From Trichoplax adhaerens (Eukaryota; Animalia; Placozoa): a stretch of 64,000 nucleotides of DNA. This document shows, piece after piece, positions 1-64,000 of the stretch. The stretch spans positions 4,222,449-4,286,448 of the forward strand of contig NW_002060949.1 of NCBI RefSeq assembly GCF_000150275.1, read 5' to 3'. Numbering within the stretch: the stretch's first letter is position 1; every line of letters starts with the position of its first letter. The position numbers and the translations under genes are program-made. The notes below the pieces were generated by a model, which saw nothing but the letters and a program-made list of their open reading frames with translations, did not search any database and was not told the DNA's origin.

Positions 1-531
1 GTAGTTCCGCCTTGTTTTACGACTAAAATTACTAAAAATTGCACTCGAACAAATTTAATACTGTATTGAGCATTAAGTAGTTGAATATGGCCAAATTCGA
101 GATTTGCGCCATAGTCCATAGGTGCATGGTTCTTAGGATACAGTCAAACGCGTTTTGCGTTTCAATTTATTTTGCATAGCTTAGCTCTCATTGCTATAAT
201 TTGGCGATGGGTGCATTGAGAAATAGAAAGATTTTCGCAACGCACGCTGTTTACATTTATTCACTCTTGGCACGCTTTCGCGATAAAATCCGTGTACTAT
301 AAACTACGTTGTTGTCACTATACTCTATCAAATAGTATTTAGTATTTAAACGTGCAACTTGACTGAAAAGGAAAAGTTTCATTTTAGGCTGAGAATGACT
401 TCAGTTTAGTCGAATATATGATTACAATTAAATTGAATGATAAACAAAAATATCGATCGACATTTACGCTAACACGATATAATTCTTCGATCGAAAAGAT
501 GCAGCTACATACGTACATAAATCTAAATGTA

Positions 532-558
532 TATATCGTGTATATCGTGTATATCGTG
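532..558. repeat. Short tandem repeat (TATATCGTG)x3 in PPM1G intron
   Basis: Three exact 9-mers read directly from the sequence. Confidence 0.85.
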
Positions 559-717
559 TATGCCCAAGCTGCGATAATTAATGTGCTAATGATCATTACA
601 TTTATTTCATCGACTAATTATTCCATGTCCTTGAGCTACAGTAATACTTATCCTTATACTGGTATTTCAGGTATTATATAAAAAATGTCTCAATGTATTC
701 TTCTAATTATATTTTAG

Positions 718-3700
718 GATGCTCATAATTGCTCTCCTGACTTTGATGATAATACGTCATATTTCGCCGTTTATGATGGACACGGAGGTACAGTACACTA
801 AATTTAAGCTTATTAAAACTATACAGCAGTTTTGTAATTACAGTAATACTGCTTATACTTTTGTTAATGCTGATTCAACATGGTACCATAGCAACAATAG
901 TTGCTAATCATTAGTTTCCATTTGTGAATAATAATTTATAATCTCCGTTTAACAGTTTTACAACAAATATATTTAATACTACTGATAATAGGCGCCGAGG
1001 TGGCTTTATATTGTGCGGAATACTTACCGACCATCCTTAAAAATTTACCGACATATAAGGAAGGCAATATCAGCTCTGCACTATCGGATGCTTTCTTGAA
1101 AATTGATGACATTGTTATATCACCAGATACCAAGATAGAATTGGAACGTTTAGCAGCCTCAACGCAGACTGACAATCAAGGAAGTAATGAAGAAGTTGAA
1201 CCTAACGACGACGACGAAGTAGATGATGTTGAAGCCTTGAATGAAGATGCTGCAACTCCTTTGCAAGATATACTAAAGAAATATGAAAACAACGGTATAC
1301 ACTTAATCAGTTGTTTCAATCGTAGCATGCGTATACTTAAACAACTACCTGTATCAATAAGAATGTACTATATGGATACAGTGATCGTAGTTGTTATGCT
1401 AAAGTTACTGTGGAATTTAGTAGGAGATTAAACAATACTGTGATATACGCGCACAATCAATTTTTATACATTTCTTATCGTGCTGCTCTTCGCTATGATT
1501 GATAAGCTCACAATTTAAATGAATGATTTAAATTAGTATCTACCGGTCTTTCTTGTTGATAGTAATAACGTATTGTAAATTACTTGAAAAAGACTTTTCA
1601 CTTCATTTCTAGGATACAAGCTTGATGGTGCAGCAAAAAAAATTGTTATGCATTTACATCGCAACTTGCATCTACAAGGTGAGAAAAGCGATGGAAATGG
1701 ACTTGCGGATACTACTGGTGATGACGCTATTGCGAACGACCAAGAGTGCGATAGCGATGATGATAATGATGAGGATGATGAGGACGATGAGGATACTAGT
1801 TCTGAGAGTTCCGAGGATACCGATGAATGTGCTGGTGAATTCAGTGACGTAAATGATACATTCGAATATAAAGGTACAGTATATTTCATTGCTGGTTATC
1901 GAATATAGTCTTTATCATGTTAGGCTCATTTAGACGTCTGCATGTAGCTATGAATTATTGTGTCATTCGTCAATCAATTATCTCCCCTTGTGCAGTATTC
2001 ACTCCGCTTAATTACAGGATAATGTTGTTTCGATTGCCATTCCTTTTCTTAACAGAAAAATATCGATTATCTGCTGATAATAAGTAATCAACATTTACAT
2101 TCAATTAATTTAGAGGATGTTGCTGTTAGTAGTGGGACAACAGCAGTTGTTGCTGTCATTCACAAGGATGAACTGATTGTTGCGAATGCTGGTGATTCCC
2201 GTTGCATATTATGCCGCAATGGTGTTGCTCTACCAATGTCACTTGATCATAAACCTACTGATTCGCCGGAAAAGGAACGAATTTTAGGAGCTGGAGGCAA
2301 AATCATTGACGGAAGAATTAATCAAGGGTTGAATTTATCACGTGCAATAGGTAGAATTGTGCCTATTTTTTTATTTAATATCTATTACAAATGTAGTCTT
2401 TAAAAGATTTTTTAAATTGATTTTATCCTAGATTTTCGCATGATTTATATTTACCAAATTAATGTCATATGCTCCAGTGTTGCTTTACCGGTACTGTACT
2501 CATTCAGAACTCTATTACCTTTATAGGCGATCATATGTACAAAGGTAATCCGGAAAAATCGTCAATAGAGCAGATGGTTATTGCTAAGCCAGACATCGTA
2601 TCGTTAAAGCTAGAGCCGTATGTACTACATTATAAACCTATAAATGTCTACAGTAATTTCGTATTTACCTACATTTACAATTTCTGTAATTATGTTACAA
2701 CGTTAGCAATACAGATATCACACCATAATATATTAACACTTTCGCAATATTCTTGCAGCTACTGTCATTTCATACGTGACAACAGAAGTTTAGCATTATT
2801 CAACATTAATAATTCTACATAAACAATATACATTACCTATAGCAGCTAGATAAATCTAATATTATGAATGTTTTTGAATTTAACATCAATACGGTGAAAC
2901 TATCTGAATTTGCAGGTCCGATGAATTTGTTGTCCTTGCTTGCGACGGAATTTGGTAAATAATGATAGTCGAATGTTGTTGTTTATTTTAGAAATTAATT
3001 GTGTTATCCCATACTATCTGTGATTTTCTTCCAAGTCTTAACCTTACCATATCATTATCCTACGATGCACTGTGCAATCCATTTTTATAAAGACAATGTA
3101 TGCAGGCTAATACAATTATTAATTTTTGTTTATTGTTACCGTTAATTACCGAACCTATGTTAGGGACTGCATGTCGAACCAAGAAGTTGTAGATTTTATC
3201 AGGGTTCGTCTACCACTACGAAAATCTGGAAAACAGCAATCGAAAATGGTTCCTGAGAAGATTTTTATCGAGGAGGTAAGCATTGTAATTTTGTACCTAT
3301 CGTCAAGTATCCTATCTAGATTCTTTTTCTGTTTTGTAATTAATTGGTATCACGTACCGTATAAATAATACAGTACTAATCTAACTTCAGATCAATTTGT
3401 AATTTAACGGAGTTTACTATAATCTTACAACATCGTTCATAAATAATGATGTAGTTTTATTAAAAATAATCCATTTACAGTACTGTCTATTGCTCTGTAA
3501 ATACAACTGATAGTTCACCTAACAAGTGCGATAAAGGTTTTTTACCTTCTTTCCAGTTATTAGATAATTGCTTGGCGGGTGAATGTATTGGTGATGGAAC
3601 TGGTTGTGATAATATGACCTGTATCGTTGTTGCTTTAGACAACGTGTTAGAAAACCAGCAAAGAAAGCGAAAGCTATCCGATGTCAAAGAAGCGACTTCG

Positions 3701-3739
3701 AGCTTATCGAACCAACAATCGTGCGATAAAAATGAATGA
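718..3739 (+). CDS. PPM1G: Protein phosphatase 1G (PP2C-gamma), 5'-partial, 8 exons visible
   Basis: Exons 718-787 ([24 protein letters not shown]), 992-1294 ([11 protein letters not shown]), 1613-1873 (acidic insert typical of PPM1G), 2114-2350 ([33 protein letters not shown]), ~2528-2597 (DHMYK), ~2916-2954 ([10 protein letters not shown]), ~3164-3275 and ~3557-3739 ([10 protein letters not shown], stop TGA). The N-terminal MGAYLS../MQGWR exon was not found, so it is presumably upstream of the window. Confidence 0.93.
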
Positions 3740-4499
3740 TTGCAATCAATTAGATAGTTGATTAATCCTTATTAGATACTGTTCTAGTTTTATTTCCTTT
3801 ATTGTTTACGTTTTGTTAAATTATCCATCAATCACCAGTTCTATAGCATCATTGTCATATCTGAGACTATCATTTTTATTGCGCGAAAATCTAAATTAGT
3901 TATGCAAATTTTGCGTGTTATGTACAAAATCTAATCTTGTCGGCTTTTTTATTCTTTCGACATTTATGTGAACTAGACTGCACAACTACTAACACGTAGT
4001 ATTGCGGTAATTTCTGTACGCGTATATCGTAGATTGACGCTCAAAGTTTGTTGCTTGCTACTTTAAGTCTTTTTGGATGTAATGTAATTGGCTTAACCGC
4101 ACTGTAAATCTTTTTACGTCAAGGTAATGCTGTTCTTATCAAAAACCTATTCTTGTATAACAATCTATGCATGATGTACTGTACATTCCTTAACTTAATT
4201 TCCATCCTCTTGAATTACGATCTTATTTGCGCTATAAATAAAGTCATTCTAGTGAATAAATTTTATTTCCGATATCGTTCGCTGTGATGAGTAATTTGAC
4301 ATATACGAGTAAGTAATGTCCTACTCATTCTATTGACTTGGAGAATCTCTGAAATATGGAGATCCACGCATTTGACTACTTGCTATAATTGTAATAGTAG
4401 TGTCATAGTAAAAACTACAACCACGTACAGAATATACAGTATATATTATATATTTATAATCTTAAATTCCGGGAGTCTGATATCGTGTCAATATAGTAT

Positions 4500-5310
4500 G
4501 CGGATATGCACTTAACTGCGCAGTACAAATAGTACTGTATGGTTCTATACACTTAATGTCAATAGTACAAAACAGCATCCGGTGTTTTTTTAAGGGGCTG
4601 TCAATGGCTTTATGTGTACCATAATTAGAATTGAACATAACGATCTTTATGATGGGTCGCGTGTTATTATGTGGACAGTACTGTACATTAGTCGAGACTA
4701 CAGTAGACAGAAGACACCCTATTTAACTGTTATTAACCGGAGTTTTCACTTCTATCTGATACCCGGATACTGCACGATAGAGGCCCTTAAGAGGCTTTCT
4801 ACTGTACTGTACGACAGGCTTCTGCTGCTACGCGACGTCATGTCAAGATATTTACCACTGAGTTACGGTGAAGGATAAAAAAGTTAAAAGTCTGCAGGAT
4901 CTTTTTTGTGTACAGTCTACAGTAGCTGGCACGATTACGACTAGTTATGACTATAAAACAAGCTATGCAGAGTGAGTGCAGGCCAAGATCTCCAGTACAG
5001 TCCTCATTACTGTATGAGTGTATGGTCAGTTAAAATAGTTCATTAATTTCAAATAGTGAAAATCGAACGTTCAGTGCAGTACTGTACCGTGTACAGTACA
5101 GTACATGTACATTTAGTTTGCTACGAACTATACATTACAATACAATGTATTGTGCTATACTGCATGGTTTGTACTGTATTGTACAGTACAGTGACTGTAC
5201 AGAAGCGCAGTTACGGTAAAAAGCGTTAACTCGAAAATCGTATCCTGCTTCCATGCAGTGCTCGCGTGCATCTGCTATCACTCCCTACGGTCTCTACTGT
5301 ACAGTATAAA
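4500..5310. repeat. GTAC/TACAGTA/TACTG-rich array upstream of the calcium-sensor gene
   Basis: Dense CAGTACTGTAC-type units, e.g. 5077-5200. Confidence 0.7.
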
Positions 5311-5494
5311 GAACATTTTTAAACAAGAAAACATTTCAACAGCGAAGAACCTACTGGATTCGCTCGCAGTTGGACGTGTATTGTTGACGTGACACTCATA
5401 CACGATCGTTCACCATTTCAATTTCAATTTCTTTGCCTATATATTCCTATAGTCGTGCTCACCGAGTTGACATTTTGGTATACATATTATAAAG

Positions 5495-8277
5495 GTATGT
5501 AAAGTTATTTGTTGTGCAATGATAGCATCACTCGCAAATGGAAATGTATCAATTTAAAAGTTTTCTTTGTCTAACCCCAAAATATTCACGAAAGGCGGGC
5601 TCGTAATATAAGAAGAGACATACGACTACACATCATTGTACAGTGTACACTAGAGGTTATATCTGCGCTGATAATTACTGTGATATCGAAGCACGTATTT
5701 TACAGTTTAAATGCATTATCTGTTTGTTACTGTATCTTAAGCCAAGAATCCATTTTGAAGATTCTGTCGATTAATTTAATCAATTCGTTCTTATTATACA
5801 TTGAATGCCTAATTTAATCATACCGTAAAATAGATAGAATACATTCTATGAAATTTCGCACTTATTTCTCGGACTCATCCCTTCCTTCCGCTATGAGTAT
5901 CTTTTACTATACTGTACTGTACAGTGTACAATATACAGTACCTAGGCTGAGCATTAGTACAGTACACTACTATTCTATTTACTTACATCAAATGTAAATC
6001 GATCTATAAGACTTTTAGTGAACGACTAAAATACTCTGATATGTAATAATATTGTGAGTAATTTCCCGTTATAATGACTAATAATACTAAACACGTTACC
6101 AGCAAAATCGATTAAAATAGGGATAAGGAAAGCGGGCTGAGTAAAAGTCTTCAAAAAATAATATAAAAACGAATACTTTTAATTTCTAGATATACAATAT
6201 TATGTTCGTATCTAGCACAGCATAATGAGCTGTAACAGTGAAAGTCTTTTGAAGATGTGAAATGAAAACGTAAAAAGTATACGAAAAAACTCTCTTACTG
6301 TACGTGCAGAGAAATACAGTATTTTACCGCGGACTTCTACTTTGTGCTATATCATTAAGTAATCTTTTAATAGACATTCAAAAGCCACTGCAATGACGAT
6401 CAAGGTATTATCGGCACTCTAGAAATTTCTACTAAAAGAGTATACGATGTTTGGTCTACATAGATGCTGATTTTTAACAATCGCCCTAGCCTTAAAGAGT
6501 TTGAATTATTTCAGTGTGCAAAGTTTATTAGTACATTTCATTATACTTATAGGAATACAGCGGCAGTGTATGTGTGGCGTAATCATCAAATATTGCTCGT
6601 AAATATTAATCGTTGTAGCATCAGCACATTTGAAAAATCTCTCGTGCTGTAGGAAGGGTTATGATAATTACTAATTACAGTATTATAAAATTATACTATA
6701 AAATAAAGTATCCCTCTAGTGATATTTTGGGTAAATGTACTATTACTGTAGTACCGTATTGTGTAAGCAAAGAAGTGTCATGAGCGAAAATTAGAGTTTG
6801 TATAAACATCAATCTCTACAAGTTCTAATTATTGTAAATCTAGATTCTAATCTACCTCTATAAACGTATCAGCGTGGGACCGTTATATAAATTTATTGTA
6901 CTGTACACTGAGTGTACAGTACAGTGCAGTACAATATAGTATGGTCTGGTATGACTTTTGGTACAGTACTGTACTGTACTGTACATTGTGTTTATGGCAC
7001 AGACTACAGACATTAACGCAGTGCTGTGTGGCACGGTACCGACTGACGGACCCGCCTTTACCTTCACCATGACACTGCTAATAGACATACATGTACAGTA
7101 TACAGTATATGCTATATACTGTACTATACAGTCTACAGTTTATTAAGAATATTAAGAATAATGGCTAGCGTCAGTAGCGTGCGAACTAGGAACACGAGTG
7201 CTAACACTCATCCTTTCTCTACAGTACTGTATTTTGCCATACCGTACAGTACGGTACTGTACTGTACTGTACGCCCGAGTCCTCTGACCATGACATTACT
7301 GTGTACTGTAGTGCACTGTACAGTGTATAGTGTACAGTTACAGAGTTGAAAAAGACTTTTCATTACAGTACACTGTACTGTATGCAGTAAGCGCCAAGAT
7401 TCACGTCGACAGACGACAGTACTGTACTGTAGTTCAATGAAGATCTTGAACGATTGGATAGAAATTAGAAATTAGTTCAGTAAACAGCGGTCTTCATGGC
7501 TAATTAATCTCTACAACTCTACAGGTTCTACAGTACACAATTTACACGTTCATGCACTACGTACTAGATAGTGTTATAAGTGCAGTATAACTTTAAAATT
7601 GCCTTAGCTAACCCAATAACATCACTTTATTCCATTTCCAATCTACCCTTTTGATCACAATCTTAAATACAGTGCTGCACATTAATAATTAATTAATTAA
7701 TTAATAAGAGTCGATGAAATCAGTTTCTAGAAACTAATCCACCTTTTTTAGGGGCTATGTTGCTGATATTCCCAACAGAGATATCTCAAAATAGTTAGCA
7801 TCGGCTCTTGAATTTTTATAACACCTTATCAGAAAATAAACGACGCTTGCTCAAACTGGCACTTACTAAAATAACATACAGTACAGAGTGTAATCTTCAC
7901 ACTCTGCGATGTACTGTACTGTACTGTACTGTACGTGTACAGTATAGCCTCATTTGCCTCTATCGGCTGTAGAGTACAGTATGTACACATGGTACAGTTA
8001 GTGGTTCCGACTTAAACTGTGTCAAGCTTTTCGATAACTAGTGTGACTCACTATTCGTCATAAAGCTACAGTATAATTGTATAGGACCAGCCTGGAACAA
8101 TAACATTGTTATTACTAGTTTGCCACTGAAGTACAATACAAATTATACTTGGTGCATCGTCTTCCAGTCTAAACTCAACTTTAGGGCAGTCTTAGATACC
8201 ATTAAATCCGATTGCAAGCATACACTAATTCTTCTGCTAATAATAAATAATCTATTATATTCATTGATTGGATATAG
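5495..8277 (+). other. Probable 5'UTR intron of the neurocalcin-like gene
   Basis: Donor AAAG|GTATGT at 5494/5495 follows a promoter-like GTAC array. Acceptor ..GATATAG at 8277 lies 51 nt before the ATG. No coding exons recognised in between. Confidence 0.45.
6880..7440. repeat. GTAC/TACTG-rich array (intronic; a further patch at ~7870-8000)
   Basis: Runs of GTACT/ACTGT/CAGTA units. These account for the spurious C/T/V/Y-rich ORFs in the track. Confidence 0.75.
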
Positions 8278-8328
8278 ATAAAGGCTTCCTTATCGCGTGC
8301 TTAAAGGAATAAATTAGTGTAATCGGAC

Positions 8329-8913
8329 ATGGGAAAGCAAAATAGTAAATTGAAGCCGGAAATTTTGGAAGATTTACGTCAACATACTGAATTTACCGAA
8401 CATGAACTACAAGAATGGTATAAAGGATTTCTAAAGGACTGTCCAAGTGGCACTTTGACAGTAGAAGAATTTAAAAAGATCTATGGCAACTTTTTCCCAT
8501 ATGGTGATGCATCCAAGTTTGCCGAACACGTCTTCCGTACTTTCGATACTAATAGTGATAATAGTATAGACTTTCGCGAATTTATCATCGCTCTGTCGGT
8601 GACTTCGCGTGGTAAATTAGAAGAGAAATTAAAATGGGCGTTTAGCATGTATGACCTAGATGGCAATGGCTACATCTCTCGACAAGAGATGTTGGAAATT
8701 GTCCGAGCAATTTATAAAATGGTTGGTAACGTTATGAAAATGCCTGAGGACGAGAGTACACCAGAAAAACGTACAGATAAAATTTTTAGGCAAATGGATA
8801 AAAATTCTGATGGTAAGCTATCTCTTGCTGAATTTATAGAGGGCGCCAAAAGCGATCCGTCTATCGTTCGATTATTACAATGCGACCCTAGTGGCGTCGG
8901 ACAAGTTATGTAA
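8329..8913 (+). CDS. Neuronal calcium sensor, neurocalcin-delta/hippocalcin-like (single coding exon, 194 aa)
   Basis: MGKQNSKL myristoylation start, [18 protein letters not shown]-hand loops [24 protein letters not shown] and [12 protein letters not shown], and the end [15 protein letters not shown]. All are hallmark VILIP/neurocalcin sequences. Confidence 0.96.
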
Positions 8914-11807
8914 TTGGCTAGCCCCTATGTCAACTACGGTATACGTGTATAATTTTATTCACTGTAGTATTCGCTGTAGATTTACGTAAAAAAACAATGA
9001 GCCATGCACTTGCGATAAAATAAAGTCATTTTTTTAAACAGTTTATCCGAGATCCTCGTAGTTACGAATTATAGCTAGTAGATAAGTAAGGTTATTGCCT
9101 CGAGCAACTTCAAATCCTGTGTTAAAAGAGTACATTGTAATATGGTGTTACTATACGTAATGTTGCTTTGTAAAGCTCATTTTAAAATGATAAAAAAATC
9201 ACAGATAAATTTAGATAACTTTCACTGCCAATATAAAGTACATTATAGTACCGACAAACTAAATAATGATAACTACAGTATAATTAAAGAGTTGCAATAT
9301 TTTACGATCATTTTCTGACCTTTCATTAATAAATTCTTGTTATATTCGCATTACTTATTACGTAAACCATTAAAGTATTTTGAAGTCATCAATCTAATTC
9401 TATAGTTAGCGCTGTACTACTAGTCAATTCGAAACAAGTAATCTTTTTAGCTTCACATAATGTCTTTTGCTATTGCGAATGTAACCGATAATCATATTAA
9501 TATTCTTAAATTACACTATTAATTTCATATACGAATTGATCAAGATACGCGTGATAATTGTTAGTGCTAAAAAAATTTTTAATTTGATCACTTTTTAGCC
9601 TGTAATTAATTAGAAAGCATTATATAACTTGGTGCGATCCATGTCGATAAAAACGATTGGAATGTAATCTGTCCGAATTTAACTCTCATATTACAGTAGA
9701 ATCTGCAGGAATAGTTTTGATAGCACTTCGGCGTTTTGGCTGATTTAGTTGAAATTAAGCTTAATGTAAATGCATCCTAAAGTTGCTACTAAATTAATTA
9801 TTATATTCTGTAATTTGTATAAGGCATATTTAGGTCGTATGCATTTGTATGAGAAACAATACAGTAGGTAACGTTTTATACCATTACGTCAATATATCAA
9901 GTACGGTGCAAAATTTTGTCGTAAATGCCTAAAACAATATGATCGTTGGAATGAAAATTTAATACTACAGGTGGTGATGCTTGTTTTTTGCTTTTACTAG
10001 GCGAATTATATTGTTAGGTATAGCGGATAATTGTTTATGTTCTTGAAAAATGATTATAGAAAAAACATAACTCATGTCCTCGTAATACAGTATAGCAAAC
10101 CAAACTCTCTTTATGCATGGTATGTCTACCGTAAGCACCAACATAATTTCCGCTCAGCTTTGCATGTAGTTACTTTTAGAAAAGTAAGTTCCTTCTACAT
10201 CGATTGATATAAAAGTTCTATGTTTTATTAACAGAAAGTATCCTTTATCTTTATTTTGTTGTTCTACATAAATTGTATCCTGATATGCACACTTACGCAG
10301 ACTTAGAATTTTCAGATCATATTCTCTCACTTTGTAGTATCGTAGTCTATAATAAATGTGGCCACTATATTTGCCGTTAGTTTAGCACCTAAATTATTAG
10401 GTCTTGCCGCACGGATCCAACGCAATTGTATCGTCAGGAGCTATGTCTGGGTAATATATATATACTCTTACTTGAGATAGAATTATCCATATCGAATAAA
10501 GTTTTTTGATGCCTTACATCGTAAAACAGGATCCATTTATATTTGATACGCAATGTTAAAACAAAAATATTCCCCAGTGATGTGTTACTATAGATTACAT
10601 AGTATACTTGTACAATGTAAATGTAGTCTTTCGAAAAAGAATAGTTGCATGTACAACTAATTGGTTCAGTTTCATATCTATTACTATATTGTGTATCAAG
10701 AATATTCTAAAATTGATACAGCACCTCCGCCGATAGTGTAGTTCCAACAAATCGAGAAGGATCGCTCCTCTAATCAGTAAAAGGAGGATTACGTTCAACT
10801 GATAAAATAACTTGATCCATAATTACTTTAGAGGTCATAACATAAGTAAAAGCTTGCGCTATGTTTTAATCATAACTGAATCGAAGGTTAAATGAGATAG
10901 CAATATTGATTAAAGTAACTCTGATGTTAATTACTATAATGAAGGTGTACCAACTCCATGATTAAGCTACTGCAGATTCGTATTCAAAATGTATACGTAC
11001 GAGTAATTCTCAGTAAATAGAAATAAAAATCACTTATCCACTTTCATATACAGGATTTACTTAATACAGTTGCAAAGACAATAGCAAAGTCGTAGAGCTT
11101 CTTGATTTGTACATATGAACTATCCAATTCAATGCGATAAATTAATGCAAATGTATGTCTGCTAAGTATTCTATTAACAAAGGTGGGCAAATAATGCGTT
11201 TACACATAGAGCGAAAGCTGCATAATCACAAATGCATTAATGCTATCTGAATCAGCTATTTTCTCTTACTATAGAACTGCAGATAGCATTGTTTATAGCG
11301 TTATTAAATTTAGCATATTGAAGACACTCCTACGCCTACTGTACGAGGAAGCAATGCAACATTCATTTATCAATAGAAGTTCGTGTTTAATTATAATATA
11401 GCTCATTATAATGACATTTCATAACACATTACTATGTAATTTTATATCATTCAATCATGAATTACATTGCTGCTTTCTAATCATTAACAGTATCATCCAA
11501 AAATTAGGCTACCATCACCAATACATTACACTGATCTTTTCAAAATATACATTTTAATAATTGAAATACAATTGTCTATCGATCCAATGCTGATTATGAT
11601 CATGTTACATAACTATCATAAATAAGCGAATATAATACAATTGTTGTCATCGACATCCAGTATTATGACTGCCACTTGTTATTCTAACCGCTAGTATAAA
11701 CAGTACTTAATATTAACAATTACCGTGTTGCTAAAGGAACTGTATATAAGATAGTAATATGAAAATTCGAAAGAAATTTACATAATACTGTAATTAAAAA
11801 GCAATGA

Positions 11808-14800
11808 TTACCGCTTCTTGCGAGGTTTTGCTTCTTCTGCAACATAACGCAGGTATATTTTCGAGCCTTTTTGAGAATTAGCAAACTCATGACCCTATAA
11901 GTAGTTATACAATCGTTAAAAAATGAATTTTAAAGCTACTATGTAATAACGTAAAGTACGAATCACTCTATGAAATGTAGAATAATTAAATCGTGTAATC
12001 ATTTAAATCATTTTCACATAAAAGTTATTTATATCACTAGCACGTTACTCATTGTCATTGACTACCTATATATAAGTAAGGTCTAAATTACAGCTAAACA
12101 CTCTAGCAGTACTGAAACTGTAGAAACGTTTGCAATATATTACCCGGGACCAGTCGTAACCAGTAGCGTATGCAAATAAATTTCCTTGCGGATCAAAAGT
12201 ACAAGTCGTTACAGGTTGATCCATCTGCTCAGAACCCTAATACGGTATTCAGCATGACTGATTAAGTTTGGTTAAAATATCATACAGTATACCCAAAATA
12301 CAACGAAATAATGGCTTTGAGTATTTGCAAAATACCTTAAGTTTCGTTCTAGATAAAGTATCCCATAAACTGAATCTACCATCAGAACCACACGTAGCAA
12401 TTGTGCCGTGAATCGGATGCCGTGCAATAGCGTTAACCTAGTTGATTGAAAATGTTACTGCCATTGTATCTTTGTAATAATGAAACAAATTTTGATACAT
12501 CTAAATCGGATTATACCAGTTAAAACTGATCTAGTAACAAGTGTGAATAAATTGAGAATACACATAATGTACAAATAATAGTGTTATAGATGTTTTTTAC
12601 AACACACATTAGTTTAAGTAACCAACTATGACAAATTACCGGATATATATCAAGACCTCCACTAGCTTTATTATCCCGATGGCATTTAAACGTGAAGTTG
12701 TCTTTCCTAAATTAAAAAAATTATCAATATTTATAAATCACCAAAATTAATACATTACAGAATGTTACATTGACTTTATAGTAATACTGACGAATCCTTT
12801 TCATACAAAAATTAGAAAAATATGATTATACTCTGCGGCTTAAATAAGTACTTACGAATTACTAGCTTGAATATACTGTACTGCCACACGACCTTCTATC
12901 GAACCCACACAGAACCCAGTCGGAGCTTCCTTTTTATCCTTAAATATACTGATACATCGACTCTATTATCAAATAGAATAAAGCGATCATCTTTACCGAC
13001 TACAATATATGTAAGTACACTGTAGATATCGTTTAGCGAGTAAGTAATTAAAACTTATGTTAGACGTGAAAGCCTGATACTTATTTGTATCAGAGTATCA
13101 ATTACTTGCCTGATATTTCAAAGGCGATTCCATTTTCTATGGATACAAGAATGAATAAAACTCAAGTTGCTATCAATATTATTGCAATGCATAAGACATA
13201 ATCCAGATATTTTGTGAGAATGCTAACTATCTCGTTATTACTATGCCCTTCTTTAACTTTTGAGAAAATTTGATCAATAATGATCATCATTTGTATACCT
13301 TATATTCCGTTGGCGTTCCTTCGAGATTGTAGCAGATGAGAGTCCTCTCAGCAGTTCCAACCATTGCCATCGGGTACAGCTAGGAAAAATAAAGAATAGC
13401 ATTACTGTAAGAGATTTCTAATTTCAATATTGACGTACTGCTACTGCAACAGATCCAGTTATAATTAATACAGCAACGCCATACACTTGTATTAGCAAAA
13501 TTACTTTATTATGTTTGCTTACCACGTCGGCACAGTAGCAACGTTCCGACAATTGTATAACCAACATGGGTTGAGGACTTCGTGTATCCCAAAACTAGAA
13601 CAAAACGTAATACAATCATGGATACAAAATCCTACAAATCAAAGCGATACGAATCGTCTGCAGTGTATTAGAATTTTAACATCATTATGAGAAACCATTA
13701 CTAATATTGTCCTGTAGGACTAGTCATTTTAGGCAAAGTAAATTTTAAAAAGTATCCCTAGTATACAAGTAGAGTTCGCACAACTAAAATTCGTACCTTT
13801 AATGTTTTATCCCAGCTACCAGTTAGAACACAAGAATACTTGGGAGTATTGATCCAGTTAACGGTCTTAATAGGAGCATCATGCTTATTATAATCAGACA
13901 GATTACTAATTAATTGCTGGATACAAATTATTTTTTAAGATCAACAAATAGAATTGACTCATCCTATATATACATATTTTAAATAGTAGTTGTGCAGCAT
14001 TGGGAGATATTTCTTAAGGAACAATTGTTGTCAAAATCGTAAGGATTACAATCAATAAATTTTACAAATTATTGGATAGTGTAGAGAATTCCTAGATTTA
14101 TACCTGGCCTACAGTGACAAATTGATTACTTTGCAGGTCCCACATCTTGCAAGTTTTATCACAAGAGCCGGTATAGATTTTTGTGCCATCCTATCATAGA
14201 AGAGTTGTCATTTCAGTAAGGGACATTGAATAAGGATCCATCCTACATAGTAAGATCCTATGTCGTGTGCAATTTAGTGTCCAATTTCAACTTTGATCGA
14301 CTACGGTCATCTTTGACAAATGCATTGTCAAGCAGTACTGGATACCATTGATCAATTCACTGCCATTAATATTGTTTCTACTGAAACACTATGACGATCA
14401 ATATTGTCTGCAACAATTACAAACCAATTCAAGTTAATGACTATCACCATCCTTACATGCTGCCAACTTGAATCCAAGACAGGGCCAGAATGAGACTGTT
14501 GAGCTTTTGGTTGTGAGGTGCCATCACCATTAATTTGCCAACAACTAACCTAAAAGATGGAAACCCATCGTTGTCATCTTATTCAACTTATGTCATAAAA
14601 TATGGCTGAGATAGTGTCATTATTAAGCTAGTAGACAGTAATAAATCAGATGATCATTCATCAGATATTCTACTAACATTATTATCCCACGAGGTTGCAA
14701 CTAAAAAGATGGCATTGTTGGATGGTGGGCTGAAAGCTAGCGAACTGACAGAATCACTTGGTGGTGAAACCACTTCAACGTCCTTATTTGGATTATTGGA

Positions 14801-14854
14801 AGTCTGGTTTTGATTCTTTGGCCAAAAGTTATTAGTAGAGGTTTGAGAGAACAT
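11808..14854 (-). CDS. RAE1: mRNA export factor RAE1/Gle2 (WD40)
   Basis: [29 protein letters not shown]; [23 protein letters not shown]; [10 protein letters not shown]; ESPLKYQ|[18 protein letters not shown]; DNFTFKCHR; [11 protein letters not shown]; [10 protein letters not shown]; ends [17 protein letters not shown]. Confidence 0.95.
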
Positions 14855-14959
14855 GTTGAATTTGATATTAAGAATACTTGATGGACGCCTGTTCAGTTGA
14901 TCTTTCAGTAAAATGAAAGAATGGAAGATTTGGAAATCAACTCGAGCTGCCTGCTGGTG

Positions 14960-15440
14960 CTGTACTCTACATCCAGAGTCTAGTACGTTGTTCCTCGGTA
15001 CTGTACAGTATATCCGCGCCTTTCAGCCACCGATCTTTCGCACATTTGTCTGTCAGATGTCTTTCTGTGCTCATCTACGGACGGACCGTCCGTATGGCAG
15101 TGAGGGACTATGCAGTGATTAACTTGATTGATATCATGTTGCTCACAATACTGCACACTGATACATACAGTATGGCAGTCTAAACTATTCACTGGTGCAT
15201 TAGACTCATCTACTGTACAAAGTACTTTACAGTGTACAGTACTGTATAGTACGGTACACTGTGCACTGTACTCAGTGTACTGTAGCAAGGTACAGAAGTC
15301 CCGGACACAGTCGACTGAGGCATTGCTGATCATCGAGTGTGCAAGAAGGATTCCATAAAATAAAAAATGAAGCCCCTAGACGACTCTTCAGCTGTTTGAA
15401 CACTGTAGTTCCAGTGCATGAGTGTACAGTACTATCATAT
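14960..15440. repeat. GTAC-rich array in the divergent RAE1/ROCO upstream region
   Basis: e.g. 15211-15292 TACTGTACAAAGTACTTTACAGTGTACAGTACTGTATAGTACGGTACACTG. Confidence 0.75.
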
Positions 15441-15704
15441 ATCTCATATATCATATATGATATATCATTCATCCATTGAGTAGTCTTAATGGCGGTATAC
15501 ACGGTGATTCACGTCAGTAACGATTACGCATATCGGTGATGTACGCATCTGTGTTATTATCGCATCTGCTACTATATTATGCGTAACATAGGCAAGGCTA
15601 ACATCAAAATGCCGGGACTTGTAAACTTAATTAATCAACAGAAAGTGAACAATTTGTACTCTGCTCTATCGGTATTACCATAGAGATCTCTATCAAGAAA
15701 ATAG

Positions 15705-15996
15705 TAGAAGACCTAGACTGATCACTCCTTCGGGTGGACGGACATCTCTTACTAAATGAGGTCGTAAATATCCAAAAATGCCTACTTAGTATAGATCTTC
15801 CCCGTCTGTTTTCTAAATCTGTGGCACTAATTTAAATAACATTAGCGATCTTATATAACTCTTTCTAAGCAGAACTTAGTAACAGATAATAAAATTGAAC
15901 GTTTTTACTAAAGTACTGTCTTAACGAAGCTTTTGAAACAATATTTTGGACGAAATACGGGCCCGAAAGGTCTGTCCGTCCAAGAGCGATCAGCCA
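15705..15996 (+). mobile_element. MITE-like non-autonomous DNA element, copy A (right end slightly truncated)
   Basis: Imperfect terminal inverted repeats (AGACCTAGACTGATCACTCCTTCGGGTGGACGGAC ... GTCTGTCCGTCCAAGAGCGATCAG). Ends and much of the interior are homologous to the reverse complement of 38244-38611. Confidence 0.8.
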
Positions 15997-18134
15997 TGAA
16001 TAAAATTACTATGCAGTTTCTATGGTGATTGCACGTCAATCGTTGGTGAACATTTCGTCAACGTTGACCTAGTAAAGTATGTGCAGCAGCCAAAAGCTAT
16101 TCTCTATCATTGAGAAAGCTACCGATATTTCTGGTAGAAATACCCTAAACTGATTGAATACTGCCATATTCTGTCCTCTTGATATTTCTTCGTTCAAGCT
16201 GACTATATAAATAATCGCAAAATTGGCAAATTATCAAATCAACGCCGTCTAGGTAAGTCACTTTCAGTCCGAACTGCTTTGTTAAGCTCAAAGGGTTATC
16301 ACTTAAATCGAGTCAATTGGTCCAATACATATGTATGGATCATGATGACTCAATGCAGTAGCTGGCCCAAATTAATATCAACAAAACTTCAACTTACAAG
16401 CATGTCAATGTAGGACCATATCTCCCCCTAAAAATGAATTACAAACTTTCAATCGAAATCAAATCGCCTTGACATGCAGAAAAGAACAAAGTATTCTTGT
16501 CGTGGATGTCATTAGACACAGTATCTAGCATGAAGATAGTTTAATCTTGGTGCAGTAACCGATTAATACCATATCGTTCACTGTGTTGATATCACATGGC
16601 TCAAAATGCGTAGCTTATAGAAAATAACAAATAATATAGTACGCGCAATCCTCAGATAAGGTTACATCTTTTACAATGATATTTTGGTCGTGTCATGATT
16701 GTTTATATAGAGTAGCCAATTAATCCAATACTAGGTAAAAGTATAACATTAAGTAATTAATAACGATTATAAATTCTTAGCGATTACTCTATGCTTTTCT
16801 TTGTATCGGCAATGACAACAATATCACGGCGATTGCATTTCTTTTCTCATTCATAGAAAATAAACTAAACGTGTCATTATTTAAGCATCGGCATGACACA
16901 GCACATTCCAAGAGGGTAGACTCTTAAAATACCTACAACAGCTCTCATCTTGGATCTTTAACCTTTCTTTTTGTATGTAGATGTATTACTTAAGCAAAGA
17001 TATCATTTAAAACAACGAAGATACTATTCTAATCGTTATAGTATAACTTATAGCTATTACTTTTCCACCCCTACCAAAGAGGTCACGTATTATTAAAGAA
17101 TTTATTAAATAGCAATCTATTGTAATTATAGAATTAGCTCATTTTAAATTTAAAGCCATTACTCATGCATCAATAACATTGTTACAATCTTATTTTCAAG
17201 GTAATAATCATGCTAACATAGATACATGAATTATAACATACAGACAAAAAAAATTATTTGCCATTTGCAATCACGCTACTTCCAGAATTAAGAATAGACA
17301 CAAGTATAACTGAATCTCTCACTTTCTTACAAAGTAAGTTTGGATGCAATTTCCATTAAAATTGCTTATAAGTTACCAATAAAGTTGTATGCATAACACT
17401 TTATTCATGGCGTGTATATGCAGGTAAAATTTTATCCTCATTACGTAGCGAAACAGTTCCATATGTTATCAGAGTTTCTTAGAAGCCACAACTCGCAAGC
17501 ATAGTAGTAGTAGAAACAGCATAGATCTAGCACGTAATTGTCATATGAAGCATACTTTATTATAAAGGAATTCCAGTTAAAATGCAATAATATAATCAAG
17601 GCATTGTCGGGAGATAGCAATTTAAAAATTACAAGTTTACCTCGTATCAAATTCATATAAAATGAATAGCTAAGATAATAAACAGATTGCACTTTATGTT
17701 ATAACCTCATAATAAATAACTCTAGATTAGCTTTTATTACAAGGATGCTAACATTAATCCCTTAACTATATTAGTTCACTCGTCTTACAATATTTTCACT
17801 AAATTAACTAATAATCGACATTATCAGATTATCCATTTTGATTTGCCTACTTCTCCTTTGATATACCTTCAAGATCAACACGACTAAAATTAAACAGAAA
17901 CTTTCGCACATGTTATTTAACAATTTTTAAATTCTGTACCCATAAGATCTTAGCCTTTAATATAATAATTGATGCTGGTACTAATCTGCATAACAAGTAT
18001 CTTACTTAGCAACAACATATGATGTTGGGATTAAGACTCCAATACTCGTATGTTTTATAAATAGCATTAGTATGAAATTATACATTTTTTATGACGATTT
18101 TAACAAAAATTTTATCTTTAGATAAAAAATAATC

Positions 18135-21100
18135 ATGTTTAAGGCCAAAAAAGCGAAAGCCAAAAAGAAAGCAAAAGCGATTAAAACCCCCACTGCCGAT
18201 ATTGATGACTTTATTCCAACAGAGCAACAAGAGATGCTTTATCAACAACAATCTAACATCGGTTATGACGAAAACATAGAAGACTACCAACAATCACAAA
18301 TGAGTTTTGATGATCCCAACTTCAATTACGCTCAAGATGAAGATGACTATTTGCAGGAACAAGAACAACAGAATTTCGTCGAATCCAATATTATGCAAAT
18401 GGAGAATATTCGTAAATTAAGTATTGATGATGGTTCCGATTTCGGCGATGATGCCACCGAATGGAGCGATGATGACAGCACAGAATTCAATCTCATTGAA
18501 ACTCTTAAAGTGTTGGAAGATTTAAATGGCAAAAATGCACTTCAGTTAACTCAAATACAAAATAAAAGGGTAAGAAATGGTTTAATATTATAATTTTGAA
18601 GGTATTACGGTGTAGTAAGCAATTAGAATGGATAACTGAATAACTAACAAATAGCTAAATTGTATAAAAATTTTATCAATTCTAGAAGACCTGTAACTAT
18701 CTTATAGTAATCACCCATTTTATAAAATTAATATATACAACAGGATGATATTGCCTTTGAAATCAGCCACAAAAGAAACATGATACTAGATGGATATGAA
18801 AAGTTAACTGATATAGCCCTTGCATCTATCTTAGAACACTCAAATAGTGCCCTTCATGTTCACAAACTTAGTGCCATAGGATGTGTACATTTGACTGATG
18901 CATGTGCACTTTTAATTGCAAAGTATTGTCGAAATCTTAAAATTATAAACTTAGATGGCTGCAAAAACCTGACATCTAAAGCTTTGGATGTACTTATATC
19001 TCAATGTGAAAAATTAAACGATGTATCAATGAAAAATTGCAATTTAAAACGCTTACCACATCAATTAGTTCAAAAACTAAGAGCATGGGAAGTTAAAGCA
19101 AAGCGGCAAATCCAAAAAAAATCAAGATACCCGAGCAAAAAAAGTCATGTCAGATCTTTATCGCCATTAACTGAACAGACAGACGACTCTGACCAGCCAA
19201 AATTAAATTTAAATGGTAACCCAATGGCAGAATGTCATGAAGACGTTTTCAAAGCTGACGATGCTTTATCCATAATAAGATATTTAACTAGAGTTGAGAA
19301 GTCCTTGACTTATCACTACAGGTTAGAACTAGAATAGCAATTATCATTTTGTACAAGTTTTTAGTACCATAATGGAGAAGTAAATAAAAATAACACATAG
19401 ATGTCAATTTTACTGCATCTTGCTATTAGTTACTAAGTAGAATTGAGTGTAACTGTAGCTTTTCTAATGTATTAATCTTGCACGTTAGGATTAATGTTTT
19501 TGGATCCGAAGATTCCCATAAAAATTTTGTCATTAGTAAACTGTTGAATCTTAAAAATGTACCCAATGCTAATGAATTTACCGTTCACGATTGGCAACTA
19601 AAAGATAATAAACAGCGAAAGATTGTAACAACTGTAGTCAATTTCGGACTTGAGGTAACTTATACATTGTTTGTAGAAAGTACTTGAAAGGATGATCTAC
19701 TATCAAATTTTATTGTGCTTCTACACGTACAAATTTAGTACCATTACTAAGAATATGAAATTGAATATTTTTCAGCAACACAACCATATTTTTGTCACCG
19801 AAGGTGCGATCAATGTCATCGTAATCAATGTTGACAAGCCTTCGTTTCTGAAATGGATTCAATTAGTGGAAACTAAGGTAACAATAAATTAACAGTTATG
19901 TTAGCTAATGAAAAATTACATTATCAATACTACGCTAAATGATATCATCGAAAATTTAATTGATTTAGATTTGTATATATATATGCGTAAACCCATCTAT
20001 AGGGTGTAATAGATATTGACGCTATCGAATTGATATCATATTAATGTGAATATCCATTTCTCAATAATGTAAAGAAAAATTTTATATTATTTCTTCAGTG
20101 CATGTCACTCTAGAACGAATCAATAAAATTATCTTATAATTTTAATAGATAAAACATTTTTTTTTAGTATCCAAGCAGCTGCTTTATTATTGTCCTCACA
20201 TATGCAAGATCATCTAGAACTGCGGAAGAAAGGATGAATATAATTAAAGATAAATTACAAGATCAAAAAGATTTATTTATACAAAGACTAGAAGCACTAG
20301 TCAATAATTCTATGTCTGAGTAAGTCACGATTATTTCCCATATAAATCAGTTCATATTCGTATTACAGAGATTTAATAGACAGCGCTATCAAAACAAATA
20401 AAAGTTTAGGATTCAAAAATAATTTAGGAAAAATTTATAACGTGAACTTTTAGCACAAAGGAGATAATAAAAAATATAAACAAAACAAAAATTAAACTCT
20501 TAAACATCAGGATTTCGATAGGCTTTTCATAATTTTTTGTCTAATTACTGCATTACAGCTGTGCTTTCTTCTTTCTCAATAATGATTACTCCAAGTACTG
20601 CATTTACACAATTAATCAATGTTAAAAAATAAACAATTACGGTACAATTCTTATAATTTATCTTATAAAGTATTGAAAATTTCATGCAAAATGATGTAAT
20701 TGAGCAAATTACATAAGTAAAATATGAATTTATTATGTTCATTTAAAATTTTACGAGAAAATTTTTACCGAATCTGTAACAGATTTGCTAATAATAACGA
20801 CTTATATATAATTATAAATACTAGTAATATGGTAGTATTTATTAAAAACAGATATAAATGTTTGCCTTTCTTATGTTGTTGCCTTCCACCATTTTTTAAA
20901 GAGGAGATCAGTGGGACCAAGAGACATGTAAGACCTTTTTTCAACAGCAAAAAATCTCTACAGTTAACCATTTGCTTTGGTATGGCATGCCTCAAATTCA
21001 TAATTACGTCATGGTTGATAGCAATAATGGAAAGGTAATCAGATTATGTTATTAAGATGACATCATAGATAACTTCAATAAAAATTAATGATCTAAATAT

Positions 21101-24100
21101 TACCGCATCACCTAAAAATCATAATAATTAATTGCTTATTGGCTTTAGCTAACAATCAAGTATTATTATTGTTTCCTAACCTAATTAAAAATTATCCTTG
21201 ATCGTGCTATTTCTTGTCATAGTAAATATTTCTATAAATTTAAATAAACTAGTATAAATAGAACTATGATTACAATAAATAAGATCGCTAAGCTAACCGA
21301 TAGGATAAAAATTTACGATGTACTAATTCTTTTAAGTAATTTCTAAATTATATTTCTGGAACTTTCTGACGTGTAATTAGGGAATTGAGGGTGTCAGACA
21401 AGAAATAATTCAGTGCATTAATGCAATTTTCCAGCGAAAAGACTGCGATCTGAATATAAATGGAGTAGCTAAACATCTATACTGGTCAAGGTTTCGTGAC
21501 GAATATAGCAAGTTTAAATATCAAGCCAAAAAAAATCACAATAATAACAAGCATATCTACTTTTTAAATGATCTCATATCTGATTTACGCGAGGATGTAC
21601 ATAAGAGAATGGATAAATTTCTATTTGCCTGTGAGATGCTTCATAATTCAGTAAGCAATATAATGATCTTGCCTCTTTTTTCTAATTTCATTCATTGTGT
21701 GTGCCGTCTATTATAGTACTTTTTGATATTCATAATATAGGGAGAGCTCTTTATGACAAAATATAACGACCAATGGTATTTTATACCGGATTTAACATGG
21801 TTATATGAGAGACTAACTGAAATAGGGCAAGGAATAGTGCCCAATGTTGCTATTCCCGAAGGAGTAATGCCACTCACTTTATATTATATAATTAAAATTA
21901 ATTTCTCAATACCTTATTTAGAAATTAAGACATAAATAGGAATGAAACAATTTTTTCATTTAATTTCATATCGATTTCTAATCAAATATCTCTGTAGGAT
22001 CAAATCATTATTAATCTAGCAAAAAATGCTGGAATATCAGCTGTAATGTCAAACGTTATCAATTTAACTCGCTCATTAACTGATCTGACATGTTTACCAA
22101 ACAGTCCTGCCAAACCGTTGGTAACTATACGTTAAAATTTTTTGTGTATAATTTGGCTACTAATATTACCCAAAATAGTAAAGCAGTTAATATTCGATAC
22201 TTTTACAATCTGTACCTAACATATTATCTAAATACAGTGCTCAATATATTACTTTTCTGAATAATTTTAGACATTGTTGTGGGAAGATTATCACCCTAAT
22301 GAATATTTTTATGAACAAACTTATGAAATAATCAGTTACAGTCCTGCATCGTTGTCGGTTTTAAAGCAAATTCAATCTAATCTCATTCGGCTAACACAAA
22401 ACGTTCACCATTTATGGAATGATGGATTGTTATTCAGTTTGGGCTACGTAGAATGTCTACTATTACTCATTGAATCTGAATCAACTCCAACAGATGACGG
22501 CTTAGTCAGCTTAAAAATTTCAGCGAGATGTAATGCAATACCTGATGCGGATGCAGCAGAGGAAATACAAAGTGGACTACGTCAGACGTTTATTATGTGT
22601 TGCTACATCATTGAAGCAGCTTTTGAGCCTTTGCCAGGTATCGCAACTAAGGTTAGCAAAATTTAGCAGATATACCAATACATCACTTATTCTCAGATTT
22701 TTATCGATAAGATTTTTCTATTAAAAATTATTAAATTTGGATAGACAACGTTAAAATCTAATGTAGCCAAAGAAAATGACATTGAGGGACAATTAAATCG
22801 GCCTAAATTTGATGAAGGTAATAATTTAGGCACTAACTCTTAAGCTTTAGATCAATATAATTCGCTTTTCTAAAATCTAATAGGTGCATTTGGGTAATTA
22901 ATATCTTAATAGTTTACTGTTTAATGAAACAGTCTACGCTCTATCTGTGACAAATGTTGTAGGAATTGATGAAAAGCTTTATATGGTTTGCTTAAATATC
23001 ATAAATCGTTAATATCAATCGTTGAATCTTTCTTGTTATTTCATTCTAAACATAAAGTTGATATTCCTGCAATATGTGGTCACGAACTGGAAAAATCAGC
23101 TTCAGAGATAGTCTGCGTGCAATGTCAACCATATTCATCCGAAAATAACCAGCAAAATATTAACAAATATCAAAAAGAGAAGATGTAAATCTAATCGCTT
23201 TTCTCGTTAGATATGATATATAGAAACCTAATTTTGTATATCTTTGTAAATATTAGATGAGTTAATCAGTATCTTATTTTAAATACGCGTAGATAATCAA
23301 TTAAAACCAAATCGTGATTATGTATAATCATAAGTTCCCTTTTTTTCGATTGATCGATAGATCATCTTGTACTAATTGCGGTCGATGCAATTATTGTATA
23401 CAGTTTATGTCGGTAAGACAGCATAATATTAAGACTTTAAAAGTACACGTATATGATAAAGTAGGTCTGATTTATTAGAGGATAGCATTCTTTATATTTC
23501 AAAATCGAGGGAAAATTATCTCTAATTGGTTCATCCGTGAATAAACTAATACAGATTTTCATGTAAATAGGATGTACGTAAAGAAAGTGCTACTCCTGCA
23601 TTTGTTAATGACTGGTCCAGAGCTTTTAATTTTCAACAAATTGGAAATATCTTAAAACATCCGTCTGATAAGGAGATTATTGATGAAAGACAGGTTGTTG
23701 TATCTGATCTCAATTATAGTATTGCCGTTAACAAATATCCCTTGAATTTTGTAACTGGCCGGATTTTTCAGTTTACTATCTTGGATATCGCCAATGTTGA
23801 TTTTATCTTAGGATTAGTTACATCATCCTATGATAAAACATCCCGCCCTGGTTTAACAGATTCATCTTATAGCATCGTGTTTACAGAATCCGCTTTCTAT
23901 GCTAATAACCAAAATATGGGAAGTTTGGCTTTTGATATTGATCATCTTTGTCCCGGTGACCAACTCAGCATTATTGGTAGATATTCAGCTGATAAAAAGG
24001 TAAGGCAACGAGTTTGCTTCTAATTCTAATCTTAAAAGCTGGGTTGAATATAGTCTAGTACACTGTACAATATCATAGTCACCTGATTTGATATTGGTGA

Positions 24101-27100
24101 TGACGGTCAATATTTTGAAAATGTAAATTTAATCGATTCTAAGAATCCGGTTTCTAAACCAACTGCAATTGCAATAGTTGTATTTTCGAACAAAATTAAT
24201 GAAGTAGCGCTCAGATTAGTTTCCAAAAGTCAAACAATACAACATACACCTTTAGTTCAATCATTTCTTTAACCATTAATAGTATCTTATTTTTATTTAC
24301 ACTGTATGATCATAGAAGGAAATTGTATTTAGCAGAAATGGATTAGTACTGCTTGTCGTCAATGAACCTGACAATAAAGATTATTATCCGATAATCCATT
24401 GCGTTGATACCACCGCAGATGATAGCCGCATTATCCTACAATTTGAAGGCAATACAATTCCGGTAAGCTATATCTCATTAATTCATTATATTCTATTTAA
24501 AGCCGAAAATGATTAAGCAATTACCCTGTATAATTTTCGTATATTGTCAAATCATATATTGACTATTTAAGAATTTAGTAATTAATACAGTATACTCGAA
24601 ACATGGTGCCTGAGTTACATATTTAGTAGAACTTTTAGCTTCTCTACTAAATTAAGATTTAAAAGGGATTATTTGAATATAGTAATAATGATAATATTTA
24701 GGTTCTGGTAGTTATTCAGAAAGACGGGAATAAAATCACCATTACTTAACTTTCTAAAGCTCTTTGATAAATACATATTAATATTTTTTGCTATAGATAA
24801 CTCAAGGAGCAAAATTTGTCACTTGGGAGAAAGGCATGAGACTAGAGGCTAAAGATCGCTTGAATCCCAGCTTGATGTGTGTTGCGACGGTCGATGATGT
24901 CAATGATAATGAACTTTTAATCCATTTTGATGGTTGGACCAGAAAATATGATTACACTTGCAAGAGCACTTCAACAGATATTCATCCAATTGGTTGGTGT
25001 GAGAATAATTATCATCGGCAATTGGAACCCCCCAAAGGTACCTAAATATTTACGTTAACATCTACGATGACATACGTATTGCAATCTCGGCTAGTTCTAA
25101 TGAATTTAACCTATAATTTCTATGAATTATTTCTAAAAATTGCTTTAAAATCCAATAATTAGGTGACAATAAGCCTGACTTTAAATGGGCTCAATATCTA
25201 GAAAGTATTCAAGCTGTCGCTGCCCCTGTAGAGCTTTTTACACCAGTAAGATATATGTCTGCAAATCGTAAAAATTATTTTATGTTATTATGTGCTGACA
25301 TTAAATAATATTTTATTAAACCATAAATTAATAAAATAATACATACGGGTTAACGGGTATGCTTAAGTATCTTTACTTTTACTGAATAATAGGTTCAATC
25401 CTGGTCATAAGAGTTTAAAACCAACATTTATACATAGAGAATATGTACTTGAGATGTTTTTAATAAGCGATTTCACTCATCAGTAATATAAAAATAATAC
25501 TTCTTATGGATTACATGATAACATTTCTGATTCTTTAATCAGGAACAACTTGGCGAAAAAGATCCCGCGAAGATTTCTTTTTATGCCAGTACTCTTCAAA
25601 GCTGTACTAAACTCCAAGGAGATTTTGGAGGTAATTATAACAAATACACAAATATATTGTACAGTCCAATTGAAGATCTAAGAACGTCAGTTGCATACTT
25701 TCTAGAGAAGTACTAATCTATGCAATGAACAGATAAAAGAAAATGAAAGTATATTGTATAAGTTAGATTACATTTATAGTATTATATTAGGACAGTTGGC
25801 GGTTTAAATATATTTACAATACATGGGCAGCTGCTAGGACGTTATTGTAATTTATACATTGATTTCACGCCTATTTAGGAATAAAAGTGACTCAATCTCA
25901 TCAACACTCTAATTTTTTTAAATAATCTTGGTTAAAGTATCACGTGTACATCGTTTAATGAATGAAAAAACTGAAAATTCCATAAAAATATTCCTTGATA
26001 CCATTACCCGTGATACAGCATGTCCATTCATGCTCTACTTTCCGAAGTTAGACTCTTTTGAGGATCTAAATCTATTGAGCTGGAGATTTTGGCGAAACAA
26101 TTATAAAAAATATATTAGTCTACTATGTACTGGTTCAGGCAAGTATTTTCGCTCTCATATAAAACCCATAAGTCGTAAATTTGCAATTCTCACTTACAAC
26201 CAGTTAATTTGTCTTTATTGCTTCCTTCTGTTACTATTGCATAGGATGCTTTGATGCAAAGGAAATCGATATACATGGTTTTGAAGAGACTGGCCATCCA
26301 ATTGCAGGAGCTGACTGCTATTCGCAATGGAGCCAACAATCCATTGTCATTATATGGTTAATTAGCCATATTATTTTAGATTTAATTAAATTACAGGTAT
26401 CAAAATATAAATTAAACTGTAATTTACTTCCTCAATTAAATTATTTAACTATAATTACAAGCTTTCATTTACTTAAAATCTATGATATTAAAATCCTGTT
26501 AGTTGATAGCAAACTTAATGTAAATTATTTACTATATTGCGTTTTCTTGTATAAAGAACGTCTATAAAATATCTAGTAAAGCGCTCAGATTATTTGGTTT
26601 ACAAGAGGATAAAATCGAAGATGACAAAGTACGTACGGAAGAATCTAGTATGATATTTGCAATTGCACAATAGTTATTTTATTGCATATATCTAAGCTAT
26701 GGATACAGCTTTTACTCGATCGGAGAGTAAAAGGTAAAGTATTTGATTACGATCATCTAATATTTTCTACATATTTCTCCTGTTCCTATATTATAGTTTG
26801 TAAAGCAGGCAGAAGTAATTTTGAATATGATAACGACAATGTTGGATGTACCTGCACTCAAGATTTGTCAACGTCTGGATCGAAATTCGATAATGAAAGC
26901 TATTCCTGTATGTATAATGTCTCGAAATATAAGATTTAATAATTTATGGAATCATTCAATCAAAATAATTATTAACTTGAATTGCTGACGGATTAATACA
27001 AAGACAATTAATACTTTATTTTCTCAACGATTACGTACGAAATTATGGTATCCTATTCTTTCATCTTATACTAGCCCTAATCATCACAAACCACTTTGAT

Positions 27101-30100
27101 CAGTTTTCATTTCTCTAGTAATCAAAATTAATTATATTGACTGTAGGAGATAGAAAAGCTAACAGCTGAGGCGATAGAAAAGTGTGCTACCTGCAATGCT
27201 GTAGAAATTAAAGATAGATATGCTTCCAATAAGATTCATTATATTTGTCCAGCCCATACTTTGGCTATTGCTGGAAATGATCAAAATTTGGAAGAATTCC
27301 CTTCGGATACAATATTGTCACTGAATAAATTATGCAATATGAAAATGTATAATAATAAAATCGCCGAAATACCAGAGCAGGTCTTTCAGCAATTCTCGAC
27401 AACCTTAACTAATATTAATTTCAGTGGTAATAAATTAAAGGAACTGCCACTGGGAATGAAATGTCTAAAGAATATTCAACAGATATTTATAGGGTATAAC
27501 GAAATTACCAATATTCCAGAAGGGTTGCTTAGCGCTTTTTCTGATAGCCTGATATCTCTCGACTTATCCTCAAATTTCATTCGTCGATTACCGGATGATA
27601 TCGGAACATTAACCAACTTAAAAATGCTTAATTTAGCTTACAACCCCATTGATCAGTTAAGCAATAATATTGGCCAATTGAAATCATTGGAGGCTTTAAA
27701 TCTTACTGGTCACACTTTAACTTACTTGCCTGATACATTTTCCTCCTTGCAAAATTTGTCAAAACTGTCTCTTAATGGAGTGCCATGGATTCAAGTAACA
27801 TCGCAAGATTATTTGCATAATAAAATAATTACTAAAGAGACTATTGTAGATCTGTTGATGCATCCATCAGAACACGTAAAGGTTAATGCTTACACGAAAG
27901 AGGTAGGATATTTTCGGTTAACGAAAATTCGAGACGTAGATTAGGTCTAATTATAATTCTTTTTAAGATTAATTTTTAGTTATACACTAAACTGTTTGTT
28001 GTATTATTTAGCAAATTGAAAGTTTATTCGATGAATGTGATACCAATGCCAACGGTATCTTGGATACACAAGAAATGATTAATCTAAATGCAAAGTTATA
28101 TCTTAGCTTTCCTCGATTACAAGGCAGGAAAGAAAATGAAGAAAATGAAGGGAGTTTTCTGAAGAATCTTCAAAACTTTACGAAGTTAAAAGAGTTACAC
28201 CTGACGCACTTAGCGCTCTCCACCATCTCAGAAGAAGCTATAAGCAATTTAACCAGTTTAATCAATCTTAATTTATCTGATAATCCTAAACTAACTTCAT
28301 TGCCTGGTGTTATATCCATGTTACCGCTAAAAGAATTATCGTTACGGGGAACACACAGTCTAAAGACACCGCCACCAGAAATCAAAAATCGTGGGTTTCA
28401 AGCCATTATGGGATATCTAAAACGTTTACTGACTGGCTCCGTTGAGTGTAAAAGAACAAAGTTAATGATGGTTGGCTTAGGAGGCGCTGGAAAGACAAGG
28501 TTAGCAGGCAATGATTATTAATTAAAGAGTATCAAATGTCCTTTAGTATCTTTTAGAGTAGTTATTAAAAATTGACATCAATTTATTGCCATCAACCAAT
28601 TTTTGAAGATGGCTTGGGCTATTATGTATAACTTATTGCTGAAATTTAGTTTAACTGTAATTGATCATCGGTTTAATGATGAAATTTTTTACGCTACTTT
28701 AAGCTTGGTAGAAGCTTTGTTATCACCATATGGCCAAATATATGAGTCTGAAGCAGAAAGAGAAATCACAGATGGAATTGATATTGATACTTGGACAGTT
28801 AAAACTGATGAAGGCAGAATTGAATACAGTATATGGGACTTTGCTGGTCAAACATTGTACTACAACACTCACCAGGTAAAATTGATATCTTTGCCTACTT
28901 TATGTCCTAAGATTTAAGTTTTAATTCTGTAAATTTATCAAAACTTTCGCTAGAATAAAAATTAAGTACTTAAACTATTATTAACACCCGAAGTATCCAC
29001 ATTTCTCGTGTAGTTTTTCCTTTCCGATCGTGCTGTCTATTTCTTGGTATGGAATACGCGCTTAGGTCATGAACATGCTGGTTTAGATTTCTGGCTAAGT
29101 TCGATAGCTTGTCACGCTCCTAAAGCACCAGTTTTTGTCATTGGAACTCATTGCGATATGGTAGATTGCTTATAAGCTTAACATGATTTCATATCGTGTT
29201 GAATTGATTTTATTGGTCTTTTTCTGAGAGTCAAAATAAATTACAGTTATACATAAGCTTTGTTCCTCGTCATTGAGGAGTTATAAATAGGCGTAATTTC
29301 TATTAGATTTAAAGATCAGTTAACCTTGCCGTAGTGAAATATTTCCCTAAATGATCCTGTAATTAAGATTAATTATATCTTATCCCGCAGGTTTCTGTCA
29401 CTGAATTACCTGAAGAGGTCATGAAAAATCGATATCAGCAAATTGTAGGATTTCATTACGTTAGCTCATTTGTTGGCACGGTAAAGAACACGATTTTGCT
29501 TTCCTTTGAATGCAACTTGCAATCAGAAATCAATCTAATTTCCCATCAAATGATACTTAAGACCTGTTTATAAATGAATCTCTAGGGCATACCCAAATTG
29601 AAAGATTGTTTAATAAAAGAAACGCTACAACAAAAGTATATGGGAGAAAAAATTCCTCAAGTTTGGCTAAATTTAGAGAAAGCAATATTAGAGTATGTAA
29701 ATTAAATTATATGCTAGTAATTGTTTTACTTTTTGGCTACCTTTTATCTTTTATTATGAGATACTAGATAGCTTTAACATAAAGTTATGTTTACTGTTCA
29801 TTATCAAAGCTGGATAGCTTTATTAATTAATATTATACAAATATATAATACCTTTATAATTGTATTATTACGGCTGTCTATAGTTTTATAATTATAGAGC
29901 ATTTATGCCAAAATAGTAATTTTCAAATATATGAAAATTGGACTGGTTCCATAATACTATACAGTTATACGCGTATTCTAGATTAATTTACCTAATCACT
30001 ATCGCTTAGGTAATTACTATCTTCCTTAGTTTAGGCTTGAATAATCTTAACTAATCCTAATTATGCTTGAAATTAGGAAAGGAAATACAGTCAAAGTGCT

Positions 30101-33100
30101 TACCTGGAATGAAGTTACTGAAATTGCCAGTTCAATAGGAATATTTGACAATACGGAGGTATTTTATTCCCATAAATAAACCCTTCCACATTTTATTTAT
30201 ATAAAATAATTATGATATTATTCTCATTATTACATCATGTCTACCGTAATAAAGCTAGCAAATAAGGTATCTAATTCGCCTTAAAAATATATCTGGTTTT
30301 GCATCTTTATGATTGATAGTTAAGACAGGCTATCGGATTTCTCCATGATCTTGGCTCTGTACAACATTTTAATAATATAGCGCTAAGAGATAGAGTTGTC
30401 ATCGATCCACAGTGGATTGTTGATGCAATGGCTTGTGTAGTCTCAGTTCACGAAACACCTATTAAGGTAATTGGTATATACTTATACTATACAGTTACAG
30501 ATGCCATAAATTATTAAGTAAGCAGGATATATTATCATAATATCAGCCTGCTGTAAAAGAAACTATAACTAAATCTCCTCACCAATATGATTTTTATTGG
30601 TCCACAGGAAGGAAAGTTTAAACATTCCGACATGGCCAAAATATGGAAACAGTATGATAAACAGCATCACCAATGGTTATTGAAATTGACAGAACAATTT
30701 GATTTAAGTTATGCTTTACCCAAACAAGATGTTAATCTTGTTCCATGCTTGTTACCAGGAACTGAACCTAAGGTATAAAGATCTTTCTATTCTTACCATT
30801 AAATTATATCTTGCTTATCCAAGAATATCTCAAGTAACATCGTCTATTTCAGTTTGATTGGATTGAAGACATTGATAATAGTAATATCAAAGCGACGAAG
30901 ATGAAATACATATTCGAATATTTACCAGCAGGACTTTTTAATCGTGTACAGGTCAAGATATTAACGAAAATGTAATATAATTTTGATAAATATTCGTTTC
31001 TAAAATCATCCTCTACAATTATATTCTGCAGGTCAGGCTATGTAAATTTACTGACAATCAAGTTATATGGAAAACTGGATCTTTATTAGTGAAGAATGAA
31101 AACAAGGCCGTAATGAAGCAGTTACGGTAAAAAATGGAGTTGATATTTTAGTTATCTAAGTCCTTAAAATAAAAATTTTCTTAATTGTATTCAAACGAAA
31201 CGTCATAATTGAAACTTATGACCGAGTAACTAAGTACTCGTATATGATGCATTCGGCTGTACAATATTTTATTCAGAATTACTGTATATATTTAATTTCA
31301 TGATGTATGCAGTTGTAAAGTTATGTATATCGTATATTTTTAGGAATACCGATAACCTATTGATAGAAGTTCGCGGTATATCACCTAATAATCTTCTCTT
31401 CCTGATACATGAAATCTTGGAATCGCTAATAGCAGAAGCTTTTCATGGTATCTCATATGAATATGAGGTGCCATGTATAGATTGCTTGAATCAGGTACCA
31501 GATAAAGACTTTAAATTGTTTTAAATAGAGTGTGTTATAAATATATGTATTGTGTCTCTGTTGAAAAAATTGACATAAAATTGTTATGGGGTCATCGCTT
31601 AGGGTTCACGAGATCCTTCCATGTTCAGATCAACAAGAATACGACGAGCTTCCGAACTAAAAGCTGCGTTTTTGCAATGCGAACACAACTTTCATAGTGT
31701 ATCAATACATGAACTGCAATGTAAGTACAAATCTAATATTAAATTACTTGCAATTTATGATCATCTTATGCTATAATATCAGTAGCGATTTAGCTGCTGT
31801 ATTAGTCTACAATAATAATTTTAACATAGTACGACATAAAATTGATTACGACATCTTAGTGATATTTATAGCAATTACATTACAATTATTTTCCTTCTGA
31901 TCTGCCTAGCTGTTATTCCACCGGAATCCCCAAATGAATTTGACTTACATTTAAGGAATTCAATGCGAACTTTGACGAATCTTTCCGCTAGTTACGAATT
32001 AGATGCTTATATAAGTACTTTAGATAGTGATACTGGTGTACCAGCAAGGATTTACAATGATTTATGTTCAAAAGGATATTCTTGGTCAGTAGGATTTCCG
32101 TGGAATTACTATCGCCTATAGGAATATTTATGCTAAAGGCATCTTCGCAAGAAAATATGTATATTAAATTTCCGGATATGTTTCTTATCTTTTTTTCACA
32201 GTTATCGAAAGCAATCTGAAAGCGGCAGTCAAGATGCAGATTTTTTGGCTATTAAACAGTCTAATGTACGTGTTAATGATTCATTTTAAGATCAGTTACA
32301 ATATTCTGGAAATATAAATAATTGGCAAGAGTAACTTTACAAATCCCTATGAGACGTAAATTCCAGTAAACAATGCTTATTAATTATCATATAATAAATT
32401 AGTATAAATAGAAAAACTGATACGTTGGAAAACTTTAATTAACTACGTTACTAATACTCCTACTAATGACTCTGCTCAACCAAAGATTGTCATAATCTGT
32501 ATGACGGATGAATACATTAAAGATGAAAAATGTCGCTTGGAATTGAGCCACATCACAGCATTCTTGCGGAAACCTATTGCACTCGTTATTATCAATAATA
32601 GCTGGGAATGGAAAACAGATAGTATAGGCATGTTGATGGCTGACGAAGTAAGTTATAATTTGAAATTGATCTTACTTATCGAGCTTTCTGATCGTGTTTT
32701 CACTTTTTGATATCATTTTCCTTATTTATAAATTCTCTGACTATAAAATTAAAGGTATACATCGACATGTCAGACCTTGATAAGTATGATATCAAATTTG
32801 ATGAACTTGATAATCGAATTAAATTACACGACAAACGTAATCGCCAGGTAGACCAATAACTGCCGCAGTGTTCATTAGCATACCGTATCATTCTCTTTGA
32901 TGATCATATTTATAGTAAAAGCCATCGATGTTAATGCCAAAGTTAAATTATTTACATTAAATAGAGTTTATTACTATTGGTACAATTAGGTGAACTATGG
33001 TGATTGTTTCATTAGTTATTCATGGTCAAATTCAGAGCTAGCGTGCAAATTAGGGACGGTTCCATTACCTGGAGCTATTGGAAGAGGTTATAAATCTTTC

Positions 33101-36100
33101 TCTATATCTATTTTTTTATTGAACTCACAGCCACTGGTATTGCCTTAAATAAGATCTTAGTTAGTTATCCTTACACTGTATATTAAATCCTTATACATTC
33201 TTTTGTGTTTGATATCAATTCTTTATTATAGGAGATCCAAGGCAGTTAAAGGAACAGATTGAAGAAAGGGGCATTTCATGTTGGATTGATGTTAATAATG
33301 TCGGGAAGGTATATTAACCTGTGGATGGAGTAATGCTATAGCTAATGGTATTATGCAAGAATAAAAATTGCGATAAAAGCCCCCAATATCTTTTTTGCTA
33401 GACCGGTCTATTCGAAGATATTGCTGCTGGATTACAACAAGCCAAGGTTATGGTAGCCTGCGTTTCAGATGAAGTTAGTACTTCGTCATTGCTTACTTCA
33501 AATACAGCTAATTAATTTCAACTTATATTGCTATTATTGTAACTGTTGAGGTACTGATTGAGGGGATGTTAAAAGGCTTACAATTTTTAATTATTACCAT
33601 TGACTACTGATAGATAGAATTGAATAGCTATGTACAATAAAGGCGTAGTGTTCAGTAAGGACTACTTCCAATTCCTCAAAATACCCTGTTAAGATCAATA
33701 GTAATCTAGCATGATACTACAGTAAACTTATGATAGTCTTACAGAATGTTTAAGAATTGCATACTTACTTTGTTTTATTGCGTTTACTCTTGAAATATAG
33801 TATGTAAAATCCAGAAATTGTCTCATGGAATTCCGCTTTGCTCTAAATAGTTTAAAATTACCAGTTATTTTAGCAGTTGTTGGCACCGGTTACCAATGGT
33901 TGTCGACAGAGGTAAAAAAAAATGGCAGAATACCCTGTTAAAGGAACTACCAGAATATTAGATATAAAATTGCTATGATATTCAGTAACATTTTATGCCA
34001 GCAAGTATTCTTGAAATATCCTAGATTATCTAAGATTTTACATTTTCGAGGAATTAAAAAATTCTTTCACTTTTTTTCACTTTAGGTCGGAATGCTTAGT
34101 ATAAGCTTGCCAAAGGTATTTTACTTCTTGATTGTTTATATACTTATGCTGTAAATACATTACTTAAATTGGGGCTATCTAATTTAACTTTTGGTATTTC
34201 TCAATTTTTAGATTAATTTACAGGATGATGCAAGCGAGGATAAAGTCAATCAAATAACCAAATACATACAAGAAGAAATTAGAATATCTGATAAATCTAA
34301 AGATACCGCGGAAGCAAATACTACAGAAGATACGCTAGAAATGAAGCATTTACAATTTCTGGTATGGATGAATAAAAAATAATATGAACAGTACCAAATT
34401 AAGTTAATAGCCAATATTCTCTTAGGTGAAATCAATCTTACTATAACCATTTCAGTCGAGTCATGTAATATGTATCACAACATTTTTTATTCTATCCATA
34501 ACCTATAGGAACTCTTGGAACTGGCTCAAAGAAATCTTTTAAGGCAGATAACCAATATCGCTGATAGTATTTTATCTACTCCAAAACCTCGATTATTAAT
34601 TCTTGATTGGAAAGTGGAAGAAACGACTTTAAGTCAGGAAGAGCAAGAAGGACTAAAGGTTTCAATAAAATTAGAATATCATAAAGCATTAAAATTATTT
34701 TATTTCACTAGGAAACGAATAATTCCTACAATTAGTTAATTACAATAATATTTGCTATTTGTGATCTCATCTTTTAGGATCCTGATTTGGGATTTTACGT
34801 AGACAACAAAGTATTTTTTGTCAAATTTTTGTGTGAGCATGAGGAGGTTAGATGATAATAAATATTTTTGGTTAGGTGTTTACTAGATACTGCTGGTAAT
34901 GACTTGTAAAAAGCAAATAGACAAACACATGTGTTCAAATTGAAAATTCTAAAAATGCGATGTTAATATAATTTAGGGATGGCATTTGCCAGCAGGAAAT
35001 TTCGAATATTTCAGTTTTGGAAATATTACCGATGTGAAAGAAGCAGCAAAAGCTATTTCTGGTTATATCGCGCGTGTTATGTCATTGATACAACATAAGG
35101 AGTTGGAAATTAAAAGTGTTGCTGGCATCGAGGGAGAGGCTTTTATTGATTTCCTTGTAAAGGTGCCGTATGGATTACTGTACTGTGATTGAACTGATTT
35201 AGCAGCTTTGAGTAGACGTGAGATAGAGTATTGTGTTTTCAACATTATATTGATTTGATTTGTACGAGTGAATTTATTACTATCTTCGAATGAATCTCGG
35301 TTTATAAGTTTAGATTCTTTCAATACTACAGCTAAAGTTAAATAGATTCTATGCTTGTATATTATAACATACTGATATGCAAAGCGGAATTAAAATGTTG
35401 GGTATTTAATTGATAATAGCAATTTAATATTCATATAAGCGTATATACGTTTACTAACAGTGAACTCATAATTTTATAAATACATATATATATATTTGCT
35501 ATTTGATAGCTTGCTGAATCATCTGATGCTGGTATAATGGAATCATATCAAGAGTTATCGGAATTTCTAAATGAGATTAGCTGGCCAGTTGCTAATAGTG
35601 GACTTTTGAGGTACTCAGAGATGATACATAATGTACTTGATAGTTACCGTTTTTGTGTCTAGGAAATGGTTAGAGGGTACTACCAACGTATTTTTTTTTC
35701 ATAGAAGGAGTAGCATTATTACGATGAAAATTTTATTGCTCTTATTTGTGTTACTGTAGAGTATATAATATTATACTCTCCTTTATATTTATATCCAAAG
35801 CTATATAAAATTATTTTCAATAGGTGTCAATTACCGAACGGGAAGGTATCATGGCTTTGCCGAGAGCATTTACAGAGTACAGGAGCGACGGTCATGGATG
35901 ATTCTAGTGCCTATATTATTGCAGATCCAGGTCTTGGCTCATTGCCTTTGGAAATTCATGAATCGTCCGAAATTGAAACACGAAGGGATAGCAACGATGA
36001 TAAGCGAGTGTATGAAGAAGATGATGATATCAGTAGCGTCGATAAACAAGAGAACGAAGAAGGTTCTCACTCTGTCGATGAGGCGGTTAACGATTCAGCG

Positions 36101-36637
36101 AAAGAAATAACCACAGTTAGTCCTTTTGAAAATAGTAATGAAAAGAGAGATAGTGAACCTTTAGTGACCCAGGAAGAATATATCAAGGGGCAGCAAAATG
36201 AAGTAGAAAAATCAACTGTGGCGAAAGAAGATGATGATGTATCACCGGCAATGGATACTGCATTCGGTGATGATAATCAACCATCACAAGAGAATATGAG
36301 AAATCGCGAGGATGCATCACCACAGACTGAGAAAGATGAAATTGATAATTCATCGCCAGTAGAGGAGAAAGGCGAAAATGATCATTCATCGCCAATAGAG
36401 AAGAAAGATAAAATTGATAATTCGTCGCCAGTAGAGAAGAAAGATGGAAGTGATGATTCTATCTCAACCGGCAAGAAAAAATCGCTACCTGAAAACTTAC
36501 CCGAAGAATTAATTCAATCTACGGGAAAGCTCAGCCTCAATGATGCGCCCACAACTCCTAGTCCACCATTGAATCCTCCTGCTCCGTCTAATCCGACTAG
36601 AACAAGAAACGTTTCTAGGACTTGTATATTACTGTAA
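18135..36637 (+). CDS. Giant tandem ROCO protein: LRR-ROC(dead)-COR-Cys-rich-SPRY-MBT-CTD / LRR-EF-hand-LRR-ROC-COR-TIR-TIR-CTD-acidic tail-CaaX
   Basis: About 50 exons splice in frame from MFKAKKAKAKKK (18135) to RTCILL* (36637). The intact ROC has G1 GLGGAGKTS, G2 ITDGIDI, G3 WDFAGQ, THQFFLSDRAVY and G4 GTHCD; COR has FLHDLGSV..VIDPQW and LPAGLFNRVQVRL. The exon at 27147-27901 joins the end of cassette 1 to the LRRs of cassette 2 with no stop. Confidence 0.8.
18744..19321 (+). other. ROCO cassette 1: cysteine-containing (FBXL/AMN1-type) LRRs plus LRR-ROC linker
   Basis: LSAIGCVHLTDACALLIAKYCRNLKIINLDGCKNLTSKALDVLISQCEKLNDVSMKNCNLKRLP; linker LNLNGNPMAECHEDVFKADDALSIIRYL. Confidence 0.8.
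19489..22650 (+). other. ROCO cassette 1: degenerate ROC plus COR
   Basis: Colinear similarity to the intact ROC-COR of the same gene: RINVFGSEDSHKNF, TTVVNFG, HNHIFVTEGAINVIVIN, YPSSCFIIVLTYAR, GIEGVRQEII, MLHNSGELF..YFIPDLTWL, HHLWNDGLLF. Confidence 0.7.
23571..24461 (+). other. SPRY-like domain in ROCO cassette 1
   Basis: FQFTILD..FILGLVT..RPGLTDSSYSI..PGDQLSIIG..EIVFSRNG..YYPII matches the SPRY pattern (xPGW..SYGY / GDxIG / xFTKNG / LYPxV). Confidence 0.7.
24797..25245 (+). other. MBT (malignant brain tumour) repeat in ROCO cassette 1
   Basis: WEKGMRLEAKDRLNPSLMCVATVDDVNDNELLIHFDGWTRKYDYTCKSTSTDIHPIGWC..LEPPKG..FKWAQYLE..AVAAPVELF. Confidence 0.93.
27261..28440 (+). other. ROCO cassette 2: typical LRRs with an inserted EF-hand
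   Basis: LxxLxLxxNxLxxLP repeats; canonical 12-residue loop DTNANGILDTQE at 28039-28074; linker LKTPPPEIKNRGFQAIMGYLKRL. Confidence 0.9.
28450..31730 (+). other. ROCO cassette 2: intact ROC GTPase plus COR
   Basis: KLMMVGLGGAGKT|S, WDFAGQ, GTHCD, VSSFVGT|GIPKL, YMGEKIPQVWL, COR-A/B motifs, and the Cys/His cluster PCIDC..QCEHNFH. Confidence 0.95.
31995..34280 (+). other. Two tandem TIR (TIR_2/SARM-bacterial-like) domains
   Basis: TIR1: DAYIS..IVIICMTDEYIKDEKCRLEL..KPIALV..YIDM. TIR2: DCFISYSWSN..GISCWID..GLFEDIAAGLQQAKVMVACVSDEYVKSRNCLMEF..LPVILAVV. Confidence 0.85.
36329..36455 (+). repeat. Coding minisatellite, 36-bp (12-aa) unit, about 3.5 copies
   Basis: EKDEIDNSSPV-EEKGENDHSSPI-EKKDKIDNSSPV-EKKDGSDDS in the last ROCO exon. 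Confidence 0.85.
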
Positions 36638-37768
36638 TTTTTTTCTCTTTATCCGAATATGCAAAATAGTTTTTATTCATTAGAGTTATCATCACTCCCG
36701 TTTATTTCGTCTCCATATAGCCTACAGCTTCGACTAGCTTTTATCTTTTACTGATTTGATCAAATTTAATAGTTGTAATTAAAGCAAAATTTATAATTTT
36801 CTTATATAGGGTAAGCTCTATAATAGTGTGTTGTATTTGATCATGCAAAATTTCCATATTGTAGTTTTGTAGTATATAACATACACGTAGTACCGTATAA
36901 CTGTGTAGAGTATAGTATATCTCATCTATTTTACCTAGCTATCAAGTCCTGTATGTTGTGCAATTCTACGCGTACGTATCTAATAGGAAGTATTTTACAT
37001 CTCATTTTTGCTTATACTTGTATGCAAGTTTACATCTGTGAATAAATCAATTAATGCAATCGTCCATCTAAATATACAGAGTATCCTAAACATGTCTAGG
37101 CTATTGTAACTGTAACATGTTGATCATGGCAGTGCAATAGAGCGAAGGCTACCCAAAACTCTTTGCTAATAACGAACGCATACGCTATTGGTGAATTCTC
37201 TTCTCTGGTGATTTAATCTATTGGATAAAATTGAGCGGCTAATGCATGAATTAATCGTTTAGTATATCTTATAATTTTCTGCATGGGTCTGTGTGAATGC
37301 TACCTAGTGCTCTTCACCACTTTGCATTCTAGTCTACGATGTCGATGATATACTGTATTTAGAGGTAGAAAAAGATGACAAAAGTTATTCACTGTCAGTA
37401 TCAGTTTGGCTTTAGGCATGGGCTACTAAGAGAAAATGTGGTTTCCTTTTAGTAGTTTATACTTTGGCTTATAGTGTATATTAGTCTCTTTTTACTGTTA
37501 TCTTTGTATTCTAAACTATTTGGTTGTAATCCATTCGTAAAGAATCAACATACGTAGAGGTAAGATTTTCTTGGGTATTTTCTTTTACCTCTACCGTGAC
37601 CTAATATGATTACCTACTATGATTACTTTATTAGGAATAGTTCAGGCACTACTAGGTGGACAATTTGACGCGTCTGATGACTTGTATAATCCTTAGATTG
37701 TGAAACTCTGGCTGTATACCTTATTATACATTTTAGCCAATATACTCGTATACTATTTGATTTATTGT

Positions 37769-38067
37769 GATCAATTTATGATTGCGAAATACTGATGGTC
37801 AAATGTGTAGAACAGCAGAAAGAAAGGGTAGTGGCAGTGACCATTGCATTCGTTCCAGAAATCTTCCATTGCGGTTAGGTACTCTATCCTACTCTGCAGT
37901 GTAACTCTTACCATAGATCCTACAGTAGTGTACATTTAGTACTATTATAAACGATCAATTTATGATTGCCAAATGCTGATGGTCACAGCCAAATGTGTAG
38001 AATAGCAGAAAGAAATTCCATTGGTTACAGAAATCTTCCATTGCGCTTTGCAGTGGAACTCTTACCA
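37769..38067. repeat. Imperfect direct duplication (37769-37913 and 37953-38067)
   Basis: Both copies read GATCAATTTATGATTGC.AAAT.CTGATGGTC..AAATGTGTAGAA.AGCAGAAAGAAA..CAGAAATCTTCCATTGCG..TGCAGTG.AACTCTTACCA. Confidence 0.88.
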
Positions 38068-38243
38068 GAGTTCCTTCACCAGTATCCTCTCAGTAAAGTA
38101 TGAGATGGGCACGGACTTTTTGTACAGACGGATGCGTTCTTATTGCATCCTATTATACAGTACAGTACTGTACAGTACACTAGACGTACAGTACTGTTCA
38201 CTACCATAAGTAGTACTGTACAGTGTACAGTACTGAAGACGGT

Positions 38244-38611
38244 TAGAAGAGACCTGGACTGATCGCTCCTTGGACGGACAGACCTTTTGGGCCTCATCTC
38301 ATCGAAATAGAGTGTGCCAAATACTTCGTTATGGCACTCCTTTAGCATGCTAACAGTCGATTTTGAATCGACTGATATTTTCTCAATGAAGCAATACTAC
38401 ATTGAATCTTATTGCCTGTTACAAATTCTGCTTGAAAAAAGAGTTTTTTAAGATCACAGATGCTATTTAAATTGGTACCAGCAATTTACAAATAGGCATG
38501 GAAGATGTATAATTGTATATTAAATAGTCATTTTTTCGACATTTACGCCTCATTATTGAAGTCTGAAAAATCCGTCCGTCTGAGGGAGTGATCAGTCCCA
38601 GTCTTTTTCTA
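38244..38611 (-). mobile_element. MITE-like element, copy B (inverted relative to copy A)
   Basis: TIRs TAGAAGAGACCTGGACTGATCGCTCCTTGGACGGAC ... TCCGTCCGTCTGAGGGAGTGATCAGTCCCAGTCTTTTTCTA. AT-rich non-coding interior homologous to 15705-15996. Confidence 0.85.
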
Positions 38612-38619
38612 GTAGTCCA

Positions 38620-38915
38620 TGAGTACGTACTGTACAGTGTACAGTACTGTACACTAAATTGTACTGTACAGTATACACACAGTATATTGTACTGTATACA
38701 CTGTACTGTACACTGTACGGGAAAGCGTAAAAGCTACAATACATTGGCATGACACGTTAACAACGTCCGGGCTACCATGCGTCTGTATGTGACGCATTTC
38801 GCATTACGCCGACACAGCAAGACGTACTCTGTGTACAGTAGCGTGTAGTCTAGTAGTCTGTAGACGCGTACTGGTCGTCTATTATGCACTCATACTGTAC
38901 TAGTGTAGTACGCCA
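38620..38915. repeat. GTAC-rich array just upstream of TM9SF4 (also 38155-38235)
   Basis: GTACGTACTGTACAGTGTACAGTACTGTACAC... Confidence 0.78.
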
Positions 38916-39040
38916 TCGCTGTTCCCTTCGAGTTCAGTAAGAACGCCGTAGTGCTACAGCTGAAAAGGAATCGACGATAGCCCGTGGCCATCGACATTTT
39001 ACTCTACTCTAATAGTTATTATTATAATTGAATTTGTGCC

Positions 39041-42000
39041 ATGGATAAATTGAAAGTAAGTTCATTTGCAGTATCCAGTTCTTATATCATGGCAAGAGAT
39101 TCAACTTGTACCATTGCTTTGCCTTCTTTAGATTGGTTACATGGCATTAGGGTTGATTTATTTCTTCACCCTTAATGTCCAATTTTCTGATGGATTTTAC
39201 CTACCTGGTGTTGCACCACATGAATATCAAGATCGAGACAAAGTAATCATTAAGGTTAGTATCAATTTTCAATCGCGATCCGTTTGTTCATTTCATCACC
39301 ACGGAATTCCACCCACTGTCAATAGGTCAAGAGTAATCGCGTCTATTTTGTATCCATTTTTCGAGCAATAATGCACCATGACCGATTACCTAGTTGTATA
39401 GCCTTGACGATCAAGTTGCAATCATCAAGTCTACTTTTGTAGAGTACAGTAGTCGGTGGAATTTTCTTGAATTCAATTTTCATGCAACCGTTCATAGATG
39501 CTGATTTAACCAGTCAGTACATTGGCCTTATCCCTTGCAAATGGATGATAAAATTGCAAATTAGTCTAATAAGAATTGTGTCGTTTGCTTGTCGTAGTGC
39601 TATTGTTCTTCATGATCGTCGTGCACATGACGATTTGATCCGATAAAACTCGATAGGAGTTTACCGGCAGTGATGTTTCTATACTCCAAGTTAGATCTTG
39701 ATTGAAATAGACACTAGTATTCAAGTATTACTTCTCTCTCAGGGACTTTGAAAAATGTAATTTAAGACAGAATACAGCCCCTGGTAATGGTATCGTTAAA
39801 GGATAAACCCACCGAATAGATGACAATAGTCATTGAGATAAATTTTAAGTTGCCTTTTCGTCTGACGGTAAATAGATCAGTAATCAATTGTCAATTCTTC
39901 ATTTGCTTCTTTATAGGCTGTCAAAATGACCAGTATTAAGACCGCTCACTTGCCTTATGATTACTACTATTTACCATTTTGTCCTCCTGAAGGAAAAAAG
40001 GAATATAAACCTGAAAATCTTGGTAAGTTTCAATGATGTGTATCTCTATATAGTTGGTTGACATGCTTGCATCAATTGCTCGTAATCATGTTGCATCCAT
40101 ACGCAATACTTGTACAATGATGATAGTGCCATCAATAAAATAATGCCATAGTACAACTACGCTACCACCACAACATAGCGTTCAATTAAATTAAGCAACA
40201 CCTTAGACATGTAAACACTCTGTAACTCCAGCCAGTAATACTTTAATGACTTGTAATTGATTATGAGCCAGTAAATTATGATCGAATTCATGCCATAACT
40301 AACTTTGTGAACATTTTATCTGCAAAAATTATTTTTCATTTTTCTTCCCATTTCATGTTTATTCATTCTTTCCAATTCAATATTTTATTTGTAAACATAT
40401 TTCCACTGTCTCATTATCAAATTAAAAATATGAGTCAGTAATATACAGTACAGTAGATAGTTCAGTAGCGCATCGATGATTATGTAGAACACTTGCCTAT
40501 TACTTGCTTTTGTATTGAATCATCATTTCTCTATAACTAGCTCATTTTTATATCAGAGTAATATAAACTCGTGTAGATGATTTTAATTTTAACTCAGTCC
40601 TTTCTACTATACAGGTGAGGTATTACGAGGTGACCGAATTGTCAATACCGCTTACAAAGTTAGTACACTCTGATAAAGAATGACCTACTGATATCAATGA
40701 ATAATTGACTTTAAGCGTTATGCTGTCTACGATATTGAGATAGTTCGTCTATTGAAAGTTGATATTCGCTATTCAATTCATTACTATCCATCATTAAACT
40801 ATAGTTGAATATGAATAAAGACAAACCATGTGAAATTTTATGCGGATCAGCGGACAAGCCTATAACGATCAGTAAAGATGATGGCAAAAAATTTATTAAA
40901 TTAATTAAACAATCTTACAGTGTACACATGTAAGTATTACTCTAAGTTAATGATCAATGTGGCTAAGCTAAAATAACTTACAAGCTACTGTTAACCTATT
41001 TGTATTGATATCATTCCCTTTTATAGGATTGTAGATAATCTACCAGTAGCTACCAAATTGGTCACTCAAGACAATAGAGTAAGTCAACGGATGGATAGAG
41101 GCCTTAATACCGTCTATTGCAGGCGTTAAGTTAATATTTCAACAATATTTTAACAAATGGTAATTATTGTAATGTATAAATGCCAATTGTTAATGCTTTG
41201 TGTTATAATATGTGTGACTTATAAAGATTCAATATGAACATGGTTTCAAACTTGGTGTGATGTCCAACAATGTGGTAAGTTAATGCCTCGTGACGATGAT
41301 CTTAGAGCCTTGCTAAGTCACGTATTGAAAAGCCATAAATAGATTCGAAAATGTATTCTTTATCTATTCCATCGTAATGACTTCAGTGTAGAATAAAGAT
41401 TATTTTATTACCGATAAATGTTACAAACTAATTTGCTATCATTGCCATCAATTTTGAGAGGATCATTATAATTAAATGAGGACGTAACGAATACCTTGTC
41501 TATACATTATAGGCGTATCTATACAATCATATACAATTTAACATCAAAGTCCATCAAAATAAGGAGAAGTAAGAATGTTAATGTCATTTGAAGCATTATT
41601 TACCCTTATAGCCATCGCCTTAATTTTTCTATTTAAAAACATAATCCGTGTATTGTTTACTCCTTTTATGAATGTATACTAAGCGTAACAATTTTTTTGA
41701 TAATTAGAAAAACTTTCCGTATAGTAGGATTTGAAGCTGCACCTCGCAGGTAAGGCAGCACTTAAATAGTTAACTCGAATGAAGTATTGTTAACTGAGAA
41801 CTTTTCGATTTATGCCACAACTAGTTATGCGTTAGATCAAATTAAGAGTGGAAAGGGTTGCAAATTACCGCAAAAGGGAACTTCTGTTCCTGGTCAAGCC
41901 GTAAAAGCTGGTATGTTTTTATAGGTCACTGATGCACATGTTAATTTCACTACACTTCGACATACTATAGAATCGCGATAATTAATTTACAGGCATTCAT

Positions 42001-44461
42001 TCATTCTTCATAACTTTCAATTTTAAATTATATCCTAACGAACACTTGTTTCTTAACATAAATCTAGACGGTACAACCAAGTTAATGTACACATACTCAG
42101 TAACATGGGAGGAGGTAGTTAATGTATTAATTAATTTATGAAATTATTTGTATTCTTAGAGTATTCTGCTATAATTCAATTATCTTTCACTATCCTATAT
42201 TCTCTAACAGGAAGAATCCATTGAATGGGCGTCTCGTTGGGATACGTATCTGCGTATGTCGGATGTACAGGTATGTACAGTATATACATGCTGAAGTAGT
42301 TTAATTGTTCTTAGTATTTTACTACAATAATTAATATACTAATTTACTGTGTTTCTTTTTTTATAAATATTACTACGTTTAGATACATTGGTTTTCCATA
42401 GTCAATTCTTTGGTTATTGTATTAGTTTTGTCTGGTATGTACCCGTATTTACCAATCATTTGATGTATGCGTTCGATATTCATTACTTCCGTTATTTCTT
42501 ATCAGGTGCACTGGCTATGATCCTTATTCGAACACTTCGCCGAGATATTGCCAACTATAATAAAGATGATGTGGTAATATATTACACGTACGATCAATTA
42601 ATATGCAGACATCCATATAAATCTACCATTCCGGATTAATTATAATATTATAGGAAGAGACGATGGAAGAAACTGGTTGGAAACTTGTTCATGGTGATGT
42701 CTTTCGTCCCCCACCTCATCCAAGACTATTAGCATCCTGCGTTGGAGCTGGAGTACAAATCTTCTACATGTTTTTGGTTACTATCAGTAAGTGAACAATT
42801 TAAAATCGTACCTCTTGTTATTTGAAGATGTAACTTGATTCTGTTTTGTAGTATTTGCTATGTTTGGTATGCTTTCTCCAGCTCGTCGTGGTGCACTAAT
42901 GAATGCCGGGATTGTTATGTTTGTCTTAATGGGGTAATTGATAAGTAACGCCAAACATTCAAATGTTAAATTTTATGCTCAGTTTGTACATATCTAACTA
43001 TGTATACTGTCAAATGTTGATATCGAACAATCTAACATAATTTTTATATTGAATATACAGTACGATAGCCGGATACAGCTCAGGTAGATTGTTTAAAACA
43101 ATAAAAGGCCAAGAATGGAAGAAATCAGCATTCCTGGTAGGTTCTTCATTATTTGATATTACGAAGAAACAAATGTCTTGATATATAATTATTTCAACTT
43201 CTTTATCTCCTTCGTAAGACTGCTACCTTATATCCAGGTATTATATTTGGCACCTGCTTCATTCTAAATTTTTTCTTATGGGGACAACAATCAACTGGAG
43301 CTGTTAGTATATGCAGATATACTTAGGATCGTAGTGTTTAATGCATCAATTTCTATAATTTGCATTGCCCAATGTTGAATGTATTATTCATTGATTCAAT
43401 TTGTACTTTTAATATTAATTTTAGGTGCCATTTACCACTATGTTAGCGCTTTTATTACTTTGGTTTGGCATCTCTACTCCCCTAGTTTACTTAGGTAGCT
43501 ATTTTGGTTATCGTAAGCAGGTAAGATAGATACACGTAAACAATAATTTCTTTCTATCATGATGTCATGCCATATTCAGCTTTGAATCCTTTATCTTTTT
43601 GGTTTAACATCTTTTAATAGCCTTACGAACATCCTGTACGCACAAACCAAATTCCAAGACAGGTTCCTGAACAAGTTTGGTACATGCATCCGATCATCTG
43701 GTATATCAGCATTTTTTAAATTTCCAAGCAAATTAATTGCGTAGATTTAATTTCGAAATCTTTTATTTTGTTTAATCCTTTCAGCACGTTAATAGCAGGT
43801 GTTCTGCCTTTTGGTGCCTTCTTCATCGAGCTCTTCTTTATTCTTACTGTAAGAACCTATTCTAAATAATTATTTTTGGCACCTTTTTTACTCATAACGA
43901 TCCAATTGTCTTTAATTTTACAGGCAATTTGGGAAAACCAATTTTATTATCTATTCGGCTTCCTTTTTCTCGTTTTCCTGATATTGGTGGTTTCTTGTTC
44001 AGAAATTACTATTGCATTAACTTATTTTCAGCTTTGTGCAGAGGTAGAGTGTTCTATTGGTAGTTACGTTCGATGGCTTACCACTTGTTTAAAATTGCGT
44101 TAATTTGTAAATTCCTATTGTAGAATTATCACTGGTGGTGGAGAAGTTTTTTTATGTCCGGCGGTTGTTCGATATACGTTTTTGCATATTGCATATTTTA
44201 CTATGTGGCCAAGGTTTGTTATTAACATATGACTATGTGCAAAGCTAAGAATTATCTATCACATCTATTCTCTAAAGTAATTAAATGAAATATCTATTTT
44301 CTTAATCTTAGCTGGATATCATCGATTTTGTCCCCACTTTGCTGTACTTTGGATACACAATGCTAATGATTCTTACATTTTATCTGTTAACTGGCACAAT
44401 TGGATTTTTTTCAACTTATTGGTTCATCAGGCGCATATATGGTGCAGTAAAAATCGATTAG
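39041..44461 (+). CDS. TM9SF4: Transmembrane 9 superfamily member (nonaspanin), TM9SF4-like
   Basis: MDKLK|[12 protein letters not shown]; [26 protein letters not shown]; VDNLPVA; WASRWDTYL; IHWFSIVNS; [16 protein letters not shown]; [12 protein letters not shown]; [12 protein letters not shown]; NYHWWWRSF; ends YGAVKID* (KxD motif). Confidence 0.92.
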
Positions 44462-45360
44462 CAAATTCTATCTTTCTTTAGGTAACTTTCTATTTACAAT
44501 ATTATAGTACGTATGTACAGTATAGCAATTTACTAACTTGCAACAAACACGAAGATAATTATCCTAATTAGCACTTTAAGCCATTATTCATACTGGTTGT
44601 ACAACTAGATAAAGTTGTTTATCAGGAGGTACAAATTATCAACTTGTAACTATAAATTTGAAACTTTGTACCTATTTACGTATTTGGCAATGCATGTCTG
44701 TAATGTTATGACAACAAACAACATATTTGATGTTTTAAAAAAATGTTTAGTTGACGTCATATAGCATTAGATGTGATTGTCGTAAAATGTTGTATTGGTC
44801 CTTAAATAAATTCAAAACAAGTTCTTAATGGGGACGCGAGTAACGTTTAGCTCTGCATTATTTGATGGCATAACTCGTGCTTCAATCACTTGCTGTAAGT
44901 ATAGATCAGGTATGGGGCTATAAAGGTTTACTTTTATTTGAGGTGTGTAGATGATGAACAAGTTGTTCATTTTTAACAATACCGTAATATCAGACTGAAA
45001 ATATACACTCGTATAAGTTAATTAAGACAAAACAGCCCTGTCCAATTGTGAGGAAAATCATTTCAAAATTTCATAGTATACGTGTATATATTATATATAC
45101 ATTGCCATAATACTGTAAGCAAATATCAACAATAATTTGTAATATACTACCTTTTAGAGATAGAAGATTTCCAGCAATGTGCATTACGAAAAGAATGCAA
45201 TTAAAACAGGTCTTTTGATAAACGAATGGTCGTAAATCTGTAATGGATGTATAGTAAAATACTTTGCGTACATAGAATAAACACATGTTCCTTGCCAGAG
45301 TTATTATCATATTCAAATATTGCTTTTAACTGCATTTTAGTAGAATAATTAACAGTAACA

Positions 45361-50107
<4,747 letters not shown>

Positions 50108-50169
50108 AGCCGTAGAAATTTCGCTCCAGTTGGCAGCTCCTTGACGTACAAACGAGAAGGTTGGGTGTC

Positions 50170-50770
50170 AAAGGCCTCCACTGTGTACAGTACAGTATAT
50201 CGATCCTATACCGGTAAGGTATCGATACCGTACGGCAATGGTACCGTACAATACACTGGAGTACTGTACTGTACTGTACACTGTACACTGTACAGAAGGG
50301 GTAGCTTCAGACAGACAGATGATGTAAAAAGCCGTCTTGCCGTTTCACACATTAATTAATTAATTAACTGTATGGGTTCTATTCGTTCCATGGGCACTGG
50401 ACCAGGGATGTCATTGGACGTTGCATACAGGACTGTACTGTACATAGTGTACTGTACACTAATTTACAGGAGATGCTGGGAGCTAGGGACTACTAAAACT
50501 AAAGGGGAGAAGGACCTTGGAGTAGCTTGCAACTGGTAAAAATGCCAGCGTCGATGATACTGTTGATCATGCAAGATTTAACTACACCGTACATCTCCGT
50601 CTCTAACGATAGTAATTATTTATTCAAAACTGTCAGTGTACTGTACAAAGTGGGCTGTAAAAGTAGCGAGTATAGCCACTAAGTGGTATATAGTACAGTA
50701 CGGTGTACGATTCCAGTCTTCCAGTCCATAATAAAATAAACAGCAAACTACATTGGACGGTACAGTACGA
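50170..50770. promoter_or_regulatory. Bidirectional promoter region ELP3/RPS21 with GTAC arrays
   Basis: Head-to-head genes (ELP3 ATG at 50107, RPS21 leader at about 50845). GTAC arrays at 50180-50295, 50430-50460 and 50635-50770. Confidence 0.6.
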
Positions 50771-50844
50771 TCAACTTCACGCTATTTCGGACAGTGCACG
50801 CAGGCGCAAATTGTCCTGAATCAAAGCCACGTTTTTCTGTACAG

Positions 50845-50889
50845 TTCTTTTCGTCCCACCGAATTGGAAGGTTGCATCTCTGCGTTAAG
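50845..50889 (+). promoter_or_regulatory. Probable TCT/5'TOP start and non-coding first exon of RPS21
   Basis: Polypyrimidine TTCTTTTC followed by a short exon and donor AAG|GTATCT, the layout typical of ribosomal-protein genes. Confidence 0.55.
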
Positions 50890-51481
50890 GTATCTTGTAA
50901 AAATTGATTTTAACCTCTCAAATAGACAGATCTATGCTGTAGGCGATCTTGAATAAGTTATAACACCATTAGAGTGCTTGATGTTGCTTTAGGCTTTTTT
51001 GAATGGATGTTATTTACCGTTATTCTGATGATATTCGACCATCTTCATTTCCAACTTTCTGTATTGATGGCGTTTCTCCGATCTACAAGCGTAGTGTTGT
51101 CAGAAGTTATTTGATTAGAATTGTCGATAGACACTTTATGCGTATTATTTTACTGAAGTAAAAGTATATCACAGGACTGTGTACTATTTCTAGGATAGAT
51201 GCATTACTAAAAGAAAAATAGAGATGGTGCCCTTTGATTATGACTTTAAATATCAATGAAATAGGCTTAATCTTAGTGGAGGTTTCATAGCAACTACCAA
51301 CCTGTACATGTAGTGTTGTACATAGGATTGTACAGTAAACTAAAGTACCCCGTTAACCATTAGTTTACATGGAAATCTTTACAGATAGATCTGTACGAGT
51401 ATATTCCATTATTTTAGATACCGAATCTCACTACTTTTTTCTGTACTACCCTTCAAAAGATAACCTATCGATTGAACGACA

Positions 51482-52486
51482 ATGCAAAACGAAGCCGGCG
51501 ATTACGTTGATTTATACTTACCCCGTAAATGGTAAGCCTGAACTTATTCATGTAGAAAATACCCATATCATGAAGAATATATTGATAATCGGACTTCAAT
51601 TAGTTTAATAGCGTATTAACACTTACAATCGAAACCGATAAGGCTATATTCGTATTCTGTAATAATACAGTATGTTCATCCGTTGACCTATTCGTAGTCT
51701 CTGTTTTGAAAATTGTAAAAACATTCTCTATGGTATAATCAAATACAGTACTATATAATATTCATCGTCGTCAGTATAAAATTGATTTTAAAATTATTAG
51801 TGGGATTGCAACACTGCTGTACGTACGAACCATGTTGGTATCATGTAATATCTAATTAATTCATATTGGCATTCTATGTGCTTGACAGTTCCGTCACCAA
51901 CCGTATTATTCCTGCGAATGATCATGCTGCCGTACAGATTAACATAGCAGAGGTATAGACATTTCTTTCTCATGTGCAGTTTTATGCTGCAAATAGTTTA
52001 CATTTTTACTTGAGCACAATTCAGTTATATTTGAATCAAAATAGGCCAATAATTTATATTTGATGTATCTTTGGTATTACTTAGGTTGATGAAGAAACTG
52101 GCATAATCAGAAATGGTAAATTTAAAACTTACGCTGTATGTGGCAGTACACGAGCTATGGTAAGGGTTGTACTAAATCTTTTACTACATTTATTTTCGCT
52201 TGTTTGCTTAAATGAAATTAATATCGATAGTGACGCTTGTCATATTACAGCTTTATCTTGTTATACGAGAGTTTAAATTGCCTAAAATTTACGTGTAATA
52301 TTTTTAATGATATAGGGAGAAGCTGATGATGCTCTGACGAGATTGTGTAGAGAAGATGGAATTGCCAAAAGGTTAATACGTAGTGTATAGTATATATTAT
52401 CGATGATTCTGATAGTGTTGGTTTCGTACTTTATTTATCATGCATCTTTGGATAACATCGACTCTTATTTTTTCAGGGATATTTGA
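51482..52486 (+). CDS. RPS21: 40S ribosomal protein S21 (eS21), 5 coding exons
   Basis: MQNEAGDYVDLYLPRKC|SVTNRIIPANDHAAVQINIAE|VDEETG..FKTYAVCGSTRAM|GEADDALTRL..AKR|DI*. Absent from the ORF track because the exons are short. Confidence 0.96.
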
Positions 52487-52953
52487 ATTTGACGATTATG
52501 TGTAAAGAAACAAAAATTAATTGAAAATAAATTTAATTCAACCGACTACATTTGTATGCGTACAATTTGCTTTTCTTGTAATATATATATATCTTAGTTT
52601 AATTGTACACTTTCGGTTAATCACGGAGTATCAATTAGTATAGACAATACAAATCAAGGATATTGAAAATCGTTGAAAGTTTGAACTTTCCACTTTAGTA
52701 ATCAATGTGGTACGAAATATAGCAGCAGTACTGCACAATCGTGGATTGTCATAAGACTGCAATATAGGTGTACCGCAAGGTTCTTTCTTAAAATTACAGT
52801 GTTTATACGTAGAATGGCTAAAGTAAATTTCCTTTCTGGCATGTAATAATTTTAACTTTTATCCTTCTAAATTCTAATCAGAACATTTATCAATCACAAT
52901 AGCTATGAATTAGTTGAAAGATTTACATTAAATGGTTAGTTACCAAGTTGAGT

Positions 52954-55900
52954 TCACTTTTTTACTGAAACAACTACGATAACGACTACGACCACGACCA
53001 CAACTAAAAGAATACCGATTATACAACACATTTTGGTCCTTGCTTTTTTCTATAATTTAAACAAAAGTACGCATATTAGAGAAGCACCCATATTATGCTA
53101 TGATTATAGTTATCAATTTAGTATCACTAGCTCCCTACCTGATATTGGCTCGCTTTGCGTAGTTGTACGTTAGCGCCGACGACGTTGTTGGACGCTCTAT
53201 CTACATTGGCTTCAATAGAGTCTAAAAGTATTGATATATCGCGATATAAGTTAATTAATAGTCCACGACGAGGTACTTTTTTTATTTCTACTTTTTTAAT
53301 AGTAAATGTCTTGAAAATGTACCGATTACTTCTCCCTGTTCTTGCACTATTACAGCCAAGTCTTTGAAAATTTCATTCACGTTTATGATATCAGCCTTGA
53401 GAAATACCGGACAAAAGCAATTTCAGTAAATGGAGAATACAATTGGAAATTGCAACTAATTACGCAATTCGTCAATTAAGTTGTATAGTACCTCAATCGC
53501 ATGAATTTGCCTACTTCTCTCTTCAATGAGTTCAGTATCTTCATCTAACTGTTGCTGCTGCATTTTTAAATTATCTAATTTTTGTCTATGACAATAATTT
53601 TTATAATCAATCTCACCATTTTACTATACGTATTAATGTAAATTCAAATATTACCTTCTGTCTTCTTCCTCGACGAGTCTTTGTTTCTCTTCTGCCAAGT
53701 AGGGATCCTAACATAAAATGCCAAGACAGTTGCATTTACTACTACGTGCAGTAGTTTCATATTTATCCATCATTCCCATGTCATTGGCGTAAAATGCTAT
53801 TCAGTCATTGTGTCATTAAATTTTGAACAAACCTCGCCTCTATGAGTGACTTCATAATTGCGCTTTGAGGATAGAGGAGTAGCTCTTTCCTTTTCGGCAA
53901 TTTTCTAGATTAGAAAAAGTACATGTGTGTTAATACTTAAAACTATAGTGTTCTTTTTGCTGAATTACTCGATCCTTGATAGTTAACTTATTGGTACTTG
54001 GTAGTATTACCGTTTGCGAAGTGCTGTAGGATTTAACGGCCGTCATAAAATCGCTCTTCAGTTTATCGAATCTTAATTTTTCCGCTTTCTAGTCGACATA
54101 TGTAGTGATAAATTTATATTATTACTTTACTGATAATTTCATACTGTAGAATAGCAAATATTGGTCTAAATCAGAGCGATTGACCAACTTCAAAACCGTC
54201 CAAACTTGAGGATGATTCCCTAACTAATCTTGTTGTCTCATTAATGGTAGCATTAGTCGATTGTTGCATATCACGCCTACATGAGGTAATTTTAAAAGTA
54301 GTTGGGAAGATTTTGTCAGTTGTTTTTACAATTATTTTTAATAGTTATAAAATGTACGTTGACAGTATAGCTGAAATGAGTGAAAGTACTTTGCCGCAAT
54401 ATCCGACCAACTTACAATTTTACACGCAAATCGGTTCCATCTCTAGTAGTTCCAAGTTGCTTAGAGAGCCGGTTGAGAGAAGTAACTATAGCACAAAGAT
54501 TCATAAAGGAATAATTATATATTAACGAAAGCCCTTCCTAATATTCCAAAATTGACGATATACTGCACGTGTATGACAAAGTATTAGACTTTTGCACTGT
54601 AGAGATAAAAGGTTGCAATATTAATGGTATGGTATTTCAATAGTCTGTTTTAAAAATTTTGTAATTTATTATACTCTTACAACTGACATAAAAGTGGTCA
54701 AACGTTGCAAGTAGATTCTGTATTTATTCTCCTATACAGTAGTCTTATTAAGTGCAAATCATCATTGATATAAGGACTTTAGGTATCTAATATCTAATTA
54801 TAGTTGTATTCTCTCAGTTGCATTGCTGTTCATTAAAGGAGATTGTAGACTGTTACTGTAAGATATTAGTTTTGCTATAGTCTGAACGATATTTGTAGAT
54901 AGTATAGAACTGCAGCGAAAACTGTACGCTATTGCGGTTAATTAGTAGCTCAAATTTCTTTGTAATTCACAGTAATTTATACTGTAATATTAAGATATCA
55001 CGTATCAGAAAATTAAAAGGTATAATATTAGTAAATAAGGAACGAGAATTGTAGATGATCAACATCTGATAAGATAATACTTACCATTTCTATTTATTTC
55101 AGCAATAGCAGATGAAATGTTTTGAGAAATGGTATTAAATGTACTTCTTCCTCTTCCTGATATTGGAAATATATAAATAAAATAAAATTTTGAAAGGATG
55201 TCAGGGTGTAATTGACAATTGCGATATTACAAAGTCAATTTTTTTTATAGTACCTACAAATACAAGTATGATGATGTAAATGCAGCAAGATCTCTCAGTA
55301 TTATAAGTCTTACTTAGGGAAAGATTATTAACTGTAGGTACTACTGTATTGTGATACGCAGCCATCCTAGGATTTGCAATATACTGTAATTCGCTTTTCA
55401 ATATATATTCTCCGCATCAAAACTATAGTATCAACCTGTAAATTGCGATATACTTATACAGTAAGTATTACATCTTAATCTTAATTTTAAGTTACTTCAC
55501 CATAAAACAGCATACAGTACTCTTGGAAATAAAGAGACAGTATGTGTATAAGTTGCAGATATGAAACGTAGAAATCGTAACATCATTAATTATTACACCA
55601 CGGTATACTGGATAGTGTACAGTAATGTACTGGTAAGTATTTCATCTTTTCAACAATCCGGTAACTCTTGATATAATTAGACTGCAACAGAGTTCTGTCC
55701 GCTATTACTGTAGCCTATTGTTTGGTATAATTCTATTGCGAGGATTCAATCCACCAGCGTATAAATGAAACATTATTGCAGAGTATTGCTGAAGGATAAG
55801 TTTCAAAAACTACGGTCGCTTTATCACCTATCCGCTATCATTATAATCTATCCACTTGTTTTACTAAAACAACTGCTCATACGAACCGGGAAGGTATCCT

Positions 55901-55974
55901 TGTCCACCTAACGTTCCATAACCTGGCGGTTGATTAGCAAATGTTGAATTGGCTGCAAAATCACCCCTTGACAT
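52954..55974 (-). CDS. Endosomal Qa-SNARE, syntaxin-7/12(13)-like
   Basis: Habc: ISQNISSAIAEINRN|VTSLNRLSKQLGTTRDGTDLRVKL, KLRFDKLKSDF. SNARE: LIEERSRQIHAIE|ADIINVNEIFKDLAVIVQEQGEVI|DSIEANV..QLRKASQYQ. C-terminal TM: KKARTKMCCIIGILLVVVVVVVVIVVVSVKK*. The start exon (MSRGDFAAN.., 55974) is less certain. Confidence 0.88.
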
Positions 55975-56304
55975 TATTATGATTGCGTAGAACAGTGCTG
56001 CTTGTAGAAATAATAATGATAACTATTTACTGTTGAAGAATAATGATCACACTATTATTTTTGCCACAGGTTCTAAAGTATCGATCAACAGTGTCATTCG
56101 ATAATACACATGAAAGGGTTGCTTCCTGCTACACTTTATCAAGATCGTAGTGATCTTCAACTACTTTCCAAGCAGTTTGGCGTTACCGATGAAATACCTG
56201 GTACAGAAATAGAAATTAAAATTTGACAGCTTTGGATAGATACGTAGATAAATAACAGTATCAAGATGGAAGCTATCAAGATTTCTTGATTATCATCAGA
56301 TCTG

Positions 56305-56640
56305 CAGCTACAGTGTACAATACTTAAGACTATAGAGCATAGTACTGTACACTGTACACTGTACTGTACACTACCGTACAGTACAGACTGTACAGTACCT
56401 ACGGTAGACGGCTTTATTCTAGTACTGTACACTGTACTGTACTGTACTGTACTGTTGGAGCCGCAGATATTTATTTACGGCTTCAGGCCACGACATTACG
56501 TCATGTGCTAAATACAGTACTGTACACTGAGTGTACAGTACATAATCAGGCACAGTACGCGTGATACAAAAACTGTGCTCAGTACAGGATGGCACAATAA
56601 CAGGATCTAGACTAGTCTACAGTATGGTACAGAACAGTAT
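56305..56640. repeat. GTAC-rich array upstream of the syntaxin gene
   Basis: AGTACTGTACACTGTACACTGTACTGTACAC...(ACTGT)n. Confidence 0.8.
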
Positions 56641-57279
56641 AACTAGTAGTAGAGAGGTCTCTATAGTAGCAGGCATGCGCGAGATTTTTGAGGGCAAGCT
56701 TCCAACTGGGCATGGGTACGGTGCAGTGAGTTCCAAGTTGGCTCCAACTTCCAACACTTCGTTTTAGTCTACGTAGCCATGGTAATGCCATGTGCCATGC
56801 GTATGTAATAAGAAATACCTTGAGCAAGGTTGATTTTCTGGTGATCCAAAATCTAGCTATCCCTAGTATTACTAGCCCGTTCGATTGACAATTGTAGAAT
56901 TTACTACAGTCTCGAGGTGCTCAAAATTTCTCTACCACGAGTATTACGCAAACGGAGAAACGTCTTTCATACAAGTACAGTATAGTAATTAATCGAACAC
57001 CTTCAGTATATTAATGTACATATGACACATACATTACTAGTACTGGAAGATGTGTCGATTATTTTCAATTCACGTGACAGAAGAACTGCAGACTGCAATA
57101 GTTCATATCAATATATAAAAAAAAAATAAATAAATAGAAGTATAGAACACCATCAACTAATACTTGATGCATTTTGGTTCTATAGTAATCGATTTATCAT
57201 TTTGAACTTCATGCTAGGCATAGGCTAATATTAGGCAATGTAGGTCATTCTATTAGTATAACGCTTTTAATGATCGAAA

Positions 57280-57510
57280 GCGGATAATTTACCGCGTTCA
57301 ATTAATTTTACGCCGTACAGGATTGAATGCTGTAAAATATTCAATCCACCCTCGTAATATCAAAACAGATATACTTTACTGCATTCGATTAATTTTAAGG
57401 AGTATAGGATTGAACGCTGTAAAGTATTCAATTCATTCTCGTAATATCAAATCGAGATTGATATTGTTTTCATTTTATACTATTACATTGGACAGCGGTA
57501 AATTGTCCGC
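57280..57510. mobile_element. Small TIR-bounded element with internal tandem duplication (second MITE/foldback-like family)
   Basis: GCGGATAATTTACCGC (57280-57295) and GCGGTAAATTGTCCGC (57495-57510) are 15/16 inverted. The interior holds two ~87-bp copies of ..TTAATTTTA..AGGATTGAA.GCTGTAAA.TATTCAAT..CTCGTAATATCAAA. Confidence 0.6.
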
Positions 57511-59096
57511 GTCAAATTGTCTTAGATACGCTAATGATATAGTAAAATCTCCAGTAAATAGTTAGCTGACAATTATTTGATTATCATGGAGCCAAAATTC
57601 AATACAATTCATTCATGCTATAAGATGAGCTTCGCGTATTACAATATAACAACTCTGTTAGCCGTTTGCTAATAGATGCAAAATGTAGTTAACTGCATTT
57701 ATTGGTAGGGTAAATCGATAACTGATGCAATTGTAGGCAGATACTGTAGATAGATACAATACACGTCAGTCAATTTAGGCAAAACAGACCCGGCGGCTAT
57801 ATTATAACCGAGTAAATTTGCTCGCCATGTATATAGATTGAGACGACCATAGAAATGATTGCAGCCCTCATTCCTTCATAGATAGTGTATAGTAATAGCG
57901 GTAAGAAGAGAGAGAGAGATGGAACTTCTACTGATTATACACCCCTAGTTTTAAATTAATTAATCATATAGAGTATGTAAGTAAAATAACAATCGATTTC
58001 TATTTATTTATTCGTAATTACTGTATAACAGGTGCCAGTTTAGGGATCGATCCACTTATTACAGCGAATTTCAAGGCGAACAAATACAAAGCATCAACTT
58101 AGCAATGTTAACCGAAACTATTTTGCCAATCGTGATTAGTCAACATTTATAAATGATATTCCATAAAAAATGAATAAGTAAATTGTCCTATCAACAGCAT
58201 CTTACTGTATACTGTATATTAATTTATCGATTATTTTACTACTGGTACTAGTTAAACGCTATGACCATGAACCAATAATAGCTAGCATTTTTCATAATAT
58301 GAAGAATGCTATTATTATGTTAATCATTCTTAAACTATCATTGTACTAATAGCGACAATGTGCTAAATAGTAAAATATTGATTAATTATACAGTATCTCC
58401 ATCGAGTTATATCAGTTACTCAAACTTGGAGTTGCTAGGTAGAGATAGACCCATTCCAGTATAATCTTGAATTTCATTCAAGCATTCATAACCATCATAA
58501 TACTATACACCACATTTTATTTATTGTTTTGTCCAAAAAAGTATTGAACAATAGTCTATTTTTTTGCCTGATTTATTTGTCTACTCTATCGTTCTGTGTA
58601 GGATATAAGGCGCAACTATCATATTAAATCTTTTTAACGCACCAACATTTTACTACGTAGACAAATCAACAAATTTCAGTAATTATAATACAAGAAGTTC
58701 TTATTATTCAATTTAGACAATAACAATGCATTGAAAAAATTTTGAAGTCAATACAAAAATCGTCTCATTGTCGCTAAGCAAGTTGTCTACCTTTCTAAAC
58801 CTACGACAGAAGTTTATTAGCTAGAGTACGATTCGATTGCTTTAATTATTAATATCATGACCGTATTTTGTCCCCTATATTAAAGAGAAAATATGGACAG
58901 CAAGTGAGACTTACAAGCCTAATATTTATTGGACAAAAAGAATTGGTGTAACGCCGGACTGTGTAAGTAGAGATAAGCAAAGAGGGAAAAGAGAAAATCA
59001 CATAGTCATTACAATCAAACGAGTTCTTTTTACTTAGAATTAATCAACTAACTACTGTGACAATTATAATAATTGATCAATCGATAACTAGTACCA

Positions 59097-59969
59097 ATGG
59101 ATAGCTTACATATAAGTCATCCAAATCGCAAAGTTCAATTCAACACGGATATCAATGTTAAGCCAATACCGTCTCGAAATTTATCGGTTAAAAGGCATTA
59201 CTATCAAAATTATAGCCTTTCTAACATGACAACGACGATAAAACACAACAGCAGCCACTTTCATGAATCGGGTTTGTATAAATTATCAAGTCAAAAGGAT
59301 AGAGATCAAGAACAACGTGAAATAATTGATCATAATTATGATGATCGTTATAGTAAGCTCTATTCCATACCAATTAATTTTAAGTGGCAAATTATACCAG
59401 ATCCTAATCTCAGAAATCAATGTATTCATAGCAACAATCATGATGGCAACAACTCCTCATCGATATCGGTCCTTAGTGATCAAGTGAAACGAAATCAAAA
59501 AGCCTACTTAAATGGTCGAAAAAATAGGCAAGCTGTTCCTAAAGAATTAGTTAGCTTATGCAATGAACACATCCGACGAAAAAGCATGATGATTAAAGTT
59601 AGTGATCCTCCTAGTCTAAGTCGGTCTTTATCACGCAGTCGTAGTATTGATGTGAATAAAAAACCATCGCAAACTTCTACCAAGCCATTATCACGCCATC
59701 CAATTAAAGTAAATAGTCTACCAGTAATTCTCCCACCTGCTATCAAGATTGATTACGCTGCCGATGATACTAACGATAATCATCATCATCAACAACAGCC
59801 ACAACCACCACCACAATCGTCATCATCATCAGCATCACATCACTTTACTCGACGTCATCAAAAATCGTTTAAACCATTTCGACCAAGAACAACGTCAGAA
59901 TTGAATATTTTAACACAATTTAAATCAACTGCTCCGGTCAAATACTCTTGGTATTATAAACCATGTTGA
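59097..59969 (+). CDS. Uncharacterised basic, S/H/N/P-rich, probably disordered protein (290 aa, single exon)
   Basis: An 873-nt open frame in very AT-rich DNA is unlikely by chance. No family recognised. Confidence 0.6.
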   Translation: MDSLHISHPNRKVQFNTDINVKPIPSRNLSVKRHYYQNYSLSNMTTTIKHNSSHFHESGLYKLSSQKDRDQEQREIIDHNYDDRYSKLYSIPINFKWQIIPDPNLRNQCIHSNNHDGNNSSSISVLSDQVKRNQKAYLNGRKNRQAVPKELVSLCNEHIRRKSMMIKVSDPPSLSRSLSRSRSIDVNKKPSQTSTKPLSRHPIKVNSLPVILPPAIKIDYAADDTNDNHHHQQQPQPPPQSSSSSASHHFTRRHQKSFKPFRPRTTSELNILTQFKSTAPVKYSWYYKPC

Positions 59970-61184
59970 TTTTGAATAACTAATAATTATGGTGGCGGAT
60001 AATAACAATACAAATCATCACTGATGGATAGGTTCTTTTCTTCTTTTCACTATAAACATATTATCTACCATATCAAAAATTGGTAAAGAATTTTATCGAA
60101 ATGTTTCAAAGAGCTAACTTAGCTCGAAAAGAAACGGAATGATTTTTATCAATTAGAATTAGAATTAATTCAAAAATTACTCATGTTATGCTAAACTATA
60201 GTTAGTATTAAGGCATTTATTTTAATCAGCCACTTATGAATAGTAATATAAATTTTCAAATCTACGTACATCCCCTATTTAGGTGGACGTACCTGAGTAC
60301 TTTTACATATAGAGTATCTATGTTGGAATAATATTACATCAGATATAAAAATGCTATCACAAAAAGTGAACAAATGCAGTATAGTATACATTATACGTCT
60401 CTGATACAAACTAAGTTTACTTGTAACTGATGTTGATATCTAATGTACTCTAAATTTGTAAACCTTGTAATTATTGTAGGAATATAAAAATTCATGATTA
60501 ATCAATACGATCGTATATTTAGTCAATAAGTGTACATATACATCATTACTACTAAATTGAATATTAATCAATCTAAACTTCAAAGCCCAGATTCTATTTG
60601 GTACGTCGCCAGTTCTATAAAAGTAATCTAATCGATATGTACTGATTTGATAAATTCATTATTATATAAGCATTCATAAAAGCTGATAATAGCAATGTTG
60701 CATTCAACCAGTTGAAAAGCTGATGTATAACCGAAAACTTCACTGTTAGTGCCAATCTTTTACGAAATTTTCAACATATTTGAATGAACTCTTTACGAAC
60801 TGAGGCAAGAAGTGTAGTAACTGAATACGGCACTTTTAAACTTCTCCGAAAGGAGATTCGAAAGATCTATTGGCATTTAATTATTCTCGATGCTTTAAAA
60901 TCGATCCTAATAGCCTGCAATTATCATGTATTATTTTATGGTAGTTTAATGATTTTCTACTTAACCAAACTACTATACATACTATGTATCCAATGCATTA
61001 TGTTATTTATTAGCTATCATTTTGCTGATAGATCATATCCTTTGCGGTTTATCAATTTTCGGTATACCTATGCAGGCCATTACATGTTGTTATCCTCTAT
61101 AAGCTATTTATGATAATCTATTAATGCTGTGAAAAATTTATCATAAATCTATTCATTACAAGCACTGGACGTTGTATAAAGTGT

Positions 61185-61206
61185 TATATATATATATATA
61201 TATATA
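61185..61206. repeat. (TA)11 microsatellite
   Basis: Read directly from the sequence. Confidence 0.9.
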
Positions 61207-62567
61207 TTATCAATGCCATAAATAATATTAATATATCATTATACAAATAATCGCCCATTATTTTATATAACTTACGAACACTTAATGAATTTTTTAAACC
61301 ATAAGCACGTTAAACGATTACTTGTCACATAATTAATTATTTTAAAAAGTAGTGTAGAATGTTAGTTCAAGGAGAGTAATTAATTATGTAAAGTCTTACT
61401 CTCATTTTTATTAATCGATCTTGACCCAGATCAATTGCGATCTTCAATATGAACTGCTATCGGTATACAATAACCAATATATTGCAACGAATGATCATAT
61501 AATAAAACATACTATCGCAAAATTTTTTACCATTCTTTCAGATTCTTTACGAGTATTAATACGTCTTATTCTATATTTTCAAAATTTGTTACGTGATACT
61601 CTAGAAAATATAATGTTTCACTAATTCAATTGAAAGTTTACATAACTTTAATTGAAATATGATGTTAGAGTTAAAGTTAGTCCTTTAACTGATTCGTTTC
61701 ATTATGAGTATACTCGTAATTTCACTATTCATATTTAGTGGTTTTGACGATTGCCATGGGATTAATCAATATCACTACAGGATACAGCGCTCCTATGTTT
61801 ACACTACACTATATGTGTATTTTGCGGTCTAAATACCTCAAAAATTATATAATTATACCAGGCATTCGATTTCGCCGTAATGAACATAAACAATAATTGT
61901 TGCACTTGTGCGGTAGCTTTGAGTAAAATATTTTGATACCCAAGCATAATATGGGGTTCATATTTGTACAAATTAATGCTTACTCGTATACAGCATTACT
62001 AATATAATCAATTTACCTAGTTCTACTTACAAGGCTACGTGTGAAGATTATTCTTGCCTGAATTTGCTTTAAGAAAGTGAAAAATGCTACCAAAAATTCA
62101 TTAATTGAAACATTCCGTCAGAAATCTAGGCTAATTCATTATCAGAATTGTAGTGATTGAGCTTATATACTCTAGCTAGGTCTTATAAATCGTAATATTT
62201 AAATTTATACTTCATATTCACCAGCTATCTGATATCCGAATATTATTTATTTGATGATCTGCGTATACTATAAGATTGTAGGAAAGGTAATATACTCGTA
62301 CGCGTATGTGTAAATGTTTTTTATTCCTGGAGTTAAATGAGCGAATGTAAGGTTACGATTGAAATTGCTGTATTTATTTTTAGACATTATAAGATTATTT
62401 TTTTATCACAGCAATTGAATCCGTTAATCGGATAAATTATTTGAGGGTCCTAATTCAAAGTTTTATTATTAAAGATGGTTAGATACCTATGTTACACGGT
62501 ACGTGTTATAAGAATTTAGAGAGTCTTAATACACTAAAAACAAGTGTTGCTTTTAAGCAATTTCTGA

Positions 62568-64000
62568 TTAATCATCTAATTCAAAGATTAAATTATTCTT
62601 AAATTTTGAAGATAAATCCTTAGTAATCCGAATACTGGTTTTAGCTTGAGATAAGTCTAAATTTGTTTTAGCTTGCTGATTTTGAGAGTTGTCATCATTA
62701 TCTAGAACTTTATTTACAATTTCATTATCATCTGCACTGGTAAGCGAAGGAATATCTTCAACAGGAGATATTAATACTTTCGTATCCGGACTAGTCTTAG
62801 TTGCATCGTTATTACGGATATCTACCGATGTTTCGATAGATTTTAAATCGTCTATTGATGAAATTGAGTCATCTTTTGGGGTGGCTTTCACAGCAGAACT
62901 GCTCGTTATAAGGTTTTCTGAAGTAGCAAGTGTTATTTTCTCCTCACTTTTGTTTGCATTACTAATTTCTTGTTCGTTTTTATAAGATTTTTGATCACCG
63001 TTGTGGTCAACAGAGGATTTGGTAACGTCTTTTTCGTAAGAATCAGTCATACTGCTTTTAACTTTTTCCACATCAATATTGACTACCAATTGTTCCGAAG
63101 TTTTCTCAGCGACTTCTGCTGCCACTTTATAGTCACTACCGTTGGCCTGATAAAGTAAAATATAGAAATTTTTATATCAAGCTTCAGCCATAATCGAAAT
63201 GACAAGCGCAATATGAGATGTAATATTATCGCACAGCTTTTTAGTCAAGATGAACTAGGGAAAGAAAAGCAATTCGCGGCATATGCCGTAAACTTACCCA
63301 GTTATCATTTTCATTCTCTTGTGATAACATTTCAATATTTTCTGGAGTTATAAAAAATTTTTCCTACGCGAGATCAGAATAATTTTACTATTATACAATG
63401 CACTGTTCAATATATATGCCATTAAGGTATCTATTGAATCTCTATGTATAGCAAATAAGTTACCTCTAATTCACAGGGTGATATCCCTGCCATAAATTTT
63501 GACCACTGATATTTATAACTACTATCCTTAATTAACTTAACAACTAGATTGTAGGGCTTTATATCAATATTGCAACTATTAATGTTGAAACACCCATCAA
63601 TAAATTCAGTGTATAGAGAAAAATGCTTGATTTCTCTTTCAGTTGTATTAGTTGCTTCTGTAGCCGAAAATTCTAATGAGAACTAAATAGATAGCGACGA
63701 TATTAATAAGTAACATATATATGAACATGTAAGAAGTGAATACGGTGATGAAAGAAGCTACCTGTCGTTCTAAAAATTTGGATTTCATTGTAGATGAATC
63801 AATATCTTGCACATGAATTACAAAGACAACTTCATCGTCAGTTTGAGAATATGTATATTGTGGGCTATTAACTTCATCTGGTAAACGAAAATAATCTTCA
63901 TTAGTAAGTCCATTCAAAGCTAGTAAGAAAGAATAACTAGCATACTTTTGATTGGTTTACTTTCCGATGAGTCTTGAATCTGTAATGCAACGGAAGACAA
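62568..64000 (-). CDS. DNAAF2: Dynein axonemal assembly factor 2 (kintoun/PF13), 3' part; the gene continues beyond the window
   Basis: CS-like PQYTYSQTDDEVVFVIHVQDID; WSKFMAGISPCELE|EKFFITPENI resembles kintoun W..G...LEERLFVNEENV; a long acidic linker; terminal FKNNLIFELDD* resembles the kintoun F.N.L.Y/FD/ELD end. Confidence 0.8.

Follow-up and report, generated by a model that had tools for sequence, protein, structure and literature searches.

The closest described relatives of the gene analyzed here come from placozoans and molluscs. Exactly two placozoan proteins combining TIR domains with leucine-rich repeats (LRRs), both of about 3000 amino acids, have been reported (Kamm et al. 2019, PMC6321704). 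In that paper, they are filed as ecTIR-DC 14 II, within a family that the same source attributes to Gerdol et al. 2017, and are described as lacking a transmembrane segment, containing 'several additional domains' and being encoded by two genes per placozoan genome; the paper offers no functional reading. In Aplysia californica, LRR-ROC-COR-TIR proteins that also contain an Mbt (LOC101848126) or an EF-hand (LOC101845043) domain have been called TLR-like (PMC9334734).

Here, we report a computational analysis of a gene in a 64,000-nucleotide stretch of Trichoplax adhaerens DNA (hereafter, the window), which a first-pass annotation had interpreted as encoding two complete ROCO cassettes with swapped effector inserts and as a candidate undescribed innate-immunity or cell-death system. 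The description of the ecTIR-DC 14 II proteins in PMC6321704 (LRR and TIR, about 3000 amino acids, no transmembrane segment, two genes) fits the window gene together with its paralog, and we infer that the window gene is one of those two proteins. The Aplysia proteins, likened to it by domain description alone, have the same visible domains, LRR, ROC, COR and TIR plus Mbt or EF-hand; they carry either Mbt or EF-hand, whereas the window gene combines MBT with an EF-hand loop (PMC9334734). In view of these placozoan and mollusc proteins, the epithet 'undescribed' has to be dropped: the gene itself has been listed before and is no discovery. What appears to be new is the tandem ROCO organization that includes a pseudo-GTPase. 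We found no mention of the hidden first Roc-COR module in the text of PMC6321704, our literature search found no earlier description of it, and a phrase search of the literature available to us retrieved no tandem Roc-COR in one chain.

We consider it probable that the locus is a single gene of the TIR-ROCO family in which a diverged pseudo-GTPase module with an MBT repeat precedes a live LRR-Roc-COR module with two TIR domains, the whole possibly operating as a switch along the conjectural lines set out below.

Extent and continuity of the gene

All coordinates refer to the + strand of the window. One GT-AG, frame-consistent path leads from an ATG at 18135 to a stop codon at 36635-36637, as previously annotated, and all the landmark motifs quoted at that stage lie where they were reported, in + strand open stretches. 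Two gene models for 18135-36637 comprise 2,404 and 2,971 codons, the small exons being uncertain, and we interpret the interval as one gene, about 3,000 codons long, that encodes a giant animal protein, which by its domain content is assigned to the invertebrate TIR-containing ROCO family. The first coding exon (18135..18569), an open stretch placed by the gene model, encodes the initial Met, a Lys-rich start and an acidic low-complexity region that matches no Pfam family.

The two halves of the protein meet within a single open exon (27147..27902), in whose single frame the terminus of half 1 (NKIHYICPAH) is followed by a conserved linker and then by the LRRs that open half 2 (Pfam LRR_8, E 5.8e-19); no stop codon separates the halves. 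The orthologous exon in another placozoan-like assembly (P0151/L006) is likewise open, has the same AG/GT borders and is 68% identical to the window exon across all 251 aligned residues; its best-conserved part is the linker, with 24 of 26 residues identical. The annotation of a single gene is borne out by this continuity, and from the DNA and the published annotation of a sister strain we infer that a single mRNA spans both halves. By sequence comparison, the two-half arrangement is common to the window gene, its paralog and other placozoan-like assemblies.

Domains of the two halves

Half 2 (27.3-36.6 kb) has the order LRR/EF-hand/LRR, Roc, COR-A, COR-B, TIR, TIR, C-terminal region and acidic tail, and its segment up to 31.7 kb is a canonical LRR/EF-hand/Roc/COR-A/COR-B module. 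The region 28012..28499 encodes an EF-hand loop (DTNANGILDTQE; Pfam EF-hand_6, E 0.008), more LRRs (LRR_8, E 3.2e-7), the LSLRGTH...IMGYL motif and the P-loop GLGGAGKT, and is recognized by the ROCO HMM with E 6.6e-9. In the Roc GTPase (28650..29480), two exons match Pfam Roc (E 5.9e-5 and 1.7e-4) and the ROCO HMM (E 2.3e-10 and 4.7e-14); inspection of the sequence found G1 (GLGGAGKT), G3 (DFAGQ) and G4 (THCD) all intact. COR-A (29586..30772; Pfam E 2.6e-10 and 6.5e-12) and COR-B with its Cys/His-rich end (30853..31720; E 1.9e-8, 32.1 bits in the genome search) both exceed the curated cut-offs genome-wide, and the ROCO HMM matches the exons of this half in collinear order.

Profile comparisons confirm the earlier assignment of two TIR domains, which follow COR-B. 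When compared exon by exon (hhalign) with this genome's own TIR_2 alignment, the exons of TIR 1 (31909..32847) match columns 13-45 (P 0.0012) and 72-122 (P 4.8e-6), and the four exons of TIR 2 (32990..33917) match columns 21-35, 34-55, 59-78 and 81-95 (P 0.001, 6.7e-7, 8.1e-5 and 0.0016, respectively); these matches are collinear, each with 0/40 shuffles reaching the score, and give Fisher-combined P values of 1e-7 and 8e-13 for the two domains. The Pfam genome search with TIR did not list the gene, and a single TIR 1 exon matches Pfam TIR_2 with E 0.015. Against the PDB, TIR 2 yielded four weak matches, three of which are the TIR domains of TLR10 and TLR2. Both copies contain a C-x-x-E motif (CRLEL and CLMEF), the Glu of which, a candidate NADase position, aligns with the Glu of WCHYEF in TLR10 in the weak PDB alignment. 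The subsequent C-terminal region (34509..35905) has a conserved counterpart in the paralog (E 4e-10 and 3e-6), and an acidic, Ser-rich, repetitive open stretch (35906..36637) ends in a CaaX-like CILL followed by the stop codon, as against CSVM in the paralog; Pfam assigned no family to either segment. We interpret the protein as cytosolic, with a lipid anchor probably attached via the CaaX end.

Half 1 (18.1-27.3 kb), in the order LRR, Roc-derived domain, COR-B fold, Cys-rich stretches, one MBT repeat and C-terminal region, appears to be a worn-out, old and strongly diverged LRR-GTPase-COR module that carries the MBT repeat. Its LRR block (18744..19321), of the cysteine-containing type by motif and ending in LNLNGNP...IIRYL, registers in Pfam as LRR_1 alone, with E 0.88, and is homologous to the first LRR exon of the paralog (tblastn, E 4.7e-10), the half 1 of which is significantly homologous to that of the window gene.

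No Pfam Roc or COR match was detected in half 1 of the window. At the profile level only, a Roc-type GTPase fold is indicated for 19490..20319 (exons 19490-19654, 19776-19877 and 20168-20319) by hhalign comparison of joint window and paralog exon profiles with the ROCO alignment, which produced collinear matches spanning the P-loop, mid-Roc, G4 and COR-B. The three Roc exons align with columns 54-82 (P 5.5e-6, 0/60 shuffles reaching the score), 119-153 (P 0.011, 1/60) and 154-204 (P 0.011, 0/60), the latter two ranges abutting, in the right order, and the COR-B exon aligns with columns 392-473 (P 0.0095, 0/60); the Fisher-combined P of the four matches is 2e-8, with all these values calculated from profiles of 2-3 sequences of short exons. 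At the positions of G1, G3 and G4, the window has GSEDSHKN, NFGLE and LTYAR, as against GLGGAGKT, DFAGQ and THCD in half 2, so that the first Roc domain of the window copy, devoid of these nucleotide-binding motifs, is a predicted pseudo-GTPase, in agreement with the proposal of a dead first and an intact second GTPase. GSEDSHKN sits where the paralog has an intact P-loop, GNRGVGKS; the paralog also keeps the G4 motif ILVGTHAEE. The paralog P-loop exon matches Pfam Roc with E 0.01, many P-loop families fit it about equally well, and NACHT reaches no better than E 0.12 on it. Pfam found neither NACHT nor NB-ARC in the exons of the window gene, which is therefore not an NLR.

For COR-B (21998..22651), the main exon (22271-22651) was modelled with AlphaFold2 (pLDDT 78). 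In an unbiased search of the PDB representative set (48,161 chains), the best structural match of this model is the COR of Chlorobium tepidum Roco (3dpu_B, Z 11.7, rmsd 2.0 A, 98 aligned), with further matches to 3dpt (Z 11.3), residues 1679-1810 of LRRK2 (Z 9.4) and, in a second-look list, LRRK1 (Z 9.4). The Roco COR matches exceed the first unrelated chain by about 2 Z units; the fold is a common alpha/beta arrangement, and phosphohexomutase domains reach Z 9-10. Together with the hhalign match, the model points to the presence of COR-B in half 1. At the expected site of COR-A (21381..21863), the exons 21381-21650 and 21741-21863 are conserved (62% and 45% identity, respectively, in contig L012 of another placozoan-like sample) and carry an LHxxG...P..WL-like motif; COR-A itself was recovered neither by Pfam nor by genome search, and its hhalign matches are at chance level (P 0.14-0.29), one of them misplaced. 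Of the ROC-COR fold previously placed at 19489-22650, Roc is retained on profiles, COR-B on the model and COR-A as a candidate; the repeated LRR-ROC-COR succession holds for half 2 by Pfam and for half 1 as a degenerate Roc followed by COR-B.

The insert of the first cassette had been annotated as Cys-rich, SPRY and MBT. The Cys-rich stretches (22973..23475), read from the sequence, are conserved in L012 (E 5e-6), and their paralog counterpart weakly matches the Cys-rich end of the ROCO profile (E 0.41). The putative SPRY region (23571..24462) had no Pfam match, was not retrieved in genome searches with SPRY or Neuralized profiles, matched no PDB profile, gave an unusable AlphaFold2 model (pLDDT 36) and aligned with the genome's own SPRY alignment at chance level (hhalign, P 0.14). 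By its Pfam score, the MBT repeat (24797..25245, with the core at 24797-25037 and the next exon at 25163-25245) is unambiguously identified (PF02820, E 6.3e-28, 97.2 bits against a cut-off of 22). In the C-terminal region of half 1 (25922..27263), exon 26800-26916 is 64% identical in L006.

The notion of two complete cassettes with swapped inserts is not supported by these comparisons. It presupposes that a duplication gave rise to the halves and that both keep the same C-terminal domain, and the halves show no detectable similarity: blastp self-alignment produced only noise, the LRRs appear to differ in type (cysteine-containing by motif inspection in half 1, Pfam LRR_8 in half 2), and the exon pairs of the C-terminal regions are at chance level, with the last short motif alone reaching P 0.035.

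Alternative readings

The lack of similarity between the halves and of Pfam Roc or COR matches in half 1, the failure of COR-A and of the repeated C-terminal domain, and the comparable fit of the paralog P-loop exon to many P-loop families would all be expected if half 1 of a single gene were of non-ROCO origin and contained a generic remnant of a P-loop, the second 'cassette' being a product of short-motif pattern-matching. Such an origin would leave unexplained the four exon profiles that match the ROCO alignment in order, with two of them abutting, the THxD type of the paralog G4, which is typical of Roc, and the Roco and LRRK2 COR-B domains as the best PDB representative matches of the folded exon; we regard it as unlikely. 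If half 1 is indeed ROCO-derived, it might still be a non-functional remnant, a decaying fusion carried by a working LRR-Roc-COR-TIR gene, given that the window copy has lost all GTPase motifs and that its similarity to profiles is very weak. In another species, however, half 1 exons retain 45-64% protein identity with no stops and with conserved borders, whereas the flanking introns do not align; furthermore, the MBT repeat scores 97 bits, and the arrangement has outlived a gene duplication. We find decay highly improbable.

The locus might, alternatively, consist of two adjacent genes, an LRR/P-loop-derived/MBT reader that ends near 27.26 kb and an LRR-Roc-COR-TIR gene that starts at an in-frame ATG near 27.33 kb, with the single frame being a gene-model artefact. 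The linker of the window does contain in-frame Met codons, and the paralog, located on the same contig at a distance of 2.7 Mb, has in this genome an in-frame TAA exactly at this position, followed 18 nt later by an ATG, because of which the halves might also occur as separate proteins. Nevertheless, two other sources (P0153 and P0154) have an open paralog junction, the window junction lies inside an exon with no stop codon and with the linker as the best-conserved part of the ortholog exon, and the published annotation (PMC6321704) gives about 3000 amino acids for both proteins. Two separate genes thus seem quite improbable, and we favor one gene with a ROCO-derived, conserved first half.

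A possible switch and comparison with known systems

The mechanism suggested by this architecture is conjectural throughout, from pairing to GTP state to TIR clustering. Pairing of the dead with the live Roc-COR could take place in a single molecule or across two. A partner bound to the LRRs or MBT, or Ca2+ at the EF-hand, would then determine the GTP state of the live Roc, on which clustering of the tandem TIRs would depend; the TIRs, in turn, would act as signalling adaptors or hydrolyse NAD+. In its full form, with both modules of one polypeptide paired via COR-B as a built-in ROCO dimer, with the MBT and LRRs of the dead half as the partner-binding sites and with an ancient immune or cell-death switch extending from placozoans to molluscs, in which a Ras-like GTPase takes the place of the ATPases of plant and vertebrate NLRs, this is a tentative proposal to which we assign a low probability.

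The immediate gain is a testable domain map. The coupling of dimerization, nucleotide state and output domain in ROCO GTPases, such as LRRK2, is debated, and a single chain that combines a dead with a live Roc-COR would offer a natural asymmetric dimer for testing it, with the paralog, in which the first-module P-loop is kept and the junction carries a stop codon in this genome, providing natural contrasts. In one of the simplest animals, the gene would also bring TIR output under the control of a Ras-like switch and, by connecting TIR with a methyl-lysine-reader fold as well as a Ca2+ loop, widen the range of TIR control.

ROCO proteins dimerize through COR and, to our knowledge, have one Roc-COR per chain. 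The canonical order in C. tepidum Roco, LRRK2, LRRK1 and MFHAS1, LRR-Roc-COR-A-COR-B, is that of half 2, and the half 1 COR-B model superposes on 3dpu (C. tepidum Roco) and on LRRK2 1679-1810; the output of LRRK2-type ROCO proteins is a kinase, whereas that of the window gene is TIR. Live and dead GTPase domains coexist in Miro, p190RhoGAP (with its pseudo-GTPase domains) and GIMAP8, where the inactive fold is kept as a structural or regulatory partner; we know of none among these that is a Roc-COR tandem or contains TIR or MBT. Plant TIR-NLRs and paired NLRs likewise join a nucleotide switch, LRRs and a TIR output, and paired NLRs with integrated domains likewise couple, in concept, a degenerate 'sensor' to an active 'executor'. 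The sensor-executor analogy is a reasonable hypothesis. The switch differs, being a Ras-like Roc GTPase in the window gene and a NB-ARC/NACHT STAND ATPase in NLRs and, in contrast to paired NLRs, both units of the window gene sit in one polypeptide.

One open frame across two halves

The gene at window positions 18135-36637 (plus strand) lies in an AT-rich region, with a G+C content of about 31-32% in the window and short introns. The genome examined is a 105.6-Mb assembly of 1,414 contigs, in which the window occupies positions 4,222,449-4,286,448 of contig C1408. All peptide landmarks quoted in the first-pass annotation were recovered in plus-strand open stretches at the positions claimed. 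A simple splice-graph search of the window yielded GT-AG, frame-consistent paths from an ATG at 18135 to a stop codon at 36635-36637, with 2,404 codons under a strict model and 2,971 under a loose one. The loose ab initio model was set aside; because its many micro-exons are implausible, the parts list was restricted to homology-backed exons. Searches and folds were run on single exons, which reduces their power for the Roc, COR-A, TIR and C-terminal regions.

A second gene with two halves, hereafter the paralog, is located on the same contig (C1408, ~1,555,600-1,578,500; loci L007-L011) and was found both through exon 22271-22651 and through genome searches for COR-A and COR-B. The order of parts is identical at the two genes by tblastn, with 45-80% identity for most exons of the second half, 26-37% for a few others, and 27-34% for the three alignable exons of the first half.

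The first-pass annotation treated the region as a single gene rather than two adjacent ones, and the exon at 27147-27902 argues for that reading. This exon is a single open frame that contains the end of half 1 (~18.1-27.3 kb), a linker and the first leucine-rich repeats (LRRs) of half 2 (~27.3-36.6 kb). An orthologous junction exon with the same AG and GT borders is present in L006, a genomic Logan contig from run SRR30664517 (another placozoan-like sample), and is 68% identical to the window exon over the full 251-residue alignment, with conservation highest in the linker (24 of 26 residues identical). A second contig from the same run, L012, contains five collinear half-1 exons with 35-63% identity and intact frames, which points to purifying selection on half 1. 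The paralog in this genome bears on the two-gene alternative: right at the junction it has an in-frame TAA in place of the GAT of the window gene, followed 18 nt later by an ATG (L009:8200-8260, that is, C1408:1568200-1568260), so that this copy may be split into two proteins. Two further placozoan-like sources (P0153 and P0154/L021), however, have the junction exon of the paralog as an open frame, which argues that the fused frame is ancestral to the gene duplication and that the TAA is probably a polymorphism, an error of the assembly or a change specific to one lineage. In a representative-library search with the junction exon, the product of the window gene itself was absent from the best 150 matches, among which multi-LRR proteins dominate.

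Two further plus-strand open frames were noted in the window. One, of 194 amino acids (8329-8910, ~9 kb upstream of the gene), contains several EF-hands (EF-hand_7, E 4e-25) and is an ordinary calmodulin-like neighbour; the other, of 290 amino acids (59097-59966), matches no Pfam family.

An intact ROCO module with two TIR domains

Half 2 is readily recognized even from single exons. Pfam identified LRR_8 repeats (E 5.8e-19 and 3.2e-7), Roc on two exons, COR-A (E 2.6e-10 and 6.5e-12) and COR-B (E 1.9e-8), with both COR families scoring above their curated cut-offs when the genome was searched in six frames, and every exon of this half was matched collinearly by the ROCO hidden Markov model. 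The nucleotide-binding motifs read as intact in the sequence, namely GLGGAGKT at G1, DFAGQ at G3 and THCD at G4. Between the two LRR blocks is a single EF-hand (window 28012-28090) with a weak Pfam match (E 0.008), whose loop, DTNANGILDTQE, fits the 12-residue consensus and is retained in the paralog as DEDGNHVLDYLE.

The two TIR domains proposed for this half in the first-pass annotation are barely visible to Pfam (TIR_2 on a single exon, E 0.015). To test them exon by exon, we aligned each exon with its paralogous counterpart and compared these alignments by hhalign with an alignment of the Pfam-positive TIR_2 domains of the same genome. The exons of TIR 1 match columns 13-45 and 72-122 of the TIR_2 alignment, and those of TIR 2 match columns 21-35, 34-55, 59-78 and 81-95, with P values from 0.0016 to 6.7e-7 and the observed scores reached by none of 40 column shuffles; the Fisher-combined P values are 1e-7 for TIR 1 and 8e-13 for TIR 2. 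These collinear matches and their shuffle controls bear out the proposal and indicate, at the level of sequence profiles, that both TIR domains are real.

The same genome harbors a large expansion of COR-A-positive loci, more than 50 in number and mostly single open frames of 700-800 amino acids (for example, C1372:8262-8747; L013:1752-3872). The one such locus that was checked encodes Roc and COR-A without introns and is a ROCO lineage distinct from the window gene.

A degenerate ROCO module in half 1

In half 1, the only family matched by Pfam on single exons was the MBT repeat (97 bits), which agrees with its earlier assignment to this half; neither Roc nor COR was found by this route. We built an alignment from 22 LRR-Roc-COR proteins returned by the LRR search with the junction exon and compared half-1 exons, each as a window-plus-paralog alignment, with this ROCO alignment by hhalign. 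Four exons matched: the P-loop exon at columns 54-82 (P 5.5e-6, 0 of 60 shuffles), a mid-Roc exon at columns 119-153 (P 0.011, 1 of 60), the G4 exon at columns 154-204 (P 0.011, 0 of 60) and the COR-B exon at columns 392-473 (P 0.0095, 0 of 60). The matches follow the genomic order, two of them adjoin, and the Fisher-combined P is 2e-8. The half-1 exons at the expected COR-A site are conserved and include a suggestive motif, but their match to COR-A is not significant, with hhalign P values of 0.14-0.29 even from three-sequence profiles.

The COR-B assignment was also examined by structure modeling. Exon 22271-22651 (127 residues), modeled from an alignment with its ortholog and paralog, reached pLDDT 78. 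In an unbiased comparison with 48,161 PDB representatives, the best match of the model is the COR domain of C. tepidum Roco (3dpu_B; Z 11.7, rmsd 2.0 Å over 98 residues). Further matches are 3dpt (Z 11.3) and LRRK2 residues 1679-1810 (Z 9.4), with the first unrelated chain at Z 9.2. These matches came via re-alignment and a wide search; Foldseek alone gave none at E <= 0.001, and a PDB profile search with the exon gave none. ESM Atlas look-alikes of a half-1 exon were importin-like helical fragments with low recognition and were disregarded.

At the P-loop position, half 1 of the window gene reads INVFGSEDSHKN where the paralog has INVIGNRGVGKS, and at the G4 position it reads FIIVLTYARS where the paralog has ILVGTHAEE. 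A G4 of the THxD type is typical of Roc. In the first module of the paralog the P-loop is intact (GNRGVGKS) and G4 is THxD-like (GTHAE), but the G3 Asp has been lost (L008:6209-6415 and L008:7093-7254); the P-loop exon of this module matches Pfam Roc, among other P-loop families, with E 0.01 over profile positions 1-57. Unlike the copy in the window, this module may still bind nucleotide. From the collinear profile matches and the modeled COR-B fold, we conclude that half 1 of the window gene contains a predicted Roc-derived pseudo-GTPase and a COR-B domain.

The stronger claim that one complete cassette occurs twice, differing in its inserts, fared less well. Comparison of the halves by blastp, within the window and across the paralogs, gave only noise, so the halves are not recent duplicates; by motif inspection, the half-1 LRRs are of the cysteine-containing type, unlike the Pfam LRR_8 repeats of half 2, which disfavors simple cassette duplication. 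The repeated C-terminal domain could not be substantiated either: an exon-by-exon hhalign matrix stayed at chance except for a short final motif (G-K-V-x-W-L-C-x-x-H-like; NKIHYICPAH versus NGKVSWLCREH; P 0.035, 2 of 60 shuffles). The region called SPRY has no match in Pfam or PDB profiles, was recovered by neither the SPRY nor the Neuralized profile search of the genome, scored P 0.14 by hhalign against the SPRY domains of the genome, and yielded an unusable model (pLDDT 36). Cysteine-rich stretches are present as described; part of them may belong to COR rather than to an insert, since the paralogous stretch directly after COR-B aligns weakly with the ROCO profile at its Cys-rich end (E 0.41).

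Predicted mode of action and known relatives

Taken together, the sequence evidence indicates that the window gene is real and conserved and forms one giant gene, whose product appears to be a tandem ROCO protein that combines a pseudo-GTPase as its first module with an MBT repeat and TIR-TIR as its output. The middle region of the paralog (L009:3298-3618 and L009:5429-5851) contains an MBT repeat (E 4e-7) and a chromo-barrel/Tudor-knot-like domain (MSL3_chromo-like, E 2.2e-8; Tudor-knot, E 5e-6) by Pfam. MBT and chromo-barrel/Tudor-knot families are known as methyl-lysine readers; both genes thus contain such families, in different numbers. Both also terminate in CaaX-like boxes, each followed by a stop codon, CILL in the window gene (36623-36637) and CSVM in the paralog (L010:8086-8451). 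These boxes are preceded by basic or Ser-rich stretches, and the tail of the window gene contains D-N/H-S-S-P-V/I-E-x-K repeats. Such ends suggest prenylation and membrane anchoring.

In Roco proteins, such as C. tepidum Roco and LRRK2, COR mediates dimerization, and the GTPase cycle is coupled to the dimer. Because a dead Roc-COR adjoins a live one in the window gene, the two could form a built-in asymmetric pair. The N-terminal half would then provide binding surfaces (LRR and MBT), and the C-terminal half would combine Roc as the switch, the EF-hand as a Ca2+ input and the two TIRs as the output, with the protein possibly anchored to the membrane through its CaaX-like end.

The suggestion of an undescribed system does not stand, because the family of this gene is already in the literature. 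A literature search of limited coverage turned up only papers on the paired Roc domains of dimers, and no account of a single chain with a tandem Roc-COR. Kamm, Schierwater and DeSalle (PMC6321704) report that only two placozoan TIR proteins also carry LRRs; both are ~3000 amino acids long, lack a transmembrane domain and include a number of further domains. In that account they are filed as ecTIR-DC 14 II, a family of Gerdol et al. 2017, and the authors regard any prediction of their function as speculative. We infer that these two proteins match the window gene and its paralog; the novelty is accordingly the domain map, not the gene. In the immunome study of Aplysia (PMC9334734), LRR-ROC-COR-TIR proteins include one with an Mbt repeat and another with an EF-hand; the window gene has both an MBT repeat and an EF-hand loop. 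The visible domain combination was therefore known already and is old in animals.

Follow-up and report, generated by a model that had tools for sequence, protein, structure and literature searches.

A probable ROC-derived domain with replaced nucleotide-contact residues, maintained by selection in a likely placozoan ROCO gene

How ROCO proteins, LRRK2 included, are controlled by ROC, COR and dimerisation is still debated. In the JAK kinases a catalytic module was duplicated, and the N-terminal copy (the JH2 pseudokinase) is degenerate and conserved, the dead copy regulating the live JH1 kinase. Class i pseudoGTPases have a G-fold and neither bind nor hydrolyse nucleotide (PMC12490416), with the N-terminal domain of AAGAB and the pG1 and pG2 domains of p190RhoGAP as examples (PMC12490416, PMC5593906). 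From Trichoplax adhaerens itself, Civiero et al. 2014 (PMC4104024) report ROCO proteins that carry a Ras-like domain on the N-terminal side of the ROC (TRIADDRAFT_62404, 62498 and 57945), and view ROC-COR as a dimerisation device beside the second G-domain. No description of a double ROC-COR or of a dead ROC was found in the literature searched.

The window, i.e. the whole 64,000-nucleotide stretch of DNA analysed here, is intron-rich and eukaryotic. It likely carries a large placozoan ROCO gene with two LRR-ROC-COR modules, of which the first (module 1; table 1) is followed by SPRY and MBT domains and then by an intact LRR-ROC-COR module with TIR domains (module 2). Splice borders of module 1 are canonical AG/GT and phases are consistent across its exons, according to our exon reading and a two-species comparison. 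The upstream exon E0 (18777 is a provisional 5' start) ends in phase 2 with a split Arg codon, and its orthologous product (P0002) shows a weak match to PF25372 LRR_FBXL15. The COR-A-like region spans approximately 138 aa, and its length and its motifs, read by eye, fit COR-A. An earlier note had described a pseudo-GTPase ROC domain at 19489-21440 in a frame free of stops: Its start coincides with E1 and the spliced reading is indeed open, but the interval comprises five GT-AG exons (E1-E5) in three frames, separated by four stop-rich introns, and its end falls inside E5.

Table 1. Features of module 1 and of the intact module 2, with identity and dN/dS to the orthologue
Feature	Position	Strand	Content and basis	Orthologue identity	dN/dS
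E0	18777..19321	+	FBXL/RNI-type LRRs; last LRR and linker (..LNLNGNP..IIRYL..) into ROC-like domain	55%	0.15
E1	19489..19654	+	beta1, P-loop remnant, alpha1, beta2, beta3, G3 remnant; AG|..|GT borders	69%, equal length	0.13
GSEDSHKN	19502-19525	+	G1 remnant, in E1		
FTVHDWQL	19577-19600	+	in E1		
VNFGLE	19637-19654	+	G3 remnant, in E1		
E2	19776..19877	+	post-G3 segment, beta4, alpha3	74-76%	
HIFVTEGAINVIVIN	19785-19829	+	in E2		
LKWIQLVETK	19848-19877	+	end of E2; then intron, then YPSSCFIIVLT		
E3	20168..20319	+	beta5, G4 remnant, long helix		0.51
LTYAR	20195-20209	+	G4 remnant, in E3		
E4	20902..21034	+	helical insert, beta6, G5-like ..VDSNNGK (21014-21034); by position, the paralogue's ..AVSNRKNDE and reading	57%	0.14
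E5	21381..21650	+	ROC alpha5 (GIEGVRQEIIQCI..) and start of COR-A-like region	61%	0.17
E6	21741..21836	+	COR-A-like (GELFMTKY..FIPDLTWL..); by position and reading	62%	
E6b	21998..22120	+	likely end of COR-A-like region (..LPNSPAKPL); no family match	conserved, AG/GT borders	
E7	22271..22651	+	predicted COR-B domain of module 1; by AF2 fold match	70%	0.10
Module 2	27147-31127	+	second LRR-ROC-COR module, intact		
Intact ROC	28474..29480	+	ROC of module 2; Pfam Roc matches on two exons		
Intact ROC exons	..-28499, 28704-28875, 29014-29160, 29391-29480	+	comparison set		
GLGGAGKT	28474-28497	+	G1, intact ROC		
WDFAGQ	28834-28851	+	G3, intact ROC		
GTHCD	29143-29157	+	G4, intact ROC		

An orthologous locus was recovered from a second placozoan (Logan runs SRR30664515-17, L001-L004), in which all splice sites are kept, exon lengths are identical and no stops occur. 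The motif strings quoted in the earlier note (GSEDSHKN, VNFGLE, LTYAR, FTVHDWQL and the others) are present in E1-E3 as described. Both species lack the intact G1, G3 (DxxG) and G4 ([N/T][K/H]xD) of the ROCO family: The canonical G1 GxxxxGK[S/T] reads GSEDSHKN in the window and GSENSHKS in the orthologue; the G2 Thr is Asn and Ser, respectively; G3 DxxG is NFGL and NFGQ; and G4 THxD is TYAR and TYTR (LTYAR and ATYTR). Key residues of G1-G4 are replaced in both species, but the earlier claim that all nucleotide-binding motifs were lost went too far: G1 retains its first Gly and its Lys in both species, the orthologue also keeps the Ser (..SHKS), and the G5 Ser is kept. As in class i pseudoGTPases, crucial residues of the G motifs are absent, with the exception of the P-loop Lys. 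The remnants of the P-loop and of G3 (NFGxE), as well as TYxRSSR, are themselves strongly conserved between the two species.

Amino-acid identity between window and orthologue is 50-76% for the exons, whereas the introns are merely 43-53% identical. Pooled dN is 0.24 with dS saturated, giving an omega of approximately 0.18, and the omega of individual exons ranges from 0.10 to 0.5 over eight consecutive exons. This bears out the earlier suggestion of a region under selection and free of frame disruptions. On these sequence comparisons the degenerate state is old, being common to the second placozoan lineage and held by purifying selection.

Conventional searches with the window exons were silent. 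Pfam, with Roc (PF08477), COR-A and COR-B included, gave zero matches at E <= 1 across all module-1 exons, in a search where the module-2 ROC exons did match Roc, and E5b, E6 and E6b had no significant Pfam or profile match. Profiles of E1 and E3 built from both species and run against PDB sequences returned chance-level matches only, none at E <= 1, E1 had 0 matches among 1.84 billion representative proteins (a set seemingly without proteins of its own genome), and a word search with the E1 frame found no match. Within the genome, six-frame searches with E1 and E5 returned only themselves, a first contig scan with a true ROC exon had no match, and a profile derived from 20 Trichoplax ROC-COR ORFs that have no introns was too weak to recover even positive controls. 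The earlier note had aligned the domain with the intact ROC: In Smith-Waterman comparisons of every module-1 with every module-2 exon against shuffles no expected pair rose above chance, but the same equivalences are recovered by hhalign with a bacterial profile and through a paralogue with intact motifs.

The reference profile for hhalign was built from 33 bacterial ROCO proteins and queried with alignments of window and orthologue exons; the module-2 ROC exons reach P = 8e-11 and 7e-14 against it. E1 residues 3-53 fall on columns 11-66 (G1-G3), E2 residues 4-32 on columns 76-106 (beta4), where the module-2 ROC exon R3 also lands, and E5 residues 1-43 on columns 153-187, i.e. alpha5 and the start of COR-A, with which residues 25-43 align. 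P values of individual window exons are 0.014-0.1 (E2: 0.014, a score reached by 2 of 130 shuffles). The colinear chain score of E1, E2 and E5 was reached by one of 130 shuffle sets, and on-diagonal shuffle matches at the observed score numbered 0/130, 0/130 and 1/130, respectively; it should be noted that these are chained scores of individual exons. E3, E4, E6 and E6b were left unplaced by this profile.

A paralogue in the same genome (G000:C1408:1.556 Mb, L069), detected only via E7, is colinear with the whole gene and matches the window in intron positions and phases for E0-E6, including an E6 of identical phase. Its E1 agrees with the window's E1 in start, in phase and in length (55 aa) and reads GNRGVGKS, a canonical P-loop, and its E3 reads ILVGTHAEE, the ROCO-type G4 GTHAE aligning with LTYAR of the window. 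Similarity to the window is clear for E0 (z = 19), E7 (z = 11.9), E2 (z = 9.5) and E3 (z = 6.0); for E1 it is marginal alone (p = 0.045-0.07). Against the bacterial ROCO profile the paralogue E1 reaches P = 3.5e-6; in Pfam it matches Roc, EF-Tu and septin at E = 0.004-0.01, with Roc at E = 0.01 below the cut-off. Three-sequence alignments including the paralogue gave P = 1e-6 over columns 11-68 for E1 and a weak score on columns 110-120 for E3, and the paralogue E7 exon falls on COR-B profile columns 342-378 (P = 0.003). An additional exon with a G3-like '..NIIFAG' in the paralogue was discarded, its phases being incompatible. No third copy was found when the genome was searched with E1 and E3 of the paralogue.

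The AF2 model of E7 (pLDDT 72.5, pTM 0.63) is predicted to have the COR-B fold of ROCO proteins. After VIA-align re-ranking, C. tepidum Roco takes the first two places (3dpu_A with Z 11.1 and an rmsd of 2.0 Å across 94 residues, then 3dpt_B with Z 11.0); COR-B of LRRK2 (residues 1678-1809) superposes at Z 8.1-8.4, with the next unrelated match at Z 9.4, and COR-B of LRRK1 superposes as well. This re-ranking by Z-score was needed to set the C. tepidum COR apart: Foldseek alone found no match at E <= 1e-3 and placed it at rank 6, and ESM Atlas returned only sub-threshold helical-repeat clusters. E1 alone was modelled with a helix (7-22) and two strands (29-37 and 43-51), resembling alpha1-beta2-beta3, at a pLDDT of 51, which is too poor for a fold search. 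Three lines of sequence and model evidence, namely the link through the paralogue, the position on the ROCO profile and the predicted COR-B fold of the downstream exon, indicate that this region is of ROC-COR descent, whatever its activity.

We therefore read E1-E5, with good though not full confidence, as a selectively maintained derivative of a ROC G-domain whose nucleotide-contact residues have been replaced. That the region is instead an unrelated alpha/beta segment with a G-domain-like hydrophobic pattern arisen by chance is very improbable; the want of any significant family, PDB-sequence or pairwise match and the modest hhalign P values of the window exons speak for it, but it is disfavoured by the canonical P-loop and GTHAE in positionally identical paralogue exons (one of them placed firmly on the ROCO profile), by three exons colinear on that profile, and by the predicted COR-B fold downstream and the LRRs upstream. 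Even less probable are untranslated pseudo-exons of a decaying duplicate. Motif loss is the expected product of such decay, but frame, length and GT-AG sites are preserved through a run of eight exons at low omega, while introns have fallen to approximately 50% identity and synonymous sites are saturated.

Two further readings concern what the domain does and to which gene it belongs. A ROC derivative that still binds nucleotide or phosphate non-canonically, as a non-hydrolysing pseudoGTPase or an NTPase of altered specificity, would draw on the retained Gly and Lys of the P-loop, on the strong conservation of the remnants themselves, and on the full P-loop still present in the paralogue. We regard it as rather unlikely: The positions of Ras G12 and G13 are Glu and Asp/Asn, the Gly before the Lys is His, and the Asp and Gly of G3, the Thr of G2 and the Asp of G4 are all replaced, which together, by the chemistry of G-domains, makes binding of Mg-GTP unlikely. 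A division into two adjacent genes, one encoding LRR, dead ROC, COR, SPRY and MBT and the other LRR, EF-hand, ROC, COR and TIR, would make any pairing of the modules intermolecular. It is suggested by a stretch of approximately 1.8 kb, from 25.3 to 27.1 kb, which separates the MBT exons from the second LRR exon and in which tblastx against the paralogue found no conserved exon, and by the very unequal rates at which modules 1 and 2 diverge between the paralogues. We nevertheless think it unlikely, as order and orientation are identical in both paralogous loci and the open frame of the exon at 27147 lacks its own start context. The one-gene reading of both modules is plausible because the paralogue repeats the whole series of parts colinearly and because T. 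adhaerens ROC-COR products whose domains include MBT, LRRs and TIR are listed by Civiero et al. 2014 (PMC4104024, Fig. 1 legend).

Given the established roles of the G1-G4 residues in Ras-like GTPases, the ROC-derived domain of module 1 has most likely lost GTP binding and no longer cycles with GTP, as judged from sequence. It would then probably serve as a fixed structural unit positioning the LRRs, the COR and the downstream SPRY and MBT domains, and its COR-B may present a constitutive partner surface to the active ROC-COR, whether on the same chain or on a different one. Other ROCO GTPases need a homodimer for their cycle. A more specific and tentative proposal, which we hold to be unlikely, is that a single polypeptide pairs its dead with its live ROC-COR through COR-B and ROC-ROC contacts in place of the homodimer, forming an asymmetric GTPase/pseudoGTPase switch coupled to TIR, with the paralogue that retains the P-loop as an earlier stage.

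A tandem of a dead and a live ROC-COR would offer a natural asymmetric system for studying the function of the ROC-COR scaffold without a GTP cycle, the window gene and its paralogue form a pair that brackets the loss of the P-loop, and the ROC subfamily would join the few known pseudoGTPases. Because family scans overlook module 1 completely, ROCO-rich genomes may hold more such dead modules than have been counted.

Compared with class i pseudoGTPases, the domain is likewise a conserved G-domain derivative with missing or altered G1 and G3 residues that sits among other domains and presumably mediates protein interactions; unlike the class i examples it is derived from a ROC and keeps its COR partner. 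p190RhoGAP also combines one active with two dead G-domains, but without a COR or a dimer-dependent cycle. The JAK JH2-JH1 pair offers an analogy in its degenerate but conserved N-terminal copy preceding a live one, although fold and chemistry differ. The TRIADDRAFT proteins come from the same group of organisms and share, under the one-gene reading, two G-domains per ROCO protein, but there the additional domain, a Ras-like GTPase, has no COR, whereas here a full second ROC-COR module has degenerate motifs. Module 1 departs from ROCO proteins in the replaced key residues of G1-G4, the lack of a Pfam Roc or COR match, a beta5-beta6 segment longer by approximately 50 aa, LRRs of the FBXL/RNI type, and the SPRY, MBT and intact LRR-ROC-COR with TIR that follow. 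It shares with them (C. tepidum Roco, LRRK1/LRRK2 and MFHAS1) the order of LRR, G-domain-like, COR-A-like and COR-B parts, and the first module of its paralogue has the ROCO-style G1 and a GTHxD-like G4.

The region 19489-21440, which the earlier note had read as one stop-free frame encoding a dead ROC domain, consists of a run of five exons with AG..GT boundaries and consistent phases, as revealed by reading of the DNA together with its stop-free frames; every string quoted from it is found there. The window occupies G000:C1408:4222449-4286448 of the genome assembly; its G+C content is about 32%, and its open frames are all short. With the preceding LRR exon E0 and the three exons that follow, these exons form a first LRR-ROC-COR unit (module 1), of which E1-E5 carry the degenerate ROC (ROC1), E6 and E6b are COR-A-like, and E7 corresponds to COR-B. 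The intact ROC-COR at 28.4-31.1 kb (module 2) was confirmed by Pfam, which gives LRR_8, EF-hand, Roc, COR-A, and COR-B on its exons. Upstream, 18126-18590 is a likely first coding exon, beginning MFKAKKAKAKKK.. (Lys-rich) and continuing into an acidic Gln-rich stretch; a 129-aa gene is called at the matching place of the orthologous contig L002.

Exons of module 1 in the window, and the paralogous locus in the genome assembly (G000)
Feature	Position	Observation
E1	19489-19654	AG/GT boundaries, consistent phase
E2	19776-19877	AG/GT boundaries, consistent phase
E3	20168-20319	AG/GT boundaries, consistent phase
E4	20902-21034	AG/GT boundaries, consistent phase
E5	21381-21650	AG/GT boundaries, consistent phase
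E6	21741-21836	continues exon run after E5
E6b	21998-22120	continues exon run after E6
E7	22271-22651	continues exon run after E6b
Paralogue of the whole double-ROCO gene	G000:C1408:1555650-1578000	L069, L070, L071

The ROC region of module 1 is under purifying selection. Word searches with the longer neighboring exons retrieved contigs of the orthologous locus in a second placozoan (L001-L004; Logan, runs SRR30664515-17) and two metagenome contigs (L005 and L006), and each exon from E0 to E7 was recovered in the orthologue contigs by tblastn. All splice-site positions are unchanged, and E1-E5 have the same lengths without stop or frameshift, so that the frame-disrupting mutations which the earlier note had named as evidence against its reading are absent from these exons in this one orthologue. 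Per-exon amino-acid identity is 50-76%, versus only 43-53% for the introns. The dN/dS comparison between related species that it had also suggested gave a pooled dN of 0.24 and pS of 0.63 (dS at least 1.4, saturated), and thus an omega of about 0.18 (Nei-Gojobori, window vs. orthologue), ranging per exon from 0.10 (E7) up to 0.5 (E3 and E6b). As frame, lengths, and splice sites are kept, the module-1 exons are not a decaying relic. The motifs are degenerate in the orthologue as well: GSENSHKS, NFGQE, and TYTR, corresponding to GSEDSHKN (G1), VNFGLE (G3), and LTYAR (G4) in the window. The short contigs L005 and L006 (ENA ERZ23499115 and ERZ27263980) contain an E0 orthologue with 56% identity and end 13 bases into E1 (R-INIF..); they are apparently placozoan DNA within metagenome assemblies.

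All tests of module 1 were performed per exon, with the exons kept separate. Standard searches with these exons gave no match to Pfam at E <= 1 and none to PDB sequences, and no relative of E1 was found among 1.84 billion representative proteins. Smith-Waterman comparison with the window's own ROC and COR exons likewise gave no score above chance; the claim that the segments between the motifs still align with the intact ROC thus fails a chance test on its own, and the alignment behind it was one made by eye. Profile-profile alignment, a type of check that had been proposed, placed E1, E2, and E5 colinearly, each weakly, on a ROC-COR profile of 33 distinct intronless bacterial ROCO ORFs (cyanobacterial for the most part). 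As positive controls, two Roc exons of module 2 were matched by hhalign with P = 8e-11 and 7e-14, and two COR-A exons with 7e-8 and 3e-9; for module 1, window-plus-orthologue alignments were used as queries, and the best local alignment was taken for each exon. Residues 3-53 of E1 fall on profile columns 11-66 (P = 0.09), which aligns GSEDSHKN with the P-loop consensus and NFG with DFG; residues 4-32 of E2 fall on columns 76-106 (P = 0.014), where a true ROC exon lands too; and residues 1-43 of E5 fall on columns 153-187, comprising alpha5 and the start of COR-A (P = 0.10). A colinear chain of the observed score arose in 1 of 130 sets of column shuffles, and matches lying on the observed diagonal and scoring at least as high numbered 0, 0, and 1 in these sets for E1, E2, and E5, respectively. 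No placement on this profile was obtained for E3, E4, E6, or E7.

The ROC ancestry of E1-E3 is settled through a paralogue of the entire gene, found 2.7 Mb from the window via a weak match of E7 in a six-frame genome search. It is colinear with the window gene throughout: LRR0, E2, E7, a Cys-rich exon, SPRY, MBT, a second LRR block, EF-hand, ROC2, COR2, the exons that had been noted as TIR, and the C-terminal exons. Its module-1 exons have the boundaries and phases of those in the window (the end of E0 splits an Arg codon in phase 2, E1 and E2 have 55 and 34 codons, E3 runs from phase 0 to phase 2, and later exons keep the pattern). Its E0 (z 19), E2 (z 9.5), E3 (z 6.0), and E7 (z 11.9) are significantly similar to their counterparts in the window, and E1, which aligns in register from the first residue, is so marginally (p 0.045-0.07). 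The paralogue E1 contains a canonical P-loop, ..INVIGNRGVGKSTF.., and matches the ROCO profile with P = 3.5e-6 and EF-Tu, septin, and Roc in Pfam with E = 0.004-0.01; its E3 contains ..ILVGTHAEE.., a G4 of ROCO type in which Glu replaces Asp, and this segment aligns with ..FIIVLTYARSS.. of the window. G3 is noncanonical in this copy too, without DxxG. An alignment of the three E1 sequences matches profile columns 11-68 with P = 1e-6; most of the score comes from the paralogue P-loop, and the alignment spans G3 as well. Because the paralogue exons match in boundaries, phases, and similarity and keep the P-loop and G4, the window exons E1-E3 are degenerate counterparts of ROC exons.

Identity between the paralogues is 45-82% in module 2 and 20-35% in module 1, indicating that, since the duplication, the evolutionary rate of module 1 has been several-fold higher. 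The window gene is far closer to its orthologue than to the paralogue; the duplication and the loss of motifs in the window copy are therefore older than the divergence of the two placozoan lineages. A search of the genome with the paralogue E1 and E3 found no third copy.

Several other features of the gene and genome were observed. The stretch separating the first COR-B from the second LRR block contains a zinc-finger-like, Cys-rich exon and exons resembling SPRY (23350-23400 and 23571-24513), which have no Pfam match but are conserved in the paralogue, together with a clear MBT repeat (24797-25305; PF02820, E = 6e-28). Following the end of the ROC2 exon at 29480, the frame conserved in the paralogue at 29538-29690 is ..QKYMGEKIPQVWLNLEKAIL (start of COR-A); an alternative "..FINESLGH.." frame is less conserved and is probably what had been taken as ROC. 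Elsewhere, the assembly encodes a large family (about 40 loci) of ROC-COR ORFs that lack introns and are 700-800 aa long (e.g., L011 2413-4566(-), L016 2368-4662(-), and L026). In these, an insert of about 150 aa separates G1 (GPxNVGKS) from G3 (WDFGGH), and the C-terminus is Cys-rich (CxxC..CxxC). At G000:C1412:9403573-9403917 (-), a full-length Roc match lies within an uninterrupted open frame of 4912 aa.

Structure prediction places a COR-B fold downstream of the degenerate ROC. E7 alone, modeled by AlphaFold2 with the orthologue as second alignment row, gave a model with pLDDT 72.5, pTM 0.63, and a beta-alpha-beta4-alpha layout. Foldseek found no match for it at E <= 1e-3, the CtRoco COR being at rank 6 yet with the highest TM-score. 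Re-ranking by VIA-align put two C. tepidum Roco chains at the top, 3dpu_A, in which 94 residues (within chain residues 790-889) superpose at rmsd 2.0 Å with Z 11.1, and 3dpt_B, with Z 11.0; the best unrelated chain had Z 9.4, LRRK2 COR-B (1678-1809) Z 8.1-8.4, and LRRK1 Z 7.5. To our knowledge, COR-B is known solely after ROC-COR-A, and what can be encoded between the LRRs and E7 is therefore strongly constrained.

In the window ROC1, the contact residues of G1-G4 are replaced at the aligned positions. By established G-domain chemistry these changes should abolish Mg-GTP binding, given the acidic residues at the positions of Ras G12/G13, the His in place of the Gly before the P-loop Lys, and the loss of Asp and Gly from G3, Thr from switch I, and Asp from G4. 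The P-loop Lys is kept, in the orthologue together with the Ser, and the remnant loops are strongly conserved, which leaves room for a noncanonical ligand. With nucleotide binding lost, ROC1 would be a class i pseudoGTPase, as the term is applied to AAGAB (PMC12490416). Both modules are likely part of a single transcript, as the published gene models and the duplication of the gene in colinear order suggest; presupposing this, one might speculate that the dead ROC-COR is a built-in partner of the live one.

ROC-COR proteins of T. adhaerens with domains including MBT, LRRs, and TIR were reported by Civiero et al. (2014; PMC4104024), who comment solely on Ras-like domains N-terminal of the ROC in three other genes. 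Full-text searches turned up no account of a double ROC-COR protein or a dead ROC. A putatively dead ROC beside a live ROC-COR is of real interest for work on ROCO proteins and LRRK2: The known kinds concerned are the ROCO proteins and the pseudoGTPases, and what is new is the putative dead ROC in a double ROC-COR protein.

Follow-up and report, generated by a model that had tools for sequence, protein, structure and literature searches.

Organization of the locus

The window, a 64,000-nucleotide stretch of the Trichoplax adhaerens genome (GCF_000150275.1 NW_002060949.1:4222449-4286448), carries a gene in which two tandem TIR domains are encoded directly after an LRR-Roc-COR-A-COR-B cassette (31910-34658, + strand). 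The TIR region comprises 11 exons, with GT donors, AG acceptors and phases that agree throughout. For all results on 31910-34658, each exon was searched and aligned separately, and evidence on the fold was taken from the model of one homologue, P0005. The features are as follows; P0002 (amphioxus), P0005 (Elysia) and P0007 are homologues.

27147-27941, + strand: LRR exon of the second ROCO cassette; Pfam LRR_8, E=5.8e-19; collinear with P0002 residues 1756-1940
28012-28518, + strand: open segment containing LRRs, the Roc P-loop (..GLGGAGKT) and a stretch resembling an EF-hand; Pfam LRR_8, E=3.2e-07, EF-hand match weak; 44% identity to P0002 residues 1972-2133 (tblastn)
28576-28914, + strand: open segment with a Roc exon and switch II (WDFAGQ); Pfam Roc, E=5.9e-05
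29014-29172, + strand: open segment with a Roc exon and a G4-like GTHCD (LRRK2-type THxD); Pfam Roc, E=1.7e-04, profile positions 75-119
30320-30775, + strand: COR-A exons, one open segment at 30320-30514 and another at 30569-30775; Pfam COR-A, E=2.6e-10 and 6.5e-12
31234-31521, + strand: COR-B exon, open segment; Pfam COR-B, E=1.9e-08
31910-32084, + strand: TIR1 exon a, linker, strand betaA (DAYISTL) and helix alphaA; AG/GT sites and phase; aligned with P0005 to residue 208, spanning betaA 176-179
32202-32265, + strand: TIR1 exon b, betaB, BB loop and alphaB; AG/GT sites, phase and our own reading
32486-32647, + strand: TIR1 exon c, betaC, alphaC with the Glu, and betaD; Pfam TIR_2, E=0.015; aligned with P0005 residues 232-285
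32540-32542, + strand: TIR1 Glu codon GAA in CRLEL; column of L250 of P0005, residue 6 of helix 245-257
32755-32847, + strand: TIR1 exon d, betaE and alphaE; AG/GT sites; tblastn to P0007 residues 2541-2583
32990-33086, + strand: TIR2 exon a, betaA box CFISYSWSNS; 68% identity to P0002 residues 2766-2793
33232-33308, + strand: TIR2 exon b, DPR motif, alphaA and betaB (CWIDV); alignment to homologues
33402-33473, + strand: TIR2 exon c, BB loop, alphaB and betaC (ends ..ACVSDE); alignment to homologues and splice sites
33801-33911, + strand: TIR2 exon d, alphaC with the Glu, and betaD; 68% identity to P0002 residues 2844-2880; gap-free on P0005 402-438
33828-33830, + strand: TIR2 Glu codon GAA in NCLMEF; column of E411 of P0005 and of E1833 of Dimorphilus A0A7I8VYT1
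34086-34115, + strand: TIR2 exon e, a 30-nt micro-exon (VGMLSISLPK); AG/GT sites, phase 0; aligned with P0005 residues 439-448
34212-34361, + strand: TIR2 exon f, betaE, alphaE and linker; AG/GT sites
34509-34658, + strand: first exon of a conserved post-TIR domain (ELLELAQRNLL..); tblastn to P0002 2937-2984 and P0007 2751-2798
36623-36634, + strand: CaaX-like C-terminal box (CILL, then stop), in the ORF 35894-36637

Exon-wise Pfam searches placed Roc, COR-A (two exons each) and COR-B, in this order, upstream of TIR1, the arrangement of a ROCO protein. The nucleotide-binding motifs G1 (GLGGAGKT), G3 (WDFAGQ) and G4 (GTHCD) were all read in the translations, and GTP binding is predicted from them. 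The start of TIR1 exon c was set by homologue matches beginning at query residue 24-27, i.e., at base 32486. The Glu motif of TIR1, ..TDEYIKDEKCRLEL, falls within this single exon (32486-32647), and that of TIR2, ..SDE|YVKSRNCLMEF, is interrupted by a 327-bp intron between exons 33402-33473 and 33801-33911. The first-pass annotation had claimed that both tandem TIRs retain the putative NADase glutamate, and both GAA codons (32540-32542 and 33828-33830) indeed lie in exons of this gene. The part of the P0005 model equivalent to the post-TIR domain is folded (pLDDT ~90). A C-a-a-X terminus is common to 12 of the 22 homologues checked, and the protein is probably prenyl-anchored. For TIR2 exon f, a second in-frame acceptor lies 12 nt downstream.

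When the ten pieces of the TIR region were searched one exon at a time, Pfam TIR_2 (PF13676) gave one weak match only, to TIR1 exon c (E=0.015), as might be seen if the gene were in decay (a pseudogene) or had been misread from chance ORFs. The single weak match arises because the exons are at most 54 aa long. However, none of the 11 exons is interrupted, their splice sites are canonical and their phases match, TIR2 is 50 to 66% identical to its counterparts in distant animals, and the gene is collinear with full-length homologues through the conserved CaaX end. On these grounds we discarded gene decay as a highly improbable explanation.

A giant ROCO-TIR protein of a known family

The TIR1 exon alone retrieved 85 proteins at E<=1e-3 among 1.84 billion, and its similarity to them therefore reflects homology, not chance. 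Most of them matched the exon twice because they have two TIRs each. By tblastn with P0002 and P0007, the window was covered collinearly from 18786 to 35983. Homologues of this type are ~3000 aa long, with the Pfam order MBT/PLAT ... LRR-Roc-COR-A-COR-B-TIR_2 x2. In the collinear homologues TIR_2 scored 52-94 bits, mostly in at least two stretches each. These scores, the two TIR folds in the P0005 model and the alignment of the window exons to both identify the domains as TIRs.

Homologues of ~3000 aa with two C-terminal TIRs have the collinear architecture of ecTIR-DC 14, and, judged by sequence, the gene is a member of this known invertebrate family of giant ROCO-TIR proteins. It resembles the family in size (~3000 aa), in the succession of LRR-Roc-COR and two TIRs, and in its MBT and EF-hand accessory domains, and it shows no structural difference from it. 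The named homologues belong to Branchiostoma, Haliotis, Pecten, Lingula, Dimorphilus and Tubulanus (amphioxus, molluscs, a brachiopod, an annelid and a nemertean). The amphioxus protein P0002 carries the annotation 'MFHAS1'. Human MFHAS1/MASL1 (LRR-Roc-COR) has the ROCO core in common with the window gene; to our knowledge it has no TIR domains, MBT domain or second ROCO cassette.

The name ecTIR-DC 14 (II) goes back to Gerdol et al. 2017, as cited in Kamm et al. 2019 (PMC6321704). The latter reported exactly two such genes in Trichoplax, and our search of the genome matched this count, with the window gene and a paralogue 2.6 Mb upstream. Homologues in Aplysia have been labelled 'ROCO TLR-like' genes (PMC9334734). 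We rejected a Toll-like receptor label for the window gene, as the LRRs are part of the cytosolic ROCO cassette and ecTIR-DC 14 proteins have no transmembrane segment according to Kamm et al. (PMC6321704). The protein P0001, with Glu in both TIRs, was also considered as a gene model of the same genome and rejected, its identity being 37-50% at best anywhere in the genome.

Fold of the TIR domains and position of the glutamates

In a profile search of PDB sequences, the Glu of the family was aligned with the Glu of the plant TIR 7xoz (WCLDEL) and of the NADase Cat1; the same search also matched a SEFIR domain and MyD88. SARM1 was not matched at E<=1 in this search and was recovered by structure only. 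The AF2 model of the Elysia homologue P0005 (mean pLDDT 80, both TIRs mostly at high confidence) contains two TIR folds, with Z scores of 15-16.7 to solved TIRs, in which the Glu columns of TIR1 and TIR2 are both the sixth residue of alphaC. TIR2 of P0005 matched the SARM1 TIR with a Z score of 15.5 (rmsd 2.4 A, 127 residues aligned, 20% identity), and in each protein the alignment ends 58 residues from the Glu. The first-pass annotation had likened the glutamates to the catalytic residue of SARM1. By offset arithmetic on the model of the Elysia homologue, the Glu does fall at SARM1 E642.

The same domain of P0005 lies no farther from Hydra TRR-2 (Z 16.7) and from MyD88 (Z 15.9), which is non-enzymatic, than from SARM1. 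Such neighbours are what one would expect if neither TIR were an enzyme and both served as MyD88/TLR-type modules for assembly or as adaptors, with the ROCO protein nucleating a TIR signalling scaffold and the Glu having a structural or partner-binding role. The TIR2 motif SDEYVKSRNCLMEFRFAL, which we take to resemble the corresponding MyD88 motif, points the same way. Against it, MyD88 has a Gln at the position of the catalytic Glu. We consider the adaptor explanation a real, if somewhat doubtful, possibility.

For both TIRs, an enzyme-type Glu on alphaC is indicated by the 7xoz/Cat1 column, the E642 offset and Dimorphilus E1833. A catalytic role was assigned to the latter residue, in A0A7I8VYT1, from a structural alignment (Hurieva et al. 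2026, bioRxiv 10.64898/2026.04.20.719644).

Unequal conservation of TIR1 and TIR2

TIR2 keeps 21 of 22 near-invariant family positions, including the F, S, Y, W, N and S of the betaA box, whereas TIR1 keeps only ~7-8 of the 22 in a hand alignment, in which most of the family-invariant pocket motifs (SYCWxNS, DPR, CWxD) are also absent from it. Identity to the bilaterian counterparts is likewise 50-66% for TIR2 but 30-36% for TIR1. The contrast between a canonical FISYSW box in TIR2 and a degenerate one in TIR1, drawn in the first-pass annotation, was confirmed (CFISYSW in 32990-33086, DAYISTL in 31910-32084). TIR1 exon c aligns without gaps to the end of TIR2 exon c followed by exons d and e (14 of 54 residues identical), with both Glu in one column; in the family alignments, this column is that of the invariant TIR2 Glu. 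As indicated by its motifs, TIR2 is a conserved TIR of the enzyme type, with a SARM1-like FISYxWxNS box, a DPR motif and the invariant SxxYxxSxNCxxE, for which catalysis is predicted. TIR1 is a diverged TIR and a putative partner.

The TIR2 Glu is kept in 55 of 57 tandem-TIR homologues and in 26/26 of the ROCO type. Its presence from placozoans to amphioxus is unusual for adaptor TIRs and argues against an adaptor role. In TIR1, the Glu column is occupied by L, I, A, M or F in all 26 ROCO-type homologues collected, of which all named ones are bilaterian; such free replacement would fit an adaptor. Relative to these 26, the TIR1 Glu is retained only in the window gene and its Trichoplax paralogue, the sole peculiarity of the window gene within ecTIR-DC 14. 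Both paralogues are Glu/Glu although their TIR1 domains are only 41% identical. The invariance of the TIR2 Glu in the family, and the presence of the TIR1 Glu in both Trichoplax genes and in 0/26 ROCO-type homologues, are what this analysis adds. Thus, of the proposed pair of enzyme-type TIRs, two real TIRs after Roc-COR with both Glu in the alphaC catalytic column stood, but their equivalence did not, given their unequal share of invariant positions and the replacement of the TIR1 Glu in 26/26 ROCO-type homologues.

Placozoans may preserve an ancestral ROCO TIR-TIR state in which both TIRs were catalytic, the intramolecular pair formed a pre-assembled asymmetric active unit, and a Ras-like Roc GTPase gated NAD+ cleavage at the membrane, where a prenyl anchor would hold the protein. 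We regard this as improbable; if true, no animal TIR enzyme gated by a small GTPase would precede it.

Activity data and candidate functions

Earlier work already covers the gene, its family and the presence of a Glu in both TIRs: Table S3 of Hurieva et al. 2026 lists GLU for both TIRs of Trichoplax adhaerens B3S268, whose TIR #2 is a cluster representative. B3S268 is either the window gene or the paralogue 2.6 Mb upstream, both of which are Glu/Glu. Two orthologous TIR2 domains, from Dimorphilus A0A7I8VYT1 (entry 137) and a 2825-aa Rotaria protein, produced no cADPR, 2'cADPR or 3'cADPR and no NAD+ depletion in E. coli (Hurieva et al. 2026, Table S4 entries 136 and 137). The Dimorphilus protein is our ROCO-type homologue P0023, whose TIR2 is ~51% identical to that of the window gene. 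This inactivity favours the adaptor explanation, as does the published view of the family as putative adaptors or regulators. The negative is weak, however: of 61 animal TIRs with the Glu, the assay scored only 12, and the domains were isolated. Most TLR and interleukin-receptor TIRs lack the Glu (Hurieva et al. 2026), which speaks against an adaptor role.

The readouts in that preprint were three cADPR isomers and NAD+ depletion only. TIR2 might be an enzyme that uses a substrate, or makes a product, other than those assayed (e.g., ADPR-derived adducts, NADP+ or nucleic-acid-derived 2',3'-cNMP), in which case the published negative has no bearing on it. The invariant Glu and the pocket motifs are compatible with such a chemistry, but the motif is closest to those of cADPR-making or NAD+-depleting TIRs and positive evidence for an alternative is lacking; we consider it unlikely.

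A Trp four residues before the Glu (WxxxE) is typical of enzyme-type TIRs but does not define them. It is present in SARM1 and absent from both TIRs of the window gene, which have K (TIR1, KCRLE) or N (TIR2, NCLME) instead. Active TIRs without this Trp exist, in Lingula and, among related TIRs that share the S-R-N/S-C-x-x-E motif with this family, in Latimeria, Clupea and Adineta; its absence therefore does not exclude activity, and we rejected it as a disproof of catalysis. According to the Fig. 3 legend of Hurieva et al. 2026, the TIR proteins that produce cADPR include Roc and COR in their domain repertoire.

We tentatively favor reading the stretch as coding for the effector end of a giant ROCO protein, with LRR, Roc GTPase, COR-A/B, TIR1, TIR2, a C-terminal domain, an acidic tail and a CaaX box, in which TIR2 is a putative NAD+-processing enzyme under Roc-COR control. 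Nucleotide-dependent dimerization of Roc-COR would bring TIR1-TIR2 pairs together at the membrane. The pocket of TIR2 would then be opened by a partner surface on TIR1, and the TIR2 Glu would support cleavage or cyclization of NAD+. The placozoan TIR1, with its Glu still present, may retain some activity. The "GTP-switched NADase" of the first-pass annotation is thus plausible as a putative function, though weakened for the isolated domain by the inactive orthologous TIR2s.

Comparison with known TIR and ROCO systems

SARM1, an NAD+ hydrolase/cyclase with catalytic E642, resembles the window protein in its TIR fold, in an alphaC Glu at a matching offset and in a FISY..NS-type betaA box. SARM1 is controlled via ARM/NMN sensing, whereas the window protein, with its putative NADase activity, would be controlled via Roc-COR. 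Pfam detected neither ARM nor SAM domains, either in the exons of the window or among the homologues, and the protein is therefore not a SARM1 orthologue.

The plant TNL resistosomes RPP1 and ROQ1, bacterial STAND proteins and Argonaute-linked SPARTA follow the same logic, in which a TIR with the Glu is fused to an oligomerization module switched by a nucleotide or ligand. SPARTA and plant TIRs were among the structural neighbors of the TIRs in the P0005 model (Z 14-15.6). These NTPase-gated TIR enzymes use a STAND ATPase or Argonaute switch, whereas the window gene has a Ras-like Roc GTPase with a COR dimerizer, and its TIRs are C-terminal and duplicated in tandem.

Few outputs of ROCO GTPases are known. 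If TIR2 or the TIR1-TIR2 pair were a Roc-COR-controlled NAD+-processing enzyme, ROCO GTPases would be linked with enzymatic TIRs, two large signalling families. Such a link would be located in one of the earliest-branching animals and would provide a tractable model for what ROCO proteins switch.

Shorter proteins were also found in which the TIR-TIR cassette is joined to Tudor domains; one of these proteins clusters with a protein from a coral.

A Roc-COR module followed by two TIR domains

The window is AT-rich (GC ~32%), and its ORFs are all short, as expected of an intron-rich eukaryote. We read the exon chain of the TIR region from the stop-to-stop plus-strand translation and from the DNA itself; exons were searched, aligned and translated singly, as separate pieces. 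All 11 exons between 31910 and 34658 have an AG acceptor and a GT donor, and their phases add up.

Exons of the TIR region (window positions; AG acceptor, GT donor and phase for each)
31910-32084, plus strand, TIR1 exon T1a
32202-32265, plus strand, TIR1 exon T1b
32486-32647, plus strand, TIR1 exon T1c
32755-32847, plus strand, TIR1 exon T1d
32990-33086, plus strand, TIR2 exon T2a
33232-33308, plus strand, TIR2 exon T2b
33402-33473, plus strand, TIR2 exon T2c
33801-33911, plus strand, TIR2 exon T2d
34086-34115, plus strand, TIR2 exon T2e, 30-nt micro-exon (VGMLSISLPK)
34212-34361, plus strand, TIR2 exon T2f
34509-34658, plus strand, next exon after TIR2

The acceptor at 32486 was confirmed by the homologue matches to the TIR1 exon, which start at query residue 24-27. 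Micro-exon T2e was missed by tblastn but is demanded by the alignment to homologues; it codes for a short stretch right after strand betaD of TIR2 (alphaD region). The two Glu codons are GAA and lie where the first-pass annotation had put them (32540-32542 and 33828-33830), the second of its motifs being interrupted by a 327-bp intron (..ACVSDE / YVKSRNCLMEF).

The same annotation had proposed a ROC-COR module ahead of the TIR pair, and this layout is real. Exon-wise Pfam matches upstream of the TIRs begin with LRR_8 (E=5.8e-19) and continue, in order, with LRR together with a weak EF-hand match, then two exons each of Roc and COR-A, and COR-B. The nucleotide-binding motifs of Roc are intact, since GLGGAGKT, WDFAGQ and GTHCD are all present in its exons. 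It is well established that the gene has two real TIRs downstream of a seemingly competent Roc-COR, and that each of them has Glu in the catalytic column.

The Glu column matches the catalytic position of TIR NADases

T1c can be aligned gap-free to the last part of T2c followed by T2d and T2e, which places both Glu in one column. When PDB sequences were searched with a profile of TIR2-type sequences including the window's exons, the family Glu aligned with that of WCLDEL in plant TIR 7xoz; in the NADase Cat1 (E=3.6e-4) its partner was the Glu of WCWDEL. The Elysia homologue P0005 (846 aa) was modelled with AF2, with a mean pLDDT of 80 and values mostly exceeding 85 in the two TIRs. The model contains two beta-alpha TIR folds, in which the column corresponds to L250 (TIR1) and E411 (TIR2), each the sixth residue of helix alphaC. 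In VIA-align comparisons, P0005 TIR2 matched the SARM1 TIR with Z 15.5 (rmsd 2.4 A, 127 aligned residues, 20% identity), and TIR1 matched RUN1/RPV1 with Z about 15.3-15.4 and SARM1 with Z 14.0. The proposed equivalence to SARM1 E642 held by offset in this model: 58 residues separate the Glu column from the alignment end, as they do E642 from residue 700. MyD88 (Z 15.9) and Hydra TRR-2 (Z 16.7) are as close to P0005 TIR2 as SARM1 is, so the fold alone cannot tell an enzyme from an adaptor.

Conservation differs between TIR1 and TIR2

A search of 1.84 billion representatives with the TIR1 exon alone returned 85 proteins at E<=1e-3, most of them hit twice and many 2000-3300 aa long, from Branchiostoma lanceolatum (annotated "MFHAS1"), Haliotis, Pecten, Ylistrum, Elysia, Lingula, Dimorphilus and Tubulanus, among others. 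The amphioxus protein P0002 (3282 aa) and homologue P0007 (3088 aa) are collinear with the window from 18786 to 35983 (tblastn); Pfam reads both as MBT or PLAT ... LRR-Roc-COR-A-COR-B-TIR_2, the TIR_2 part in at least two stretches. Genes of this kind, with ROC, COR and either MBT or EF-hand domains, are described in an Aplysia immunome paper (PMC9334734), and placozoans have exactly two LRR-bearing TIR proteins, both ~3000 aa, without a transmembrane domain and classed as ecTIR-DC 14 II (Kamm et al. 2019, PMC6321704).

The Glu is present in the C-terminal TIR of 55 of 57 tandem-TIR homologues, versus 13 of 57 for the N-terminal TIR, which otherwise has L, I, Q, M or A. Where COR-B lies directly upstream (26 homologues), TIR2 has it in every case and TIR1 in none (L13, I5, A4, M3, F1). 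Of the 22 positions that are nearly invariant in the family (F-S-Y-C-W-x-N-S, DPR, W-x-D, S-x-x-Y-x-x-S-x-x-C-x-x-E, P, G, W), window TIR2 retains 21, and it shares 50-66% identity with the TIR2 of bilaterians. For TIR1 and its counterparts the identity is only 30-36%, and by hand alignment TIR1 has lost most of the TIR2 family motifs. The two domains are not equivalent: TIR2 is the enzyme-like one and under constraint, and TIR1 has the look of a diverged partner, its Glu seemingly dispensable in other ROCO-type homologues and kept in both Trichoplax genes.

The second Trichoplax gene with the LRR-Roc-COR-TIR-TIR order is on this contig too, 2.6 Mb upstream (G000:C1408 ~1568100-1578300, loci L005 and L007). 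Each of its TIRs carries the Glu (in CRSEF and CIMEF), and it is only 41% identical to the window gene in TIR1, versus 58% in TIR2; its TIR1 box is less degenerate (DVYVSYCEDD).

The same TIR pair also occurs in shorter proteins (700-1100 aa) fused to Tudor domains, sometimes with EF-hands (P0004, P0012, P0020, P0038, P0049, P0058), with Glu or Gln in the N-terminal TIR; one of these, P0004, falls in a cluster with a protein of the coral Stylophora. The accessory reader in the ROCO type is MBT, so the cassette has repeatedly been paired with 'Royal family' methyl-lysine reader folds.

Published assays and possible function

Hurieva et al. (2026, bioRxiv 10.64898/2026.04.20.719644) assigned the catalytic-position residue of ~16,000 eukaryotic TIRs by structural alignment. 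Their Table S3 gives GLU in both TIRs of Trichoplax adhaerens B3S268, LEU in the second listed TIR of Dimorphilus A0A7I8VYT1, and MET and GLU in Capitella R7TDS1, the latter two proteins agreeing with our column. The family, its occurrence in Trichoplax and a Trichoplax member with Glu at both places had thus all been recorded before, and the finding is not new; what is modestly added is how unequally the two Glu are conserved.

In Table S4 of that preprint, entry 137 is TIR 1746-1890 of A0A7I8VYT1 (our homologue P0023), whose catalytic residue, 1833, falls on the Glu of CQMEF; the counterpart of this TIR in a Rotaria protein of 2825 aa is entry 136. Both lack an activity mark for cADPR, 2'cADPR, 3'cADPR and NAD+ depletion, a weak negative because just 12 of the 61 animal TIRs with the Glu were positive in that assay. 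With near-identical motifs that lack a Trp at the position four residues ahead of the Glu, the Latimeria TIR (SRNCKKE) depleted NAD+, and those of Clupea, Adineta and C. gigas yielded cADPR; Roc and COR are named in the Fig. 3 legend among the domains of active proteins. Our leading reading, a tentative one, is that Roc-COR would drive the assembly of TIR pairs at a membrane, with TIR2 as the putative catalytic subunit. A non-enzymatic scaffold role, for which the closeness of MyD88 and the inactive entries speak, is nearly as likely.

The C-terminus and neighboring loci

Membrane attachment is suggested by the end of the predicted protein:
36623-36634, plus strand, CaaX-like box at the protein C-terminus (..SRTCILL, then stop)
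The conservation of this end suggests a prenylated, membrane-anchored protein. An S/T-K/R/Q-A/T/V-C-a-a-X end is present in 12 of 22 homologues checked (e.g., ..SKACSLM, ..SRACTVM, ..SQACLLL).

Between TIR2 and a disordered tail, the P0005 model has a well-folded domain (residues 484-745, pLDDT around 90), for which a Pfam scan of P0005 gave no covering match. It corresponds to the window exons from 34509 on, the first of which is kept from Trichoplax to amphioxus.

Another TIR, at locus L006 (G000:C1410:4252082-4252309, minus strand), is of the FISYQWD type, with Glu in ..SSSCSKEI..; the open frame that contains it is 263 aa long. It is similar in type to the Latimeria and Clupea TIRs that scored in the preprint's assays.

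Downstream, short ORFs rich in STVQYSTV/TVLYSTV-like peptides on both strands (~37960-38900) suggest a repeated or low-complexity element between the ROCO-TIR gene and the next gene (~39141-40036, plus strand), whose peptides resemble those of the TM9SF (nonaspanin) family.
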